Shown here in pieces: positions 1-64,000 of a DNA stretch of 64,000 nucleotides. The notes beneath the pieces were generated by a model that had not been told where the DNA came from, did not search any database, and worked only from the letters and a program-made list of their open reading frames with translations. This stretch comes from Flectonema sp. DT1601 (taxonomy: Eukaryota), in contig OZ025800.1 of the NCBI GenBank assembly GCA_964019425.1, forward strand, positions 868,001 to 932,000, given 5' to 3'. Each line of letters opens with the position of its first letter. Positions within the stretch are counted from its first letter, which is position 1. Both the position numbers and the translations under genes were made by a program.

Positions 1-341
1 TTCTCTACTTTTTTTTTTTTGTCTTCTTCTGTTCTTTCTTCCATTCCGTTCTGTTACTTTTTTTTTTTTTTTTTCTCCTCATTAAATCGACTTTTTTTTT
101 TTTTTTTTTAGTTGTTTTTTTTGTCAATAACCCTACTGGATGGGCATAAGCCCAAATGGCTTGATGAAGGACGCGTGGTGTACACGTTAAGTTGCTTCGT
201 AAAAGAGAAAAGCTCTTTGGTGAAGTTATCTGGACCAATGCAGGCGTTCGCTGGATTGCGTAGCGCGCTGTCGTCCGGTGATTGAAAGTCCTGATGGGGA
301 TTGCACCGCTAAGAATTTACATAATCACAGCTGTGATATTC

Positions 342-710
342 TTATGATGCCCGTGTTAGAGATTCCACTTGACTCGCTGCAACTAAGTTCAATAATTCCT
401 CCTGCATTGGTGATGATTTGAAGGCTTCTACTGACATTGAAAATGCTTTTTGATATTTCTTATGACACAACGACACGCATTTCTTCTCTCCTCCGTATTC
501 CTTATCACGCTTTCTCTCATCGAGGTCTCTCCTCCAGGCTGTTCGAATATCCTCTTGGTCCATACATTTATCAAAACACGCTTCTAAGGCAACATGCTTT
601 GAGTGTTTCACCGCATGCAGCTGTTGATAAAACTGAGCAGTTTGTAACATTTCCATCTGTCTGGCTGTCATTGGAGGCATACCGGCAGGCATACCCATTT
701 GTTGCGCCAT
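342..710 (-). CDS. Small Tim-like (twin CX3C) mitochondrial intermembrane-space protein
   Basis: 122-aa ORF with two CX3C motifs (CFDKC ... CVSLC) in a helical protein; spacer longer than in typical Tim9/Tim10. Confidence 0.55.
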   Translation of the reverse strand: MAQQMGMPAGMPPMTARQMEMLQTAQFYQQLHAVKHSKHVALEACFDKCMDQEDIRTAWRRDLDERKRDKEYGGEKKCVSLCHKKYQKAFSMSVEAFKSSPMQEELLNLVAASQVESLTRAS

Positions 711-829
711 GATTATGCGATGAAGTGCTGTTTATGAATTATAATTATACTAAAAATAAAGCACCATGGGTCTGTAATTAGATAAACCTTTATGATATAG
801 ACGTATATGTGCTGTTTAAGGAAATATTA

Positions 830-1440
830 AATCAAAAGCCTCCTTACTAATGCAAGCTACCAAAAGAACTTCCATAATATCAACATCATTCATATCTAAA
901 GTGTAAGTGTCTATTATTGATTACGCAGATGTAACATATCAAGATCTGACTAAGGAATTAATTTCCAAATGTGAGACTTCCAACCATGACAAGTCGAACT
1001 GTAAAGGTCCAACGGCTGAGAAAACTGTTTTTCGACTCCCAAGATCTGATTGGTTTTGTGAACTGCGGATAGTCACCTCCGACAGTAACGATGAGAGCAT
1101 CTAAAGAGGAAATCGTATCCAGCAGCAGTAACATTTTTAAGACCAGAAAGAGGAACTTAATTCCTAACAGTAGGAACACTACCGAGAGAGATCAACTTCA
1201 GTGAGTGATATTAGAATTGCGTAAAGAAATCTTCGGATTGCCGGAAGTATCAAATGTTTGTCGATACCAATTAACTCATCGAATGTCTTGTCTATTCTTT
1301 CTGATCACGTCGGAAGTTTCTTTTTCAAGACCTCATCAAGAACAGTTTTCGCCATTCATTCCCTCTCAATGAGAAGCCAACTGTGTCACTACCACAGGAA
1401 ATCTGATCAAAGTTACCCAAAACTTACATTTGCAGTAAAC
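830..1440 (-). pseudogene. Decayed LRR gene remnant related to the Ubl-LRR gene at 60877-61914
   Basis: Broken frames give LTEVDLS and SGLKNVTAAGYDFLFRC (1097-1147), resembling SGLSNITKIGHSFLSDC repeats of the intact gene; several stops and frameshifts; boundaries approximate. Confidence 0.4.
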
Positions 1441-1706
1441 CTGCAAGGGAGGAGACTAATTTAATTAATAAGAACAACTAAAACAAAACAAACACGATAA
1501 TGCTATAGTAACGTCCCTGTACCCAGGAAACCATTCGCTTAAATTTAATTAATAATTTGTAATGTCTAGCGATGTCATTATTCTTATAACAACCAGTCAA
1601 TAATAATAAGTGTTATTCTAACTCCTAATAGCAGTATCTCATGTGCACTAGCGGAGTGTTTCCTTATGTGCTACCGTTGAATCTCACTTGTATCGTTTCA
1701 TACAAT

Positions 1707-3095
1707 TTATGGAAATACTTTTGCCAGCCTCCTCCTCCTCATCAAATACAACAAAAACACAACGGGAGTTATGTAAGTCATCACCGCAAGAACTTCTATT
1801 ACAGAATATGTTCGCGGTGAATCGAAGGAAACATTGTTACCAGCGAGAATTGAACTGGGGAGAGGTGTAGAGGTGTCAGCGGTACTCACAATAGATGCGG
1901 ATGTGGGTTTGGATGTAGATTTGGATGTGGATTTTATCTGGCCAGGCAATGCTTTGCCAGAAGGTAACAATGTAACGGCATGAACAGAAGGATGTTCAGA
2001 ACCTTTAGGAAATAAAATACTTGTTGGAGCGTTATTATTTCCTGGAATTGATAAGTGAGTTCGACTGAGGTAGTGAGTTTTTGGAAAAGGAAGATAGTCA
2101 TAACGATGATCAGCGAGTGGAGAAGAAAAATTTAAATACTTCACGAACGATGTCCCCCACGAGACCCCACGCAGTAATAACTTATCCTCATGTACGTCAA
2201 CAACAACAAATGAATTATTAATTGTCTGCACCATTCCTGAAGTAGTCCATAAGTGAATATGATGATTGTTGGAAGCCAAATATGTTACGTGGCGATGAAC
2301 GTGAACGTGTCCGTTTAGCCAAACTTTTGCACACTTATAGTTGCTCAGCATATCGAGTATTTTACTTTTATCCCAAGTATGCATATCATTATTATTGTAT
2401 CCAGTTAGAAGAGGTGTATGAGCGAGGAGGAGTACTGTTTTATTTTGATCACATCCTTCTCGGATTTCATTTTCTAACCAACGAAGTTGTTGTTCACCCA
2501 CACCTCCATTATGTGTTTCCCAATGATGCTGACCTGATGATTTTAGTGTTTGGCTCATCGATTGAGCTTCTTTATAGTTTGCACTTGTCTGATCATTTCC
2601 AAAAGTTGAAATAGCAGATGTATCCACTGCAATAATTTTATAATTACTACTACTAATCACAGGGTGATCCAATACGTATTTCCTAGAAGACAGGTTGAAA
2701 GCTTTGTTAACTTCCTCTTGTGATGAGATTCCTTTAAAATCATGATTTCCCAACACATGATAAGTCCTCGGTAAAGGATCACGTAACTCTTTCAGTATAG
2801 CGTCTCTGTATTGACTTGCTTTTTCTTGAGTCATATCCCCGAGGTGTGTTATAAATGATAGAGAGGGTTCTTCTTGAATCAGATAGTCCCTCATTTCGAT
2901 CATTTTCGCAACGGATAATTTATAATGTCTCATGCCTGAAGGTTTCATAGTACCGTACTGAGTATCAGCGAAGACCGCAAATGAAAACAACGGATTTCCC
3001 AAATCAGATCCCAGAACTCGGTAAGCTTCTTCTCTATTTGGAGGGAGACCGAACTGCGTTGCTAACACCGCAAGCGACAGCAGTGATAGTAACAT
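1707..3095 (-). CDS. Calcineurin-like metallophosphoesterase (ADPRM-like) with signal peptide and C-terminal TM helix
   Basis: Motifs FADTQY, HLGD, GNHD, AH, GHVH; hydrophobic N-terminus, S/T-rich stalk, hydrophobic segment followed by RRRR. Confidence 0.8.
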   Translation of the reverse strand: MLLSLLSLAVLATQFGLPPNREEAYRVLGSDLGNPLFSFAVFADTQYGTMKPSGMRHYKLSVAKMIEMRDYLIQEEPSLSFITHLGDMTQEKASQYRDAILKELRDPLPRTYHVLGNHDFKGISSQEEVNKAFNLSSRKYVLDHPVISSSNYKIIAVDTSAISTFGNDQTSANYKEAQSMSQTLKSSGQHHWETHNGGVGEQQLRWLENEIREGCDQNKTVLLLAHTPLLTGYNNNDMHTWDKSKILDMLSNYKCAKVWLNGHVHVHRHVTYLASNNHHIHLWTTSGMVQTINNSFVVVDVHEDKLLLRGVSWGTSFVKYLNFSSPLADHRYDYLPFPKTHYLSRTHLSIPGNNNAPTSILFPKGSEHPSVHAVTLLPSGKALPGQIKSTSKSTSKPTSASIVSTADTSTPLPSSILAGNNVSFDSPRTYSVIEVLAVMTYITPVVFLLYLMRRRRLAKVFP

Positions 3096-3369
3096 CTTTG
3101 TTGTTATTCGGCTCCTGAAATTTGAAGCTGCAATTAAACAACAGAACCAGGGAACTCTCAGTAAAATAAGTAAACTCGTACACGATTTATTAATTCCTAC
3201 GAGGGGATGAAATACAAAATATAAATAAACTTGACCTCCACTTAAATATCAATAAGGTCAACGATGCCATTTAGTAGCATTCAATCATTACACGTTGTAA
3301 GTGACGAGGATAATTGCCAAACGTGTTTTACATCTCTTTTGTGGTGTCGATTTTCTATAAATCGACCTG

Positions 3370-5020
3370 CTACCCTCCACCTGGTGTTGCCTCCTCAGTG
3401 GTTGTTTTTTTAGCTCTTTTTTGGTCTTTTTTAATTTTTTTAATCAGCTTTCCCCATTCTGTCCGAAGCCGCTTCGCAAAGACGTCGATGTCGCCGCTAT
3501 TTTTATTTTTATTTTTTATTTTTTTCCCTTACAAAAGTGACACCATAATTCCTCAAAAAAAAGAAATAATAATCAAAAATACCTCTCAATTCCTATTGCG
3601 CAAGCCAGAGTTAGATAAGGCTGACTCGTATTGTTGGAGTGTGAGCCGTAGTTTTCGAAGGAACATCCGCAGATCGTCTTTCTGTGTTTGATTCGTTTTT
3701 TTTTTTAGGAAAAATATCACTTCTTTCCGATAAGTAAACAAGCACATACTTCTCACCTAACTTAACCACTCTAGGTCCAGAGACGCAATGATTAAATAAA
3801 GCTGAACCAAGTGCAGTGACTTGTGGATTTGGCAGGGAAGATAACGTGATGCAGAAGGAGATGTCATTTCGGGGTGAGATTAATGTAGTCTCTCCAAACT
3901 CAGCAGCTAAATCGTTCATCTTTGAATGAAATATCGTTAAAGCTGATTGTCTCTCTGACAGTAATCGTTTATAACCCACACGCCCAAGGGATAACAATGT
4001 TATGAACATGTCGAGAATAGGACTTCCAGATGCCCGACCTGCGTATGTTGCTGCGATGTGTTTTAGTGATGCATCGGTTGGCGTAGCAATGACAGATCCT
4101 CCGACGGGAACCATGAAATTCTTATCACCAGATTGAATGATAGCGTCTACTCTACCATGTTCAATTGATGAGTTTATTGCTTTCATTATAGGAGAGCTTT
4201 GAACCCCGTAAGCATTATTTATTACGTGAGGGATATTATGCTTCTTACACATCCTACTTATGTCTAATACTTTATCTGGACTCCTTGGAGCGAAGCATGA
4301 TGTTGTTGAGAGGACGCAGTGAATATTATTTGATCCACCACATTCTTCTATTGCCTTCTCCATTCCTTCTATATCAGTTATGTAAAAATTTTTATTTTCA
4401 GGATCTGGAATTAGCTCTATGACTTTTGCTTTGAATCCTGCTGTGTAGATGCATTTTAAACAAGTTTTTTGATCAATTCGAGACCATATAATCCATTTCT
4501 TCTTTAGCGTAGGACTCGTATCGGATGAACTATCACTACTGTCGGATGACGATGATAAAGATTGAAGAACAAGTGATAATGACATTCCTGTAGCAAGTGG
4601 AACAACCATCGCTGATTCTATTAGTTTGATACCAGCTAATCGAAGAGTATCAGCAACCATTAAGTTTGTAAGTGAATAGAGCAGTGATGAGCCAGCTGCT
4701 TTTGGTTGGTTGGCGATTAAGTCACCTGATCGACCAATACCATGTGAAAGCCCACTGTGACGTTGTTTCACAAGATTGCTGTAGACGCGACCTTCACGTT
4801 CACCAACACCAACATTACCAACGTAGTTGTTGGAGTCCATTAACGAAATATAATTTAGAAAATATTGAATAACATCATCTGACCAACCGTCATCAGGAAG
4901 TCTCCTCTGAGCCATTAAACTCTGAATCATTGACTCCACACGTTGTAAGGCACTGTTAGCATTTTGTATGTATGCTTTGTTTACAATACCACACGCTAAA
5001 GATGTACTTCCCTCATTCAT
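3370..5020 (-). CDS. SEPSECS: O-phosphoseryl-tRNA(Sec) selenium transferase; exons 5020-3750, 3681-3583, 3496-3370
   Basis: MDSNN..GVGEREGR, HGIGRSGD..QPKAAGSS, WSRIDQK, NNAYG, QSGDKNFMVPVGG; two GT-AG introns (3682-3749, 3497-3582) restore the conserved C-terminus YGSH..YLTLACAIG..DIDVFAKRL; 499 codons in frame. Confidence 0.95.
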
Positions 5021-5285
5021 TGTTTTTTTTTTTAGAGAAAGAGGGAATCTGGAAAATATAATAAATTCGATGATTAAATTACAACAATAATAAACAATGA
5101 ATACCTGTAAGTCAATCTATGGTACTGGATTAGAGTTAACCAATTTTTTTTAAAAAAAGAAATCTATAATAGGATACAAGAAGAATGAAAAAAAAAATAA
5201 TAACAGAAATATACATCTAGATATAAGAAGGCAGAATGGGGGAATGGGAAGGGAGGAAAACCGAATATCTTTATTAAATATGTGT

Positions 5286-7685
5286 TTACCTCCACCGCTG
5301 TACCTTCTTGAGTTGTGTCTTCGACCTCCTCCTTGTGGATGGCAACGACGGTATCGATTGCTCTTCACCAGAAGGTATCGCACCAGATCCAATAAACTGC
5401 GCGTACTTTTGAACATTCGTCATGTTCGATCCCGGTATAAATGGTCCTCTAGCGACGTTTCCCAGGATATCATTATGAGATAAATGACTAAAACTAGTCG
5501 GTTGACCAGGTGTCCATCCACTAGGACTTGTATTTCTACTGGATTGCAGTGATGCTGGTTGTCTGGAAGGAGAATTGCGAGAGCTTGAAGACGATTTTCG
5601 AGGCATGTTTGAAACTAGAGAACCACTTCCATCAAACAAGTGTTCGTGACCAGGGAACGGTGCGATTGGTAAGTTGCCAATACTGGCTGTACTACGAGAA
5701 ACAACTGATGTGTGAGGTACGGGTACTTGTGGAACAGATTCAGGTTCAAATGGACCAGTCTGGCCAACATTCATTGCATCATCGTAGATATCATGCCCTG
5801 CAGCAACTTCTGATGGTGACCTCAACATGTCCATATTAAGATCATCATAACTGACTGGTCTATCACTAATTGTTTGCATTACTTCACAAACTCCTGCTGT
5901 TGCTGGAACTGAAAAAGTTTCAGTTATGACATAGCCAAACAAAGCAGTTGTTAACTTTATTCTTTTCTCCTTTCTTGATAGATTATTTGCACCATAATAA
6001 TATCCCCTTTCAGGTGACGGCAGATGCTGTCCATCTGTCGTGTATTGACCTTTAACACGAAATTGAGCTGCTGAAAACACTTGTGCCAAATCATTATAAT
6101 TTATAGTGTCAACCGGATCGTTCATATACGTGCCGTTGATGTCGATTATGAAATACTCTTCGTAGGCTATTGTGTCTATTTGTGAGAGTTTCTCATATAG
6201 GGTGCTTTTTAATTGATCTTTCTCACTCTCAGATTGAGGTACTGCCTGGAGCAAATCCCTCCATCGAGGATCCTTCAACAGGAGTATTAATAAAGCAAGA
6301 GTGGCTTCTTGGACTTTGTCGCTTGTTATCGAGTGAAGTAAGACGTGTAAAATTTCAGAGCTGTTGTTCCCAATTAGTTGTGAGTATAACAGGTCTATAG
6401 AGGTTTTTGTAATTGCCGATTCTACGAGAAACAAAAACGTTTCCCATCTTTTAGTAACACCACAACTCTCGGTCCCCGACGATCGGTCATGACTGAACAA
6501 TTGTAATCCGTTTTGCGAAATCGAACTGGATTCTATTAGTAGACTCCTCCAGGCGTTTAGTTCTAAGAATTTTTCAAGAAAGTTTTGTCTTGTTGAGGAG
6601 TATCCAGTTCCATTCCCGGATGCTTCAATTTTTAGAATCGTCGAAACTAATCCACACGAACTGCTTACGATATCAAATTGATTATTCCGTTGAAGGACTG
6701 CGCTGGTTAGCTGAACCAAAGACTCAATAATAACAGGACTAGTCTGAATACGAGCTGTATAAAATGATTTATAAGAACCTAACACCAACGATATAATATC
6801 AAACAGCATTATAGCGACGTATTTTGATTGTTCGTGTTGAAGCATTGTTATTATTCGTTCTATTATTGTAACATCTAGGAGGTGTTCTGCGTACGTTTCA
6901 GCGATTAACTTTATTATAGCACAGAGATAGTTGCGTACCATTGGAACAGTTTCGTTACAGAATGAATCAAAAAAGAAATCAGATGCTCTTAGTCTAATCA
7001 CTGCTTCTCTCGCATCAGTGACTTTACTAACAAAAACAAATAGACATTCCGCAGCTGCGGCTTTTATGTCTTGATTCGCATTGGACGGCTCAACAGTATT
7101 TGGTGGTTGGACAAAAAAGTGAAGCAGAATATCAATTGCACCCATAGAAGTTAAAACCTTAAACAACGTGGCCTCAATAGAAGGATCAACTGTAGCTGCA
7201 GTACAGCAAGCTGTTATTATTTTAGTTAAGGTTTGTATGCACTGTACTTGAATGTTGTGAATCCCAACGTCAGTAAACGATTGTTGGTTAACATAACTAG
7301 GTGTTAATTCCGTCACTGGACAAGTCGCATACGCCAACAGCACATTAACAAGAGTCATTTCCTTATCCAAAGCCAGGACTTTAAGACGACAAGGGTCAGT
7401 ATCTGACTCAAGTAAATTCACAACTAAATTTAGAAATTCCCTCGTATCATGAAGACTTAGTTGTTGGTCATCTCTTCCTTGCAATTCACCTTTTAATGAC
7501 AACAGACTGTTTGTTAAACATTGAAGAATTGTACGCAAACAAGCGATTTCTTCATCAACTCCCTGACCAGTTGCTGTTTCCGTTGACGACATTGACGGTG
7601 GCATCATCATAGCAGTTGAGTTTCGCCGGACTGGCAGCGGCATTTTGTTCCTATCAGTGTTCTGAAATGGGAGAAATAGAGGCAT
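5286..7685 (-). CDS. Hypothetical protein, ARM/HEAT-like helical region plus low-complexity C-terminus
   Basis: 799-aa ORF, amphipathic Leu-rich helices; may be spliced at its 3' end (GAG|GTAAAC just before the stop). Confidence 0.7.
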   Translation of the reverse strand: MPLFLPFQNTDRNKMPLPVRRNSTAMMMPPSMSSTETATGQGVDEEIACLRTILQCLTNSLLSLKGELQGRDDQQLSLHDTREFLNLVVNLLESDTDPCRLKVLALDKEMTLVNVLLAYATCPVTELTPSYVNQQSFTDVGIHNIQVQCIQTLTKIITACCTAATVDPSIEATLFKVLTSMGAIDILLHFFVQPPNTVEPSNANQDIKAAAAECLFVFVSKVTDAREAVIRLRASDFFFDSFCNETVPMVRNYLCAIIKLIAETYAEHLLDVTIIERIITMLQHEQSKYVAIMLFDIISLVLGSYKSFYTARIQTSPVIIESLVQLTSAVLQRNNQFDIVSSSCGLVSTILKIEASGNGTGYSSTRQNFLEKFLELNAWRSLLIESSSISQNGLQLFSHDRSSGTESCGVTKRWETFLFLVESAITKTSIDLLYSQLIGNNSSEILHVLLHSITSDKVQEATLALLILLLKDPRWRDLLQAVPQSESEKDQLKSTLYEKLSQIDTIAYEEYFIIDINGTYMNDPVDTINYNDLAQVFSAAQFRVKGQYTTDGQHLPSPERGYYYGANNLSRKEKRIKLTTALFGYVITETFSVPATAGVCEVMQTISDRPVSYDDLNMDMLRSPSEVAAGHDIYDDAMNVGQTGPFEPESVPQVPVPHTSVVSRSTASIGNLPIAPFPGHEHLFDGSGSLVSNMPRKSSSSSRNSPSRQPASLQSSRNTSPSGWTPGQPTSFSHLSHNDILGNVARGPFIPGSNMTNVQKYAQFIGSGAIPSGEEQSIPSLPSTRRRSKTQLKKVQRWR

Positions 7686-8029
7686 TTAAAATTTTCAGAA
7701 TTGTTTTAGGAATAATATTAAAAAAAAAACATATTTTTAATTTTAAAAAACATTAGGACAAAAGAACTTTGGGTTTTGTGGGAAAGATTATAATTTTTTT
7801 TTTTTCTTTTTTATTTTGGGGGAAAATATCAGAGGTATGGTTACAAGACAAATATAGGAAAAGATTTTCACGGATTTAAACTTTGTTCAATTTTCTTTTT
7901 TATTATTATTATTTCAGCTAGAACAGATATAAAAAACAAGTTACCTTCAGTAACTATTATCAAAAACACCCAATTCAAATTGGTAGTTTATCACGTCGCT
8001 TAGTTTACATAGCCTCGTCAAGTGTAATA

Positions 8030-8878
8030 TTACTTGGCACACCTAACTGACGACCTGATGTTGTTGTTCGGAGAATGCACTTTTTTAATCCTCCGAGAAG
8101 AAGAAGGAGGAGAGCTGTAACTTATATTGTTATTGGCATTGTTGTTGTGTGACCTACGAATGCTACCTTGAAGAGGAGGAGATGCAGGTAAAGGTATATA
8201 ATAACTGAGCTTAAACCATGTGCCACTAAGAATATTTCCCATCACCTCTGTTTGTATGTCGGGGAGATTGAAATCATCAGCGAGAACGTTTCTGACTATT
8301 TTGTGAATTTCTCTTACGGCAGCATCACGAGTGAGTCCGACAGGTATATCTTCATCTTTTATTAAATAATTAGCAAACCTACCAGATGGTAGTTTGGCCC
8401 ACACGCTTGCATCACCACTTGATGCAGCTTGCATCATATTGCGCATAGCATCTTCGACATACTCAACAGTTCGGTGTCGCATATCAGTCAGCCAGTTATG
8501 AAGTGAGGTTTCCTTATCGTGACATAATCTAAAGAACACGAATGCGTTTCCTCGTGAAAAATCACGCATTCCGTGGTCGATGTGGTAATTTTGAACGCCC
8601 CTTTCTTCCAGTATCTCCTCAGCTGTGTTGTACAAAAAGTCGAGAGCCTCATTATCAGTCATCCAACGGGGCTTTCCATCATTCGCTGTTAAGAATTTGA
8701 CTGAGTGAGCGCCCCATGCCATGGGTTCGTGCAAGTTATCAAACCCTCTGTCAATCTGTTCTTCCACAAAATCGGTCATCTTTTCTCGTTGTTTTTGTTG
8801 CCAACCGCTGTAGTGACCTTCTAGAGCTTGCTTTAACAGAATGGAAGCTGCGCCCCGTTGCACCTTTCCCTCATTCAT
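8030..8878 (-). CDS. Hypothetical protein
   Basis: 282-aa ORF from the first ATG, preceded by a TACAG acceptor-like site; protein-like composition. Confidence 0.65.
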   Translation of the reverse strand: MNEGKVQRGAASILLKQALEGHYSGWQQKQREKMTDFVEEQIDRGFDNLHEPMAWGAHSVKFLTANDGKPRWMTDNEALDFLYNTAEEILEERGVQNYHIDHGMRDFSRGNAFVFFRLCHDKETSLHNWLTDMRHRTVEYVEDAMRNMMQAASSGDASVWAKLPSGRFANYLIKDEDIPVGLTRDAAVREIHKIVRNVLADDFNLPDIQTEVMGNILSGTWFKLSYYIPLPASPPLQGSIRRSHNNNANNNISYSSPPSSSRRIKKVHSPNNNIRSSVRCAK

Positions 8879-9182
8879 TTTGCAATTCGGCGCCACCTGT
8901 AAATAAATAAAGGCTGATAACGTCGAGAAACTGTAACGGTAACTAATCTAAGCTGAATATCTTATTGCTGTTCTGCCTTAAGTCTTTTAACCTCCAGATA
9001 TGAAATGAATTACGGAAAGAAAAAGAAAATAAAAAAATATTATTTTTTTTTATTAATTTATTAATATTATTAAAAGTAACTAATTCTTGCAAAAAAGAAG
9101 ATGGGGGGGGTGAATGTTTGAATTTGTAAAATACAACTGTTTTGTATCGCGTTAACATAACGATAGTTTAACATCTGTTAAG

Positions 9183-9318
9183 GATACAGTGAACTATGGT
9201 GATGCTTAACTTAGCCTTTTAAAGTAACTATTAGGTTTCGAGAGTAATCCATATACCTCTTACCTCTATTCTCTCTCATCAGTATGGTGTAGAAGTCAAT
9301 CAATTATTAAGACCGAAG
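9183..9318. repeat. Dispersed repeat family A (carries the hammerhead); related copies ~16860-16986, ~39285-39378, partial ~63292-63349
   Basis: Shared blocks gagagtaatccat, cctctattctc..catc..tggtgtagaag and gatacagtga..ggtgatgc.taacttagc..aaagtaacta. Confidence 0.75.
9233..9296 (-). ncRNA. Hammerhead ribozyme candidate, non-circularly permuted (family A)
   Basis: Minus strand ACTTCTA ca CCATA CTGATGA GAGAG aa TAGAGGT aag AGGT A TATGG atta CTCTC GAA ACCT; stems CCATA/TATGG, GAGAG/CTCTC, AGGT/ACCT, extra ACTTCTA/TAGAGGT; predicted cut after GUA (9254/9253). Confidence 0.8.
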
Positions 9319-12300
9319 CACTCCAAGATGGGGGGAAAAAGAAAAGAAAGAAAGAAGAAAACGTTAACGCAAACAAGTGGGTAGCAGAGATTGAAGACGA
9401 GTCGACTCGGCACAAACAGAAGTCATATTGGTTCATGGCTGTGCCCTTACTAACCAGCCTCCCTAAACAAACGAAATTGAAAAAAATATGAACTTTGGTA
9501 GGCGCCGTGTTCCACGTTCGTTGTCCTGTCATTTATTGTGCGCTCTTGTAAGACATACGTTTGGAAATGATGAATCAGTTATTTTTTAAAAAACGCTCAA
9601 AAAAAAAAGAAGAAAAAAAAAAAAAAAACCCCCCGATTTTTCAAAGTACGTACATGGTCGAGAACTTTTTCTTTTTTTGTCAAATTTTTAAAATATGTTC
9701 CGTCTACTCGTGCCTGAACCACATTCCGGGATCAGGTGAACCTTCCGAAGCTGCGAAAATGTGCATAAAATGAACTCTCTCGACATCGGCATTTGAAAGA
9801 TTGGTCAAAAATGAATCAAAAAACACCCCCCCCCCCCGACTCTAACTTTTCACATAATAACGGTTACCTCCGAAGACATATCTCTTGACTTGCGTTCTCA
9901 GAACCAACAACCGTTGTTTCTGCCTAAGTCCGTGAAAAGGGTTTTGGTGGAGGAATGGAAAATAGCGGGAGCTTGTTTTGTTTTACTCGCATTTGGGTTA
10001 GGTGAAGCAAGAGCATTGGGGCGGACCCACAAGGGTGTAGTAAAGTTATGATAGCCTTGATGAACCCACCAACGGGATGTAAACCATTACTAGGAACTCT
10101 ACAGATGTTACTACAGACTCGGAAGCTTTTATAATATTATTTACTATTGACGGTGTAGCACTACAATGAATTTATTTTAAGTTTCTGATGTGCATAATCA
10201 AAAACACGCACGTGTTATTTTTCTTTTTTGCTATTGGCTCTGTCTCGAACTGATGACTCCGGGGTCTGGGTACCCGCGACCTTGAAACAAAAAGAAATGA
10301 TCAGCAAGAAGTGGTAAAACCTCCTTTTATGAAACAATCACATGTGTCAAATGCCAAAATAATTGTAAGCACTAACATTGCAACGCGCTTACACGAACAC
10401 AAGGAACAGTTTCAACAAAGTTGAAATAGAATTGTACTCCGGACCAGAATATACGAAAATTATTTGATCCTTCTATAAAGTAAAAAAAGAAATATTGATT
10501 CACGAATTTTAGACACACAAAACACAGGAAGAGAGCCTCACCACAAGGTGTACAGTTGAGCGAAGCAACGTCTTTTCGTAAGTTCACTTCCTCCTGGTTT
10601 GTTTTGTGTGGAATTAAAAAACAGAATACCAAATGGGAAGAATTAATTACTTCAATAAGACGAAAGGAAAAAAAGAGAGAACTCAAACAGCAACCGCACC
10701 AATAGAGATCAAGGAGATTTTTTTTTTTTTTTCGCAGCTTCTACAGTATTAGAATAAGAAATTTAGCTTGCCTGCTGGTGTTTATAACTTTTATAACTAC
10801 TGCTGACATCTTTTTTTTTTTTTTTTTTTTTTTTTTCCCCTTTTTATGGGGTAGCGACTTTTAAGTTACGGAGATATTTTTTAAAAAGTAACTACACTTC
10901 TGGGTCGCACTGCTTGCAAGCAAATCAGGGAATATAGACTCCAGAAAAAAGCTGTCTCATCGAAGAAAGACGAGCTCAAGGAATTGAGTTTTATAAAGAA
11001 GGCGAGAAGCGTATCCATAATTGTTACAAACAACAACTCACTGTTCTATTTAACCAAAACACGACTTGAGAATGAAAATTGAAAACGATTGCCTCTCATT
11101 GAGTTACTAACATGTGTCTTGTTAAATATATTCACGTTTTTTTTTTTTTTTTTAGTTTTTTTTTTTTTCCTTCTTTTTTTGATACATCTTTAGATTCACT
11201 CTTGTGGCACACGGTAGAGTCGGAAAGAGTCGGAAAGGAAAAATAAAACAGAAAAACAGATTCACGGGGGAGAGTTTGTGAGAAAGAAACAACACAAACC
11301 CTACAGAACAGCCGAAGGCAAAAAAAAAAACGAAGACAATCACAAGAAGAACATATCGATATATCAGTTCAGACTGTGATATCGAAAAAGAATTATGAAC
11401 ATAACGACGTTCATCATCCTAGTTTAATAAAAGGAGAAAAAAGAAAAAATGTTCGCATGGGCACCAAAATCAAAAACCAAAAAAGAAAACACATCGTTCT
11501 GCTGTTCCATATTACAGCGTGGAATACTCTTTCACCACGAATACAACACACAACACATTATTACTCCGGCTATTGGTTGGGTATACAAACTCAAGTAGAC
11601 AAAAAGAAAACATTTATCCAAGTGAAGCAAGTAAACCGATGAGATGACTAATTAGTATTTTGACACATCAAAGGAAGTATTTCCTATCGATACGTCGTCT
11701 TTTGTAATGTTATTTAGCAACATCCCAGAACCATTGCGAGGATGGTACAAAGACTTTAATACGAATTGATACCAATAAGAATAAGATAAACAATTTCGGG
11801 GAGAAAAACTAAAGAAAAACAGATAAAAACCGCACAACACTTGGAAAGCAATTAACGGAAAAGTTAGGACATCAGTCGGAAGTCAGGAAGGTTTTTTTTT
11901 TTTTTTTTTTTTTTTTGGTTTTTTTTTTTTTTTTTGAGGTCTGTTCAATTTCGAAAAAAAACAAAAACAAAAAACAAAAAAAAAAAGGGGAGAAAAAAAA
12001 GAGAAAAAAAAAAGCGAAACCAATATAATATTGGGTTCGAGATTATTGTGATACCCTATGAAAAATAAAAACACTAAAAAAAATGATTATCTTTTGCACG
12101 GAAAATGCCGTAAAAACTGTAAAACACGTTTTCGTTTTTCTTGCCACTTATACTTGTGGGGTGCAAACGGGAATAAAAAAAAAAAAAAGAAAAGAGAGAA
12201 CGAGAGAAAGAGAATAATACTTTTTACGAAACTATCGTGACAATAAGATTCCTGGGATGACATCGGCTTTCACTTACTATACAGAAAATAATAAAACATT

Positions 12301-13597
12301 GCTGATGTTTTTTTGTTGTGTCATGAAACGACTTAAAACTGAGGAAGCTAAAGAAGGCTTTACCGCCCAACATTACTTTTATCACATACAATACCTGCTG
12401 AATTGTAAGAAGGGGGACAAAAAAAAGGTTCCACCAAGATTCGCAGTGCACCACATCTGCTCATTCACTGTGGATGTTTATCTCTCATTTTTTTTTTTTT
12501 TTTTTTTTTTCGGATTTCACCATTTTTCAAAAAAAAAAAACAACAAAAAAAAATTTTCTAAAAAAAATTAAAAAAAAAACATGACACACTACGGATCAAT
12601 GCAAGATCTAATTAAAAAGAACAGGCTTCCGTAGGAAAAAATGATAATTTTACTTCTCCAGGTTGAGGGAATATGTGAGTGAGTCACGGTAAACGTGAAA
12701 AGGAAAAATTACGCACTTTATTTTTTATTATTTTCCCGTACTCGTGCCAATGTTTCTTTGAGTATATGACCCAAACCTTGCGTCTCAATTCATATAAATA
12801 GGCGAAAACTTTGAGCACCAGGAGGGTGTTTGTTTTCTACTTAATTAATTTAAATCATATGTCGGTTAACCACTCGACAAGATCCTGGTTGGGTGAAAAA
12901 AAAAAGGGATAATAAGAAAACAAAAAAATCACACAGATTATAGAGAATTAATTATTTTTATTTCGTCCATCTCATATGTCAATGAGTTTCCCATTAATGA
13001 TGACGGTAATCTTTATTCTCGTTTTTTTTTTTTTTTTTTTTTTTTTTCCCCCATCTTTGCCTCCATAAAAAACGGAGTGAAAGAACGGAATACAACAAAA
13101 AGTGTGGCTGGAAAAAGTTTACTCAATAAAATTAAAAAAAACTCAACAACTAATCAACGATAAAGGCCAACAAAGAAACATGTTTAACGATGTTTAAAAG
13201 GCTCATCACAAATGAAGAGATCACACAAGGCAGTACGAAAAACAACAAATCATATAATTTAAAGGGAAAATAAACGATCGTGTTTTGGACAACAGGAAAG
13301 ATCGAAGAGAGAAAATGACATTCAGCTGTTTTGAACATCTTTTTCATTGATAGCGAAACATAAAGAGAAAATTTACTTTGAAGGGTAAGATAATGTCGTA
13401 TTTTTTTATAAAGCTAGGGAAGAAACGCTTAGAACGTGGACTGTGGGATCCACATGCGACACTGTGTTAGTGGGTTTTTCCCACTTTATCGGATTATTGC
13501 TGTGTGCAGTTTAGGATTTTTTTTATTCTTTTTTATTCCCACTTATTTTCTCTTTAGTTGATTATCTAAAGTGAACACCCAAAAGTTATAAGTTCAC

Positions 13598-14992
13598 TTA
13601 GAAAAACGACGATACAGGGGCATCCATTGGTATACCATCTGAACTTGAACTTGAGCCGTCACTTATCTTACGGTACACTTCTCCTGTGGCAAGAGCAAGC
13701 GAGATGTAGGTACCCAAAAGGGAACCTATCTGGTTAAGGAGACCAATTGCTTGGAGTACAACCTCTCTCTCGCTGGGACAGATTATTAGCTGTTCTTCTT
13801 TTATTTTTACAGCCTTTGCAACCATGGTAGCTGTATATCCGTTGAGAAGAGAAAAGAAGAAGACTGGAACCCCTACACTCCACCACCATACGTTAACATT
13901 ACCAAAGATGAAAGGTTTATTCTCATTCGTTGGTATACCATCTAACTCGATTGCGATGTATAGTAAGTAACTTGTTATTCCGGATAACAACACCATAAGA
14001 GGTAATAATTTCGCAATAACAATATACGTTGGAATGAATCTACCAATCATGTTGGCAAGGTAATAGAAAGCAGTGGCGTAGAAAACCTTTCCTTTATCAG
14101 CTTGGAAATATGGAAGCATACCAGGCATGACCATGTAGTTAAGAAAGCTATTCATGAAGGCAGCTGCGAGTTCGATTTTTGCAATTCGGAAAGCCTGTTT
14201 GAAGGTTGCAGATGTTCCAACGTCTGCTGTGTCACCAGTGCCTCCAGGAACTGGAAGTGGTCCAGTTATGATACTAGTCTCTGTGTGTGCTGTTGATAGC
14301 ATCGATGAGATTATACTCTGAGGCGATTGAATGTCTTGGTGAGCACTTTCATCATCACCTCCCACGAGAGCGTACATTGAATCAGGTTTCCAACGTTGGA
14401 CAAAACTTGTAAATTGCATGAGTACAAAAGCAAGCATTCCCAGTAATGACAAACCCAACAATATTATGAAGAAAACCGAAACATCAAAATTCTGGGTATC
14501 ATTCGCAGCCCCTTGAGCAGCTCCCAACATTACTCCCAGAAGACCAGACATTCCCATACCTGTTGACATTGCTGAAATAGCTTCTTTACGATAGTCACCT
14601 GCAAATGGAAACCATGTCACCTTTGACGTGCATCCGACAACACCTCCCAAGAAAGTCGTTAATAATAATGGAATACTATGTCCTCCGATATACTTATTCC
14701 ATGTGAAGCACAATAACAGGCAAACCAAAACCTCAATAACCAACATTACGCCAACAGTCACATCTTGTCTTAGACCAAATCTATGTCTCAATGGTAAATA
14801 TGCAAAAGGGGCTGCATTTCCAATTTGTACAACCGCACCAATAATAGCTGCTAGTTTGTCTCCTTCGGGTAACGTCTTCGTGAAGATTGGCATTTCAATG
14901 AATATCCCGTTTACAACTAACCATGGTGCTGCTCCTAATAAAAAGAACAGCCACCAACCATACAGACTCCAGGGATCTCCTAGTAGCCCCAT
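13598..14992 (-). CDS. SLC52 riboflavin-transporter-like membrane protein
   Basis: N-terminal W..VNGIFIEMP....LPEG..L...I...VQIGN and CTS.VT..PF..G.G.SGL match the SLC52/RFT pattern; about 11 hydrophobic segments. Confidence 0.8.
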   Translation of the reverse strand: MGLLGDPWSLYGWWLFFLLGAAPWLVVNGIFIEMPIFTKTLPEGDKLAAIIGAVVQIGNAAPFAYLPLRHRFGLRQDVTVGVMLVIEVLVCLLLCFTWNKYIGGHSIPLLLTTFLGGVVGCTSKVTWFPFAGDYRKEAISAMSTGMGMSGLLGVMLGAAQGAANDTQNFDVSVFFIILLGLSLLGMLAFVLMQFTSFVQRWKPDSMYALVGGDDESAHQDIQSPQSIISSMLSTAHTETSIITGPLPVPGGTGDTADVGTSATFKQAFRIAKIELAAAFMNSFLNYMVMPGMLPYFQADKGKVFYATAFYYLANMIGRFIPTYIVIAKLLPLMVLLSGITSYLLYIAIELDGIPTNENKPFIFGNVNVWWWSVGVPVFFFSLLNGYTATMVAKAVKIKEEQLIICPSEREVVLQAIGLLNQIGSLLGTYISLALATGEVYRKISDGSSSSSDGIPMDAPVSSFF

Positions 14993-16251
14993 TTTCGGGA
15001 TCCTTTTTAAATGAGAAAAGTATTAATAAACTGATTAAGATGCTTTCACCAGTCGTTGTCATTTTCTGTTAAGACAGAAGTCTTTTGACTAAGATCAGTA
15101 ACTGTACTTGTTGTATTTTTTCCTGCTGAAAGATAGAATTAGGTTGACAATAATCAATACTCAACACGCCTAAATAATTAACTGTGGTTTTCCCGTAAAA
15201 GATGGAACGAAAGAAGTAATGGAGAAAAAGAAAAAAATAATAATAATCCAATCCACATGCCTGTCAACTCTTACTTCATGACTTTTGTGCATGCAGCTTT
15301 ATGCGATTTGGAATTACTTAACGTACCGTAAAAGAAAATGAAATGTCAACACAAAAAAAGAACAAAGAAAAAAGTTGCCTTGACAAACTACCCATAGGAT
15401 TTCGTATCTTATTGTCTGTACGAAGCTATTAACCATCTGAGAAGCAACTTTCTTAAGTAATTTGAGTAAATCAAGAAGGGGGGTGGAGAAGAAGAAGAAG
15501 AAGATAAAGAATTACCACGTCCGAAATATACTTATTTGATGGACAGAAAAATAGAAACAACTATTCCTCTGTGTTCTTTGCATCTGTCGGAGCTGGAAGG
15601 TTAAGTGAATACAACTCTAATCACCCCTATTGAAGGGTTTGTATGCAGAAGATGAGATTGGGAAGTCAGATGAATAATATCAACAAAATCATCAACTGCA
15701 AATCAAAAAATCACATTTTCGCCCAATTAAAACCAGAATGCAAAAAAAGCCCCGATGAACTTTTTTTTTCACGCCGAATAATAACCAGCGAGGCGAGAAA
15801 TTCGGTTTCTATTCAAGCAACACACCTTGAGGATTGTAAAATATTTATTTTATGTTTTCCTCTTTTTTTTTAAAATAGTTTGCTTTTTTTTTTTTGAAGT
15901 CAGGAAAGTCAACCTCAGAAAGATAATTCGATCCTACACCAAAGCTGAGTATTGGGCCAAAGGCTCATCGAATCATCTCACAACGAGATCTGATTTAGAT
16001 ACAACAATAATAGGTAACTACCAAATCCTACCGCATACACAGGGCAGGCAGTGTTACGGCAGTGGCATGGTTGATTTAGAAAATTAGAGAATATTACAAC
16101 TAGATTAAGAAAAAACGTTTTTACCAAAGCTGGTTCCTTTTGATCAAGTTAGTATCATTAATTTTAGAACAGAAAAGTGAGAATAAGAAAAGTAGAGATC
16201 AATAAAAGAAAAGTATTCATTTCTGCAGTTTCCTAACATCAAAGGGTAATA

Positions 16252-16413
16252 GAATATGTAGTTTCAGGCCTTAATCTTATACTACTTGTCCCTTTTTAGG
16301 CCTTCATCAGTAAGTTCTAAGGGACTTCATTCTATGTTGAAGTTGCTATCGTTCAAAGATAAAAATCCATCGGAGCTCGCCAGGATAGGGCTAGCAATGT
16401 TTATTTGCTTTTG
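16252..16413. repeat. Dispersed repeat family B (second copy 62457-62641)
   Basis: Near-identical ribozyme block plus shared tccatcggagctcgccagga..gggctagca..atttgcttttg block; sequence between the blocks differs. Confidence 0.85.
16256..16325 (-). ncRNA. Hammerhead ribozyme candidate, non-circularly permuted (family B, copy 1)
   Basis: Minus strand GTCCCTT agaa CTTA CTGATGA AGGCCT aaa AAGGGAC aa GTAGT A TAAG atta AGGCCT GAA ACTAC; predicted cut 16280/16279. Confidence 0.8.
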
Positions 16414-16729
16414 CTCAATTTGAATTTTTGACGTCTTTCCTTTTGATCAAGTTAGTTAGTTAGTCGAAAGGGTTGTCACGAATAAAAAATAAAATAAAAA
16501 GGAGGGGTGGAAAAATAGATTTAAAAAAAAAAAAAAAAAAAAATTCTTCCTTTTCAAAAAGTAACCAAAAGATAATTAAATCTTTTTTTACTATTATCAA
16601 AAAGCCTATAGAATGAGCCAAATAAATAGAAGAAAGACATTAAAAAAACGGTTTGAAGTTAGTTTGAACCGCAGTAGTGCAGGTGTCCGACCTGAACGCA
16701 GTTCGATTACCCAAGCAGTAATCTTCTTT

Positions 16730-16762
<33 letters not shown>

Positions 16763-18357
16763 AAGAAAAGTGAATAGCGGGCGGACTTTTCAAAAATTTT
16801 AAACAATGAATTGAAAAAAGAAGAAAAAAAAAGAGGAAATAGTTGCTGTATGGTAAACTACGGCGATGCCCCAACTTAGTCTTTTAAAGTACCCGTTTGG
16901 CAACCACATATATCCATATATCACTTACCTCTATTCTCATCACCTGGCGTGGCGCAGAAGCAAATCAGTCAGCTATTGAGACTGAATTACTTCACTATAA
17001 AAAAGAGAGCACCTAGTTTTTTTTTTTTTTTTTTTTTTTTGAGGACAGTCTTAAGTGTCTGTTTCTAGATTTATTTTTTTTTTTTTTTTCTATTTTAATA
17101 ACGCCACTCAACTGAAACAAAAAAAGCTAAACGAGTAGACAGTATGACAAGAACAAGAGAGGAGGAGGCTACGATTCCTCTGTGAAGAAGCATAATGAAC
17201 ATGAGTCCCACGAAAATTTCATTTAATATGCGACTTTGTCTACATTTTGCACTAGGAAGAAAGAGAACGCTGATGGAATTTTTTTTTTTTTTCACTTCCA
17301 CACATACGAACATAGTTCACTTCCACACACGAAATGGGGGAAAATATACAAAACTGAAAAAACAAAAAAAACAAACCCATAAGAGTTTTTTTTTGTACCG
17401 ACGCAGTCGGAAGGAAACTACCCAGATTGAAAGCCGTTATTCCTTACGGTCATGATTTATTTTCCTCCATGCGACAGGATTCTGTCTGCGTTCAACGAAA
17501 TATTAAGGCTAATCCGAATGGTTTTTTTTTTTTTTTGTGTAAAAGAGAGGAAAGAAAAAAAATTGAAGGAATCACAGGCCAGTCGGGACCGAGACAGAAA
17601 AGGATTTTTTTTTTTTTTTTTTTTTTTTTCCTGCTTATCAGAACCCGCTTCGAAAAAGAAATTTATAAAAAATTAAAAAATAAGAAACGTTAAACAAAAA
17701 ATCGAGAGAGAGAGAGATAAGGAAGTTCATTACGTTATATATTGTGCATCGCTGATACAGCAAACTAAAGAGCATAGGGTTAACTCCCTAGAGCTACGAA
17801 GCAACGGCAACGTAAGTAAACCAGCATAGCTAAGGTCGAAGGCTGAACAGCATACCTAACAAGCAAAGGAAAAAGACTAAAAGAGAAACGGCGGAGCGCT
17901 CGGATATAAAAAAAAAAAAAATAAAAATAAAAAATAACGGAACACGACAAACTACATGATAAGTAATTCTGTTCTTTAATATATTGATACAAAGGGATAC
18001 TGAAAGTAATCGAATGAGGTGGAAAAAGAAAACCAAACCTTGATTGAGTACAAGAACGTTGAAGAGGCGAACTTTTGTAGTGATATGCCCACCCAAAGAG
18101 GCAAGGAGCAGGAGAATGTCCCTGAAGGCAACAGTTATTCGGCACCAACAGTGAGACTCCCAAAAATGTCTGTATTATAAAGGTCAGCTTCGACGTATCA
18201 ATTACACAAGCTATAAGGCAGCACTACAAGAGTTACTCTACACAGTAGATGTCAACAATTTTAAGACAAAATTGTCACATCTCATATTCGTTAAAATGAT
18301 AAGGCGATTCAATATTTTATAAAAATTAAAAAAAAAAAAACGATAAAAATGATCTGG

Positions 18358-18389
<32 letters not shown>

Positions 18390-20692
18390 CAAGTCGGAGG
18401 AATACCTTTTTCGTCACAGGTGCTACTCGTTAGTGATATCAGCAACCCATTTGACTGAATCGCCATAACGTCATAAACGTTATATTGATAAATGGTATAA
18501 AGAGGTTAGGTGGATGAAAGGAATACGTTTGCTATCATAAAAACACATCTTGATCACAAAACATACAACTAACGAACTCAGTCAGAAATCGTACGGACTC
18601 ATCTCTTTTTTTTTGAAAAAACAACTTCTTATTACCCGAGAGATTATTCATCGAATGAAAAAGAAAGGAAGGTGACGAAAAAAAAAAAATTTTCGTAATT
18701 CCCTCATTGTTAAGGAAGTCATCTCAATTGTAATAATTTGTTTTATACGAAATTAGTGTTTCTGTCGAGCGGATTTGAAATGTGGCGATGCGATGAACAT
18801 TTGTAAAAGATCAGATTTAACATTTCAGCACCGACTACGAGTTTTCTTACTAACGAGATCATCTCATACAAGTTCCTTTTTTTTTATCTACAGTCACCAA
18901 TCAAGTCTCCTGAGTGCGACTGATCTGCATTAAAGAGTTTCACTAGTTGGTCATAATTAAATTTGGTTCGTTCTTTTTATTATTTTATTAATGAGTCTAC
19001 AGTCACCAAATACTCATAGTGCGGATATTCAGCAACAAAGAGTTGGTCACAGTCATGCAAGAATAGTTCTACAGGTATCCATCAGGTCTCTGATGCGACT
19101 GATCTGCGAACCAAAAAATCAGTTTTTTTTTTTTTTTCTTTTTTTTTTTAGCAAATCCAAAACCGATGATTGAGGTCTGGGTAACCCGCACCAGTAGAGG
19201 ATCCATCCTATCACGGAGATTGTGTTTTTTATTGCTCCGGTTGGACTGAGTACTTCCCAGCTGTCCACCTTGCCAGAAACTTGGTTGAATATAAAAAAGA
19301 AAATAATAAATGATCAGGGATAGGATACGGAGCAATAAATAAAAACATCACTTCTACTTTCCAGATATAAAACGCTTTCTGCTTCCTTGAAAGAATCGCA
19401 TGTTTTTTTTTTGTTTTTTTTCGAAGTCAGGGAATTCAAAACCCCCGAGGAAGTCTGTGAGGCATTAGTAATTTCGTTACCACACACCGTGAGACTCTCA
19501 CAGGCGAGAAGAGACGTAATTTTTAAGCAAAATGTGTCAAAGACTTCTTCACGAAAGAAAATTAAAAAAAAAAAAAAAAATCAGGAAAAATAAAAAACAA
19601 AAAGAATAAATTTAAAAAAAAAAAAAAGGAAAAGGTTAACTGTTTGAGCAAACCTATAGTGATACAAATTGTATCAAAGTAAACTAATATAAACATGAGA
19701 CTGTATACTATTAGTAGAGGCAAACGCTCCGAAAATGTCATAAAAGACTCTACATTATAGTCAATAGCTTTAACTTATCTACAATTGTACCTTTTTTCCG
19801 CCGTGAGCTGGGAAACCAAAACTAGAGTACAATGAAATACGGCAGAGTGTAAGTTTCGCTTAATAATAACATGATCACTCTCAGCTGGGTTGGGGGGGTT
19901 AACTGTTTGATTTTGTACGTAAATACAATTGTATTCATAAACGGTTAGGGTGGGGGGTAACTCGATACCAACTTGAAATTGGCAAAAACCAATATAAGGT
20001 TCGGCCAAGCCTAAGAAGATCAGCAGCTGGTATCGACAAAACCCCCATACGAATATGGGGATTCGGGGGCCACGTACTACAGGTTGAGCTCTGTAGCCCG
20101 TTACAGCTTAAAAATAGCATTCCTTCACACTTTATAAATCAAATAAACATTAAAGGAAAATCAAAAAAGATAAAATTACTTTTTTTTTTCTTTTTTTTTT
20201 TTGACGGAGGGGGAGCTACCTGAAAAGCTGCTTGATAACTGCAAAAAGTAAGCGTGAGTAATTTCACACTCGGGTAATTAAAAAATTAATTACGGTGTAG
20301 ACACACAACAATACATCGAAGAAAGTAAAATATTTCACAAATATTTGTGTGAACAAATTCGCATCAAGTTAGCTTGTTAAGCCTCGCTTGTATAGAAAAC
20401 AGCATTGTATGACAAACAAAAAGAAAAAACAACAGTAGCCCAGTGTGCACTATCCGCAACGAGTTAGTTCGTTACTGATGAAAAAACTCGAATGCAAAAT
20501 ACCAACATTAACAGTAGGCTCCGTTTGTAAATAGGGAGAAAAAACAAATAACCAACAATCGAATCGCAAGCACGACAGCTCAGTCGTCAACTGCTACTTT
20601 TACGTGAGCAGCGATGATTCTTTCAGTTTCTTTTTTAATGAAACTCAAAGGTAAAGAATAGAGAGAAGGCCTAACTAAAATATAACACAACA

Positions 20693-21262
20693 TCAAGTAT
20701 CCATAACTGCACTAACCTCAACTGGGTCCTCAAGTACGATCGCAAGAGTAGCGTCACCATTAGGTGACCACTCTGTGGTTGGTGGACTTACAGGCTTCTG
20801 AATAGGACTTGGTGATGGAACAGATGTATTTATTACGATATGAACTTCTGTTTGTTTAGTTGGACTCAGAGACGATGATGATAATCTCTTCACACCAACA
20901 GAACCAATCGAAGGAGTCGTGCATCCTCTACTACGACTCACACCGTGACTTCCCAGTTGACTTGAGGAACCTCTTTCTCGTGCTCTCTCTCTTCTTCGTT
21001 GTGCACAATTTTTATACATAAAGAAGAACATTGCACACATACATCCACATGCACATGTTGCTATTGCGATTGCTACTATGACTGGCATGTAACAAGTTAA
21101 AAACGATCCACACTTCTCTCCATCACAACATCCATACGTACATGGGATAGGATCAAATGTGGTGTTTCCGAGATTGCCAACTGAACATTCATTTTGACCA
21201 ACAACAGCCTGCAACATGTTGAGAACCGAAAGTGTCACTAGTAAGTGACGAACGGTCATCAT
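20693..21262 (-). CDS. Small type I membrane protein with Cys-rich ectodomain (Shisa/WBP1-like layout)
   Basis: Signal peptide, CTYGCCDGEKC ectodomain, one TM with Cys cluster, basic then S/P-rich tail. Confidence 0.7.
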   Translation of the reverse strand: MMTVRHLLVTLSVLNMLQAVVGQNECSVGNLGNTTFDPIPCTYGCCDGEKCGSFLTCYMPVIVAIAIATCACGCMCAMFFFMYKNCAQRRRERARERGSSSQLGSHGVSRSRGCTTPSIGSVGVKRLSSSSLSPTKQTEVHIVINTSVPSPSPIQKPVSPPTTEWSPNGDATLAIVLEDPVEVSAVMDT

Positions 21263-21545
21263 GTCCTGAATGGAAAATAAATAAAATAATAATCCAAAGA
21301 CAGCTCCAATTAACCCAAAGTCGTCTTACTGTACGTTGATTCGGTTGTTTGCTCACCTGGTGGAATAAATAAATGAGTTTTTTTTTTTTTTTTTTTTTGA
21401 CATGTAAAATTATTTAATGTCCATTAAAGACAAGAAGAACAATTACCGCATTAGTTAGTGTGTTTGCTTATAATGATTTCTCTCTTACCGTTGTAGGTCA
21501 ATTCAAGTGTGATCAGTTATTATATTATTATTATTATTATTGTAG

Positions 21546-22380
21546 TTATTTACCAACTTCAGACATGAATTTACTGTATTCGTCATCGAGTTCGGTAGTT
21601 GTACGTTTTTGAGCTTTTAATCCACCAGAGTTAAAGAAAACAGAAGAAGTAGTAGTTGGTGCTGACGGAGAGTATTCCTGAATGTCATCAGAGTTATCGT
21701 CACTGCTATAACCAAAGTCAGGTACAAGATCGATTGTTGTCTTTGATGGAATTACACAACTCGGTGTTGGTGGTGCTTGTGGCTCAACCATCTGGACAGC
21801 AGGAGCTATAGATGTTGCCAACTCTTCACGTGATATATCCAGTCCTCCGGGTATTAATGTTTTACCTTTGGTGGTTACAGCTCGTTTTTTTGTTACACTT
21901 CTAGGGACCATGGACATCATCAGTGCCGGGTTTTGAACTAATTTCGGTTCTGGAGTCTCCACAACAGGTTCTTCAACTTTAGGTTCAGCCGGTTTTAATT
22001 TTGCCTTTGCCGCAGCAGCAGCGTCTCTTTCCCGCAGCTGTGGTTCATATTCCGTGAGTAGCTTTTTCATTTCCCATTTTTCTTGACGTTGTCTATGTGA
22101 TATCAACCCTAGCTTATCCTGCTTTTCTAATGCTCCAACCTTTCTTCGCAACGTTTCAGGATCATCTTCTATTTGTTGTTTGAACTTCTTTTCTCTCCTT
22201 TCCTTGTCTTTTCTTCCTTGTTCTTTCTTTTTTTGCTGTCGTTTCAGCTGTTCTAAGGGAGCGCTGTTGGTGATATATTAACGTCAGTTGATGAAGGAAT
22301 TGACAATGCAAAGGTTTATAAAATACATACAGTGGTCTGGAGACCTTTCCATCAGGTCCAATAGTTCCCTTCTTACCCAT
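21546..22380 (-). CDS. WBP11-like splicing factor; exons 22380-22331 and 22263-21546
   Basis: Intron 22264-22330 (GTATGT...CAACAG) joins MGKKG.. to PLEQLKRQQKKKE..DDPETLRR; C-terminal DDEYSKFMSEV resembles the WBP11 tail; 256 codons in frame. Confidence 0.65.
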
Positions 22381-22572
22381 CTTTGTTGTGATGGATGAAG
22401 CAAGATTCTGAAAAAATAAAATGAAATAAAATGAAATGAAATGAAAAAGAAGAAACGTGTAAAGTAAACAATCATCAGTTTTAGAAAAACATAATAAAAA
22501 GATAGCAGACTTCAACCGCAGAAACGAAAAGACGTGTGCTATATATCAAAGTGTAAATGGCTGTTTAAAAGT

Positions 22573-25500
22573 CTACGAGTATCTCAGAGTAGTGAGGCAA
22601 ACAGTGCTGGACTCTGTTCCGACAGTTGTTTCTATCTTCACAACCTCTTTTGGTTTTTCATCAAACTGAATGCTGAATCCTCTCAACACCTGCTGGAGTG
22701 TCTTTGCTGTTATCTTTGATGCCCACGTAAAGTCCATCTTAGCAGACGTTGGCGTTATATCTAATTTAGATAAAAAAGTAGCACCTTGATACAGATTTCC
22801 CTCTTTATAAACAAAAGAAGAAGGGACTACTAACGCGCAGGGACTTTCGTTCGAATGGATTTGAATGGAAGCGAATCCAGAAGTGATTACTTTGTCATTT
22901 TTTTCAGTCGGAATTGTTATTTTAGATTTCTGATCATTAAATGATATATTTAAATCATCACCTTTACAGACAACATCACTACAGAATCCCCATGGAGTGA
23001 AGTAGCAGTGAGGTACTTGAGTGTCAACCTGAAGCTTTGCCTTTCCTTCGACGGGATTTTCGCCGTCGGATACGCGTATTTGAAATGTTCTAGTGGTCGC
23101 CTTTTTTAATTCTGAGTTATTATGAAATGTTACGCAATTCATTACATATGATGCTCGTGTGAGGCTCATCAGTTTGCTTTCCGAACTTTTAACAAATTGT
23201 AATTTTAAGATAGTTTTTTCGTTATCGAGTGTCACAGAGCAAACTTGTCGATCATCAGTTCCCTCTTCGACAAGCATCAGTTTTTTATTGTCGTCAGTTA
23301 GTCGTAGTCTTCCTTCACTATATTTTGGATAAATAGAAAGCTGTTGCTGAGGTGACAAGAATCCGAGTGTGTCTCCCTTAGCACCACCAGTAATTGCTTG
23401 AAATGTGAGGTGACCACCATCAAAATATTCAGTATCAGCATCGCACAATTCGCTTGAGTCTCTAGGACACAAACAAAATGGTGATCTTACAACACCTGAA
23501 GGAGTGTATCGTATTTTAGTGTTTCTGACACGAATTTCAGTGACATCATCAACCTGTTTTTTTTTTTTTTTTTTTTCCTTTTTTCCTCGTCGTGTAATAG
23601 CTAACAACAAAAAAACAACAAAAACAAACCGCTTGAATATTCATTTCGAATACGCACTGTGAGGAACACGGAGGAGCATCTGATATTGTTACTCGAATAA
23701 CTTTTTTTAAAACCTGCGGATCTGACGACAAATTACAGTACGTTAAATTTCTCAGTATCGCGATTACATGTTTCCTAGAGACGAGTGTATTCTGATCTCC
23801 TTTAAAAATAACATGAAGCAAGTCCTGACCAAGTTTTTTATAAACAGCGATTGGTCGTTCGGTTCCACTGAAGAACAGATCGGCGCTGCAGAGTAAATTT
23901 GCATCCTTGTCCTTTAACTTAGTGAGGTCTCGAATAATACTACGAACTTCTTGTTGAGCCATTCCAAGAAGTGATTCGCGTCTTCCTCTCCGATTTTGAA
24001 TTTCTTCTTTGACATGATCCCTGACTTTGTCTTTTAATTCAGATATTCGAAGTGATTTTGGTACTATGGAAGGAGTTCTGGGAGTTAGCACCTTAGCAGA
24101 GGCAGCTTCAAAACTATCCCCACTAGCACTCGTCGGTGATAACGGAGAGAGTGGTGCTTCAAAAACTGCTAAAGATCCACTCATTTTGTTCATATTGAAA
24201 ACAGCATTAGCAGCTGATGTGAAAGACCTACGAATGGCTGTGGGGGCTTTTTTTGTAGACTGCGTGTGCTGCACCAGTTTAATGGACTCATCCTCTCTAA
24301 GAGCTAAGGAATCTTCATCATTAGCACCTTCAATAATCTCAACTACTATGTATCCTGCGTTGTAGTTTTCAACAAATCCTTGTTTATCTTGAATTAAATC
24401 AAATGGGGCAAGTCTCTGTGGACCAGAACCTTCTCTGTACTCAGCAGACACATATTTCTCAGGAATCGCTAGTAAGCTTGGAGCATGTCTCAGCTGAACT
24501 TTTTCAGTTAATATAAAATCATCTTCAGGAGTGTAGTCTGGCAACTCCATTGGAATTTCAGACTTCTCTGGTTCTCCGTTGACAGTTACACCGATCCTCA
24601 GAACGATGTCAAGCTGGCGAAAAGTTCCTTTCATAGGAGTTGTAGTTATGTTATATGTTACAATACTTCTGAGAAGTTCCTGACAGGCTTCGATTGACAT
24701 CATTCCTGTTGTTGAAAACAATATAACAACTTCATTATTAGAAGTATCTTTATCAATGCTGTCAATCGATTTACCAGGTAACAGAATCTCACCTTTGTCA
24801 ACACTTGCTATTGCTCTTCCTTGGTATTTTATAATAGGATTTCCTGTTGGTGGTCTTTCAATACAGAATTGGTGTTCAGAATCGACCCAATGCTGAACAT
24901 TATTACCAAGAGACATATCAAGATTAACACTACTCGCTTGATATATATTTAGTGATGCCGATTCGAGCATTGACGAACTGTTATCGCTTCTTACCATATC
25001 TGGACTCGGTGATTTCCGTTCCTCTGATCTGAGAGTCTTACTTCTGACGCTATTAAGAAGTTGAGTTTGCGTTAGTTCTGGTAGAAGACATAGGGCAATA
25101 CCTTCTCCTTTTGATGAACCGTTAAGTGTTATTGTTAACGATCCTCCTATGAATCTATCTGTGTCAACATCTTGAACTACAGCAGACTCAGCTATAGGAA
25201 TTACACATGGAGAGATATAATGACGTAAGTGAGTAGGAACAGTTGATGATCTGATACTAAACTTTAAATGAGGAATGATCATCTCTGTTGGATTGTCCTC
25301 TCCAATAACATCAACAATGATACTCATTCTACTAACGTAACGATTACTATCGGCTATACTCACAACTATTGTTCTGGTTCCTTCAACAGGAGCGACTGAT
25401 GTATTCGCGAATCGCAATGCTTTTAAGAAATGTCGTAGTTGCTCTGCTGCTAACATCCCTGGATTCTCATCATAGCGTAAGTGAATAACGAATAGCCTGC

Positions 25501-28500
25501 TGGCTGCTACATTTTCTTGAACTTCACTACAGCTCGGTAGGGTTCCTAATATTGTTGTTCCAACCTGATAGGTGTTGTCTTTTTCTTTAAATAGTAAATT
25601 CGTTCCTTCAAGTTGGACCTTAGCATTGTTTTTCATACAAATAATATCATCTGTAGTAAAACCCTCAGTTATTTCAACTGATACATAAGCATCGTGAAAA
25701 TTTGTTAAAGACAATCCCCCTCCCTGATGACCACCCGACATAACACTGAACTGTGATTGATCTTTACGTCTTGTGACTGTTGGTGGGTCGGTTAGGTTAA
25801 ACGGCTCGGGTACGAGTTGTAGTTCTTCGGGTTTCATTCCTGTTGTTGATTTGTTTGATAATAAGTTGAGAAGTCAATTTAATAAAAAAAATAATAAAGG
25901 AAATCTCCTCTCATACCTTCAATGTACTCAACAGTAATACCACCTCGAGAACACTGACTTATGAATGGTAACGCTAAGACGACTCCCATTACAGCTGTTC
26001 CAGTTGACTCAGACAACTCATTTGGTCTGACGGTGCTATTTTTAATAACAACGGAGCTATCAAAGAGAAGAACAGCTTTGAATTGAATTTGAATGAGAAC
26101 AGGAGCTGGAAGGCCATGACCAGTTGTACATAAACGACAAGATCGAATAATTCTCGTTATGACATCAGTGTTAAGAATCTCTTCAGCAGATCGACTGGTA
26201 GATTCTGGATTCGGAAGAAGGATTTTTAATACACGTCCACAAGGAACAGAGTCGGTCTTTGGAATTGTGGGGACCACCACAGGATCAAGTTCTGCTGCTC
26301 CACTTAGCTCATTAGGTGTTGGGTAGGCTGGTAATTCAAATTGTGATATTGGATGAGTTTCTAACATATCACTCAAGTCATTCGATCCTTTATAAACAGT
26401 TCCATCTATTTCAACATTAAGATAAGTCTGACACGACAATTGAATAGCTTCAGCTAACCATTCAGGATCTGAATCACTCGGTAGTAGTGATACTTCTATA
26501 TAACCTCCCCACATTACTTGTTTACATTCAGAGATGTTTTCGGGTGATAAGGCTGGTGTTGCGTCAGCCTTTTCTGTCATATTTGACATGGCTCCCATCT
26601 TTACAGCTACCTGGACACTTGCTTTTAATTTTTTATTTCTTCGCTTTTTGTCGTCTTCTGGTTCGTCTGTCGCAAATATCTTTGCGAAAAATTTTGAATT
26701 TCTTGCCTTGACCCTATTAAGGACTGTATACGCATCACGTTCAGATCTCACTTGAGTTTGGAGTCGCTTAGTGACGGCTTTGTGTGTTGATACCCAAGTG
26801 TCTTCAAGGACGCAAATGAACTTAGCGACTGTGTTTATCCACGTGGGAGGTTCTACTTCAGTGTATGGATGAACAAAATACATAAATGGTTTCGTGTTAT
26901 ACTGTAGTTGAGTGTCTATGCATATATTTGGAAGTTGTTTCATAACTCCAGCAAACTCCTCTTCGATATTCTTGAGAGAAACAACTTCTGCTAACCAATC
27001 AAGACTGGTTGCTACTTCTTGTGATAGATGCTCGCTGGCTTTTAAGAAATCATCAGAAATACAACTGCGATCTGTTCTCTCCCCAGCAGCTATGAGTTCT
27101 CTTGCTTTACTTCGTTCTTGTTCTTTCATTTGAGTGTAGTGAACTCGTCTGTCAATAATCCATTGTCTGCTGTCTATCTCATCTTTTTCTATTGATTGTT
27201 TTATTGATAAGTAAAGCTTTTGTAAATCATATCTAATAACTTGTTGTCTTTCGAGGTAATCAAAATATTCGATTCCCTCTTCAAATTTTGATCGTAAAAC
27301 AGCTTCAGCAGACTCATGCATTCCAACTATCTCTGTTCTATAATCAAACTCAGTATCATCCAGTATTTGTCTGGCAGTACTTTCTCGGTTGAGTCGAGAT
27401 CGTTCCCGACCTTTGCTGTGTTTGTGTGCTTTTTCTTCAACCGTTTTTAGTTGTCTTCGATTCGAATATTGATTCTGAAATAGGTATTCTCTCTGTAAGG
27501 ACTCTCTTTGAATAAAAAGTATAAAAAGGTCTGACAATTCGATAAAAATAAGTTGATCACGAACAGAAGTCTCACGTGACGACATCAACGCTCGCTGTTT
27601 GTTTTTAATTGCAGCAATCTGTCGCTTTCGTTGTTTTATTTCCAAAATGTGAAATTCTTTCTTATGAACTGTTTTAATATATTTGATGCATTTTGTTCTT
27701 TCGTGAATGATTTCTTTTCGGTTATCTGATTCGGATTTTTTCATCGAATCAATGTCGTCCTTTCTAAACTGTTCCCATTCTGCATATTTCTGACTTAACT
27801 TTCCAACAACCAGTTCCTGATGCTGTAAGTGTCTATCTTGAATGCTTTGTTCCATTAAACTACCTAGCCTTGAAGACCATCTGTCCCCTAGTCGTTCAGT
27901 GTGTGTTATGTGCATTAGATTTTTATTTGTAGACGCAACTGATATTAGAGCCGGAGCCAACACAGACGACACCGACTTCGCAACCTTTTCATTTATCGCA
28001 AGCAATGCTGCTGTTGGATGATCTGCAACAATACTGGCTAAGACAGCAACGTCCTCATATTTTATATCAACTTGAGACAGGTCTAATTCCGCTTCTTGAT
28101 GACTTGCGAATAGTAACTTCTGTAAAGTTTGTTCAGCTACAGTATCATTCCGATATTTTTTAACTGCAATGAGCCTCCTTAGTGCAAGTCTATTAGCCTT
28201 CGTGCAGAGTTCGCTTCTGTCTCTGTCGAAGTCTCTGGGTTCGGACTTGTCTGTAGTGGAACTGGTTGTTGAAGAGGATATCATCTTATTCCCTCGTAGA
28301 TGTTGTTTATAACCAGATGAGAACACAGTACTTACTTCAGGGTTTGTGAACTGCCTTGCTCCAGCAGAGGGTATTATAGTTCCTCCATATCGTTTTATTC
28401 TCAAAGAAGGACGTCGAATTGCTGCATCAAAACTACTTTCTGTAGCAACAGTGTATCTCGGATTGTCAGGTTGCTTTCTTGGTGGTTGTGGAACTAAAGA

Positions 28501-28791
28501 CACGACAGGTAGAAGTGGGTTTGTTCCACTTTGAACTCGACATTGGAAAACGTGTAATTTAAAATCTTGCAACGAATCTAATTCTAAATCTTTATGATGC
28601 CGCATACACTCTGGACATGTTGTTCCTACTCCTGCTTGTCCAACAGCTACGATTATTTTCTTCTTTTTATTCTCTGTCGATCCTTTTATCGTTTGTTGTT
28701 TTTCAGGTTCTCGACTCGTTCGAAGTAGTTCTTTCTTTCTTTCTAACATTCGTCCCCATCTGCTTTGCATTCCATTCGACAGTAGCTCCAT
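22573..28791 (-). CDS. ~2020-aa protein with coiled coil and repeated beta-rich modules; exons 28791-25917, 25839-23630, 23553-22573
   Basis: Three ORFs join in frame through GT-AG introns 25840-25916 and 23554-23629; recurring L.F/Y.N.S..P....R.I.V.I.D motif (cadherin/calsyntenin-like by inference). Confidence 0.8.
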
Positions 28792-29209
28792 GTGTTGGAG
28801 TAGATCTGTTTGAATGATTTTTATTATTAATTTGGTTACCTTGCTAAGTAAAAACAGACTACTACTGTGTCCCTATCGATAATATGTTCTCACTGTGATG
28901 AAAAGGTACCTGTCAGCAGATACAAGAATAGTTATGCATATATTAGACGGTTCCAAGACTCTACTTACTTTTCTATAGTCTACAATAATGTCGGTGTACG
29001 AACGTCTGTACTCAGAAACAAAAGAAGAAAAAAAAAACGAATTGAAAAATGGAAATCCATTCCATCCGTCGGTATTATTATCACAACTGTGGAAGAATAG
29101 TCACAAAGTCTGTACTACAGAAGAGATCTATCCGTGAGTAATTTCTATGGAAGAAAACGAAAAACAAAACAAATCCAAAAAAAAACAGAAAATCTAAATC
29201 ACCCAAGGC

Positions 29210-31942
29210 TCACGTTAAATTGCAAAGAGCAATATATTTTGCTTCCAAAGCGATCCTCCTACTGATTAGATCGATAAATAAAGTTTGTAAGTCAGATGGA
29301 CATCCTCTGACAACACTCTGATCACAATTCTTTGAACCCCCTCGGAAAGCACACATAGTACGGATCAACGATGGATAATAATGACTTCCTAGACGAGAAG
29401 TGTCCATGAGATGCTTTTTTTCAAACCGATCAGGAAATATAATTGACTCGTAATTATCAGCTGAAGACGAGTCTCTCAAATGAGTTGATATTCGTGAAAC
29501 GACTTCCAACAAAGTTCTAGACAAGAAGTCGAATACTACTAACATACTATCACTGAGAGACGTCTCCCAATCTGATACTTGAGTTGCTTCTATTCTGCGA
29601 CTATCCTTATCACGTAGAGTGCTGACAATCATATTAGTCGATGCTTCCTTTGAGAGGTATCGTTTGTTGCGAATTTCCAATTTTTTCAAATCGTCCGCCA
29701 ATTTTTTAGATTCCTCAGACAGTCTTACCTTGTCGTTACGAAGCTCTTCAATCACTCGACGTTTTTGTCTGTCCTCTTTGTGAACTCTTTTTAAAATTGC
29801 TTCTGTCTCCAACTTAATTTTTTCTTGCAACGTAGTTTCCTGTCCAGTGTGATTCTCTAGTTGTAAAGACAACGATTTTGATCGATTCCCTTCGAGGGCA
29901 ATTTTTCTTTTTAAATTTTGAACGGTAGTTAAGAGATTACTCTTTTGTTGAGTAGTATCCTGAAGTTGACTTTGAAGACTTCGTATCATGGCATCAGCGT
30001 CAGTCACAGCGATCACAGCTTCGTCTCTACACTGAGTGAGTGATTTAATATCAGCAGTTAACTTCCTTGATTGGCTGGTCGAATGTTTTTTATCCGAAGA
30101 TGCTTGCTCTTGAGACTGTTTGAGCTCAATTTGTAAATTTTGTTTCTCAGTTTCCAGAAGTGCTATCCGCTGTTGATGTACTTTTAGAGAGTCAGTGAGC
30201 TCAGATTTTCCTTTTGTTATCGCTGAGAGTACTTCTTGTCTTGCATGCATGTCGGAGACTCCTTTTGAAGATTGTTCTTTTAGTTGATGTCTTAAAGAGT
30301 CTGCTTCTGATTTTAATTTTATCTTTTCTTGTTTTTGTTTTTTAATACATTTTTTCATCTTCGAAGCCAATTCGACATCGTTCTTATGACCGAGCTCCAT
30401 GTCTCGTAATTCCGAAGCGAACCTCGCGCAAGTTTCCTTTTCTGAAGTTATATTCAATTCTTGTAATACGATTTGTTCTTTAACAACCTTATTATCTTCT
30501 TGAGATTTTTGTAATTCACTTTTATAAAACTGAATATCAGACTCAAACTGGAGTACAACAGCTTCACGTGATTCTTTTTGATCAGACAATTCACCGTGAA
30601 GTTCAATAATGTCTTGTTGACGAATTTCTAATTGGAGTTCTTGTTGAGTAAAGCGATTGATACATTCTGATAATTGCTTTTCTAATATTAATATTTGATG
30701 AGCGTATTCATCAATATGCACAGCCTCGGCTGCAAAATGTTGTTGTTCTGTTTTCATTACCTCAACTGTGCAGAGAGTATTTTCATGAGTTAGTTGTAAT
30801 TTCTTTTCCTTTGCATGTGACCTTATTATCTCTTTTGATAGTTTGGAATTTTCATTGGTGAGATTTTCAATTTCAGTCTGTAGAATTTCAATTTGTTCTG
30901 AAAAAGATTTCAAATCGACATTTTGTTTTTTAATTTCGTAATCCTTTCCGTCAAGCATCCGATTCTTTACAACCAAATCAGCGTTTTCATCTTCAGCCGC
31001 TTTCAGTGAAACCTGAAGAGTTACCAATTGAGCCTTAAAGTCTCCTACTTCACTTGCGAATGAAGTAATTTCATCTTTTTGAGATTTTAAAAGTTGTTTT
31101 AAGTCGGTATTCTCTGTTTCAATAGTTTTATTTTTTGAATCTAAGACACTAATATTATCATCAAGCTGTTTTCTGGAGTTGCTCGCAGTCACAGCTGCAT
31201 TCTTTGCAATAGAAAGCTGTTCCTGGAGTGAATTTATTTCAGATTCGTTTTGTTGTTTTGTTCGGAGGAGATTATTGTAATTGTGAGTTAGTTCTTCGTG
31301 TTGAGAATCTTGTTTTTGAACTGTTTCTTGAAGTCTATTTATTTTATTAAAATGATCTGTTGTATGTTGATTAGAACTTGTTTGAGCACTGTTCAGTTGA
31401 GATCTGAGGTCGTCGATTTCTTCTGTTTTGAGTGAAAGTTGTTCTGATAAGTTCTTATTCAAACTGCGTTGGTAGTCAAGACCTGATTCCAGTCGACGTA
31501 ATTCACTTTCATAAGAAGTGTTCGCAGACTCGATAACCTGCATGTCAGTTAGGGTGTGATCGTGTTGTCGTTGTCGAGATTTTAGCTCGGCAACGACTTG
31601 TATCTTCTCGTCTGTGATAGCCGCCATTTCGGATTTTAAAAAAATAACTTCTGCCTGCAACGGTTCCACAGTTGCAGCATTACAGCTTAAAGTTCTCACT
31701 TGCTGAATATACTTTTCTTCTATTGTTGAAAGCGATCTTTTCAGTTGGTCAACTTCCCTCGCTAATTCATACTTCGCGTTTCTCAATTCAACGCAGTCGG
31801 CTTCCTTTTTTCTAATTTCCGTGTCTTTAACTTGAAGCAATAAGAGTACTTTCTTAGCAGAGCTGTCTTGCCGAGATCTGTCAGAACCACTGAGGTCACT
31901 CAGTACGGTAGAGTTCATTCCATCTCGAGAGATGACAGACAT
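29210..31942 (-). CDS. Long coiled-coil protein
   Basis: ~910-aa ORF with heptad E/K/Q/L composition; start placed at MSVISR, upstream in-frame part looks non-coding. Confidence 0.8.
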   Translation of the reverse strand: MSVISRDGMNSTVLSDLSGSDRSRQDSSAKKVLLLLQVKDTEIRKKEADCVELRNAKYELAREVDQLKRSLSTIEEKYIQQVRTLSCNAATVEPLQAEVIFLKSEMAAITDEKIQVVAELKSRQRQHDHTLTDMQVIESANTSYESELRRLESGLDYQRSLNKNLSEQLSLKTEEIDDLRSQLNSAQTSSNQHTTDHFNKINRLQETVQKQDSQHEELTHNYNNLLRTKQQNESEINSLQEQLSIAKNAAVTASNSRKQLDDNISVLDSKNKTIETENTDLKQLLKSQKDEITSFASEVGDFKAQLVTLQVSLKAAEDENADLVVKNRMLDGKDYEIKKQNVDLKSFSEQIEILQTEIENLTNENSKLSKEIIRSHAKEKKLQLTHENTLCTVEVMKTEQQHFAAEAVHIDEYAHQILILEKQLSECINRFTQQELQLEIRQQDIIELHGELSDQKESREAVVLQFESDIQFYKSELQKSQEDNKVVKEQIVLQELNITSEKETCARFASELRDMELGHKNDVELASKMKKCIKKQKQEKIKLKSEADSLRHQLKEQSSKGVSDMHARQEVLSAITKGKSELTDSLKVHQQRIALLETEKQNLQIELKQSQEQASSDKKHSTSQSRKLTADIKSLTQCRDEAVIAVTDADAMIRSLQSQLQDTTQQKSNLLTTVQNLKRKIALEGNRSKSLSLQLENHTGQETTLQEKIKLETEAILKRVHKEDRQKRRVIEELRNDKVRLSEESKKLADDLKKLEIRNKRYLSKEASTNMIVSTLRDKDSRRIEATQVSDWETSLSDSMLVVFDFLSRTLLEVVSRISTHLRDSSSADNYESIIFPDRFEKKHLMDTSRLGSHYYPSLIRTMCAFRGGSKNCDQSVVRGCPSDLQTLFIDLISRRIALEAKYIALCNLT

Positions 31943-32579
31943 TGTGATAGGGGGATTGATTACCCTCACTGGTAAGATAAATTTAATTGAGAACATCACA
32001 TTTAATGAAAAGATTACTGCACGCAGATTATTGTGAACCTGACAGAGAAAAAAAAAACAAAAATAATACATAACATTCCCTATAGACATCTGTGTGTCAA
32101 TTCGCGTAACAGGTGTTTGTATCCCAATGGAGCCTTTACATTTGAACCCTTTAAATTCTATTTTCTTTCCCAGTGAAGTTCACAGATGTTTACCAGAGTG
32201 TTGTTAGACATCCCTTCTGGAAACATACAAGTGAAGATGCACTTCTTTATTTTGTTCTTTCGTTTTCTTTTTGAGGTGCCCTTTTCGGAAGGGCCGCGTA
32301 GAATTATTCTTTCTTAATTTTCGTTTTTTTTTTTTTTTTTTTTTTGCACCGACGAAGTCGGAGAAGAAACTATTCAGATTAAGAGCCGTTATTTATTATG
32401 TCATGTTATCTATTTCCCTGTGCGCCAGTAAAACTAGCTGCGATCAACAAAATATAAGGCTTATCTGAATGGTTTTTTTTCACCCATTTACAATTTTTAT
32501 TTCTTGTTCAGAAAAGGATTTTAAAAAATAAAATAAAAAAAAGAAGAAGTAGAAAAAACAGTTACACTGGTTAAGGTGC

Positions 32580-34053
<1,474 letters not shown>

Positions 34054-34552
34054 CTATTCCAAACAGTAAGCTCACCTTCCTCTACTTCCCATGTCTCATA
34101 TGATCCTATGGAAGGTGACATTCTAACAAAACACAAAACAGTAATAAACCTCTAAAAGTACATCAAAGTAAAGCAACAGTTGGGTGTTATGGTGAGAGAT
34201 GTTAACATTACCAAGTGGGGTTTGATATCTTCCCACTCGGTCCCAATCTTGTCTAAAGATTCTCCCGTTCTTTTTTCCATCACTTATTGTTGACGGGTGC
34301 ATCAACTCAGATTTGTTACAAGACAGACGATAAGGGATGGCTGTTGAGTAAGTTTGACTAACTCAAGTGAGAAGTGGATGTGTTATAATAGCGAAAGGGA
34401 AACCATTATTTAGTTGTAGGAAAGTCACACAAACGGCCTTCCTTCCTCGTTCACATCTGAGTGATACTTTCTTTCGAAGTATGCTGTGCGAGGAGTTTGT
34501 TAGTACCGCGTACAGAGAATGGTTTAATAAAGACAAAACAACTATTTCTATT

Positions 34553-35029
34553 TTAAATTAAATCATCATCATCCCTATGGTGATGTCTGTTTTCCGTACC
34601 ACGAAAGCGCTTTGCTGCTCTACTATCTGGTTGGACTCGTAGAACCTTTTCCTTTTTGATAGTTAGCCTCTCGACTTCGCTGCTCGTACCGCTGTTCGCA
34701 TTTATCAGCGTTGCTTTCATTTCCTCGTTCAATGCAAGGTAACGTTCTTGTTTTAATTTGTTAATTGCTCTGAGTTTTAGTTCTTCTTCTACTTTCTCTG
34801 AATTCTTGTCTTGTTTTTTTTGTTTGAAGGCGATACTTCTCTTTTCATCCACTTCTCCACGTGCCGCACGCCGGTCTTCCTTCGAACCTTGCAACACTTC
34901 TTTTGTCCTATGTAATTGCTTATCAAATTCACGCCTCTTTTCATTCATGTCGATCATCTTACCCGGTAGAGCATATTCATCACTGCCTGGAGGCGCGAAA
35001 TTTAAACGAAGAAGACATCTTCGAAACAT
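34553..35029 (-). CDS. Hypothetical basic protein, probable mitochondrial targeting
   Basis: 158-aa ORF starting MFRR, the short presequence type typical of euglenozoans. Confidence 0.6.
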   Translation of the reverse strand: MFRRCLLRLNFAPPGSDEYALPGKMIDMNEKRREFDKQLHRTKEVLQGSKEDRRAARGEVDEKRSIAFKQKKQDKNSEKVEEELKLRAINKLKQERYLALNEEMKATLINANSGTSSEVERLTIKKEKVLRVQPDSRAAKRFRGTENRHHHRDDDDLI

Positions 35030-35357
35030 TTAGTTGGTGCTTTTTGTAACAATAAAATAAAATACCAAAAGACGGCAAAAAGTAAATATCAGAAGTTTAC
35101 CCCGGTAGTGCATACCCCATCGCTGCCCCTCCTTGAGCCCCTTTTCTCAACAGCTTGCGCCGAAGAGCCAATGGAAACAACAGACTAACCAGGACAAGCG
35201 ACCGAAACCCACTGCCTCCCAAAGCTGGGGATGTCAGAGTGTAGCTGACACACTCTGGCTGCTCATATTATATTAATTAGGAAAAAATGGGTTGTGCGAT
35301 TCGAGGAAGGTACCCGAGCCAATGATCAGTCCCGCCTTCCTGGAACTGTTTGTTGCG

Positions 35358-35475
35358 GGGAGGAGGCGCGAAATTTAAACAAGAAGATATCTTCGAAACA
35401 TTTAGTTGGTGCTTTTTGTAACAATAAAATAAAATAACAAAAGACAGCAAAAAAAAAAAGTAAACATCACAAAGT
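35358..35475 (-). repeat. Partial duplicate of the 5' end and upstream region of the 34553-35029 gene
   Basis: ggaggcgcgaaatttaaac..tcttcgaaacattt.agttggtgctttttgtaacaataaaataaaata repeats 34989-35097; 35101-35127 echoes 34962-34988. Confidence 0.8.
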
Positions 35476-35651
35476 TCATCAACAAACAGATACAATAGTA
35501 GTAATAATTTAAATAACTTTACCAAAGGAAAAAATATTTTGAATCTACAACCACAAATTGTATGGTCGAATTGTATGAAATAAATCACAAAAAGAAGTGC
35601 TGTCAAGTCACGGCTAGTTAGTGATTATATCGAACAGAAGGACAGCAGGTA

Positions 35652-35686
<35 letters not shown>

Positions 35687-35961
35687 TGTAACAAGAATTG
35701 TTGAACCTATATTAAGAAGTGGAGGACGGCGCGTCACAACGTGGCCACCCCCCACGGGCGCAGCAATCCTCCTAATTGGAAGTAAGATCCAATAGTTAGT
35801 ATTAATAATTATCAGTCAATCAAAAAAAAAGCAAAATTTCGTAGGACAACAAACAAGTTTGGTTTCGGGCTAAGATTAAAAATAATCTTTCTTCGGACCA
35901 TTCTCCCTACCCAGCCCTCTTCCAGATCCAATAGCTAGTTAGATAAATATAAAATAGTTGT

Positions 35962-35998
<37 letters not shown>

Positions 35999-36036
35999 AT
36001 TATCAATAAAACAGGTGTTAGTTCTCACTAAACTGA

Positions 36037-37275
36037 TTACATAAAATCAAAGTCGTTATTCACTTGACCTCTCAGATAATCAGCCACATCGAAGTGATTC
36101 TGCTTTAGAGCTGCCTCCATAGCTGACTTTCCATTGTTGAAGTTGATGTCAGGATGAGACGCTAATATTTTAACCATTTCTAAATCCCCACTCTTTGCTG
36201 CATTGAATAACGGTGTTCCACCATAGAGATCTCGAGAATTAACATTTACCCTTGGGATGGCAAGCAGTAATCTCACCACCTGAACATTACCCGACGAACA
36301 TGCTATGCGTAGAGGACATTGACCTACAGCATTACATATATTTACTTTACATATTTTGACAGATAACAATAATGAAATGATGTCTAAATTACCATTTCTG
36401 ACTGCGATATGTAATGCAGTATCCTTAGTGAGAGGGTCAAGTTTATTGATTCCATGTTTGCACCTTTCTAAAATCATTCGAACAATGTCAGCAGAATCTC
36501 CCTTACATGCAGCAAGAAGTGCAGATGGACAGCTGTCTAGATTTATTTCTGGTCTGGTTAATAATAATCTCACGAGATCAACGTTACCATGTGTAGCAGC
36601 TGCTATGAGTGGAGGAGACCGAATATACACCGATGACGATAAATCAACACCACCGTTCAGTAGCAACTCTCTCGCAGTTTCTATTTCACCTAAAGTTGAT
36701 GTCACTCTCATGCCTGCTGCCAAACATTCTTGATTACCAACAACTGATGGATGATTTATTATTAATTTAGCTATAGCTCTAGACTTCGATCTGCAAGCAA
36801 CATACAATGGTTGGTAACCCGCATCAGATGCGATAGTCGGATCGACGTCTGGATCTCTTAACAAGTACTGACATATTGAAAGACTACCTGATTCACAAGC
36901 TAAGTAGAGAGCAGTACGTCCATTCTTTAATGTCGTGTTAATACCAATCCCAGCTGCAATACAATTCATAATCCCGGATAGATTATTTGATGTTATGAAA
37001 TTAATCGCAAGTTGTTTTGTCGGTTGTTGTCCCAATTCGATCAGAGCAATTCCCTTTTTTGATAACACAACTTCGACTTCTCCTCCCTTTGATGCAATCT
37101 CACACAAAGTAGAATCATCAGCGAGCTCACCTTCGTACAGTAATTCTAATTGATCAGTTACCAGTTTTTCTTCATTAGCAATCTCTTCCTTTACTTCAAC
37201 GATGGATGAAGTCGCATTAATTGGTATCGAAATCGTTGATCCTGAAGGGAGCACAGCAGAGAGGAATATACTCAT
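36037..37275 (-). CDS. Ubiquitin-like domain plus ankyrin-repeat protein
   Basis: N-terminal Ubl pattern (LPSGSTI..VKEEIA...QLELLYEG..L.D); repeats GRTALYLAC, DTALHIAV.NG, GGTPLFNAA. Confidence 0.85.
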   Translation of the reverse strand: MSIFLSAVLPSGSTISIPINATSSIVEVKEEIANEEKLVTDQLELLYEGELADDSTLCEIASKGGEVEVVLSKKGIALIELGQQPTKQLAINFITSNNLSGIMNCIAAGIGINTTLKNGRTALYLACESGSLSICQYLLRDPDVDPTIASDAGYQPLYVACRSKSRAIAKLIINHPSVVGNQECLAAGMRVTSTLGEIETARELLLNGGVDLSSSVYIRSPPLIAAATHGNVDLVRLLLTRPEINLDSCPSALLAACKGDSADIVRMILERCKHGINKLDPLTKDTALHIAVRNGNLDIISLLLSVKICKVNICNAVGQCPLRIACSSGNVQVVRLLLAIPRVNVNSRDLYGGTPLFNAAKSGDLEMVKILASHPDINFNNGKSAMEAALKQNHFDVADYLRGQVNNDFDFM

Positions 37276-37656
37276 AACTAGTTATCACAAAGACTGTTTT
37301 GAAAGAGAGTTGTTATATTAAAAGTACGTACTATGCGGCAGTACCTAATATAAGATACATAAAAAAGTAATGCAAATAGATTTTTTTTCGAACCTGTCAG
37401 TCTTAATGGCTAACAGCATAAAAAGTTTACAGTCTTTGGGTTCCCTTAAAAGGCTCCACAAAGTCCTGTTTTAACGGAGAGAGGAGACTTTAAACAAAAC
37501 ACCTAACAATACAAGAACCGTACTCCTACATATCCCATGGTAATGTCTTTGTGTGAAGAAACAGTCTGAAAAATGTTCTATACTATTCTCAGGGAGGTAA
37601 GCCTACCTCCGATTTAATATAAATATAAATATGATGCACAATTTAATGGCTGTTCT

Positions 37657-38277
37657 TTAAGAGAGATTGCACATTGACGTACAGGTTGACGAAACCTCAA
37701 ATAATTTTGGATCCTGAGGACCAGTTTTATACTGAGTGGTGCTGTACAACCAAACATTAATACCATCAGCTAGTGTTGGGTATCCCTCGTAGAATTCACA
37801 GGGTTCTTGAAGAGAGTCTGCGGTGGCGTAGTAGTAGTTTTTTTCACCACCCTTTTTCATCCATCCATTGCATAGGCGTCCTTGAATAGTTTTCTGTCCT
37901 TGATATGTAGAATTACGAAGCCAGTCTCTGCTAATAATTCCACAACCAACGGTAGTGTTGCAATATTTACAACACGATGACTCTTCTGGAAATAAAACGT
38001 ACCTCCATCCGTCTTTGCTAACAATCATTGAGCAAGGTTCATCACTATATTTCTTTCCCTTGATACTTCTGCATAGCTCGTCAAACTGTCCCTTTCCATG
38101 ATCAGTTCTGGACACACCATTAATAGCATCATAGTAGTACCAGAATGTATTATTATAGGTGTGAACTCCATTTAATCTGATCGTTTGATTTATCGGAACT
38201 GAAAACTGTTCATCCCACAGAGGTGACGGAGGTACAGCAACTACAGAGAACAACGCCGCAATGAGTACAGCCGTCAT
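37657..38277 (-). CDS. Secreted Cys-rich protein, ependymin-related-like
   Basis: Signal peptide, P..W..QFS, YYD...SR.D, CC..C, terminal DPKLFEV...C. Confidence 0.6.
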   Translation of the reverse strand: MTAVLIAALFSVVAVPPSPLWDEQFSVPINQTIRLNGVHTYNNTFWYYYDAINGVSRTDHGKGQFDELCRSIKGKKYSDEPCSMIVSKDGWRYVLFPEESSCCKYCNTTVGCGIISRDWLRNSTYQGQKTIQGRLCNGWMKKGGEKNYYYATADSLQEPCEFYEGYPTLADGINVWLYSTTQYKTGPQDPKLFEVSSTCTSMCNLS

Positions 38278-38906
38278 ACTGAGATTTTTAGTAAATTATT
38301 TCTGTAGAAGAAGATATAAACACACAATAGGGTAGCCTGTAGCTAAACTCTGGAGAGGATCTCAAGATAAGTACAACAGAACGATTAACTTTCATGTAAT
38401 GTCTTACAAGACAGTTGACTAACGGTATTAAAGTAAACCCACCGTAACGCATTGGATCAGTATAAAGTAATAAACACATTTGTTTCTGTTTATAGAAAAG
38501 GTTAATATAACCACGCGGATATTCTTGCAATACAAAACACGCAGACTGTCTCGAAAACTGGTGGTGGCATTATAACGAATAAACTGTATTGAGACTTCGA
38601 ATGAATGTAATTATATAACAAAGACTTGCGAATATTAAATAAAAAACAAAGTATGACAAATAATGACTAAGAAACACACTGCTTACAAACGCTAGCATTA
38701 CACTGCCCTGACTGAGGTGTTTTTGAGACGCGGGACGATTTCGGTTTATATAATTGACATAAGTGATGCATCTTTTTATTTTTTTATTATTTTTTGGGAA
38801 AACCTACAGATCCACCCCCAGGTTTGGGGAAACGTACACTACGGTCACGGCCTTGTGTAACTTTTTTGACCCCTGCATATGTGTTTAAATCCGCAAAATC
38901 GAAGAC

Positions 38907-38977
38907 GACGCAAATTGTCGAGTGGTATGATTCCAGACTTGCATTCGCTAGGCTGCGGTTCGAACCCCTGTCGGGTC
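38907..38977 (+). tRNA. Degenerate tRNA-like Pol III cassette (TGC at anticodon position)
   Basis: A-box-like TTGTCGAGTGG, B box GGTTCGAACCC, tRNA length, followed by long oligo-T; acceptor and anticodon stems poorly paired. Confidence 0.5.
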
Positions 38978-39104
38978 TTTTTTTTTTTTTTTTTTTTTCC
39001 CCCCCCAGTGACCAACAGGTATACTGACGTCGTGCGTCGTATCCGTACTGCTGATTCGTTCTGTCACGTTCGGACACTCGTCGCTCTGAGACATTGCTTA
39101 GTGC

Positions 39105-39215
39105 AGGTTGCTGACTAACAACATCGTTTGAAAGTCTTACACCAGAACCTCATTGGTACCTTACAAAGACCCTGCATCAAATTCACACGCGGGTCGTTCT
39201 TCAAGGTCAATAGTG
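39105..39215 (-). rRNA. Possible degenerate 3'-terminal LSU rRNA fragment
   Basis: Order TTGAAGAACGAC..GGGTCTTTGTAAG..AACGATG..GTCAGC loosely follows the eukaryotic LSU 3' end and is collinear with the clear fragment at 39480-39784. Confidence 0.3.
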
Positions 39216-39479
39216 TAAACTTCCACTCGACTTAGGACCTCGCTTGGAAGCCTTCTGTCATCGCGCAATTCTTCCTTAAGTTAAGTTAAACTTAACTTTA
39301 ACATAAGAGAGTAATCCATCGTCCTGTTAACCTCTATTCTCTCATCATGGTGTAGAAGTAAGTTAGTCAACTATTGATGTAGTTACTTAATTGTAATGTT
39401 CATAAAAAAACATTCTTATTGTTGTAATCTTTTGGACGCAAGCCCTAACACGATCAAAAAGTAACCACCAGTGGTGACT

Positions 39480-39784
39480 AAGTGATCCAGTCTGGCTTAC
39501 TTCAAAGGCTAACATAGTCAAGCACAGTCACTGCGGATGTGTTGTGTAGCATCACGGCTCCGATCGGAGAACCGTAGATACCAGGGACTAGAAACGGGAG
39601 TTCCTCTCGTACTCCCGTATTGCGGTCGACTTACACTGCCCCAAGGGGGTCTCTCCCCATCAGTAGGTAAACTTGTCTCACGACGGTCCTGTTAGTGGGT
39701 GAACTATCCAACCCTTGGACAATTCTGCTTGTCTAGGTTAGGAAGAGCCGACATTGAAGGATCAAAAGCAATGAACGCTTGGCT
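39480..39784 (-). rRNA. Degenerate LSU (28S) rRNA fragment, domains V-VI; non-functional
   Basis: AGCCAAGCGTTCA, TTTTGATCCTTCAATGTCGGCTCTTCCT, GTTCACCCACTAA, GACCGTCGTGAGACA, CCTACTGATG and sarcin-ricin loop AGTACGAGAGGAAC (39600-39613), with internal deletions. Confidence 0.9.
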
Positions 39785-40064
39785 GGGTTTGCAGGCCCCA
39801 AAAGCTGAACGAAAAAATTGGGCCGTTCGAATCACTAACTTGCATGTTGTCGGTTGCAGTCATCACTCACCTGTCAGCATACTCTTTACCTTAATTACGC
39901 TTAACCCTAACGATGATTTGGCAAATAACAAACCTTGAGGGCATCATTGCGTTGCTACGCTGCACCACGTTGGTAGTATTTAAAAGTTAACAAAGCCTTA
40001 AAAAAAATTGAGTAACAGCGAGATGAACAGATGCCCAGAAAAAAAATTCCGGAAAAAAAAAAAA

Positions 40065-40136
40065 TCCCCCCGAGGGACTCGAACCCCCTACCTCCAGGGC
40101 TTCAGTCCGGCACCAACACCACTGCGCTATCACGGA
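40065..40136 (-). tRNA. Degenerate tRNA-like Pol III cassette (GAA at anticodon position)
   Basis: A box TAGCGCAGTGG, arm CCGGA-CTGAAGC-CCTGG, T arm GGGGG-TTCGAGT-CCCTC, oligo-T downstream; acceptor stem has 3 mismatches. Confidence 0.55.
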
Positions 40137-40264
40137 TTTGAAAAAAATCTCGCCCAGAATAGAGGGCTGTCGATTTGGAAAAAAGGTCAAAAAAGCTACA
40201 CAAGGCCGTGACCGTAGTATACGTTTCTCCAAACCTGGGGGTGGATCTGTAGGTTTTCCCTTAT

Positions 40265-40295
<31 letters not shown>

Positions 40296-41571
40296 TTGTT
40301 CTCTTAATTGAGTGACTGGGGGAATGGGGTTGCACACTATGCGAATTTTCTTTTCTTTCCATTTTTTTTTTTTTTTTTTTTTTTTGAATTTTCGTTCTTT
40401 GAAATGAGGACATAGCAGCATGAGAAAAATTGTTTTTTTTTTTTTTTTTTTTTTCCCATCGTTCAAAAAACTCCCAAAGAAAACGTACACAGTACTTAAG
40501 AGAAAATATCACAACTTACTACGCCGCCCTCACTTGTTTCATTCGTTTATTGCTTTCTTTCTTTTTTTTTTTTTTTTTTCTTCTTTTCTCTGTTCTATTT
40601 CGTTCTGTACACAGTATTGTGGCAAAAAAAAATGAAACCTGAGTTCCAACTTGATTTACAGTAAAAAAAGAAAAAAAAAGGGAAAAAAAAATATAGATAG
40701 CGGAAAGTACCCCCAAAGTCCTAAACAGCTTTTTAGAACTACGCGAGGTATCTCTGCCCGTGGTAGGCGTGCCTTGATGCTGGCAGACAAAGCAACTTCT
40801 CAATTCATGTAAATTTTTAGTTTGCTCTTCCTTGATGATTGTCCTTATAAGGTAGGTTTTTATTTTTTTTTTTCTCGAAAAGCGACTATTTTGAGATTTT
40901 TAAAAAAAAAAAAAGGAACAAAAAAAATAAAAAAGAGAGAAAAAACTTGGCAAACAGCGTTTTTCCACAGGTACAAAAAAAATTCTTAGCCTAACTGCAC
41001 AGAGGGTCGGACAAACAATTCGTTTCAGGTAGTAGTTATCAGACTGACACGATGGTGAAAACCATCACACGTTCTTTTGAGAAACTAAAGCTACCCAAGT
41101 AATTATTTTTATTATTATCTGTTAACAATTACACCACAATAGGATTTTTAGAAATGTTGTCAACGGTACCCCAGCTATTAATATTTATAATAAAGACTTA
41201 GAGAATATCATTTCAATTTTTTTTTTTATTTTTTTTTTTTTTTTGTATATTTTTTTACTAATTTCTAAATCCTAATTTTGACCATTTGCCAGTCTACAAA
41301 CATAACGATAATGATTAATTAAAAGAGTGAAAAGGAGGGAGAATAAGTTCAACATGATTCCGTCGTACCTTTGAAACCCTCAGTAGGACACATGCAGAAG
41401 CAGCGTTGCTTTGAATAGCCATCAGTGGGCTGGTCCGCTAACCTACCAGATCTCACAACAGGAAATGATGTACTGCTGTGATAAAAATCTCGAGAGAGAT
41501 TCTTAGGTAGGCCTTGTTAAGTTACTCACAACAAGTGATTGCTTTCCGGACTGCAATCTATGTAGAAAATC

Positions 41572-41922
41572 TTATTGGTCGTCAGGCCCCGGTAGTTTTT
41601 CTCTCTTCAATCCGTTGTTAGGAGGACTCTCTTCACCATCAGATAAAGCATCAACCTGTTTGGTTTGCTCAAGAATTGAGGCTTGAGACTGGACCAAGTA
41701 ACAGTCTGCAGGACTCTCTTTCATCATCGAAGGATGAAACGTCTCTTCATCCTGTTCTTCTGAAAATCCATAATCAACTTTAACCGGATCTCTCATGGGG
41801 GAGGGAGTTAAGGGATCCGGTTGAGAGATGACATTTGGTATTGTAAGTGGCTTTTCAATACTAGACTCGTCACTACCTTCGTCTTCTGTGGCGCTGTCCA
41901 TAATGAAAGGAGACTCGAACAA
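41572..41922 (-). CDS. Acidic low-complexity ORF, terminal exon of the upstream gene or a small separate gene
   Basis: 116-aa ORF directly after a CTAACAG acceptor; junction phase unresolved. Confidence 0.4.
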   Translation of the reverse strand: MFESPFIMDSATEDEGSDESSIEKPLTIPNVISQPDPLTPSPMRDPVKVDYGFSEEQDEETFHPSMMKESPADCYLVQSQASILEQTKQVDALSDGEESPPNNGLKREKLPGPDDQ

Positions 41923-42113
41923 CTGTTAGTGTGAGTTGAGGGCTTTTTGGTTTCCAGGGCACACGCAACCAAGGAAACCGCCCAGTAACAGAACTAGTCA
42001 CAGTTACGAAATTGGTTGCGTGTGCCTCATACAAATATCAATTTCAAAAAAAAAAAAAAAAAAAAAAAAAAAACGGGGGGTAAAATATCATAACATACCG
42101 ATACAGCTCCGTA

Positions 42114-42975
42114 CCTTCCTGCCTTGCGGCGCTTCTTTTTATGGTCTCCCTCACCACGTTCATCTCTTCTTGTTTTTATTTTTTTTGCCTTTCTGACGGC
42201 ATATTTTTCCATGTATGCGTTCACATAAGATACAACACCCTCATGCATCTTTCGTCTGTGGTGTGCCTCAGGGCCTTTAGTCTTTTCCTGTTTGCGGTTG
42301 GTATAAGATGAGGTTGCTAATATTTAGAACCCATCTTCTTACGACAGTACAATATCATACCACATTATAAACCTTATCAATAAGGTGATTACAGGCTTTA
42401 ACAAGCTCTGGTTCACTACCAGCGAAGTATTCTGTTTTGTGTTTTTTTTATTTTATTTCAAAGAGCTCTTTGATATTCGAAGATGACAATCCCTCCCGAC
42501 ACCTTTCGTAGAATATGATGAGAGGCATACTTTTAGGTCCGAGGAACTTGGAGAGTTGAGATGATACGAGAAATTTCACAGCCCTCGAGAGTGCTGTGAA
42601 ATTTGCTCCGTTTGTCCGAGGCTTTGGTTGCTGTTGTTGCGATTGAGGAACTGGAATAGGACGCTCAGTTAGACCATTTCTGTCTAACTGGTTACCTGTA
42701 GAAGGAGGTTCATCTCTAGTGTCCCACTGGTCCCAATTACTTCGACCCCATCCATCTCTTTCTCTATCTCTCTGTTCCCATTGACGGTCTCTATTCCAAT
42801 CTCTATCACGAGATGAGTCCCATCCTTTATCTTTATTTGTGTCATATTGTCGATCCCAATCTCTGTCTCTGTCTCTATCTCTGTCACGTCTATCCCAGTC
42901 TCGTTCTCTGTCCCACCCACTATCTCTATCTCTTCCATAATCTTGACGGTGATAGTCGCTGGCCCATTTTGACAT
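42114..42975 (-). CDS. RD/W-repeat protein with possible SRI-like helical domain; exons 42975-42531, 42431-42361, 42287-~42114; 3' end unresolved
   Basis: GT-AG introns 42432-42530 and 42288-42360 keep frame; DRDRDW repeats; helices ending VVSYVNAYMEKY. Confidence 0.55.
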
Positions 42976-43228
42976 CTCCTGCAAAAGTGAGTTGAAGTGA
43001 GAGAGGGAAACGCTAAGCTCATGACCACCAACAACACGTCGTCGTCCTGCTGATTATTTGTAGTCCTGGAGATTGGAGTATTCTTAAAAAACGTAAAAGT
43101 TATTCAGACATAAAAACTAAAATATAAAAAAACCGAAACAAAAATAAATACAATTTAAGATACAAGTGATGTGCGGGCCAGTGATTGCTAACTTAGTTCT
43201 CAAACTTTAAATAAGGACTCAACTGAAA

Positions 43229-44137
43229 CTACTTCCATTTTGTTTTAAGAAAGGGTTTGATTGGTTGAGTGTCCATCATTCCTGTGAGCATAATCATTTC
43301 AGCTGTTTCAGCATACCTATCCGTGGAGAGAGACTTATATCGGTCTTTAGATATAGGAGAATGAACTAGTCGTCTTGAATCAGCCGTAGCATGTGTGAGT
43401 TGTGGTCGTGGGCCGAGAGCTGATTTAGCCCATGAAGCTGCTTCTTTTTCGGTTGCTTCTCGTTCAGACTTTTCTTTTAGGAGTTGTTTTTGGTATAATT
43501 GTTTGCTGAGCTTGTGTGAGCTGGTTTCAATATCTTCTTTGAGTCGATCTTCAGCAATCTTTTGAACTCTCGTTGCTTCTTGTTGAGCACCTCTCTTTTT
43601 AGCGACAAGTTCTTTCATTTCTTTTATACGATGTTGCTGATCGATGTAGTTCTGATGGAGCATTCTCTTTGTCATCATGTTGTCGATTTTTGTCTTGTCC
43701 TTGTTGGTGCTGATGTTCTTATGCATGACTTGGTTGTGGTAGGATTTGTTCTCATTTTTCTTTCCCAGTATTGTTTTCACGCAGGCTATCTTTTTCTCAG
43801 ATTCTTTTAACTCCTCTTGTGCCCAAGTGTCGATGGAGTTTTTGAGTTTTGTTGTTCGAATCTTTGCTTCGTGTTGTCGAAGTGAATCCGACAGAACCTT
43901 CGTCGCCTTCTTCTCTCTTCCCAACTCAGCTACCAGACGCGCTCTTTCGATTGCTTCTGTTTTCTTGTGAAGTTCTGATTCTCGTTTGAGTTCTTTTTTT
44001 ATTTTCGTTGCTTCCTGTCTCTCTCTTGCACTGAACCCCATGTTCTGTTGAATAACAGCTCTCTTTTGTAATTCCAATTCTCGGAGTATTGCTTCTCCAC
44101 ATCGTGGTGGAGAAGCTCTTTCCATAGAGACCACCAT
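43229..44137 (-). CDS. Basic coiled-coil protein
   Basis: 302-aa K/E/Q-rich ORF. Confidence 0.7.
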   Translation of the reverse strand: MVVSMERASPPRCGEAILRELELQKRAVIQQNMGFSARERQEATKIKKELKRESELHKKTEAIERARLVAELGREKKATKVLSDSLRQHEAKIRTTKLKNSIDTWAQEELKESEKKIACVKTILGKKNENKSYHNQVMHKNISTNKDKTKIDNMMTKRMLHQNYIDQQHRIKEMKELVAKKRGAQQEATRVQKIAEDRLKEDIETSSHKLSKQLYQKQLLKEKSEREATEKEAASWAKSALGPRPQLTHATADSRRLVHSPISKDRYKSLSTDRYAETAEMIMLTGMMDTQPIKPFLKTKWK

Positions 44138-44761
44138 CTGAATGAATGAACGAAAATAATTTAAAACGATACCAACTAAATAACAGTTTCGGGAGAAAAT
44201 TTAGTATTTCAGTATTTTTTTTTCTTTTTTTTTTTTTTGATGTGGATTGCTGTTATAGAGAAGTATGTGAGATAAAAAAAAAATTTTAAGAAAATGTGAA
44301 AACTTTAAGAAAAAAGAACTAATTAATTTTTTAAGAATGTGGAAACAGAACATAAGTACCACAAGGTAAAAGATGTCAGGGAGAAGCTTTTTTTTTTTTT
44401 TTTTGATGACACGATTCACCGTTTTCGTCACCATGTTTTTTTTTGTACTTACAACCCCTAATATTCCAGGATATTTTTGTAACGCTTGCGCACAAACAAG
44501 GAATAGATTGCTGCGAGACACACTCTTCAGATCGAGAGCCTTAATTTTTTTTTTTTCTTTTTTTCCCCTCCTTCGGCTACGATTAATAAAAATATAAAGT
44601 CTCGTTAAAATAACTTTTGTCAATAACATATTTCCATCACCAAAAATATTTAAAAAGAAAAACTATTTGGAAAGATCGGCAGGAATGAGGTAATTTAAAA
44701 AAGAAAAAAATAATAATAATAAATTAACAAAAATGTGTAACTGCAATTTCTGAGGAGCGGG

Positions 44762-44797
<36 letters not shown>

Positions 44798-44806
44798 GGG
44801 AAGTTA

Positions 44807-46678
44807 TTAAAGACCAACCAATTTAGCTCTCAACTTTCTATCTAAGGCTTTATCAATCCAACAGTCAACATGTTTTCTTAGTTGAAGAAAATTCTTCGGA
44901 GGAGTAATTTCAAATTTTCCGTCTTTTACATTATTTGATATGAATTCTGTCCACGCATACGATACTTTATGACAAGCCAAGGACTCAGGTGTGATAAAAC
45001 AAGACTGCAATAACATTAAAGCCGAATACATGATACAGTCTGGAAGAGTCGGACTATTCGTACAAAGCGTTTGACCCATCGAAGTACTGTAGTAACAGTG
45101 ATTTATGGAGATAAGTACTCGTCGTATCTCACACAATAAATCTATGAATTCTTCAACATCTGGACTTTGTTTATTTAGAGAAGCAAATCGAAATGCTTTT
45201 GTAGCCCAAGTTTTCTCATCGTTTCGAAATTCAAAATTATAAAGACATTTACTCAATTTAAATAACACTGACGATGCTTCGACTCCCTCATCTACGATTG
45301 GAAATAGATCTGGTGTCGCATACGGATAAAGCTTTTGAGATTCACAAGACAACAATAAACTTTTACACAATGAGAATATGTTGGTATTTTTTAATTCAGT
45401 AGATCTATATGTCAACACTGGATTAATACCAGAGTTGGGACTCTTAATCATATTTACATCATCAATGAGACTACCAAAGTGAACAACTATCGATAAAAGA
45501 AGCCCATCAGGTGTTTGCGGATCAAATTTAAGAGTCGCTGCATATGTTCGAGTTGTATCACTTAGAGCATCAGGAAGAGTGTTTTCTAATTGTTCTACAG
45601 AAGAAGATTTCAATTGCATTGCAGTATATGGAAATTCTAAGGTACAGGCGATAAACTCAGATATTAAAACAGAAACCTCATCCTGATCTGATACTCCACA
45701 CTTATCTGCTCGAAGACAAAGATTTGTTAAATGAACTCGTTCATCCATATCTCTGGAGGTTTGAGCAAGCCTTCGAAACTTGGTTGCTAATACTCGCATT
45801 TCTTTCCATGCTGCGACTTGTTCTCTGAAAGCAGCCTCAAGAGTTTCAGGTGGTGGAACACCTTGTTCTAAAACTTTTACAATTTCATCAAAACGTTCTA
45901 CTTCAGAATCATCAGTCGGTTCACCATCTACGAGCTTACCGACATGTAGAAGACGATCTGCTGCTGTTTCAGCTGGTCCGCTGGTAACATATTCCGATAT
46001 AGCGTCTAAGGTTGCAGCAACTTGTTTTTGTTCTTGTTGTTTGTTGACGTTGTGAGTTGCTATGATGTCAGCTGCTTCTATTTGACTCATTATTTCATCA
46101 TTTGTTTTACCGTCTAGGGAATTACAAAACTTATTAAAGTCTTCCATACTCTTCTTCTCACTCTTACGTGCTTCTTCAACTGCCTTCTTTGCTGAATATA
46201 CCTCGTAGCATGCGGCTTCCCATTCAACATCTGGTTTGTTTGTTAATTCTTCTCGTACCCGCTGGTCTTCAACTTTTAGCTGCTCCTCGAGTACCGAAAG
46301 ATAATTTTTCTCCGCTTGATTTTCATCGGATTTGCGCTTTGCTTCCGCCGCAAGTGATTTTTTTAATTTTTCTGCCACTTCCTCAATGCTGGGTGAATGT
46401 TTTTGGATCATTTCTTGCCTTAATGCGTCAGTAATTGTATCGAATTCCGCATCTCTTTTCTTTCTTTTTTCATCAATTTCCTCTTCGAGGTGGATGCTTT
46501 CTTCTAAAGCTTTCATCGTCACGTCAATCTCATTTGTGTGATCAATGTTTGCTGATTTAATCTCGTTCTGAACGACTTCCGTCGTTTCTTTTGTTTTTTT
46601 TAATTTTTTCGCATTTTCATCTGCTTCAGATCCGATGACGTTAACCCAAGCATTCAATTCATCAGTAGGAAAAGACAT
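44807..46678 (-). CDS. Hypothetical protein with N-terminal coiled coil
   Basis: ~623-aa ORF, acidic coiled coil then helical globular region. Confidence 0.75.
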   Translation of the reverse strand: MSFPTDELNAWVNVIGSEADENAKKLKKTKETTEVVQNEIKSANIDHTNEIDVTMKALEESIHLEEEIDEKRKKRDAEFDTITDALRQEMIQKHSPSIEEVAEKLKKSLAAEAKRKSDENQAEKNYLSVLEEQLKVEDQRVREELTNKPDVEWEAACYEVYSAKKAVEEARKSEKKSMEDFNKFCNSLDGKTNDEIMSQIEAADIIATHNVNKQQEQKQVAATLDAISEYVTSGPAETAADRLLHVGKLVDGEPTDDSEVERFDEIVKVLEQGVPPPETLEAAFREQVAAWKEMRVLATKFRRLAQTSRDMDERVHLTNLCLRADKCGVSDQDEVSVLISEFIACTLEFPYTAMQLKSSSVEQLENTLPDALSDTTRTYAATLKFDPQTPDGLLLSIVVHFGSLIDDVNMIKSPNSGINPVLTYRSTELKNTNIFSLCKSLLLSCESQKLYPYATPDLFPIVDEGVEASSVLFKLSKCLYNFEFRNDEKTWATKAFRFASLNKQSPDVEEFIDLLCEIRRVLISINHCYYSTSMGQTLCTNSPTLPDCIMYSALMLLQSCFITPESLACHKVSYAWTEFISNNVKDGKFEITPPKNFLQLRKHVDCWIDKALDRKLRAKLVGL

Positions 46679-47517
46679 CAATTTTTAGAGTGTTAAAAAA
46701 AAACTTTTAAAGAAAAGGATAATAAGTACAATTTTCTATTTGAAAAATAGAAAGAAAAAGACATCCAAAAGCATCTCATTTCGTTCGCTTCACCTGATTT
46801 ATAATATGAAAGTAGGAATGAACTAATCAGTTGGAAAAAAAAAACATGCTTAGCCCTTGGGTCGATCAATTTACTTTTAACCAACTCAGTGCTGCAACAC
46901 TCGTTCAGATATAGACAAGTAATTTGTCAACGAACCGAATAACAGTTGCACACAGATAATAAATTGAAAAAAAAGCATAAAAAAAAGAGGTAAATAAATA
47001 TTTCCGCAAGGGTGTTGCAAAGAAATACTATCTCTCTCTCCCCCCCCCCATGCTTACGTCAAACATGTAGGTAGTACTGAGAACTGAGTCCAAAAGCACG
47101 TTAAAGTGCATAGACGGAGAACTGCCTCAGGTTTATAACAGACTCACGCTGTGAAAGTAGCACTGCTGGTCAATAAAGATGTTCTTTTGACTACAACACG
47201 GTCACTTTAAAAAAAAAACAGAAAAACATCAACAGCATCAAAGAAAACTCTTTTTAAAAAGATAAAATGATAGTGAAAACGTGTTTACTGAGGTGAGGGG
47301 AATGGGGGTAAAAGGTGAAAGAAAAGTGACCGTCTGAAGTGTTCACAAAAACATATCTTCACTAAAGTCGAGCCAATGCCCTACACAAACAATAACATAC
47401 GTACCAACCGAGAGGATGGCACACAAAGAAACACGAATCTAACAAACATCATTTTATCTTTCCGGTTTAACAAAAAGAGAACTCCGTAAGTGATAATAAC
47501 ACACAGATAAGAAAAGG

Positions 47518-47553
<36 letters not shown>

Positions 47554-48309
47554 AACAAATTCCCTTTTGTATTATTATTATTATTTTTTCGTTATATTTT
47601 TTTTTATTTTTTTTTTCTTTTTCTTGAAAGAAAACTTGTTTTCTTAACAAACCAAAGAATGATGAACGGAAGAGCATTCAAATCTGAGCATCATACTCCG
47701 AGTTGAAGTTCTCATCCGATGATGTAGAAGTACAGGTATTTAAGGTTCTGGGGAAACTTGGGAAATGCCCATCACGTTTTTTTTTTTGTTTTTTTTTTTC
47801 CAAGAGCGATTCGCAATCAGTCCTTGCAATTACGCTAAGCGAACTGTTACTGCAAATGAAAAGCAGTTCTTGGAGACAACAGGTGTTGTTTTTTTTTTGT
47901 TTTCTTTTTTTTTCTTTTGAAATCACACCACTGGTGGAGCGGTGTGGTGTTTCCTTCTTTTGTTTCTTTTTTTTTTTTTTGCAATGTAAGTGACATAGCG
48001 TCATCACGCAGACTACAGATGACACCTATTAGCCACGATCACAGCATTCATTATTCCAGACACGCGCGTTGTTCTCTTTTGCTGTGTGAGGATGGGGATG
48101 GGGAAACAGGACACGTTTTTTTTTTTTTTTCTTTTTGTTACAAAAATTTAACAGTAGCCAATCAATATTTATCCACATATAAAAGAAGTCGAAGTATATT
48201 CTCGACCGTTCTGACGACTATCAGAGGTGTGAAGCCAATACAATACGCTTCTTACCTTAATCAAATGTGCGAACTGCTGAAGTTTTCCTCCAATCAGTCA
48301 CGACACTAT

Positions 48310-49588
48310 TCAGGCGCTTGCGGTTCCAGAAATGGTTTTTTTAGCAACCGCCATCACCGGCTCGTCACCAACATCATCCCATGATCCTTGAGGGTTGAAT
48401 TTAGCAGTAGCACCAGTGAATGGTACTTTACCCTGTGTTGATGATGTGGTGTGTTTGTTTGTTTTTTTGAAGGTTTCGATGTTTTCAACAATAAAATGGT
48501 GTGTCCACATACCTTCAATCCCAACATTTTGAACATTTCTGCATCCTGACTAAACTCTGGGTTCTTAGTAGTGAGTAGCTTGTCACCAGTGAATATACTG
48601 TTAGCACCACAGTAGAACTGTTTTATTGTTTTGTTTTTTTTTTGTTTTTTCTCTAATCTGTCGAGTTTTCACTCTAAAGACAACATACCATCATAGCTTG
48701 AACAGATGTATCGAACTCAGAGCGACCAGCTGATAGCCTGACCATTGTTTTTGGCATAACAATACGAGCTGTGGCAATAGCACGAATCATCTCATCCCAT
48801 GTGATGTGACCTCCCTTTGCGATTTGACGATCACCGAGAGGGGTTCCAGCAACAGGTACTAAGGCGTTAATTGGAACAGACTCAGGGTGTTCAGGCATAC
48901 TTGCAAGTTCGAGTAGTAGAGAGACTCTGTCGTCTTGTTGTTCAGCAATTCCTAAAATACCTCCACAACAGACAGAGATACCTGCCTCACGAACAACAGC
49001 TACAGTCTTTAATCTATCATCATAAGTACGAGTAGTTACAACTTGTTTGTAATGTTTACGAGATGTGTCAAGGTTGTGATTGTAAGCAGTAAGACCAGCA
49101 TCTTTTAATTGCTTTGCTTGTTCAGCTGTCAGCATTCCGAGTGTGCAGCAGGTCTCAAGTCCCATGTTTGAAATCTCACTGACTGTGTTTACGATCTTTT
49201 GGAAACTGTTCTTCTTACCGACCTCTCTCCAGGCAGTTCCCATACAGAATCTTGTTGAACCAGCATCCTTTGCTCTTTTTGCTGCTTCAATAATCTCATC
49301 GTGTTTCAACATTGGACTTGGTTTAACGAAAGTCTTGTGATTAACTGATTGAGAACAATAACCACAATCTTCATTACATCCTCCAGTCTTTATCGATAAT
49401 AATGTCGCTTGTTGAACCTCACAAGGGTCATGATGCTCTCTGTGTACAGTTGCTGCTCTGTGCATTAAATTCATGAGAGGTGTGTTGTATATTTCATTCA
49501 CCTCATCCCAAGACCAGTCATGACGAAGAGCTGATGTAGAAGCGAATCTTCTTCCGGCAGTGTGGGTGAAGAGACGGATGGTTTGCAT
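48310..49588 (-). CDS. BIO2: Biotin synthase (radical SAM), probably mitochondrial; exons 49588-48689, 48617-48513, 48432-48310
   Basis: [37 protein letters not shown]; introns 48618-48688 and 48433-48512 restore [14 protein letters not shown]; 376 codons in frame. Confidence 0.95.
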
Positions 49589-49698
49589 TGTTATGTGATG
49601 ACTACCTACTGAAAGAAAAGATAATTTATTAAAAAATAATCCAACACAGTCATTCATTCCAAACCATAAAGCAGCTCACGCTCTCAAAAATAATTCAG

Positions 49699-50634
49699 CT
49701 ACAATTTTGAGAGGCTTTTCACAGCTGGGATGCCAACAAATCTATAGCCACTACCACCACCACTGCCATCATACTTTTTAATAACACCCCCCGCAGGTTT
49801 AGCAAAGTGTGTTCCAATAACAAGTGATGCCTCCGCAAAGATAGGAAGTAATTCTTTACGTGTCTGAGATGCTTGAGAAGAACAAACATCAACTGGTGTC
49901 GCTGATATGTTGGGGTGGCTTACTTGAACTGGATGATGAAAAGCATCACCAGTTATAAAACATCTTTCATCTCTCGATTCAATCTTAACACAAACATGTC
50001 CTGGAGTATGTCCCGGGGATGGTATTAAAGTAACACCAGGTACTAGTTCCTCACTCATAGAGACTTTGTGAAGAAGTCCCTTTTTATTAATCGGATCGAT
50101 GCTGTCTCGTAGTAGTTCCATGTCCTCCATTGCTGCCTTGTAGGCGCCAGCATTTTCTTTTGCTGTGTAATCCTTAGTCCAGAAGTTAAACTCAGTGGTT
50201 GTCACTATGTACTTAGCGTTTGGGAAAGTTGGTTCCCAAGATCCACTTTTCGATAATTTACAATTCCAACCCACATGATCATCATGAATATGTGTAAGTA
50301 CCACGTGTGTGAAGGTCGTCGGATCGAATCCGTGCTTCATCATTTTTTCATCAAATTTTGAATTTCGGTTACTCCACGATGGTACACTTCTCTTTTTGCA
50401 ATCACCCACACAAGTATCGACGGCTATTCGATAGGTTCCGATGTCGATTACTAACATGTGGACGGATAAAATTAGTTTTCCGTTTTCCAAATAATTTTCG
50501 TATTCCCCCCCAACTCCTCCGTCATCTTCTCTGAAGATCGCAACCGCATCAGGGAGAAGATACTTTGGAGGTACCAAAGAAGAGAACTCCACAAGCTTTG
50601 TGATCGTTGCATCTCCCACCTGCCAGCTCTCCAT
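49699..50634 (-). CDS. Metallo-beta-lactamase-fold hydrolase
   Basis: VDT, THIHDDHVGWN, PTFPNAKY, PGHTPGH, TGD, GTHF; intronless. Confidence 0.9.
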   Translation of the reverse strand: MESWQVGDATITKLVEFSSLVPPKYLLPDAVAIFREDDGGVGGEYENYLENGKLILSVHMLVIDIGTYRIAVDTCVGDCKKRSVPSWSNRNSKFDEKMMKHGFDPTTFTHVVLTHIHDDHVGWNCKLSKSGSWEPTFPNAKYIVTTTEFNFWTKDYTAKENAGAYKAAMEDMELLRDSIDPINKKGLLHKVSMSEELVPGVTLIPSPGHTPGHVCVKIESRDERCFITGDAFHHPVQVSHPNISATPVDVCSSQASQTRKELLPIFAEASLVIGTHFAKPAGGVIKKYDGSGGGSGYRFVGIPAVKSLSKL

Positions 50635-50806
50635 TTTTGGACAGGCAACCTGTTTTAGCAAGAAGGTGATTAGCGAAGGTCAAATGAGTAACCTTGTGAT
50701 TGCACACTGTACTTCCATTCACTTCTCATTTGTAAGCTTAGCGAGAGTTCAACAATCGTTGCTTACAATAAATAAGTTTGGCAAAGGGGGAATATAATAA
50801 TTCAGA

Positions 50807-51331
50807 CTACTTAGTAGCTGATTGGTCAACGAAGCGACTGTTCTTTTTATAGTCATCACCAGATTGCGATACGTTGTATCGCATTTGTAATTCCTTCTCA
50901 ACGAATCCTAATTTTTCATAAAACGTTTTGTTTTCTTCTGAACAGTCAAGTATAACTTTGTAGCACTGTCGACGACAAGCTTCTTCTTGTAGAGCATCGA
51001 CAACACGCAATCCGAGGCGTTTACCTCTGTAGGACTTATCCACAACGATGTCTTCAATGTGACCAACTAAGCCACATGAACGAGTGAATTTATTCTCAAA
51101 AATAATGCTTCCACTTCCGATAATAGTCTTCTTTTGAATATCTTCGATCACTACGGTGAAGTAGCCTTGTTTCTCTCTCAAAGCGTGCTGAGCCTTAAAC
51201 TGATCAAATGTTACCTTACCAACTTCTGTCAGGTTTCCTAAGCATTCCAAAAATCCAATCTCGTAATCACTCTCTCGTAGAGAACGGACGATAAATTCAT
51301 CATCCGAACGACCAGTGAACGTGGTGGTCAT
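50807..51331 (-). CDS. GNA1: Glucosamine-6-phosphate N-acetyltransferase, copy 1
   Basis: E.KF....G..GHIEDIVVDKSYRGKRLG, YKVILDCS, FYEKLGF. Confidence 0.92.
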   Translation of the reverse strand: MTTTFTGRSDDEFIVRSLRESDYEIGFLECLGNLTEVGKVTFDQFKAQHALREKQGYFTVVIEDIQKKTIIGSGSIIFENKFTRSCGLVGHIEDIVVDKSYRGKRLGLRVVDALQEEACRRQCYKVILDCSEENKTFYEKLGFVEKELQMRYNVSQSGDDYKKNSRFVDQSATK

Positions 51332-51764
51332 GTTTGAGCAGCAACTGATGAGTGAATTATTATTTATGTGATCTCAACACGATAGTGTTTGCTTTGTGTT
51401 TCTGTGTTTAAAAGAATTACACCGAAAACCAACTAGACGTTAACGAAGCGCCTTGAGTATCATTTCTAAATCGGCAGAAGTTTTCCTTATTACACCTGTT
51501 GTGAAAATATAGGAGTTTTAAAAAAAAAAAAAAAAAAAAAAATCATAAATTTCAGTGCAACTATTTCAAGCTCAAACCAGGCATACTGTTCGATTGCCTT
51601 TAATGAGTCTCACTTTGTTATTATAGGGGGTGATCGTGTCCCGTTCGAAAGACGTTCGGATAAACAGATGCGACACGTTGCCTACAACAACAGGAGTTGG
51701 AAAGTATTTCTTTTTTTTTAGAGAGGAAACGTTCATAAAACAATTCAGCACTGCTTGGTTTCGT

Positions 51765-52307
51765 CTACAAGCGGCTGGTCATTTTATGTTTACGTAACTG
51801 GTATACGAAGCGACTGTTCTTTTTATAGTCATCACCAGATTGCGATACGTTGTATCGCATTTGTAATTCCTTCTCAACGAATCCTAATTTTTCATAAAAT
51901 GGCTTGTTATCTTCTGAACAGTCAAGTATAACTTTGTAGCACTGTCGACGACAAGCTTCTTCTTGCAGAGCATCGACAACACGCTGTCCGAGGCGTTTAC
52001 CTCTGTAGGACTTATCCACAACGATGTCTTCAATGTGACCAACTAAGCCACATGAACGAGTGAATTTATTCTCAAAAATAATGCTTCCACTTCCGACAAT
52101 AGTCTTCTTTTGAATATCTTCGATCACTACGGTGAAGTAGCCTTGTTTCTCTCTCAAAGCGTGCTGAGCCGTAAACTGATCAAATGTTACCTTACCAACT
52201 TCTGTCAGGTTTCCTAAGCATTCCAAAAACCCAATCTCGTAATCACTCTCTCGTAGAGAACGGACGATAAACTCATCATCCGAACGACCAATGAACGTTG
52301 TGGTCAT
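51765..52307 (-). CDS. GNA1: Glucosamine-6-phosphate N-acetyltransferase, copy 2
   Basis: Near-identical tandem paralogue differing in a few residues and the C-terminus. Confidence 0.92.
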   Translation of the reverse strand: MTTTFIGRSDDEFIVRSLRESDYEIGFLECLGNLTEVGKVTFDQFTAQHALREKQGYFTVVIEDIQKKTIVGSGSIIFENKFTRSCGLVGHIEDIVVDKSYRGKRLGQRVVDALQEEACRRQCYKVILDCSEDNKPFYEKLGFVEKELQMRYNVSQSGDDYKKNSRFVYQLRKHKMTSRL

Positions 52308-52484
52308 TTCTTGGAGGGCAGTGAACTGAAAAAATAAAATTAATTATTAATACACACAACAACAAGCTACTTATTTTTTGGTGTAAATGAAGAAGACGAA
52401 ACAAAACAATTAAGGAAAGTGTCCCCACTCTTCCTTACCAATGTGGTATAAATAGAAATATAATCATCGACGATCAGATGGTAT

Positions 52485-54546
52485 TTATGTAACTTTTCTA
52501 AAACTCGGTGGTTTCATTAAGTCTTTTACAACAGCTTTAAGTCTACCGGTTGCTCTCAATTGACATTTCGAAGGGGCAGTTGGAACGAGTGATGAGGATC
52601 TACGAAGTAGTTTTAAACTCGAACGTCTTCGTTTGAGAGGTTCACAAGACTTCGAAATTCTAAAAAGCGATTCCGAACAATGTCGTTCCCTGACTTCGAC
52701 ACTGTGCTTACGCAACTGTTTAGAGAGCAGTACTTTCAACCAACGTTGAAACACTTGTCTAGACCCAGTGCTGGGCTCTGTCATCCAAAAAGGTTCTTCT
52801 TTCACATCATAACAAACACTGCAGTAGGAAAGACTGCGTACAACGTGATCCCAGGTGCTCTTGAGAATATTTTTTCTAAGAAGTTCATCTTTTAAAATAC
52901 ACTCCACGGCATCGTCTCTCGCAATCCGAAGTAACTCAGCTCCTTCAGTTCGCAATAAAACAGAACGAACACCTGAAGTTGGAATGGTGTCAGGGATTGG
53001 TAGCTTTTCAACCATCGCTTGTTGAATGGCTTTCGTATTTCCTGTAGGAGGTTTGGTTTTGTAATTAGGTTGCTGCATCAATGATAAAATAGTTTTCTAA
53101 AATAAAGAGAGAGCATACCTGTACAAGAAAGGAAGACATCTCTGGAGGCGATGTAGAAGATATCGTTTGTTTGTGAAGATTCTTGTTTTTTCTCTTGCAT
53201 GGATTCAATCAGACTGATCAGGACGTCAATTTCACTTTCCAGTTGAGAAATTTCACTGCACTTTTGATCTTTAGCCTTCGCTTCGAGTTCGTTGAATGTT
53301 TTAGTTAAAAGCTGACTTTTCCGTCTCCAATTCGCACTTTCACACGTTGCTGCTCTAAATTCATCTTCCTTCATCGCAAGATTTTTAGTCATAATTTCAA
53401 TTTCATTTCTCATTGATTTGATTTCCTCATCGTTATTCTGTTTCTCTTTGTGATGTACAACAATTTCTTTGAATATCGACGCCTCAGTCTCATCCCGTAC
53501 CTGATGTAAGTTGTTGGTTTAATGATGGTTGTTACTTGGGAGAGAGGAGTGGTAAGGAGAAGTAATCAAAAGAAGAATACCTGAGTTTCAACAAGACGTG
53601 CCCATTGACCAGCTGTCACATTTGCGTCAGAAAGCTTAGCGGAATCAATAGCTGATTGCAGTCGATGAATAACATTCTTTAGGAGATGCTTCTCTTGTAT
53701 GCAGTCAGCCAGTTCTCCATTTTTCTCTTTTAGAATTTCTTCTCTTTCAGCGATTCTGTATTCAAGGATTCGAGTTTTGTCAATTTCACATTTCAATTCA
53801 GCTTTCACTGTTGTGAGTTGAAATTGGATTTGATCCATCTTTTCTATCCACGACTGCTCAGCGTCATCAATGGCAGCTATTTGAAGAGTTTCGAGTGATC
53901 TCTGTTGCTGTTTATTACGTTCCATCTCTTCGCGTAGTTTCGAATCCGCTTCTCTCATAAGACGTTCTCTGTAACTGACCTCTTCTTCTAACTGAAGTTG
54001 TATTACTTGGACTTGTGATAGGTGAGCTTCTTTAAGTTGTTCAAGTGCGAATACTTCTTCTTCTCTTTCTTTGTGAAGAGTGTCATCGGAGGTTACTTTA
54101 GTCATGTCTTCCATACAAAGTGGGAAAGCTAATCCACTATCAAGAGTGTGACCAAGATCAATAGCTCGATAGAGTTGACTTCTTAGCTCGATAACTTCTC
54201 TTATCATTACTTTTCTTTCTTGTGCTGATCGGGCATCTCTGCGGAGTAGTCGACTTCTCATAAAATCCATTAAATTATCGTAGTGACCAACTTTTCGAAC
54301 TTCTCTGTCCAGGTCAGCTTTCATCATTTTATTCGATTGTTTGACTCTCTTGTTTTCATTTAACAGTTCTTGTGCACTTTCTGATCTCATTTCAGCAACG
54401 CTGTAGATCCTTCGGAGGAGTGTTTTTACAATTTTTTGTTTTCCTTCACATACATAGTCGAGAATCTCTCCTTCTGTAGTCCGAACAAGTGTTTCGAACT
54501 TTCCTTCAAACAACTTTGACGGATCAGAGATTAATGTAACTTCCAT
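52485..54546 (-). CDS. Coiled-coil protein; exons 54546-53581, 53500-53119, 53041-52485
   Basis: GT-AG introns 53501-53580 and 53042-53118 join three ORFs in frame; start uncertain. Confidence 0.7.
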
Positions 54547-54731
54547 TTTAAGAAGATTAATCACTTCTGGTATGTCATGTTGAAACTTTTAATAAAATAA
54601 TATTATCGTTTATAATGTTTAGTACTATTGGTGTCTGCTGTGTTTCTGTGAGTGCATTTACAATTCTACAGAAAACACGCTGATTTATGTCTACCTGTAA
54701 AGGAAGACAACAGGAATTATTTCCAACAGCA

Positions 54732-54803
54732 CTAGCAGAGGTTTCGAAGAGCCTGAGTATTTAGTTCAAGCTGTTTTATTATTTTGATTGAGGTGAATAA
54801 ATC

Positions 54804-54834
<31 letters not shown>

Positions 54835-55148
54835 GTAAAAAGTAAAGGATAAACACAAACCTTTTTCATGAGTTCTTCAGGAGAAAGGTTCTCAGTAGGC
54901 TTACCATCATCTAGGGCCCCACCAGCCAGTTGTTTTAGCTGAGCTGTCACACCTACGAGTTGTAAGAGAATCTTTGATATTAATTCACCATCACATCCAT
55001 CAGTTAACTTATCAGTTGCTGCTCTCATCAATTCTTCAATGTCGTTAATGCTGTTAAAACCTAACTCTTGAAGCTGAGCGAGAGCATTGGCGACTTCTTC
55101 TTTACTGTCGTCACCTAATCGGTTTAGTTGAGGATGGACTTCAGTCAT
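54732..55148 (-). CDS. Small acidic helical protein; exons 55148-54861 and 54770-54732
   Basis: Intron 54771-54860 (GTTTGT...AAACAG) removes the poly-A run and gives ..LMKKLELNTQALRNLC*. Confidence 0.55.
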
Positions 55149-55863
55149 GTTATTCAATTCAACTGGTTATGAGATATGAAGAGGAAATAATAATAAAGAA
55201 ATACTACGACACAAAAAAAAACACTACATAAAAAGAGAAGAAGAAGAAGATTTTCCCTTTTTTTTCCACAATGTAAGTTAACGGAGAGTTTAATAATTTC
55301 CAAAGAAACGTGTAAACGAGTGGAGTGTAATCGAATGCACCAAACCTGGTGATTAATACAACATGTACCAATACAGAACTCTTCTTTATGAATCAGGATA
55401 GCCATGGTAAGATGGATTCAAATTCCTCTTATGACTACCTCCATGAAGAGGTTGGCACTCCAACAAATAATGATCAGTAGGGAGAGATAGTACTGTCGTT
55501 CTTCTTCTATTCGAATTGCGTGTATTCCTCTTACTCGAATCTACTGAGAAATTTCCTATCACATTTAACCCGTCATCATGTCTTCCCATTTAGTACGATT
55601 ATGTGGTCGACACTTACTTATAGTTTTTAAAGGTGTTTCCTGGATGAGAATATTTGTTTAACAAACATCAGCATATCAATCAAAAAAAAAAAAGGTTACC
55701 GAGAAAAAACAACGACAGAAAATATACAAGTACAGCAGACAAATTTAAAAAAAAAAAAAAAGGGTTACAATTCAGCATAGCATCTAATGTGGTTCAAATA
55801 ATATCATTCCTGTATCGCGATTCAATTAAAATTTGATTTGATATTCAATGGGAGGGTCGCATG

Positions 55864-57576
55864 TTACATAACAACATCTCGTCTTTGAGAGTAATGAGAA
55901 ATAGGAAGTGCAGACCTACCTCCTCTCCCCGATTCAACAGTAAAGTCTCGGTGTGCTGTTTGGAGGACTTCTTCCTTTCGCTCAACAGCTTCGCGTTGTT
56001 CGCGGAGCCTAATTTCCATTCGAATTAATTCATTTTCCTTATCCTCCTCTTCGTCTCTTCGTTGGTCAGCTTCTTCTTCAGTTTGACGAGTAGCTGCTAT
56101 GATTTGTTGATGGTCTTCTAGTTGCTGCTCGAGAATATTTTTTGATTCTCTCTTTGACTCCAACAGAGATCTGGAGTCACGAGACTGATCTTCAAGACGC
56201 TGGCGATCTTGTTCCATTTGTTGGATTTCGAGCTGCTTCTGACGATGATTCTTCGTAACATCATTCTCCGCATCAATCACAGATTGCAATTCCTTCTCAG
56301 CAGTCGCTACATCATCCTGAGCCCTCGACACTTCTTCATCAAGCTGTGGATCTTCTTCATCCTTCGCCGCTAAGATAACGTTGTCAAGTTCGCGTTCTAT
56401 GTTTGTTATGATGTCTTCTTTTTTCATTAGTTCTCTCTCTTGATCAGCTACCTGCTGTCGTAGTCGCTCCAGTTCGTTAGCCGCCCGATCTCTATCTGAC
56501 TGAGCGATTGTTAACTTCTTTTGTTGTTGGTCGACTAGTCGCTGGGCATTCTTCTTTGAAATGTTATTCTTTTTGATGTGATCACGAGCCTGGTTCAGAG
56601 AGGTCTTAGCAGTGCGAACATGAGAGCGATATTCTTCAGAGTCTTTGTGTGCAGTGAGCTTGTCTTGTTGGAGTTCACGTTCCTCAAGTCGAAGTCGTTG
56701 TAAATTAGTTTCTAAAGATCGGATGTGAGACATCTCTGTTTCATTATCATCTTCACATTGTTGAGCAGTGTGAGTGGCTGCTTCAACTTTCCGATCCAAA
56801 TCTTCCGCCACTTCTGACTGAGCTGTTAGTCTCTCCTTCCGTAGAGAGTCTTGTTCGTACCTTAGGGATCGATACAATAGGGAATCTAATACTTTTGGAA
56901 ACATTTCAGAGAAATTCTGAAATTCACCATAAGTTACTAAACTATCGCCATTGCTGTCTGCTTTCTTATAAAACAGGTCGTCAACAGTTTCATAAGACAG
57001 GCATTCGGTACCACACAACCGAAATCTTTGAAATACATCCCTCCAAGCATCAATTGAAATAACATTTGAATCAGATATCGATGTGCAAATATCAAAAACT
57101 CGTCGAACTTTATCAGAAAATGGAACAGAAGTAGCGAGGAACGGATCCTCATCTGGACGAGTATACTGCTGAGGATGTGCTGCAGAAGCTGGTGTTGGTT
57201 GGTATGGTGATGTTGGTGTTCCTGGATCATGATGTGCCATGTGTGAATTATAAGACACGGCTGATGGTTTTTGTGGTGGAGGGATCCTTCCAGGAGTGTC
57301 TCTGTGCCAGGCTGTTTCCTTTTGAAAAATATATATTTGACAATAGTCTTCCAACTGACTTGACGCTACTAGATCTACCCACATTTCCATTCTTTCATCA
57401 AACACCTGTGCTCTGTGAAATTCAAATCCGGGATGTCCAGCTCTCCGCGCACTATTCTCAGCACCCATTGTCGAAATGATCTTCTCTCTAAGTTCGGTAA
57501 TTGTTGGGACGATATTGAACGATAGTTCAAAATTACACTTTGTTCCCAAATCAACAGCTGCTAAGACCACAAACAT
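55864..57576 (-). CDS. BILBO1: BILBO1-like flagellar pocket collar protein
   Basis: N-terminal K.NFELSF...P.I.EL, WVDL....QL.DYCQ.Y.FQ...WH....IPP as recalled for trypanosome BILBO1, then EF-hand DSNGDSLVTYGEF and long coiled coil; 570 aa. Confidence 0.85.
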   Translation of the reverse strand: MFVVLAAVDLGTKCNFELSFNIVPTITELREKIISTMGAENSARRAGHPGFEFHRAQVFDERMEMWVDLVASSQLEDYCQIYIFQKETAWHRDTPGRIPPPQKPSAVSYNSHMAHHDPGTPTSPYQPTPASAAHPQQYTRPDEDPFLATSVPFSDKVRRVFDICTSISDSNVISIDAWRDVFQRFRLCGTECLSYETVDDLFYKKADSNGDSLVTYGEFQNFSEMFPKVLDSLLYRSLRYEQDSLRKERLTAQSEVAEDLDRKVEAATHTAQQCEDDNETEMSHIRSLETNLQRLRLEERELQQDKLTAHKDSEEYRSHVRTAKTSLNQARDHIKKNNISKKNAQRLVDQQQKKLTIAQSDRDRAANELERLRQQVADQERELMKKEDIITNIERELDNVILAAKDEEDPQLDEEVSRAQDDVATAEKELQSVIDAENDVTKNHRQKQLEIQQMEQDRQRLEDQSRDSRSLLESKRESKNILEQQLEDHQQIIAATRQTEEEADQRRDEEEDKENELIRMEIRLREQREAVERKEEVLQTAHRDFTVESGRGGRSALPISHYSQRRDVVM

Positions 57577-59061
57577 ATTGATTAATTACCTACCAAAGAT
57601 AAGTTAGTATTAATGTTATCAAGTCCATCAGACCACCGAGTATCGGTTATGTAGACACTCAAAGAGTACCGGGTGGCTCTTCTGAGGGTCCTCAATACTG
57701 CGGTAGTAGGAAGCTAATCCCGAGGGGGATTATTTTGTTAGTATCAGCACAGGGCATACTAGATCAGGAGATCTAGAAACACTTTACTTCCACCTTGTCT
57801 GGTATACTAGCAGGAAACCACGCAATTAAGTAAACAAAGAAAAAAAAATAAATAAAATAAAATAAAAGATGCTGACAAAAAGTCGACCTGTTAGTGAAAC
57901 CTTGCCACTTAGGTTAGCTCTTCCAAAACAACCAAGGCGGAACAAGATTGACTGCATGGAAGGTGGAAACCGACAGTGTGCGAAGAAGAAAAAGTAAAAG
58001 ACTTAGGTAAAGCATACAACAGGTTATTTGGGAATAACCGCCGTCACACGGGAGAGTGATGAGTAAACCAGGGGCAATAATTACAACTTGGTCCACCGGG
58101 CTGGTGACAATGTTCCAACGTAGGCGTGAAGGGATGTTGTGACCATCAGTATTGGTGTTAAGACCCACTTGACATAAGAGCAAGTGTTAAGGACGGTTGA
58201 TAACACCTATTTTCGCCAAGAGAGGAAGCGCATGCCACAGGGGGATACCAAATAAAATAAAATAAAACAGAAATTCTTTTGGGGGGGAGATGCGAGTTTG
58301 AACTTTCTTTTACTTGTTCAAGGAACACTTCACCGTAAACGACAAAATGAGTGACTGCCATTTAGAGAAACAAAGTACGTGTTAAGAGGTACCTTGACTT
58401 AACAAGATATGCCAAATAACGTAAAACATAATGAAGATTTCTTACCGAGCACTGATACTTCCCTATGAGGAGGAGTCCAACAGTCATGCCGTAATACTGT
58501 GAAAGGGAAAAGGGATTTAAAAGATAGCAGATAAGAAAGAGGCCATACAAGCCAGGGAGAAAGAATGGTGCCACAAAAACCTCTGTCCTTTGTTGCATAT
58601 AGAGGACTGGCCAGATAATAAAAGTCCGTTGCGAAGGCCAGTCTGAAAAATAAGAATTACACTGATAGAGGACGAGGAAGAGTGGAACCAAAAGCCTTAT
58701 CCATCAACCACTGTTAGCATCATATTTTTCTGGGCGCTACATGTTTTCACAAATATATTATTTTATTTATTTATTTATTTATTTATTTACGAAACCTAGG
58801 AAGCCAAAAGCCAGGAAAAGCTCACAGAGTAACAGCTATATCGCTACCAGCAACCGTGAGACTCTCACAGATGATAAGAGACGTAGAATAACCTGGAACA
58901 AATGACTACCTAAACCCACCGTCCACGCGAGCAGACAGTGTTAGAGACGGCTGATAACGCCAATTATATAAATCAAATGAATAGAGTCCTTGATAATTTC
59001 TTTTTTAGATCCAGCAAAAGATATAAACATTTTCAAGAAATAAAACCTAATTCAGGGAAGC

Positions 59062-60598
59062 TATTCGAAAGTATTATGAACCAAAGAAAAGATGGAATGA
59101 CTCTCACTTTTATTTCTTTGGTACAACAGTGGAAAATTAAATTTCAAAAAAAAACAATAGCAATACACACTTTTTTCGGAATTTACAGAAAAATACTCCG
59201 AAAATAAAACAACAAGATGGGCTAAGCCTTTACATTCATGTTCGGCATTCCAATAAAGGAAGAAAGAGGAAAAAGATGATTTTATTTTCTCTTTTTTTTT
59301 AAGTTAAAAAATAGGGCGGTAACTTGATACTGTAATTAAATACAACTAAAATAGAGTTCAGCCAAATCCAGTTGCCATGTAAAAAGACTAACAGTTGGTA
59401 TCGATGCAATCGAGTGAGGGTGAAACCTTTGACATAAAAACAATAACAACTTTTGATATTAATACAAAATTTATATTGTGTTTTCTGAAAAAAATATATT
59501 TGTTGTTGTTAATCAGAGTAAAGGTACCTTTAAAAAGGGAAAATCCAAAATCCCACAGGTTATTCGAAAGTATTATGAACCAAAGAAAAAGATGGAATGA
59601 CGCTCACCTTTATTTCTTTGGTTATCTCGAATCTGTATTCTCCTTTAGCATTTTGGCCAGTCACAACAGTGGAAAATTAAATTTTAAAAAAAAACAATAA
59701 CAATGCACACTTTTTTCGGAATTTACAGAAAAATACTCCGAAAATAAAACAACGAGATGGGCTAAGCCTTTACATTCATGTTCGGCATTCCAATAAAGGA
59801 AGAAAGAGGAAAAGGATGATTTTGTTTTCTCTTTTTTTTTGAGTTAAAAAATAGGGCGGCAACTTGATACTGTAATTAAATACAACTAAAATAGAGTTCA
59901 GCCAAATCCAGTTGCCATGTAAAAAGACTAACAGTTGGTATCGATGCAATCGAGTGAGGGTGAAACCTTTGACATAAAAATAATAACAACTTTTGGTATT
60001 AATATATTGTGTTTTCTGAAAAAATATGTTTGTTGTTGTTAATCAGAGTAAAGGTACCTTTAAAAAGAGAAAATCCAAAATCCCACAGGTTATTCGAAAG
60101 TACTATGAACCAAAGATGGAGGATGGAATGACTCTCACCTTTGTTTCTTTGGTACAACAGTGGAAAATTAATTTAAAAAAAAAAAAAAAAAACAATAACA
60201 ATACACACTCCTTTCGGAATTTACAGAAAAATACTCCGAAAATAAAACAACGAGATGGGCTAAGCCTTTACATTCATGTTCGGCATTCCAATAAAGGAAG
60301 AAAGAGGAAAAAGATGATTTTATTTTCTCTTTTTTTTTAAGTTAAAAAATAGGGCGGTAACTTGATACTGTAATTAAATACAACTAAAATAGAGTTCAGC
60401 CAAATCCAGTTGCCATGTAAAAAGACTAACAGTTGGTATCGATGCAATCGAGTGAGGGTGAAACCTTTGACATAAAAATAATAACAACTTTTGATATTAA
60501 TACAAAATTTATATTGTGTTTTCTGAAAAAATATATTTGTTGTTGTTAATCAGAGTAAAGGTACCTTTAAAAAGAGAAAATCCAAAATCCCACAGGTT
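59062..60598. repeat. Tandem repeat, ~3 copies of a 500-540-bp unit
   Basis: gggctaagcctttacattcatgttcggcattcc recurs at ~59220, ~59760, ~60258; cccacaggtt at ~59552, ~60082, ~60589. Confidence 0.95.
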
Positions 60599-60876
60599 AC
60601 TTGTGTTCCCTTTATGAGCAAAAACTCCCCTCAATTAGTAAGCAACACTTATTAGTATTATATTTCATTAACAACTTTAGGTATTAAAAACAAAATCAAT
60701 ATCAAGTACTTGAAAAATTCTCAAAGAAAAATTACGTTTGGAAAAAAAGAAAACACAAAAGGGAAAACTATACTTTTTGTCTTATTGACCAGAAGATGTT
60801 ATCGAATCTGGTAATTCGGGGACCACGTACTATTAAGTTGAGCGTCCCATGCCCTGTAGTCCGTTACAACTTACAC

Positions 60877-61914
60877 TTAAACAGATTTAAAAGAATTCGT
60901 ATCAGGCATTTGAAAAATTCTAGGCTGCGAATCCATAGACTCGACCTTCCTCTTAGACTTTGATTTTATAAACTGAGTAATTTCAGGAACATCAAGCAAA
61001 CCAGGACAATTAAAGAGAAAGGAAGAATCAAGAAGTGAAACATTACTCAGAGAGGACAAGTCTATCTCCATGAGTCCAGCATTACACATAAAGTATTCTC
61101 CAATTGAAGTTACCTTCGTTAAACAACTGATATCAATCGTCTGCAGAAATTCACAGTCGGATAGGAAGGAATGTCCTATTTTAGTTATGTTCGATAAACC
61201 GCTGATATCAATGTTAGTTAGGGAAGTATTATCACAGAGGAATGCATCAGGTATTTCCGTCAGTTTACTAAATTTTGACAAATCGATAGTTTCAAGCGCA
61301 GAACATCCATGAAGAAATTCAGTGCCTATCGAAGTTACATTACAGAGGCTTGACATATCTAAGTGTGTAAGACTATCACAGTTTTTCAGAAATGAATCTT
61401 TGATTGTTGTGACATAGCACAAACCAGTTAAATCTACTGAAGTCAGTCTCATGTGTGTGTGATCTGATTCGAATAAAAACGAATCTGCGACGGATGTAAT
61501 TGAGGGTTTAGGATTACACCATTCAATACTTTTAACATTTTCTGGCAACAGAAGGCAATCCACATCAATACTTCCGTCAGTTGTGAATGTCGGGCTGTCT
61601 AAGTAGAGGATTTTGTTTGGTTCATCTTTAAATATTGGTTTTATTACCTTCGCCTTGACAGGATCCTTAAAATGGTCGAGTCTGAATATTTGAATCAACG
61701 ATGCGACTAATTGAGAATCAACTGACACACCGTGAGATACTATCTTAGAATTAGAAGGAAGTAAAGCTCCTCCATAATTGAGATCTATTCGACAACTATC
61801 AACTCCCCATTCATCTGCTGCTGTGTTTGATGCTTCCTCCACTAAAGTATCTGTCGTTGTCGTAAAGTTGACGTCACAGAACTCTGTGTTAGGACATGTT
61901 ATTGTGAGATTCAT
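60877..61914 (-). CDS. Ubl-like domain plus leucine-rich-repeat protein
   Basis: 24-aa repeats L..IDLS.L.NVTSIG..FL..C; N-terminal Ubl-like pattern (IDLNYGG..L....I..HGV). Confidence 0.85.
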   Translation of the reverse strand: MNLTITCPNTEFCDVNFTTTTDTLVEEASNTAADEWGVDSCRIDLNYGGALLPSNSKIVSHGVSVDSQLVASLIQIFRLDHFKDPVKAKVIKPIFKDEPNKILYLDSPTFTTDGSIDVDCLLLPENVKSIEWCNPKPSITSVADSFLFESDHTHMRLTSVDLTGLCYVTTIKDSFLKNCDSLTHLDMSSLCNVTSIGTEFLHGCSALETIDLSKFSKLTEIPDAFLCDNTSLTNIDISGLSNITKIGHSFLSDCEFLQTIDISCLTKVTSIGEYFMCNAGLMEIDLSSLSNVSLLDSSFLFNCPGLLDVPEITQFIKSKSKRKVESMDSQPRIFQMPDTNSFKSV

Positions 61915-62460
61915 GGTTGATGACTTGTTGTTAAGATCTCGACCTGTTGTAAATAATTGAAATAGGTGTAAAATCTCTAACAGCTATAAAAACTTTTCAC
62001 ACTGTAAACTTGCTACACCAATTGGATAAACAAAAGAACTGTCGTGTAAGTCGACAATTGTAGTAAGCGAGCGGAGACAATAGTACGAGTGCGACGTCCA
62101 CTCCCTTGAAACGAACGCGCAAAGAGAGAAACTGTTGGAGTGTTGCTGGCCAATGTAATCAACAGCTATTATTTTTTTTTTTAGATAATCGCAAACAGGC
62201 AATTTAATTTTTTTTTTTTTTTTTTCCTTCTTCCTTTTTCGTGAGCCTGGCAAGCTTCCTCATTTTTTTTTTTTTTTTTCAAAATTCATTCAAATGCAAT
62301 CGCATTGCCGAAATACTCTCGTGTGATAACAAGATTCTTTGCGTAAAGTTATGAGTTATAATATGAGTTTATTATAAAAAAGTGCACTAAATTAAAATAT
62401 AAAAAGAAGAAAAATTATAAAAACACATTGTTCTGCTGTTCCATAATACATATGTGGAAT

Positions 62461-62529
62461 ACGTAGTTTCAGGCCTTAATCTTATACTACTTGTCCCTCT
62501 TAGGCCTTCATCAGTAAGTTCTAAGGGAC
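62461..62529 (-). ncRNA. Hammerhead ribozyme candidate, non-circularly permuted (family B, copy 2)
   Basis: Minus strand GTCCCT tagaa CTTA CTGATGA AGGCCT aag AGGGAC aa GTAGT A TAAG atta AGGCCT GAA ACTAC; predicted cut 62485/62484. Confidence 0.8.
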
Positions 62530-62779
62530 TTCATTCTAGTTAATTAATAAATCGGATCCATCAATTGGTCTATTTCAAAAGAACTGATTTCTTAATGTCC
62601 ATCGGAGCTCGCCAGGACGGGCTAGCATATATTTGCTTTTGATCAGCGTTCTATCTCTTCTACATCTGTTCGTTTTATTACGAGTGCGAGTTCTCCTTCA
62701 TCGGAGCTGTAGTCGTCTTTCTTGCGATTTTCCTTAGTGTTGGTGAGGAGTAGAATTCCTTCATTCGAGGGCCATGGTA

Positions 62780-63168
62780 CAGTCTGAAAAATAAGAATTA
62801 CGCTGATAGAGGACGAGGACGAGTGGAACCAAAAGCCTTATCCATCAACCACTGTTAGCATCATCGGGTGCCAAAATCCCACAAGTTACTTGTGTTCCCT
62901 TGATGAGCAAAAACTCCCCTCAACTAGTAAGCAACACTTATTAGTATTATATTTCATTAACAACTTTAGGTATTAAAAACAAAATCAATATCAAGTACTT
63001 GAAAAATTCTAAGAAAAATTACGTTTGGAAAAAACGAAAACACAAAAGGGAAAACTTATTGACCAGAAGATGTTGTCGAATCTGGTAATTCGGGGACCAC
63101 GTACTATTAAGTTGAGCGTCACATGCCCTGTAGTCCGTTACAACTTACACTTAAACAAATTTAAAAGA
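62780..63168. repeat. Local segmental duplication (copies of ~58640-58723 and ~60583-60894)
   Basis: cagtctgaaaaataagaattac..ccactgttagcatcat and aatcccaca.gttacttgtgttccc..ccgttacaacttacacttaaaca repeated with few changes. Confidence 0.9.
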
Positions 63169-63817
63169 AAAATACAGTTCTTGTTATAGTTCGTAGCACA
63201 TTACTATGGGAGTGGGAGGATGTATGTTCGATTTTGCAAAATTCAACTGCGTTATCATAAAAACATAAAAGATAACTAATCATTAATTTTAGATACAGTG
63301 ACTAAGGGTGATGCGTAACTTAGCATAACAAAGTAACTACTATAGAGTGGGGGAGAACGTGAAAAAAAAAATTAAAAAAAAATCTTTTTATTCCATGTAC
63401 AGCATCTTTCTTTATAATACGACCATATGTGCCATAAAAATTGGGCAGCACAATGGCCATATCACTCAGCAAGAAATGAAAACAAAAAGATCAGAAAAGA
63501 TGAATTGTCAGTTTAAGGTCATAACGACGACGGACCAAACACTACAGAAAAACGACCGTGAAGAGGGAAAGGATAGTATCTTGTAAGAAAATGCGAGCGA
63601 TCAAGGATGAAACTGTAAACAGTTAGCGCTGACATTGCCTTATGTTTAGTCCAATACATTGCGTACTGAACATCGCTGATACAGCAAGAGTCGCTGAGAT
63701 TGATTTAACCAAAAGTAAGAAATTGATTTGATATAATTTTAGAGAGCGCAACCACAGGAAATCGTGAACTGTAAATATGAACAGAATTACTTCATTTCTT
63801 TGTTCTAAATGTTGTTT

Positions 63818-64000
63818 TCAAAGTGTTCTTTTTTTTAATATCTGCGAATCCATAGACTTGACCCTCTTCTTAGACTTAGATTTTATAAACTGAGTAATTT
63901 CAGGAACATCAAGCAAACCAGGACAATTACGGAGAAAGGAAGAATCAAGAAGTGAAACATTACTCAGAGAGGACAAGTCTATCTCCATGAGTCCAGTACT
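63818..64000 (-). CDS. 3' end of a second Ubl-LRR paralogue (runs off the window)
   Basis: Near-identical to ~60925-61078, ending ..SMDSQILKKRTL*. Confidence 0.75.
   Translation of the reverse strand, partial: STGLMEIDLSSLSNVSLLDSSFLRNCPGLLDVPEITQFIKSKSKKRVKSMDSQILKKRTL

Follow-up and report, generated by a model that had tools for sequence, protein, structure and literature searches.

The 64-kb window, by which we mean the whole stretch of DNA analysed, carries all 24 of its reading frames of at least 190 aa on the minus strand. Among its genes, a biotin-synthase-like one (48357-49675) has its last domain in a separate frame (Pfam BATS, E 7.5e-8), which implies an intron, and a tandem pair of near-identical genes (50807-52343; 97% over 509 nt) has a look that we take to be acetyltransferase-like. 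A SepSecS gene is located at 3611-5020 (Pfam E 1e-113), indicating that the host makes selenocysteine. Diplonema papillatum supplies the best named relative of the SepSecS protein (62%); transcriptome records with the labels Rhum and Hpha come next, and other eukaryotes drop to about 50%. Rhum and Hpha are labels used for diplonemids in tables of the D. papillatum genome paper (PMC10161547). Judging from these protein relationships, the window is likely nuclear DNA of a diplonemid other than D. papillatum. According to the genome paper, the latter species arranges its genes in one-strand arrays, uses trans-splicing, has long 3' UTRs and contains about 2500 gene models assigned to retroelements; the text and supplements searched make no mention of ribozymes (PMC10161547).

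A hammerhead ribozyme comprising four helices occupies positions 9296-9233 of the minus strand (copy A9282, an intact member of a repeat family referred to here as family A), as recognised from its pattern and pairing and from a contig identical over 66 nt. On this strand, stem I pairs CCAUA (9287-9283) with UAUGG (9253-9249), stem II pairs GAGAG (9275-9271) with CUCUC (9244-9240), and stem III, of 4 bp, pairs AGGU (9258-9255) with ACCU (9236-9233); the core sequences CUGAUGA and GAAA lie at 9282-9276 and 9239-9236, respectively. The copy has a GUA triplet, and the cut is predicted between 9254 and 9253. A fourth helix, denoted helix X, joins ACUUCUA of the 5' leader (9296-9290) to UAGAGGU in the strand 3' of stem II (9268-9262) through 7 bp, one of them G-U. 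The preliminary description of this DNA had read the core, the three stems and the fourth helix from the same strand, and each element was found at the place given for it.

These elements are grouped in three blocks: block C (9271-9287) consists of the 5' strand of stem I, CUGAUGA and the 5' strand of stem II; block S (9249-9258) of the 5' strand of stem III, the cleavage nucleotide A9254 and the 3' strand of stem I; and block G (9233-9244) of the 3' strand of stem II, GAAA and the 3' strand of stem III. Stem I is linked to stem II by the sequence AUUA (9245-9248), which is common to the three intact copies of the window (see below). In all three, the conserved hammerhead core (CUGAnGA, GAAA and NUH beside stems I-III) is complete, and the blocks follow one another without interruption in the order C, S, G, which is the definition of a type-CSG hammerhead.

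Type CSG was introduced by Eckert et al. in 2023, who described the hammerhead as three blocks, C, G and S, and gave names to the six possible orders, CSG being one of the three that are non-circular (PMC10085705). The two published examples, CSG-1 and CSG-2, are unique but similar sequences from metagenome DNA of unknown host, with modest covariation; transcribed as single-ribozyme constructs, both cleave at the predicted site, at 0.004 and 0.026 per min (PMC10085705). Their structure line also includes an interaction helix between stems I and II, formed where the 5' leader pairs with the strand that follows stem II (PMC10085705), so the fourth helix at 9296-9233 is not new either. A reading of the locus as a new topology was accordingly discarded: the window copies belong to a very rare known kind of hammerhead. 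The earlier question whether architecture and host are new is thus answered in the negative for the architecture, whereas the host and also the repeat setting were not found in the literature searched. The same description had held that the strand order forces either a pseudoknotted fold or a multimer. A fold with crossing helices agrees with our analysis, and a multimer is not needed on present evidence, since the published CSG RNAs cleaved as single-ribozyme constructs and the window copies are solitary; action of the CSG copies as dimers is still conceivable.

Methods for nested folding cannot score such a pseudoknot. Accordingly limited, the best nested fold of the family A ribozyme uses neither stem I nor stem II (z 0.34), and the nested fold of the second family, family B, already contains helix X and stem III. 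The sequence AGAGGUA is present twice in the family A ribozyme, so a register swap is possible there. Helix X measures 7 bp in all three intact copies, the chance of a 7-bp helix at one site being 0.07. A candidate fifth helix closing the ribozyme (6, 8 and 5 bp in the three copies) did not rise above chance (backgrounds 0.21, 0.04 and 0.44) and was rejected.

A descriptor covering all six hammerhead block orders was run on the 64-kb window and on 300 dinucleotide shuffles. Three hits were obtained in the window, all of type CSG and all on the minus strand, at 9296-9233 (A9282), 16325-16258 (B16310) and 62529-62463 (B62514), compared with 0.03 CSG hits per shuffled window. At the stem lengths of 9296-9233 (5, 5 and 4 bp), none of the 300 shuffles gave a CSG hit. 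When one core mismatch was allowed, the same three window hits were recovered, with 21-22 pairs each, and 100 shuffles yielded four hits, none with a perfect core and none with more than 19 pairs. The comparison with shuffled sequence that had been set beforehand therefore places the window far above the shuffle rate, and the strand order CUGANGA, NUH, GAAA read earlier by eye is the one that the six-order descriptor returned. This descriptor gave no window hit in the order of type I, II or III hammerheads (CGS, GSC and SCG), and neither it nor its relaxed version found a ribozyme on the opposite strand of the window.

The expectation that standard hammerhead models would overlook the locus was borne out. 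An Rfam 15 scan of the window at E<=5 detected no ribozyme family and gave no match at any of the three CSG copies, and the published RNAMotif descriptor for type CSG, as re-implemented here, scored 0 hits in the window, missing all three copies. The published descriptor is a search filter and not a definition of the type. It misses family A because only 3 bp extend beyond the core A-U pair of stem III and the linker has 12 nt, and it misses family B because an A-U pair closes stem II at its base.

The two intact family B copies lie on the minus strand at 16258-16325 (predicted cut 16280/16279) and at 62463-62529 (predicted cut 62485/62484), the latter inside a B unit spanning approximately 62656-62352. 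Neither of them, nor the repeat unit surrounding the ribozymes, figured in the preliminary description. Between families A and B, 20 pairs are comparable, of which 11 are changed on both sides, 1 on one side and 8 on neither, and no pair is broken; in stems I-III alone, 7 of 13 pairs are changed on both sides. These counts were made by script, with helix X registered from its 5' end, and represent two independent families without a formal test. Thus, the two families supply covariation in the CSG helices, with pairs changed on both sides. No sequence in common was detectable between A and B outside the ribozyme core, so the pair differences may reflect convergence on one architecture and not descent. 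Within family B, the cores of B16310 and B62514 match in 66 of 68 columns, and the single substitution keeps its pair (U-A to U-G), whereas the flanks show 139 matches, 38 mismatches and 13 gaps (core versus flanks, Fisher p 6e-6).

Contigs matching part of 8030-9590 were present in two public sequencing runs, denoted X1 and X2, and five of them were aligned to 9092-9332. X2 is an RNA library, and its contig 5 shows no difference from the window across the 66 ribozyme bases of 9231-9296 but diverges immediately beyond either end; if the sequences were 80% identical, an unbroken run of 66 matches would have a probability of 4e-7. By eye, the loose ends of this contig (30 nt) are about 75-80% like the window and resemble other A copies, and it continues for 221 more bases upstream, of which 30 are visible in the alignment. 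The C-run at which three family A copies end is also where contig 3 of X2 terminates. Two of the five contigs stop fitting within 1-2 nt of the predicted cut (at 9252 in X1 and 9251 in X2), which, as read by eye, is a weak hint only, as the X2 contig may be a deletion variant. The gene neighbouring 9296-9233 has no coverage in X2, so this run may come from a related species. The occurrence of the ribozyme in an RNA-library contig proves neither transcription nor circles.

Further members were sought by pattern scans of viral contigs (7, 49, at least 120, and 23 loci), metagenome contigs (62) and prokaryote genomes (26), at least 287 loci in total. Among the matches listed, a single locus forms three stems (4/4/3 bp) and none forms four helices; the lone three-stem locus, whose best fourth helix has 2 bp, was counted as chance and rejected as a CSG member. 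These scans speak to the matches they returned and do not show absence, since the metagenome scan missed CSG-1, which fits the pattern by eye, and so lacked a positive control. Family A had no match in phage records and family B none in plasmid records. In two viral contigs, L076 and L089, a well-paired ordinary type I hammerhead (6/6/6 bp) was noticed at about 295-345.

These results bear on whether A9282 might be a dead or accidental look-alike of a hammerhead that does not cleave. The weak, frustrated nested fold and the 4-bp stem III would suit such an object; set against them are the shuffle controls, the existence of three intact copies without a broken pair, an identical core in an independent data set, and the fact that the one three-stem locus among the at least 287 pattern-matched loci listed lacks the fourth helix. 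We regard a look-alike as extremely improbable, and our analysis indicates that 9296-9233 is very probably a working hammerhead fold.

The ribozymes are embedded in short repeat units. The family A unit (9098-9335, minus strand) has a period of 227 nt, is bounded by an exact 11-nt direct repeat (9335-9325 and 9108-9098) and has a C-run as its 3' end, and the family B unit (16134-16456, minus strand) has a period of 303 nt with an exact 20-nt direct repeat at both ends. Nine copies in total were counted on the minus strand of the window, namely the three intact CSG copies and six pieces that are either broken or truncated. Five of these pieces belong to family A: a copy with a broken ribozyme core at 16848-16996 (E 2e-13); a fragment with deletions in the core at 39298-39384 (E 1e-4); a copy lacking the ribozyme half at 63195-63355 (the 63300 copy; E 2e-9), with a gapped flanking direct repeat; a short 3' end at 19888-19962 (the 19900 copy), with the C-run and a gapped direct repeat, whose E of 0.56 is weak alone; and a possible further 3' end at 19634-19685, matched by motif only and missed by the profile. 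The sixth is a 3' fragment of family B without ribozyme at 11475-11537 (E 4e-4). The E-values quoted are those of an independent profile search, later profiles having been built from these same copies.

The fragment at 39298-39384 lies within a larger element, of 1465 bp (38796-40260), between 76-bp inverted repeats that are 96% alike. This element also includes two stretches that are tRNA-like by eye, in which ARAGORN finds no tRNA, and degenerate pieces of large-subunit rRNA (39541-39759; Rfam E 1e-8 and 0.02); its overall appearance is that of a non-autonomous DNA transposon that has captured fragments. For D. papillatum, about 3600 pieces of 28S scattered in the genome are reported (PMC10161547). 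Other repeats were observed as well. A third small repeat, 73% alike, occurs at 20050-20110, 60803-60873 and 63077-63147; for two of the three, the distance to a family A 3' end (that of the 19900 or the 63300 copy) is no more than about 100 nt. A tandem array of about three 500-bp units (59062-60599) is located downstream of an LRR gene, and neighbouring pieces at 60582-60895, 60925-61079 and 58639-58723 recur at 62780-63996, around B62514 and the 63300 copy.

Three family A copies end at the same C-run and differ in their 5' extents. The start of the A unit is common to two window copies (9324-9329 and 16996-16998), and a third begins within about 10 positions of it. Exact direct repeats surround two of the three intact copies: the 11-nt repeat of A9282 has a background of 0.023, or 0.003 when poly-A/T is left out, and the 20-nt repeat of B16310 one of 0.001. 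They are absent or trivial in five of the seven copies tested, including the intact B62514. The gapped repeats of the 63300 and 19900 copies have backgrounds of about 0.013 in windows chosen after the repeats had been seen. The flanking direct repeats may be target duplications or terminal redundancy. No protein family was recognised in the frames across the A and B units, which have no LTR, and no remnant of a reverse transcriptase (RT) or endonuclease was matched in 150 reading frames of the window (138 intergenic and 12 from genes).

A fixed 3' end with variable 5' ends is also what would be expected if the copies derived from a longer retrotransposon that codes for proteins (Penelope-like or of another non-LTR kind) and represented its shortened 3' ends, with a CSG hammerhead in its 3' region and plain target-site duplications as flanking repeats. 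Penelope-like elements are known to bear hammerheads in their flanking repeats, and Chlamys elements to insert at (C)n runs (PMC4209133, PMC8557442); moreover, contig 5 of X2 runs on for 221 bases upstream, and D. papillatum has many LINE, SLACS and R2-like RT genes (PMC10161547). However, the common start of two copies, with a third close by, suggests a defined short unit, the window lacks an RT remnant, and the D. papillatum text and supplements searched mention neither Penelope nor GIY-YIG (PMC10161547). A search of the literature for Penelope-type transposable elements in diplonemids likewise found nothing. We judge an origin from a long retrotransposon rather unlikely, while taking it seriously.

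The bases that follow the C-run of the 63300 copy resemble the start of the A unit (24 of 40 match, background 0.002), and the resemblance persists when the copy's own repeat is dropped (16 of 28, background 0.005), which hints at a circular or tandem template. The corresponding comparison was unsuccessful for the 19900 copy, where 10 of 40 match (background 0.95), and for family B, where the background is 0.29 and the 10-mer in common with the start of B62514 recurs at four unrelated places in the window. No tandem array of the A or B unit is found in the 64-kb window. This hint of a circle, together with viroid-like unit sizes, would fit DNA copies of a viroid-like circular RNA that replicates from RNA to RNA in diplonemids and is occasionally reverse-transcribed into the genome; the sister type SGC is known from metatranscriptome RNAs thought to be circular (PMC10085705), and the RNA library contains the exact ribozyme. 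Against this stand the lack of a ribozyme on the opposite strand, the A+T-richness of both units and the modest folding of the 130-nt tail of A (z -1.4), the single orientation of all copies, and the DNA origin of the published CSG examples (PMC10085705). On balance, a viroid-like RNA is a very improbable source of the copies.

All nine copies of the CSG families are sense to the genes (p 0.004), as are all eight when the motif-only copy is set aside, and from the predicted cuts of the three intact copies to the next start codon downstream the distances are 375, 570 and 1287 nt. Such an arrangement, alongside the conservation of cores over flanks and the placement of all 24 long reading frames on the same strand, could indicate ribozymes adopted by the host and kept by host selection, which would cut polycistronic precursors between genes or in long 3' UTRs; the gene arrays, trans-splicing and long 3' UTRs of Diplonema would provide a suitable context (PMC10161547). 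Nevertheless, the core has been destroyed in two copies that span the ribozyme, which is missing altogether from four pieces; two of the three intact cores are flanked by perfect repeats, as expected for young insertions, so that selection on the source copies of the element suffices; and an insertion preference can yield the sense bias. Host adoption of this kind therefore appears to us quite unlikely.

In the window itself we observe four helices and an intact core; repeats of two families, with direct repeats at their flanks; a C-run that closes the 3' end in family A; 5' ends shortened to varying degrees; and copies that lie sense to a gene array confined to one strand. The explanation that we favour, with a probability of roughly 0.6, is that the CSG fold is part of a short non-coding repeat which propagates via an RNA intermediate and an RT encoded elsewhere. 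By analogy with CSG-1 and CSG-2, crossing helices would bring blocks C, S and G together into the standard hammerhead core, stems I and II would be braced by helix X, and a single molecule would cleave slowly. The anatomy of the copies suggests that a source copy, probably tandem, is transcribed, and the ribozyme would cut out unit-length RNA of about 227 nt (A) or 303 nt (B), which may be closed to a circle. The predicted cut of A9282 falls in the middle of the unit, at 71 nt from its 5' boundary, so that only an uncut, tandem or re-closed template can give rise to a full copy. To judge by the same anatomy, by retrozymes and by Penelope-like elements, an RT acting in trans would start near the C-run and insert cDNAs that are unit-length, slightly longer or shorter. 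Solitary A9282 would cut a polycistronic precursor once, with the next start codon about 375 nt downstream, and solitary copies would decay with time, as the broken copies have.

A further and distinctly tentative proposal is that diplonemids harbour retrozyme-like circular RNAs built on the knotted CSG hammerhead, which would be cut and closed within the pseudoknot, reverse-transcribed from the C-run and inserted sense-only in polycistronic arrays, where young copies would cut the precursor. If true, it would give the type-CSG hammerheads a natural home and a job; elements of this kind would have been missed so far because Rfam and the published descriptors do not see them. Type CSG had rested on two similar sequences from unknown organisms, to which the three copies in two families add covariation and a eukaryotic host lineage. 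Since the fold is tied to short, probably mobile repeats, the role of non-circularly permuted hammerheads in the cell becomes testable, and ribozymes dispersed on the sense strand could shape RNA processing where mRNAs derive from polycistronic precursors. Counts of hammerheads in eukaryotic genomes are probably too low, given that the window copies reveal which descriptor limits need relaxing.

Eckert et al. was the sole source on type-CSG hammerheads in the freely accessible text that was searched; alternative hammerhead permutations are cited in passing by a 2026 paper (PMC13725137). Eckert et al. graded the evidence for biological relevance of CSG weaker than that for type SGC and, with the exception of a doubtful bacterial GCS case, saw permuted hammerheads in none of the known genomes (PMC10085705). 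The literature searched holds no report that appears relevant of a hammerhead in diplonemids or of other self-cleaving ribozymes in Euglenozoa besides the HDV-like ribozyme of the L1Tc/ingi retroposons discussed below. A eukaryotic host, a second family with compensatory pairs and a retro-mobile setting were thus not found in print. Compared with CSG-1 and CSG-2, the window copies show the same four-helix order, a similar length (64-68 nt versus 66 nt) and, by eye against the published alignment, the same four letters AUUA at the junction of stems I and II. They differ in using a GUA site where CSG-1 and CSG-2 use GUC, in having 2-4 unpaired nt between helix X and stem I, in the A-U pair that closes stem II in family B, in the 4-bp stem III of family A, and in their residence in a eukaryotic nuclear genome as multi-copy repeats of two diverged families (PMC10085705).

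Among self-cleaving retroelements, non-LTR retrozymes are non-coding hammerhead units of 150-450 bp (Cervera and de la Pena 2020, PMC7229834). The window units fall within this range (227 and 303 nt) and resemble retrozymes in being non-coding, without LTR, low in G+C and dispersed, with flanking repeats longer than 4 bp (PMC7229834; Li et al., bioRxiv 10.64898/2026.07.22.740005). However, the retrozymes described in these sources carry a type I hammerhead, lie mostly in tandem arrays, belong to animals and have circular RNA demonstrated, whereas the copies described here are of type CSG, solitary and from a euglenozoan protist. Penelope-like elements carry type I or minimal hammerheads in their flanking repeats, the pLTRs (PMC4209133), and an internal start of reverse transcription has been reported for one of them (PMC4209133, PMC8557442, PMC11167929). 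With these and the Naiad and Chlamys elements the window units share a hammerhead near the 3' end of a (here putative) retroelement and an association with C-runs, but the window yielded neither RT nor GIY-YIG, and neither a partial tandem nor an inverted tail. The known euglenozoan case is the HDV-like ribozyme of the L1Tc/ingi retroposons (PMC12278014). These and their short forms RIME, NARTc and SIDER belong to a sister group within the Euglenozoa, and the window units resemble them as probable short retroposons that are non-autonomous and include a self-cleaving RNA; in those elements an HDV-like ribozyme lies in the 5' 77 nt (Pr77) and a poly(A) tail is present (PMC12278014), whereas the window units carry a hammerhead mid-unit, and family A ends in a C-run.
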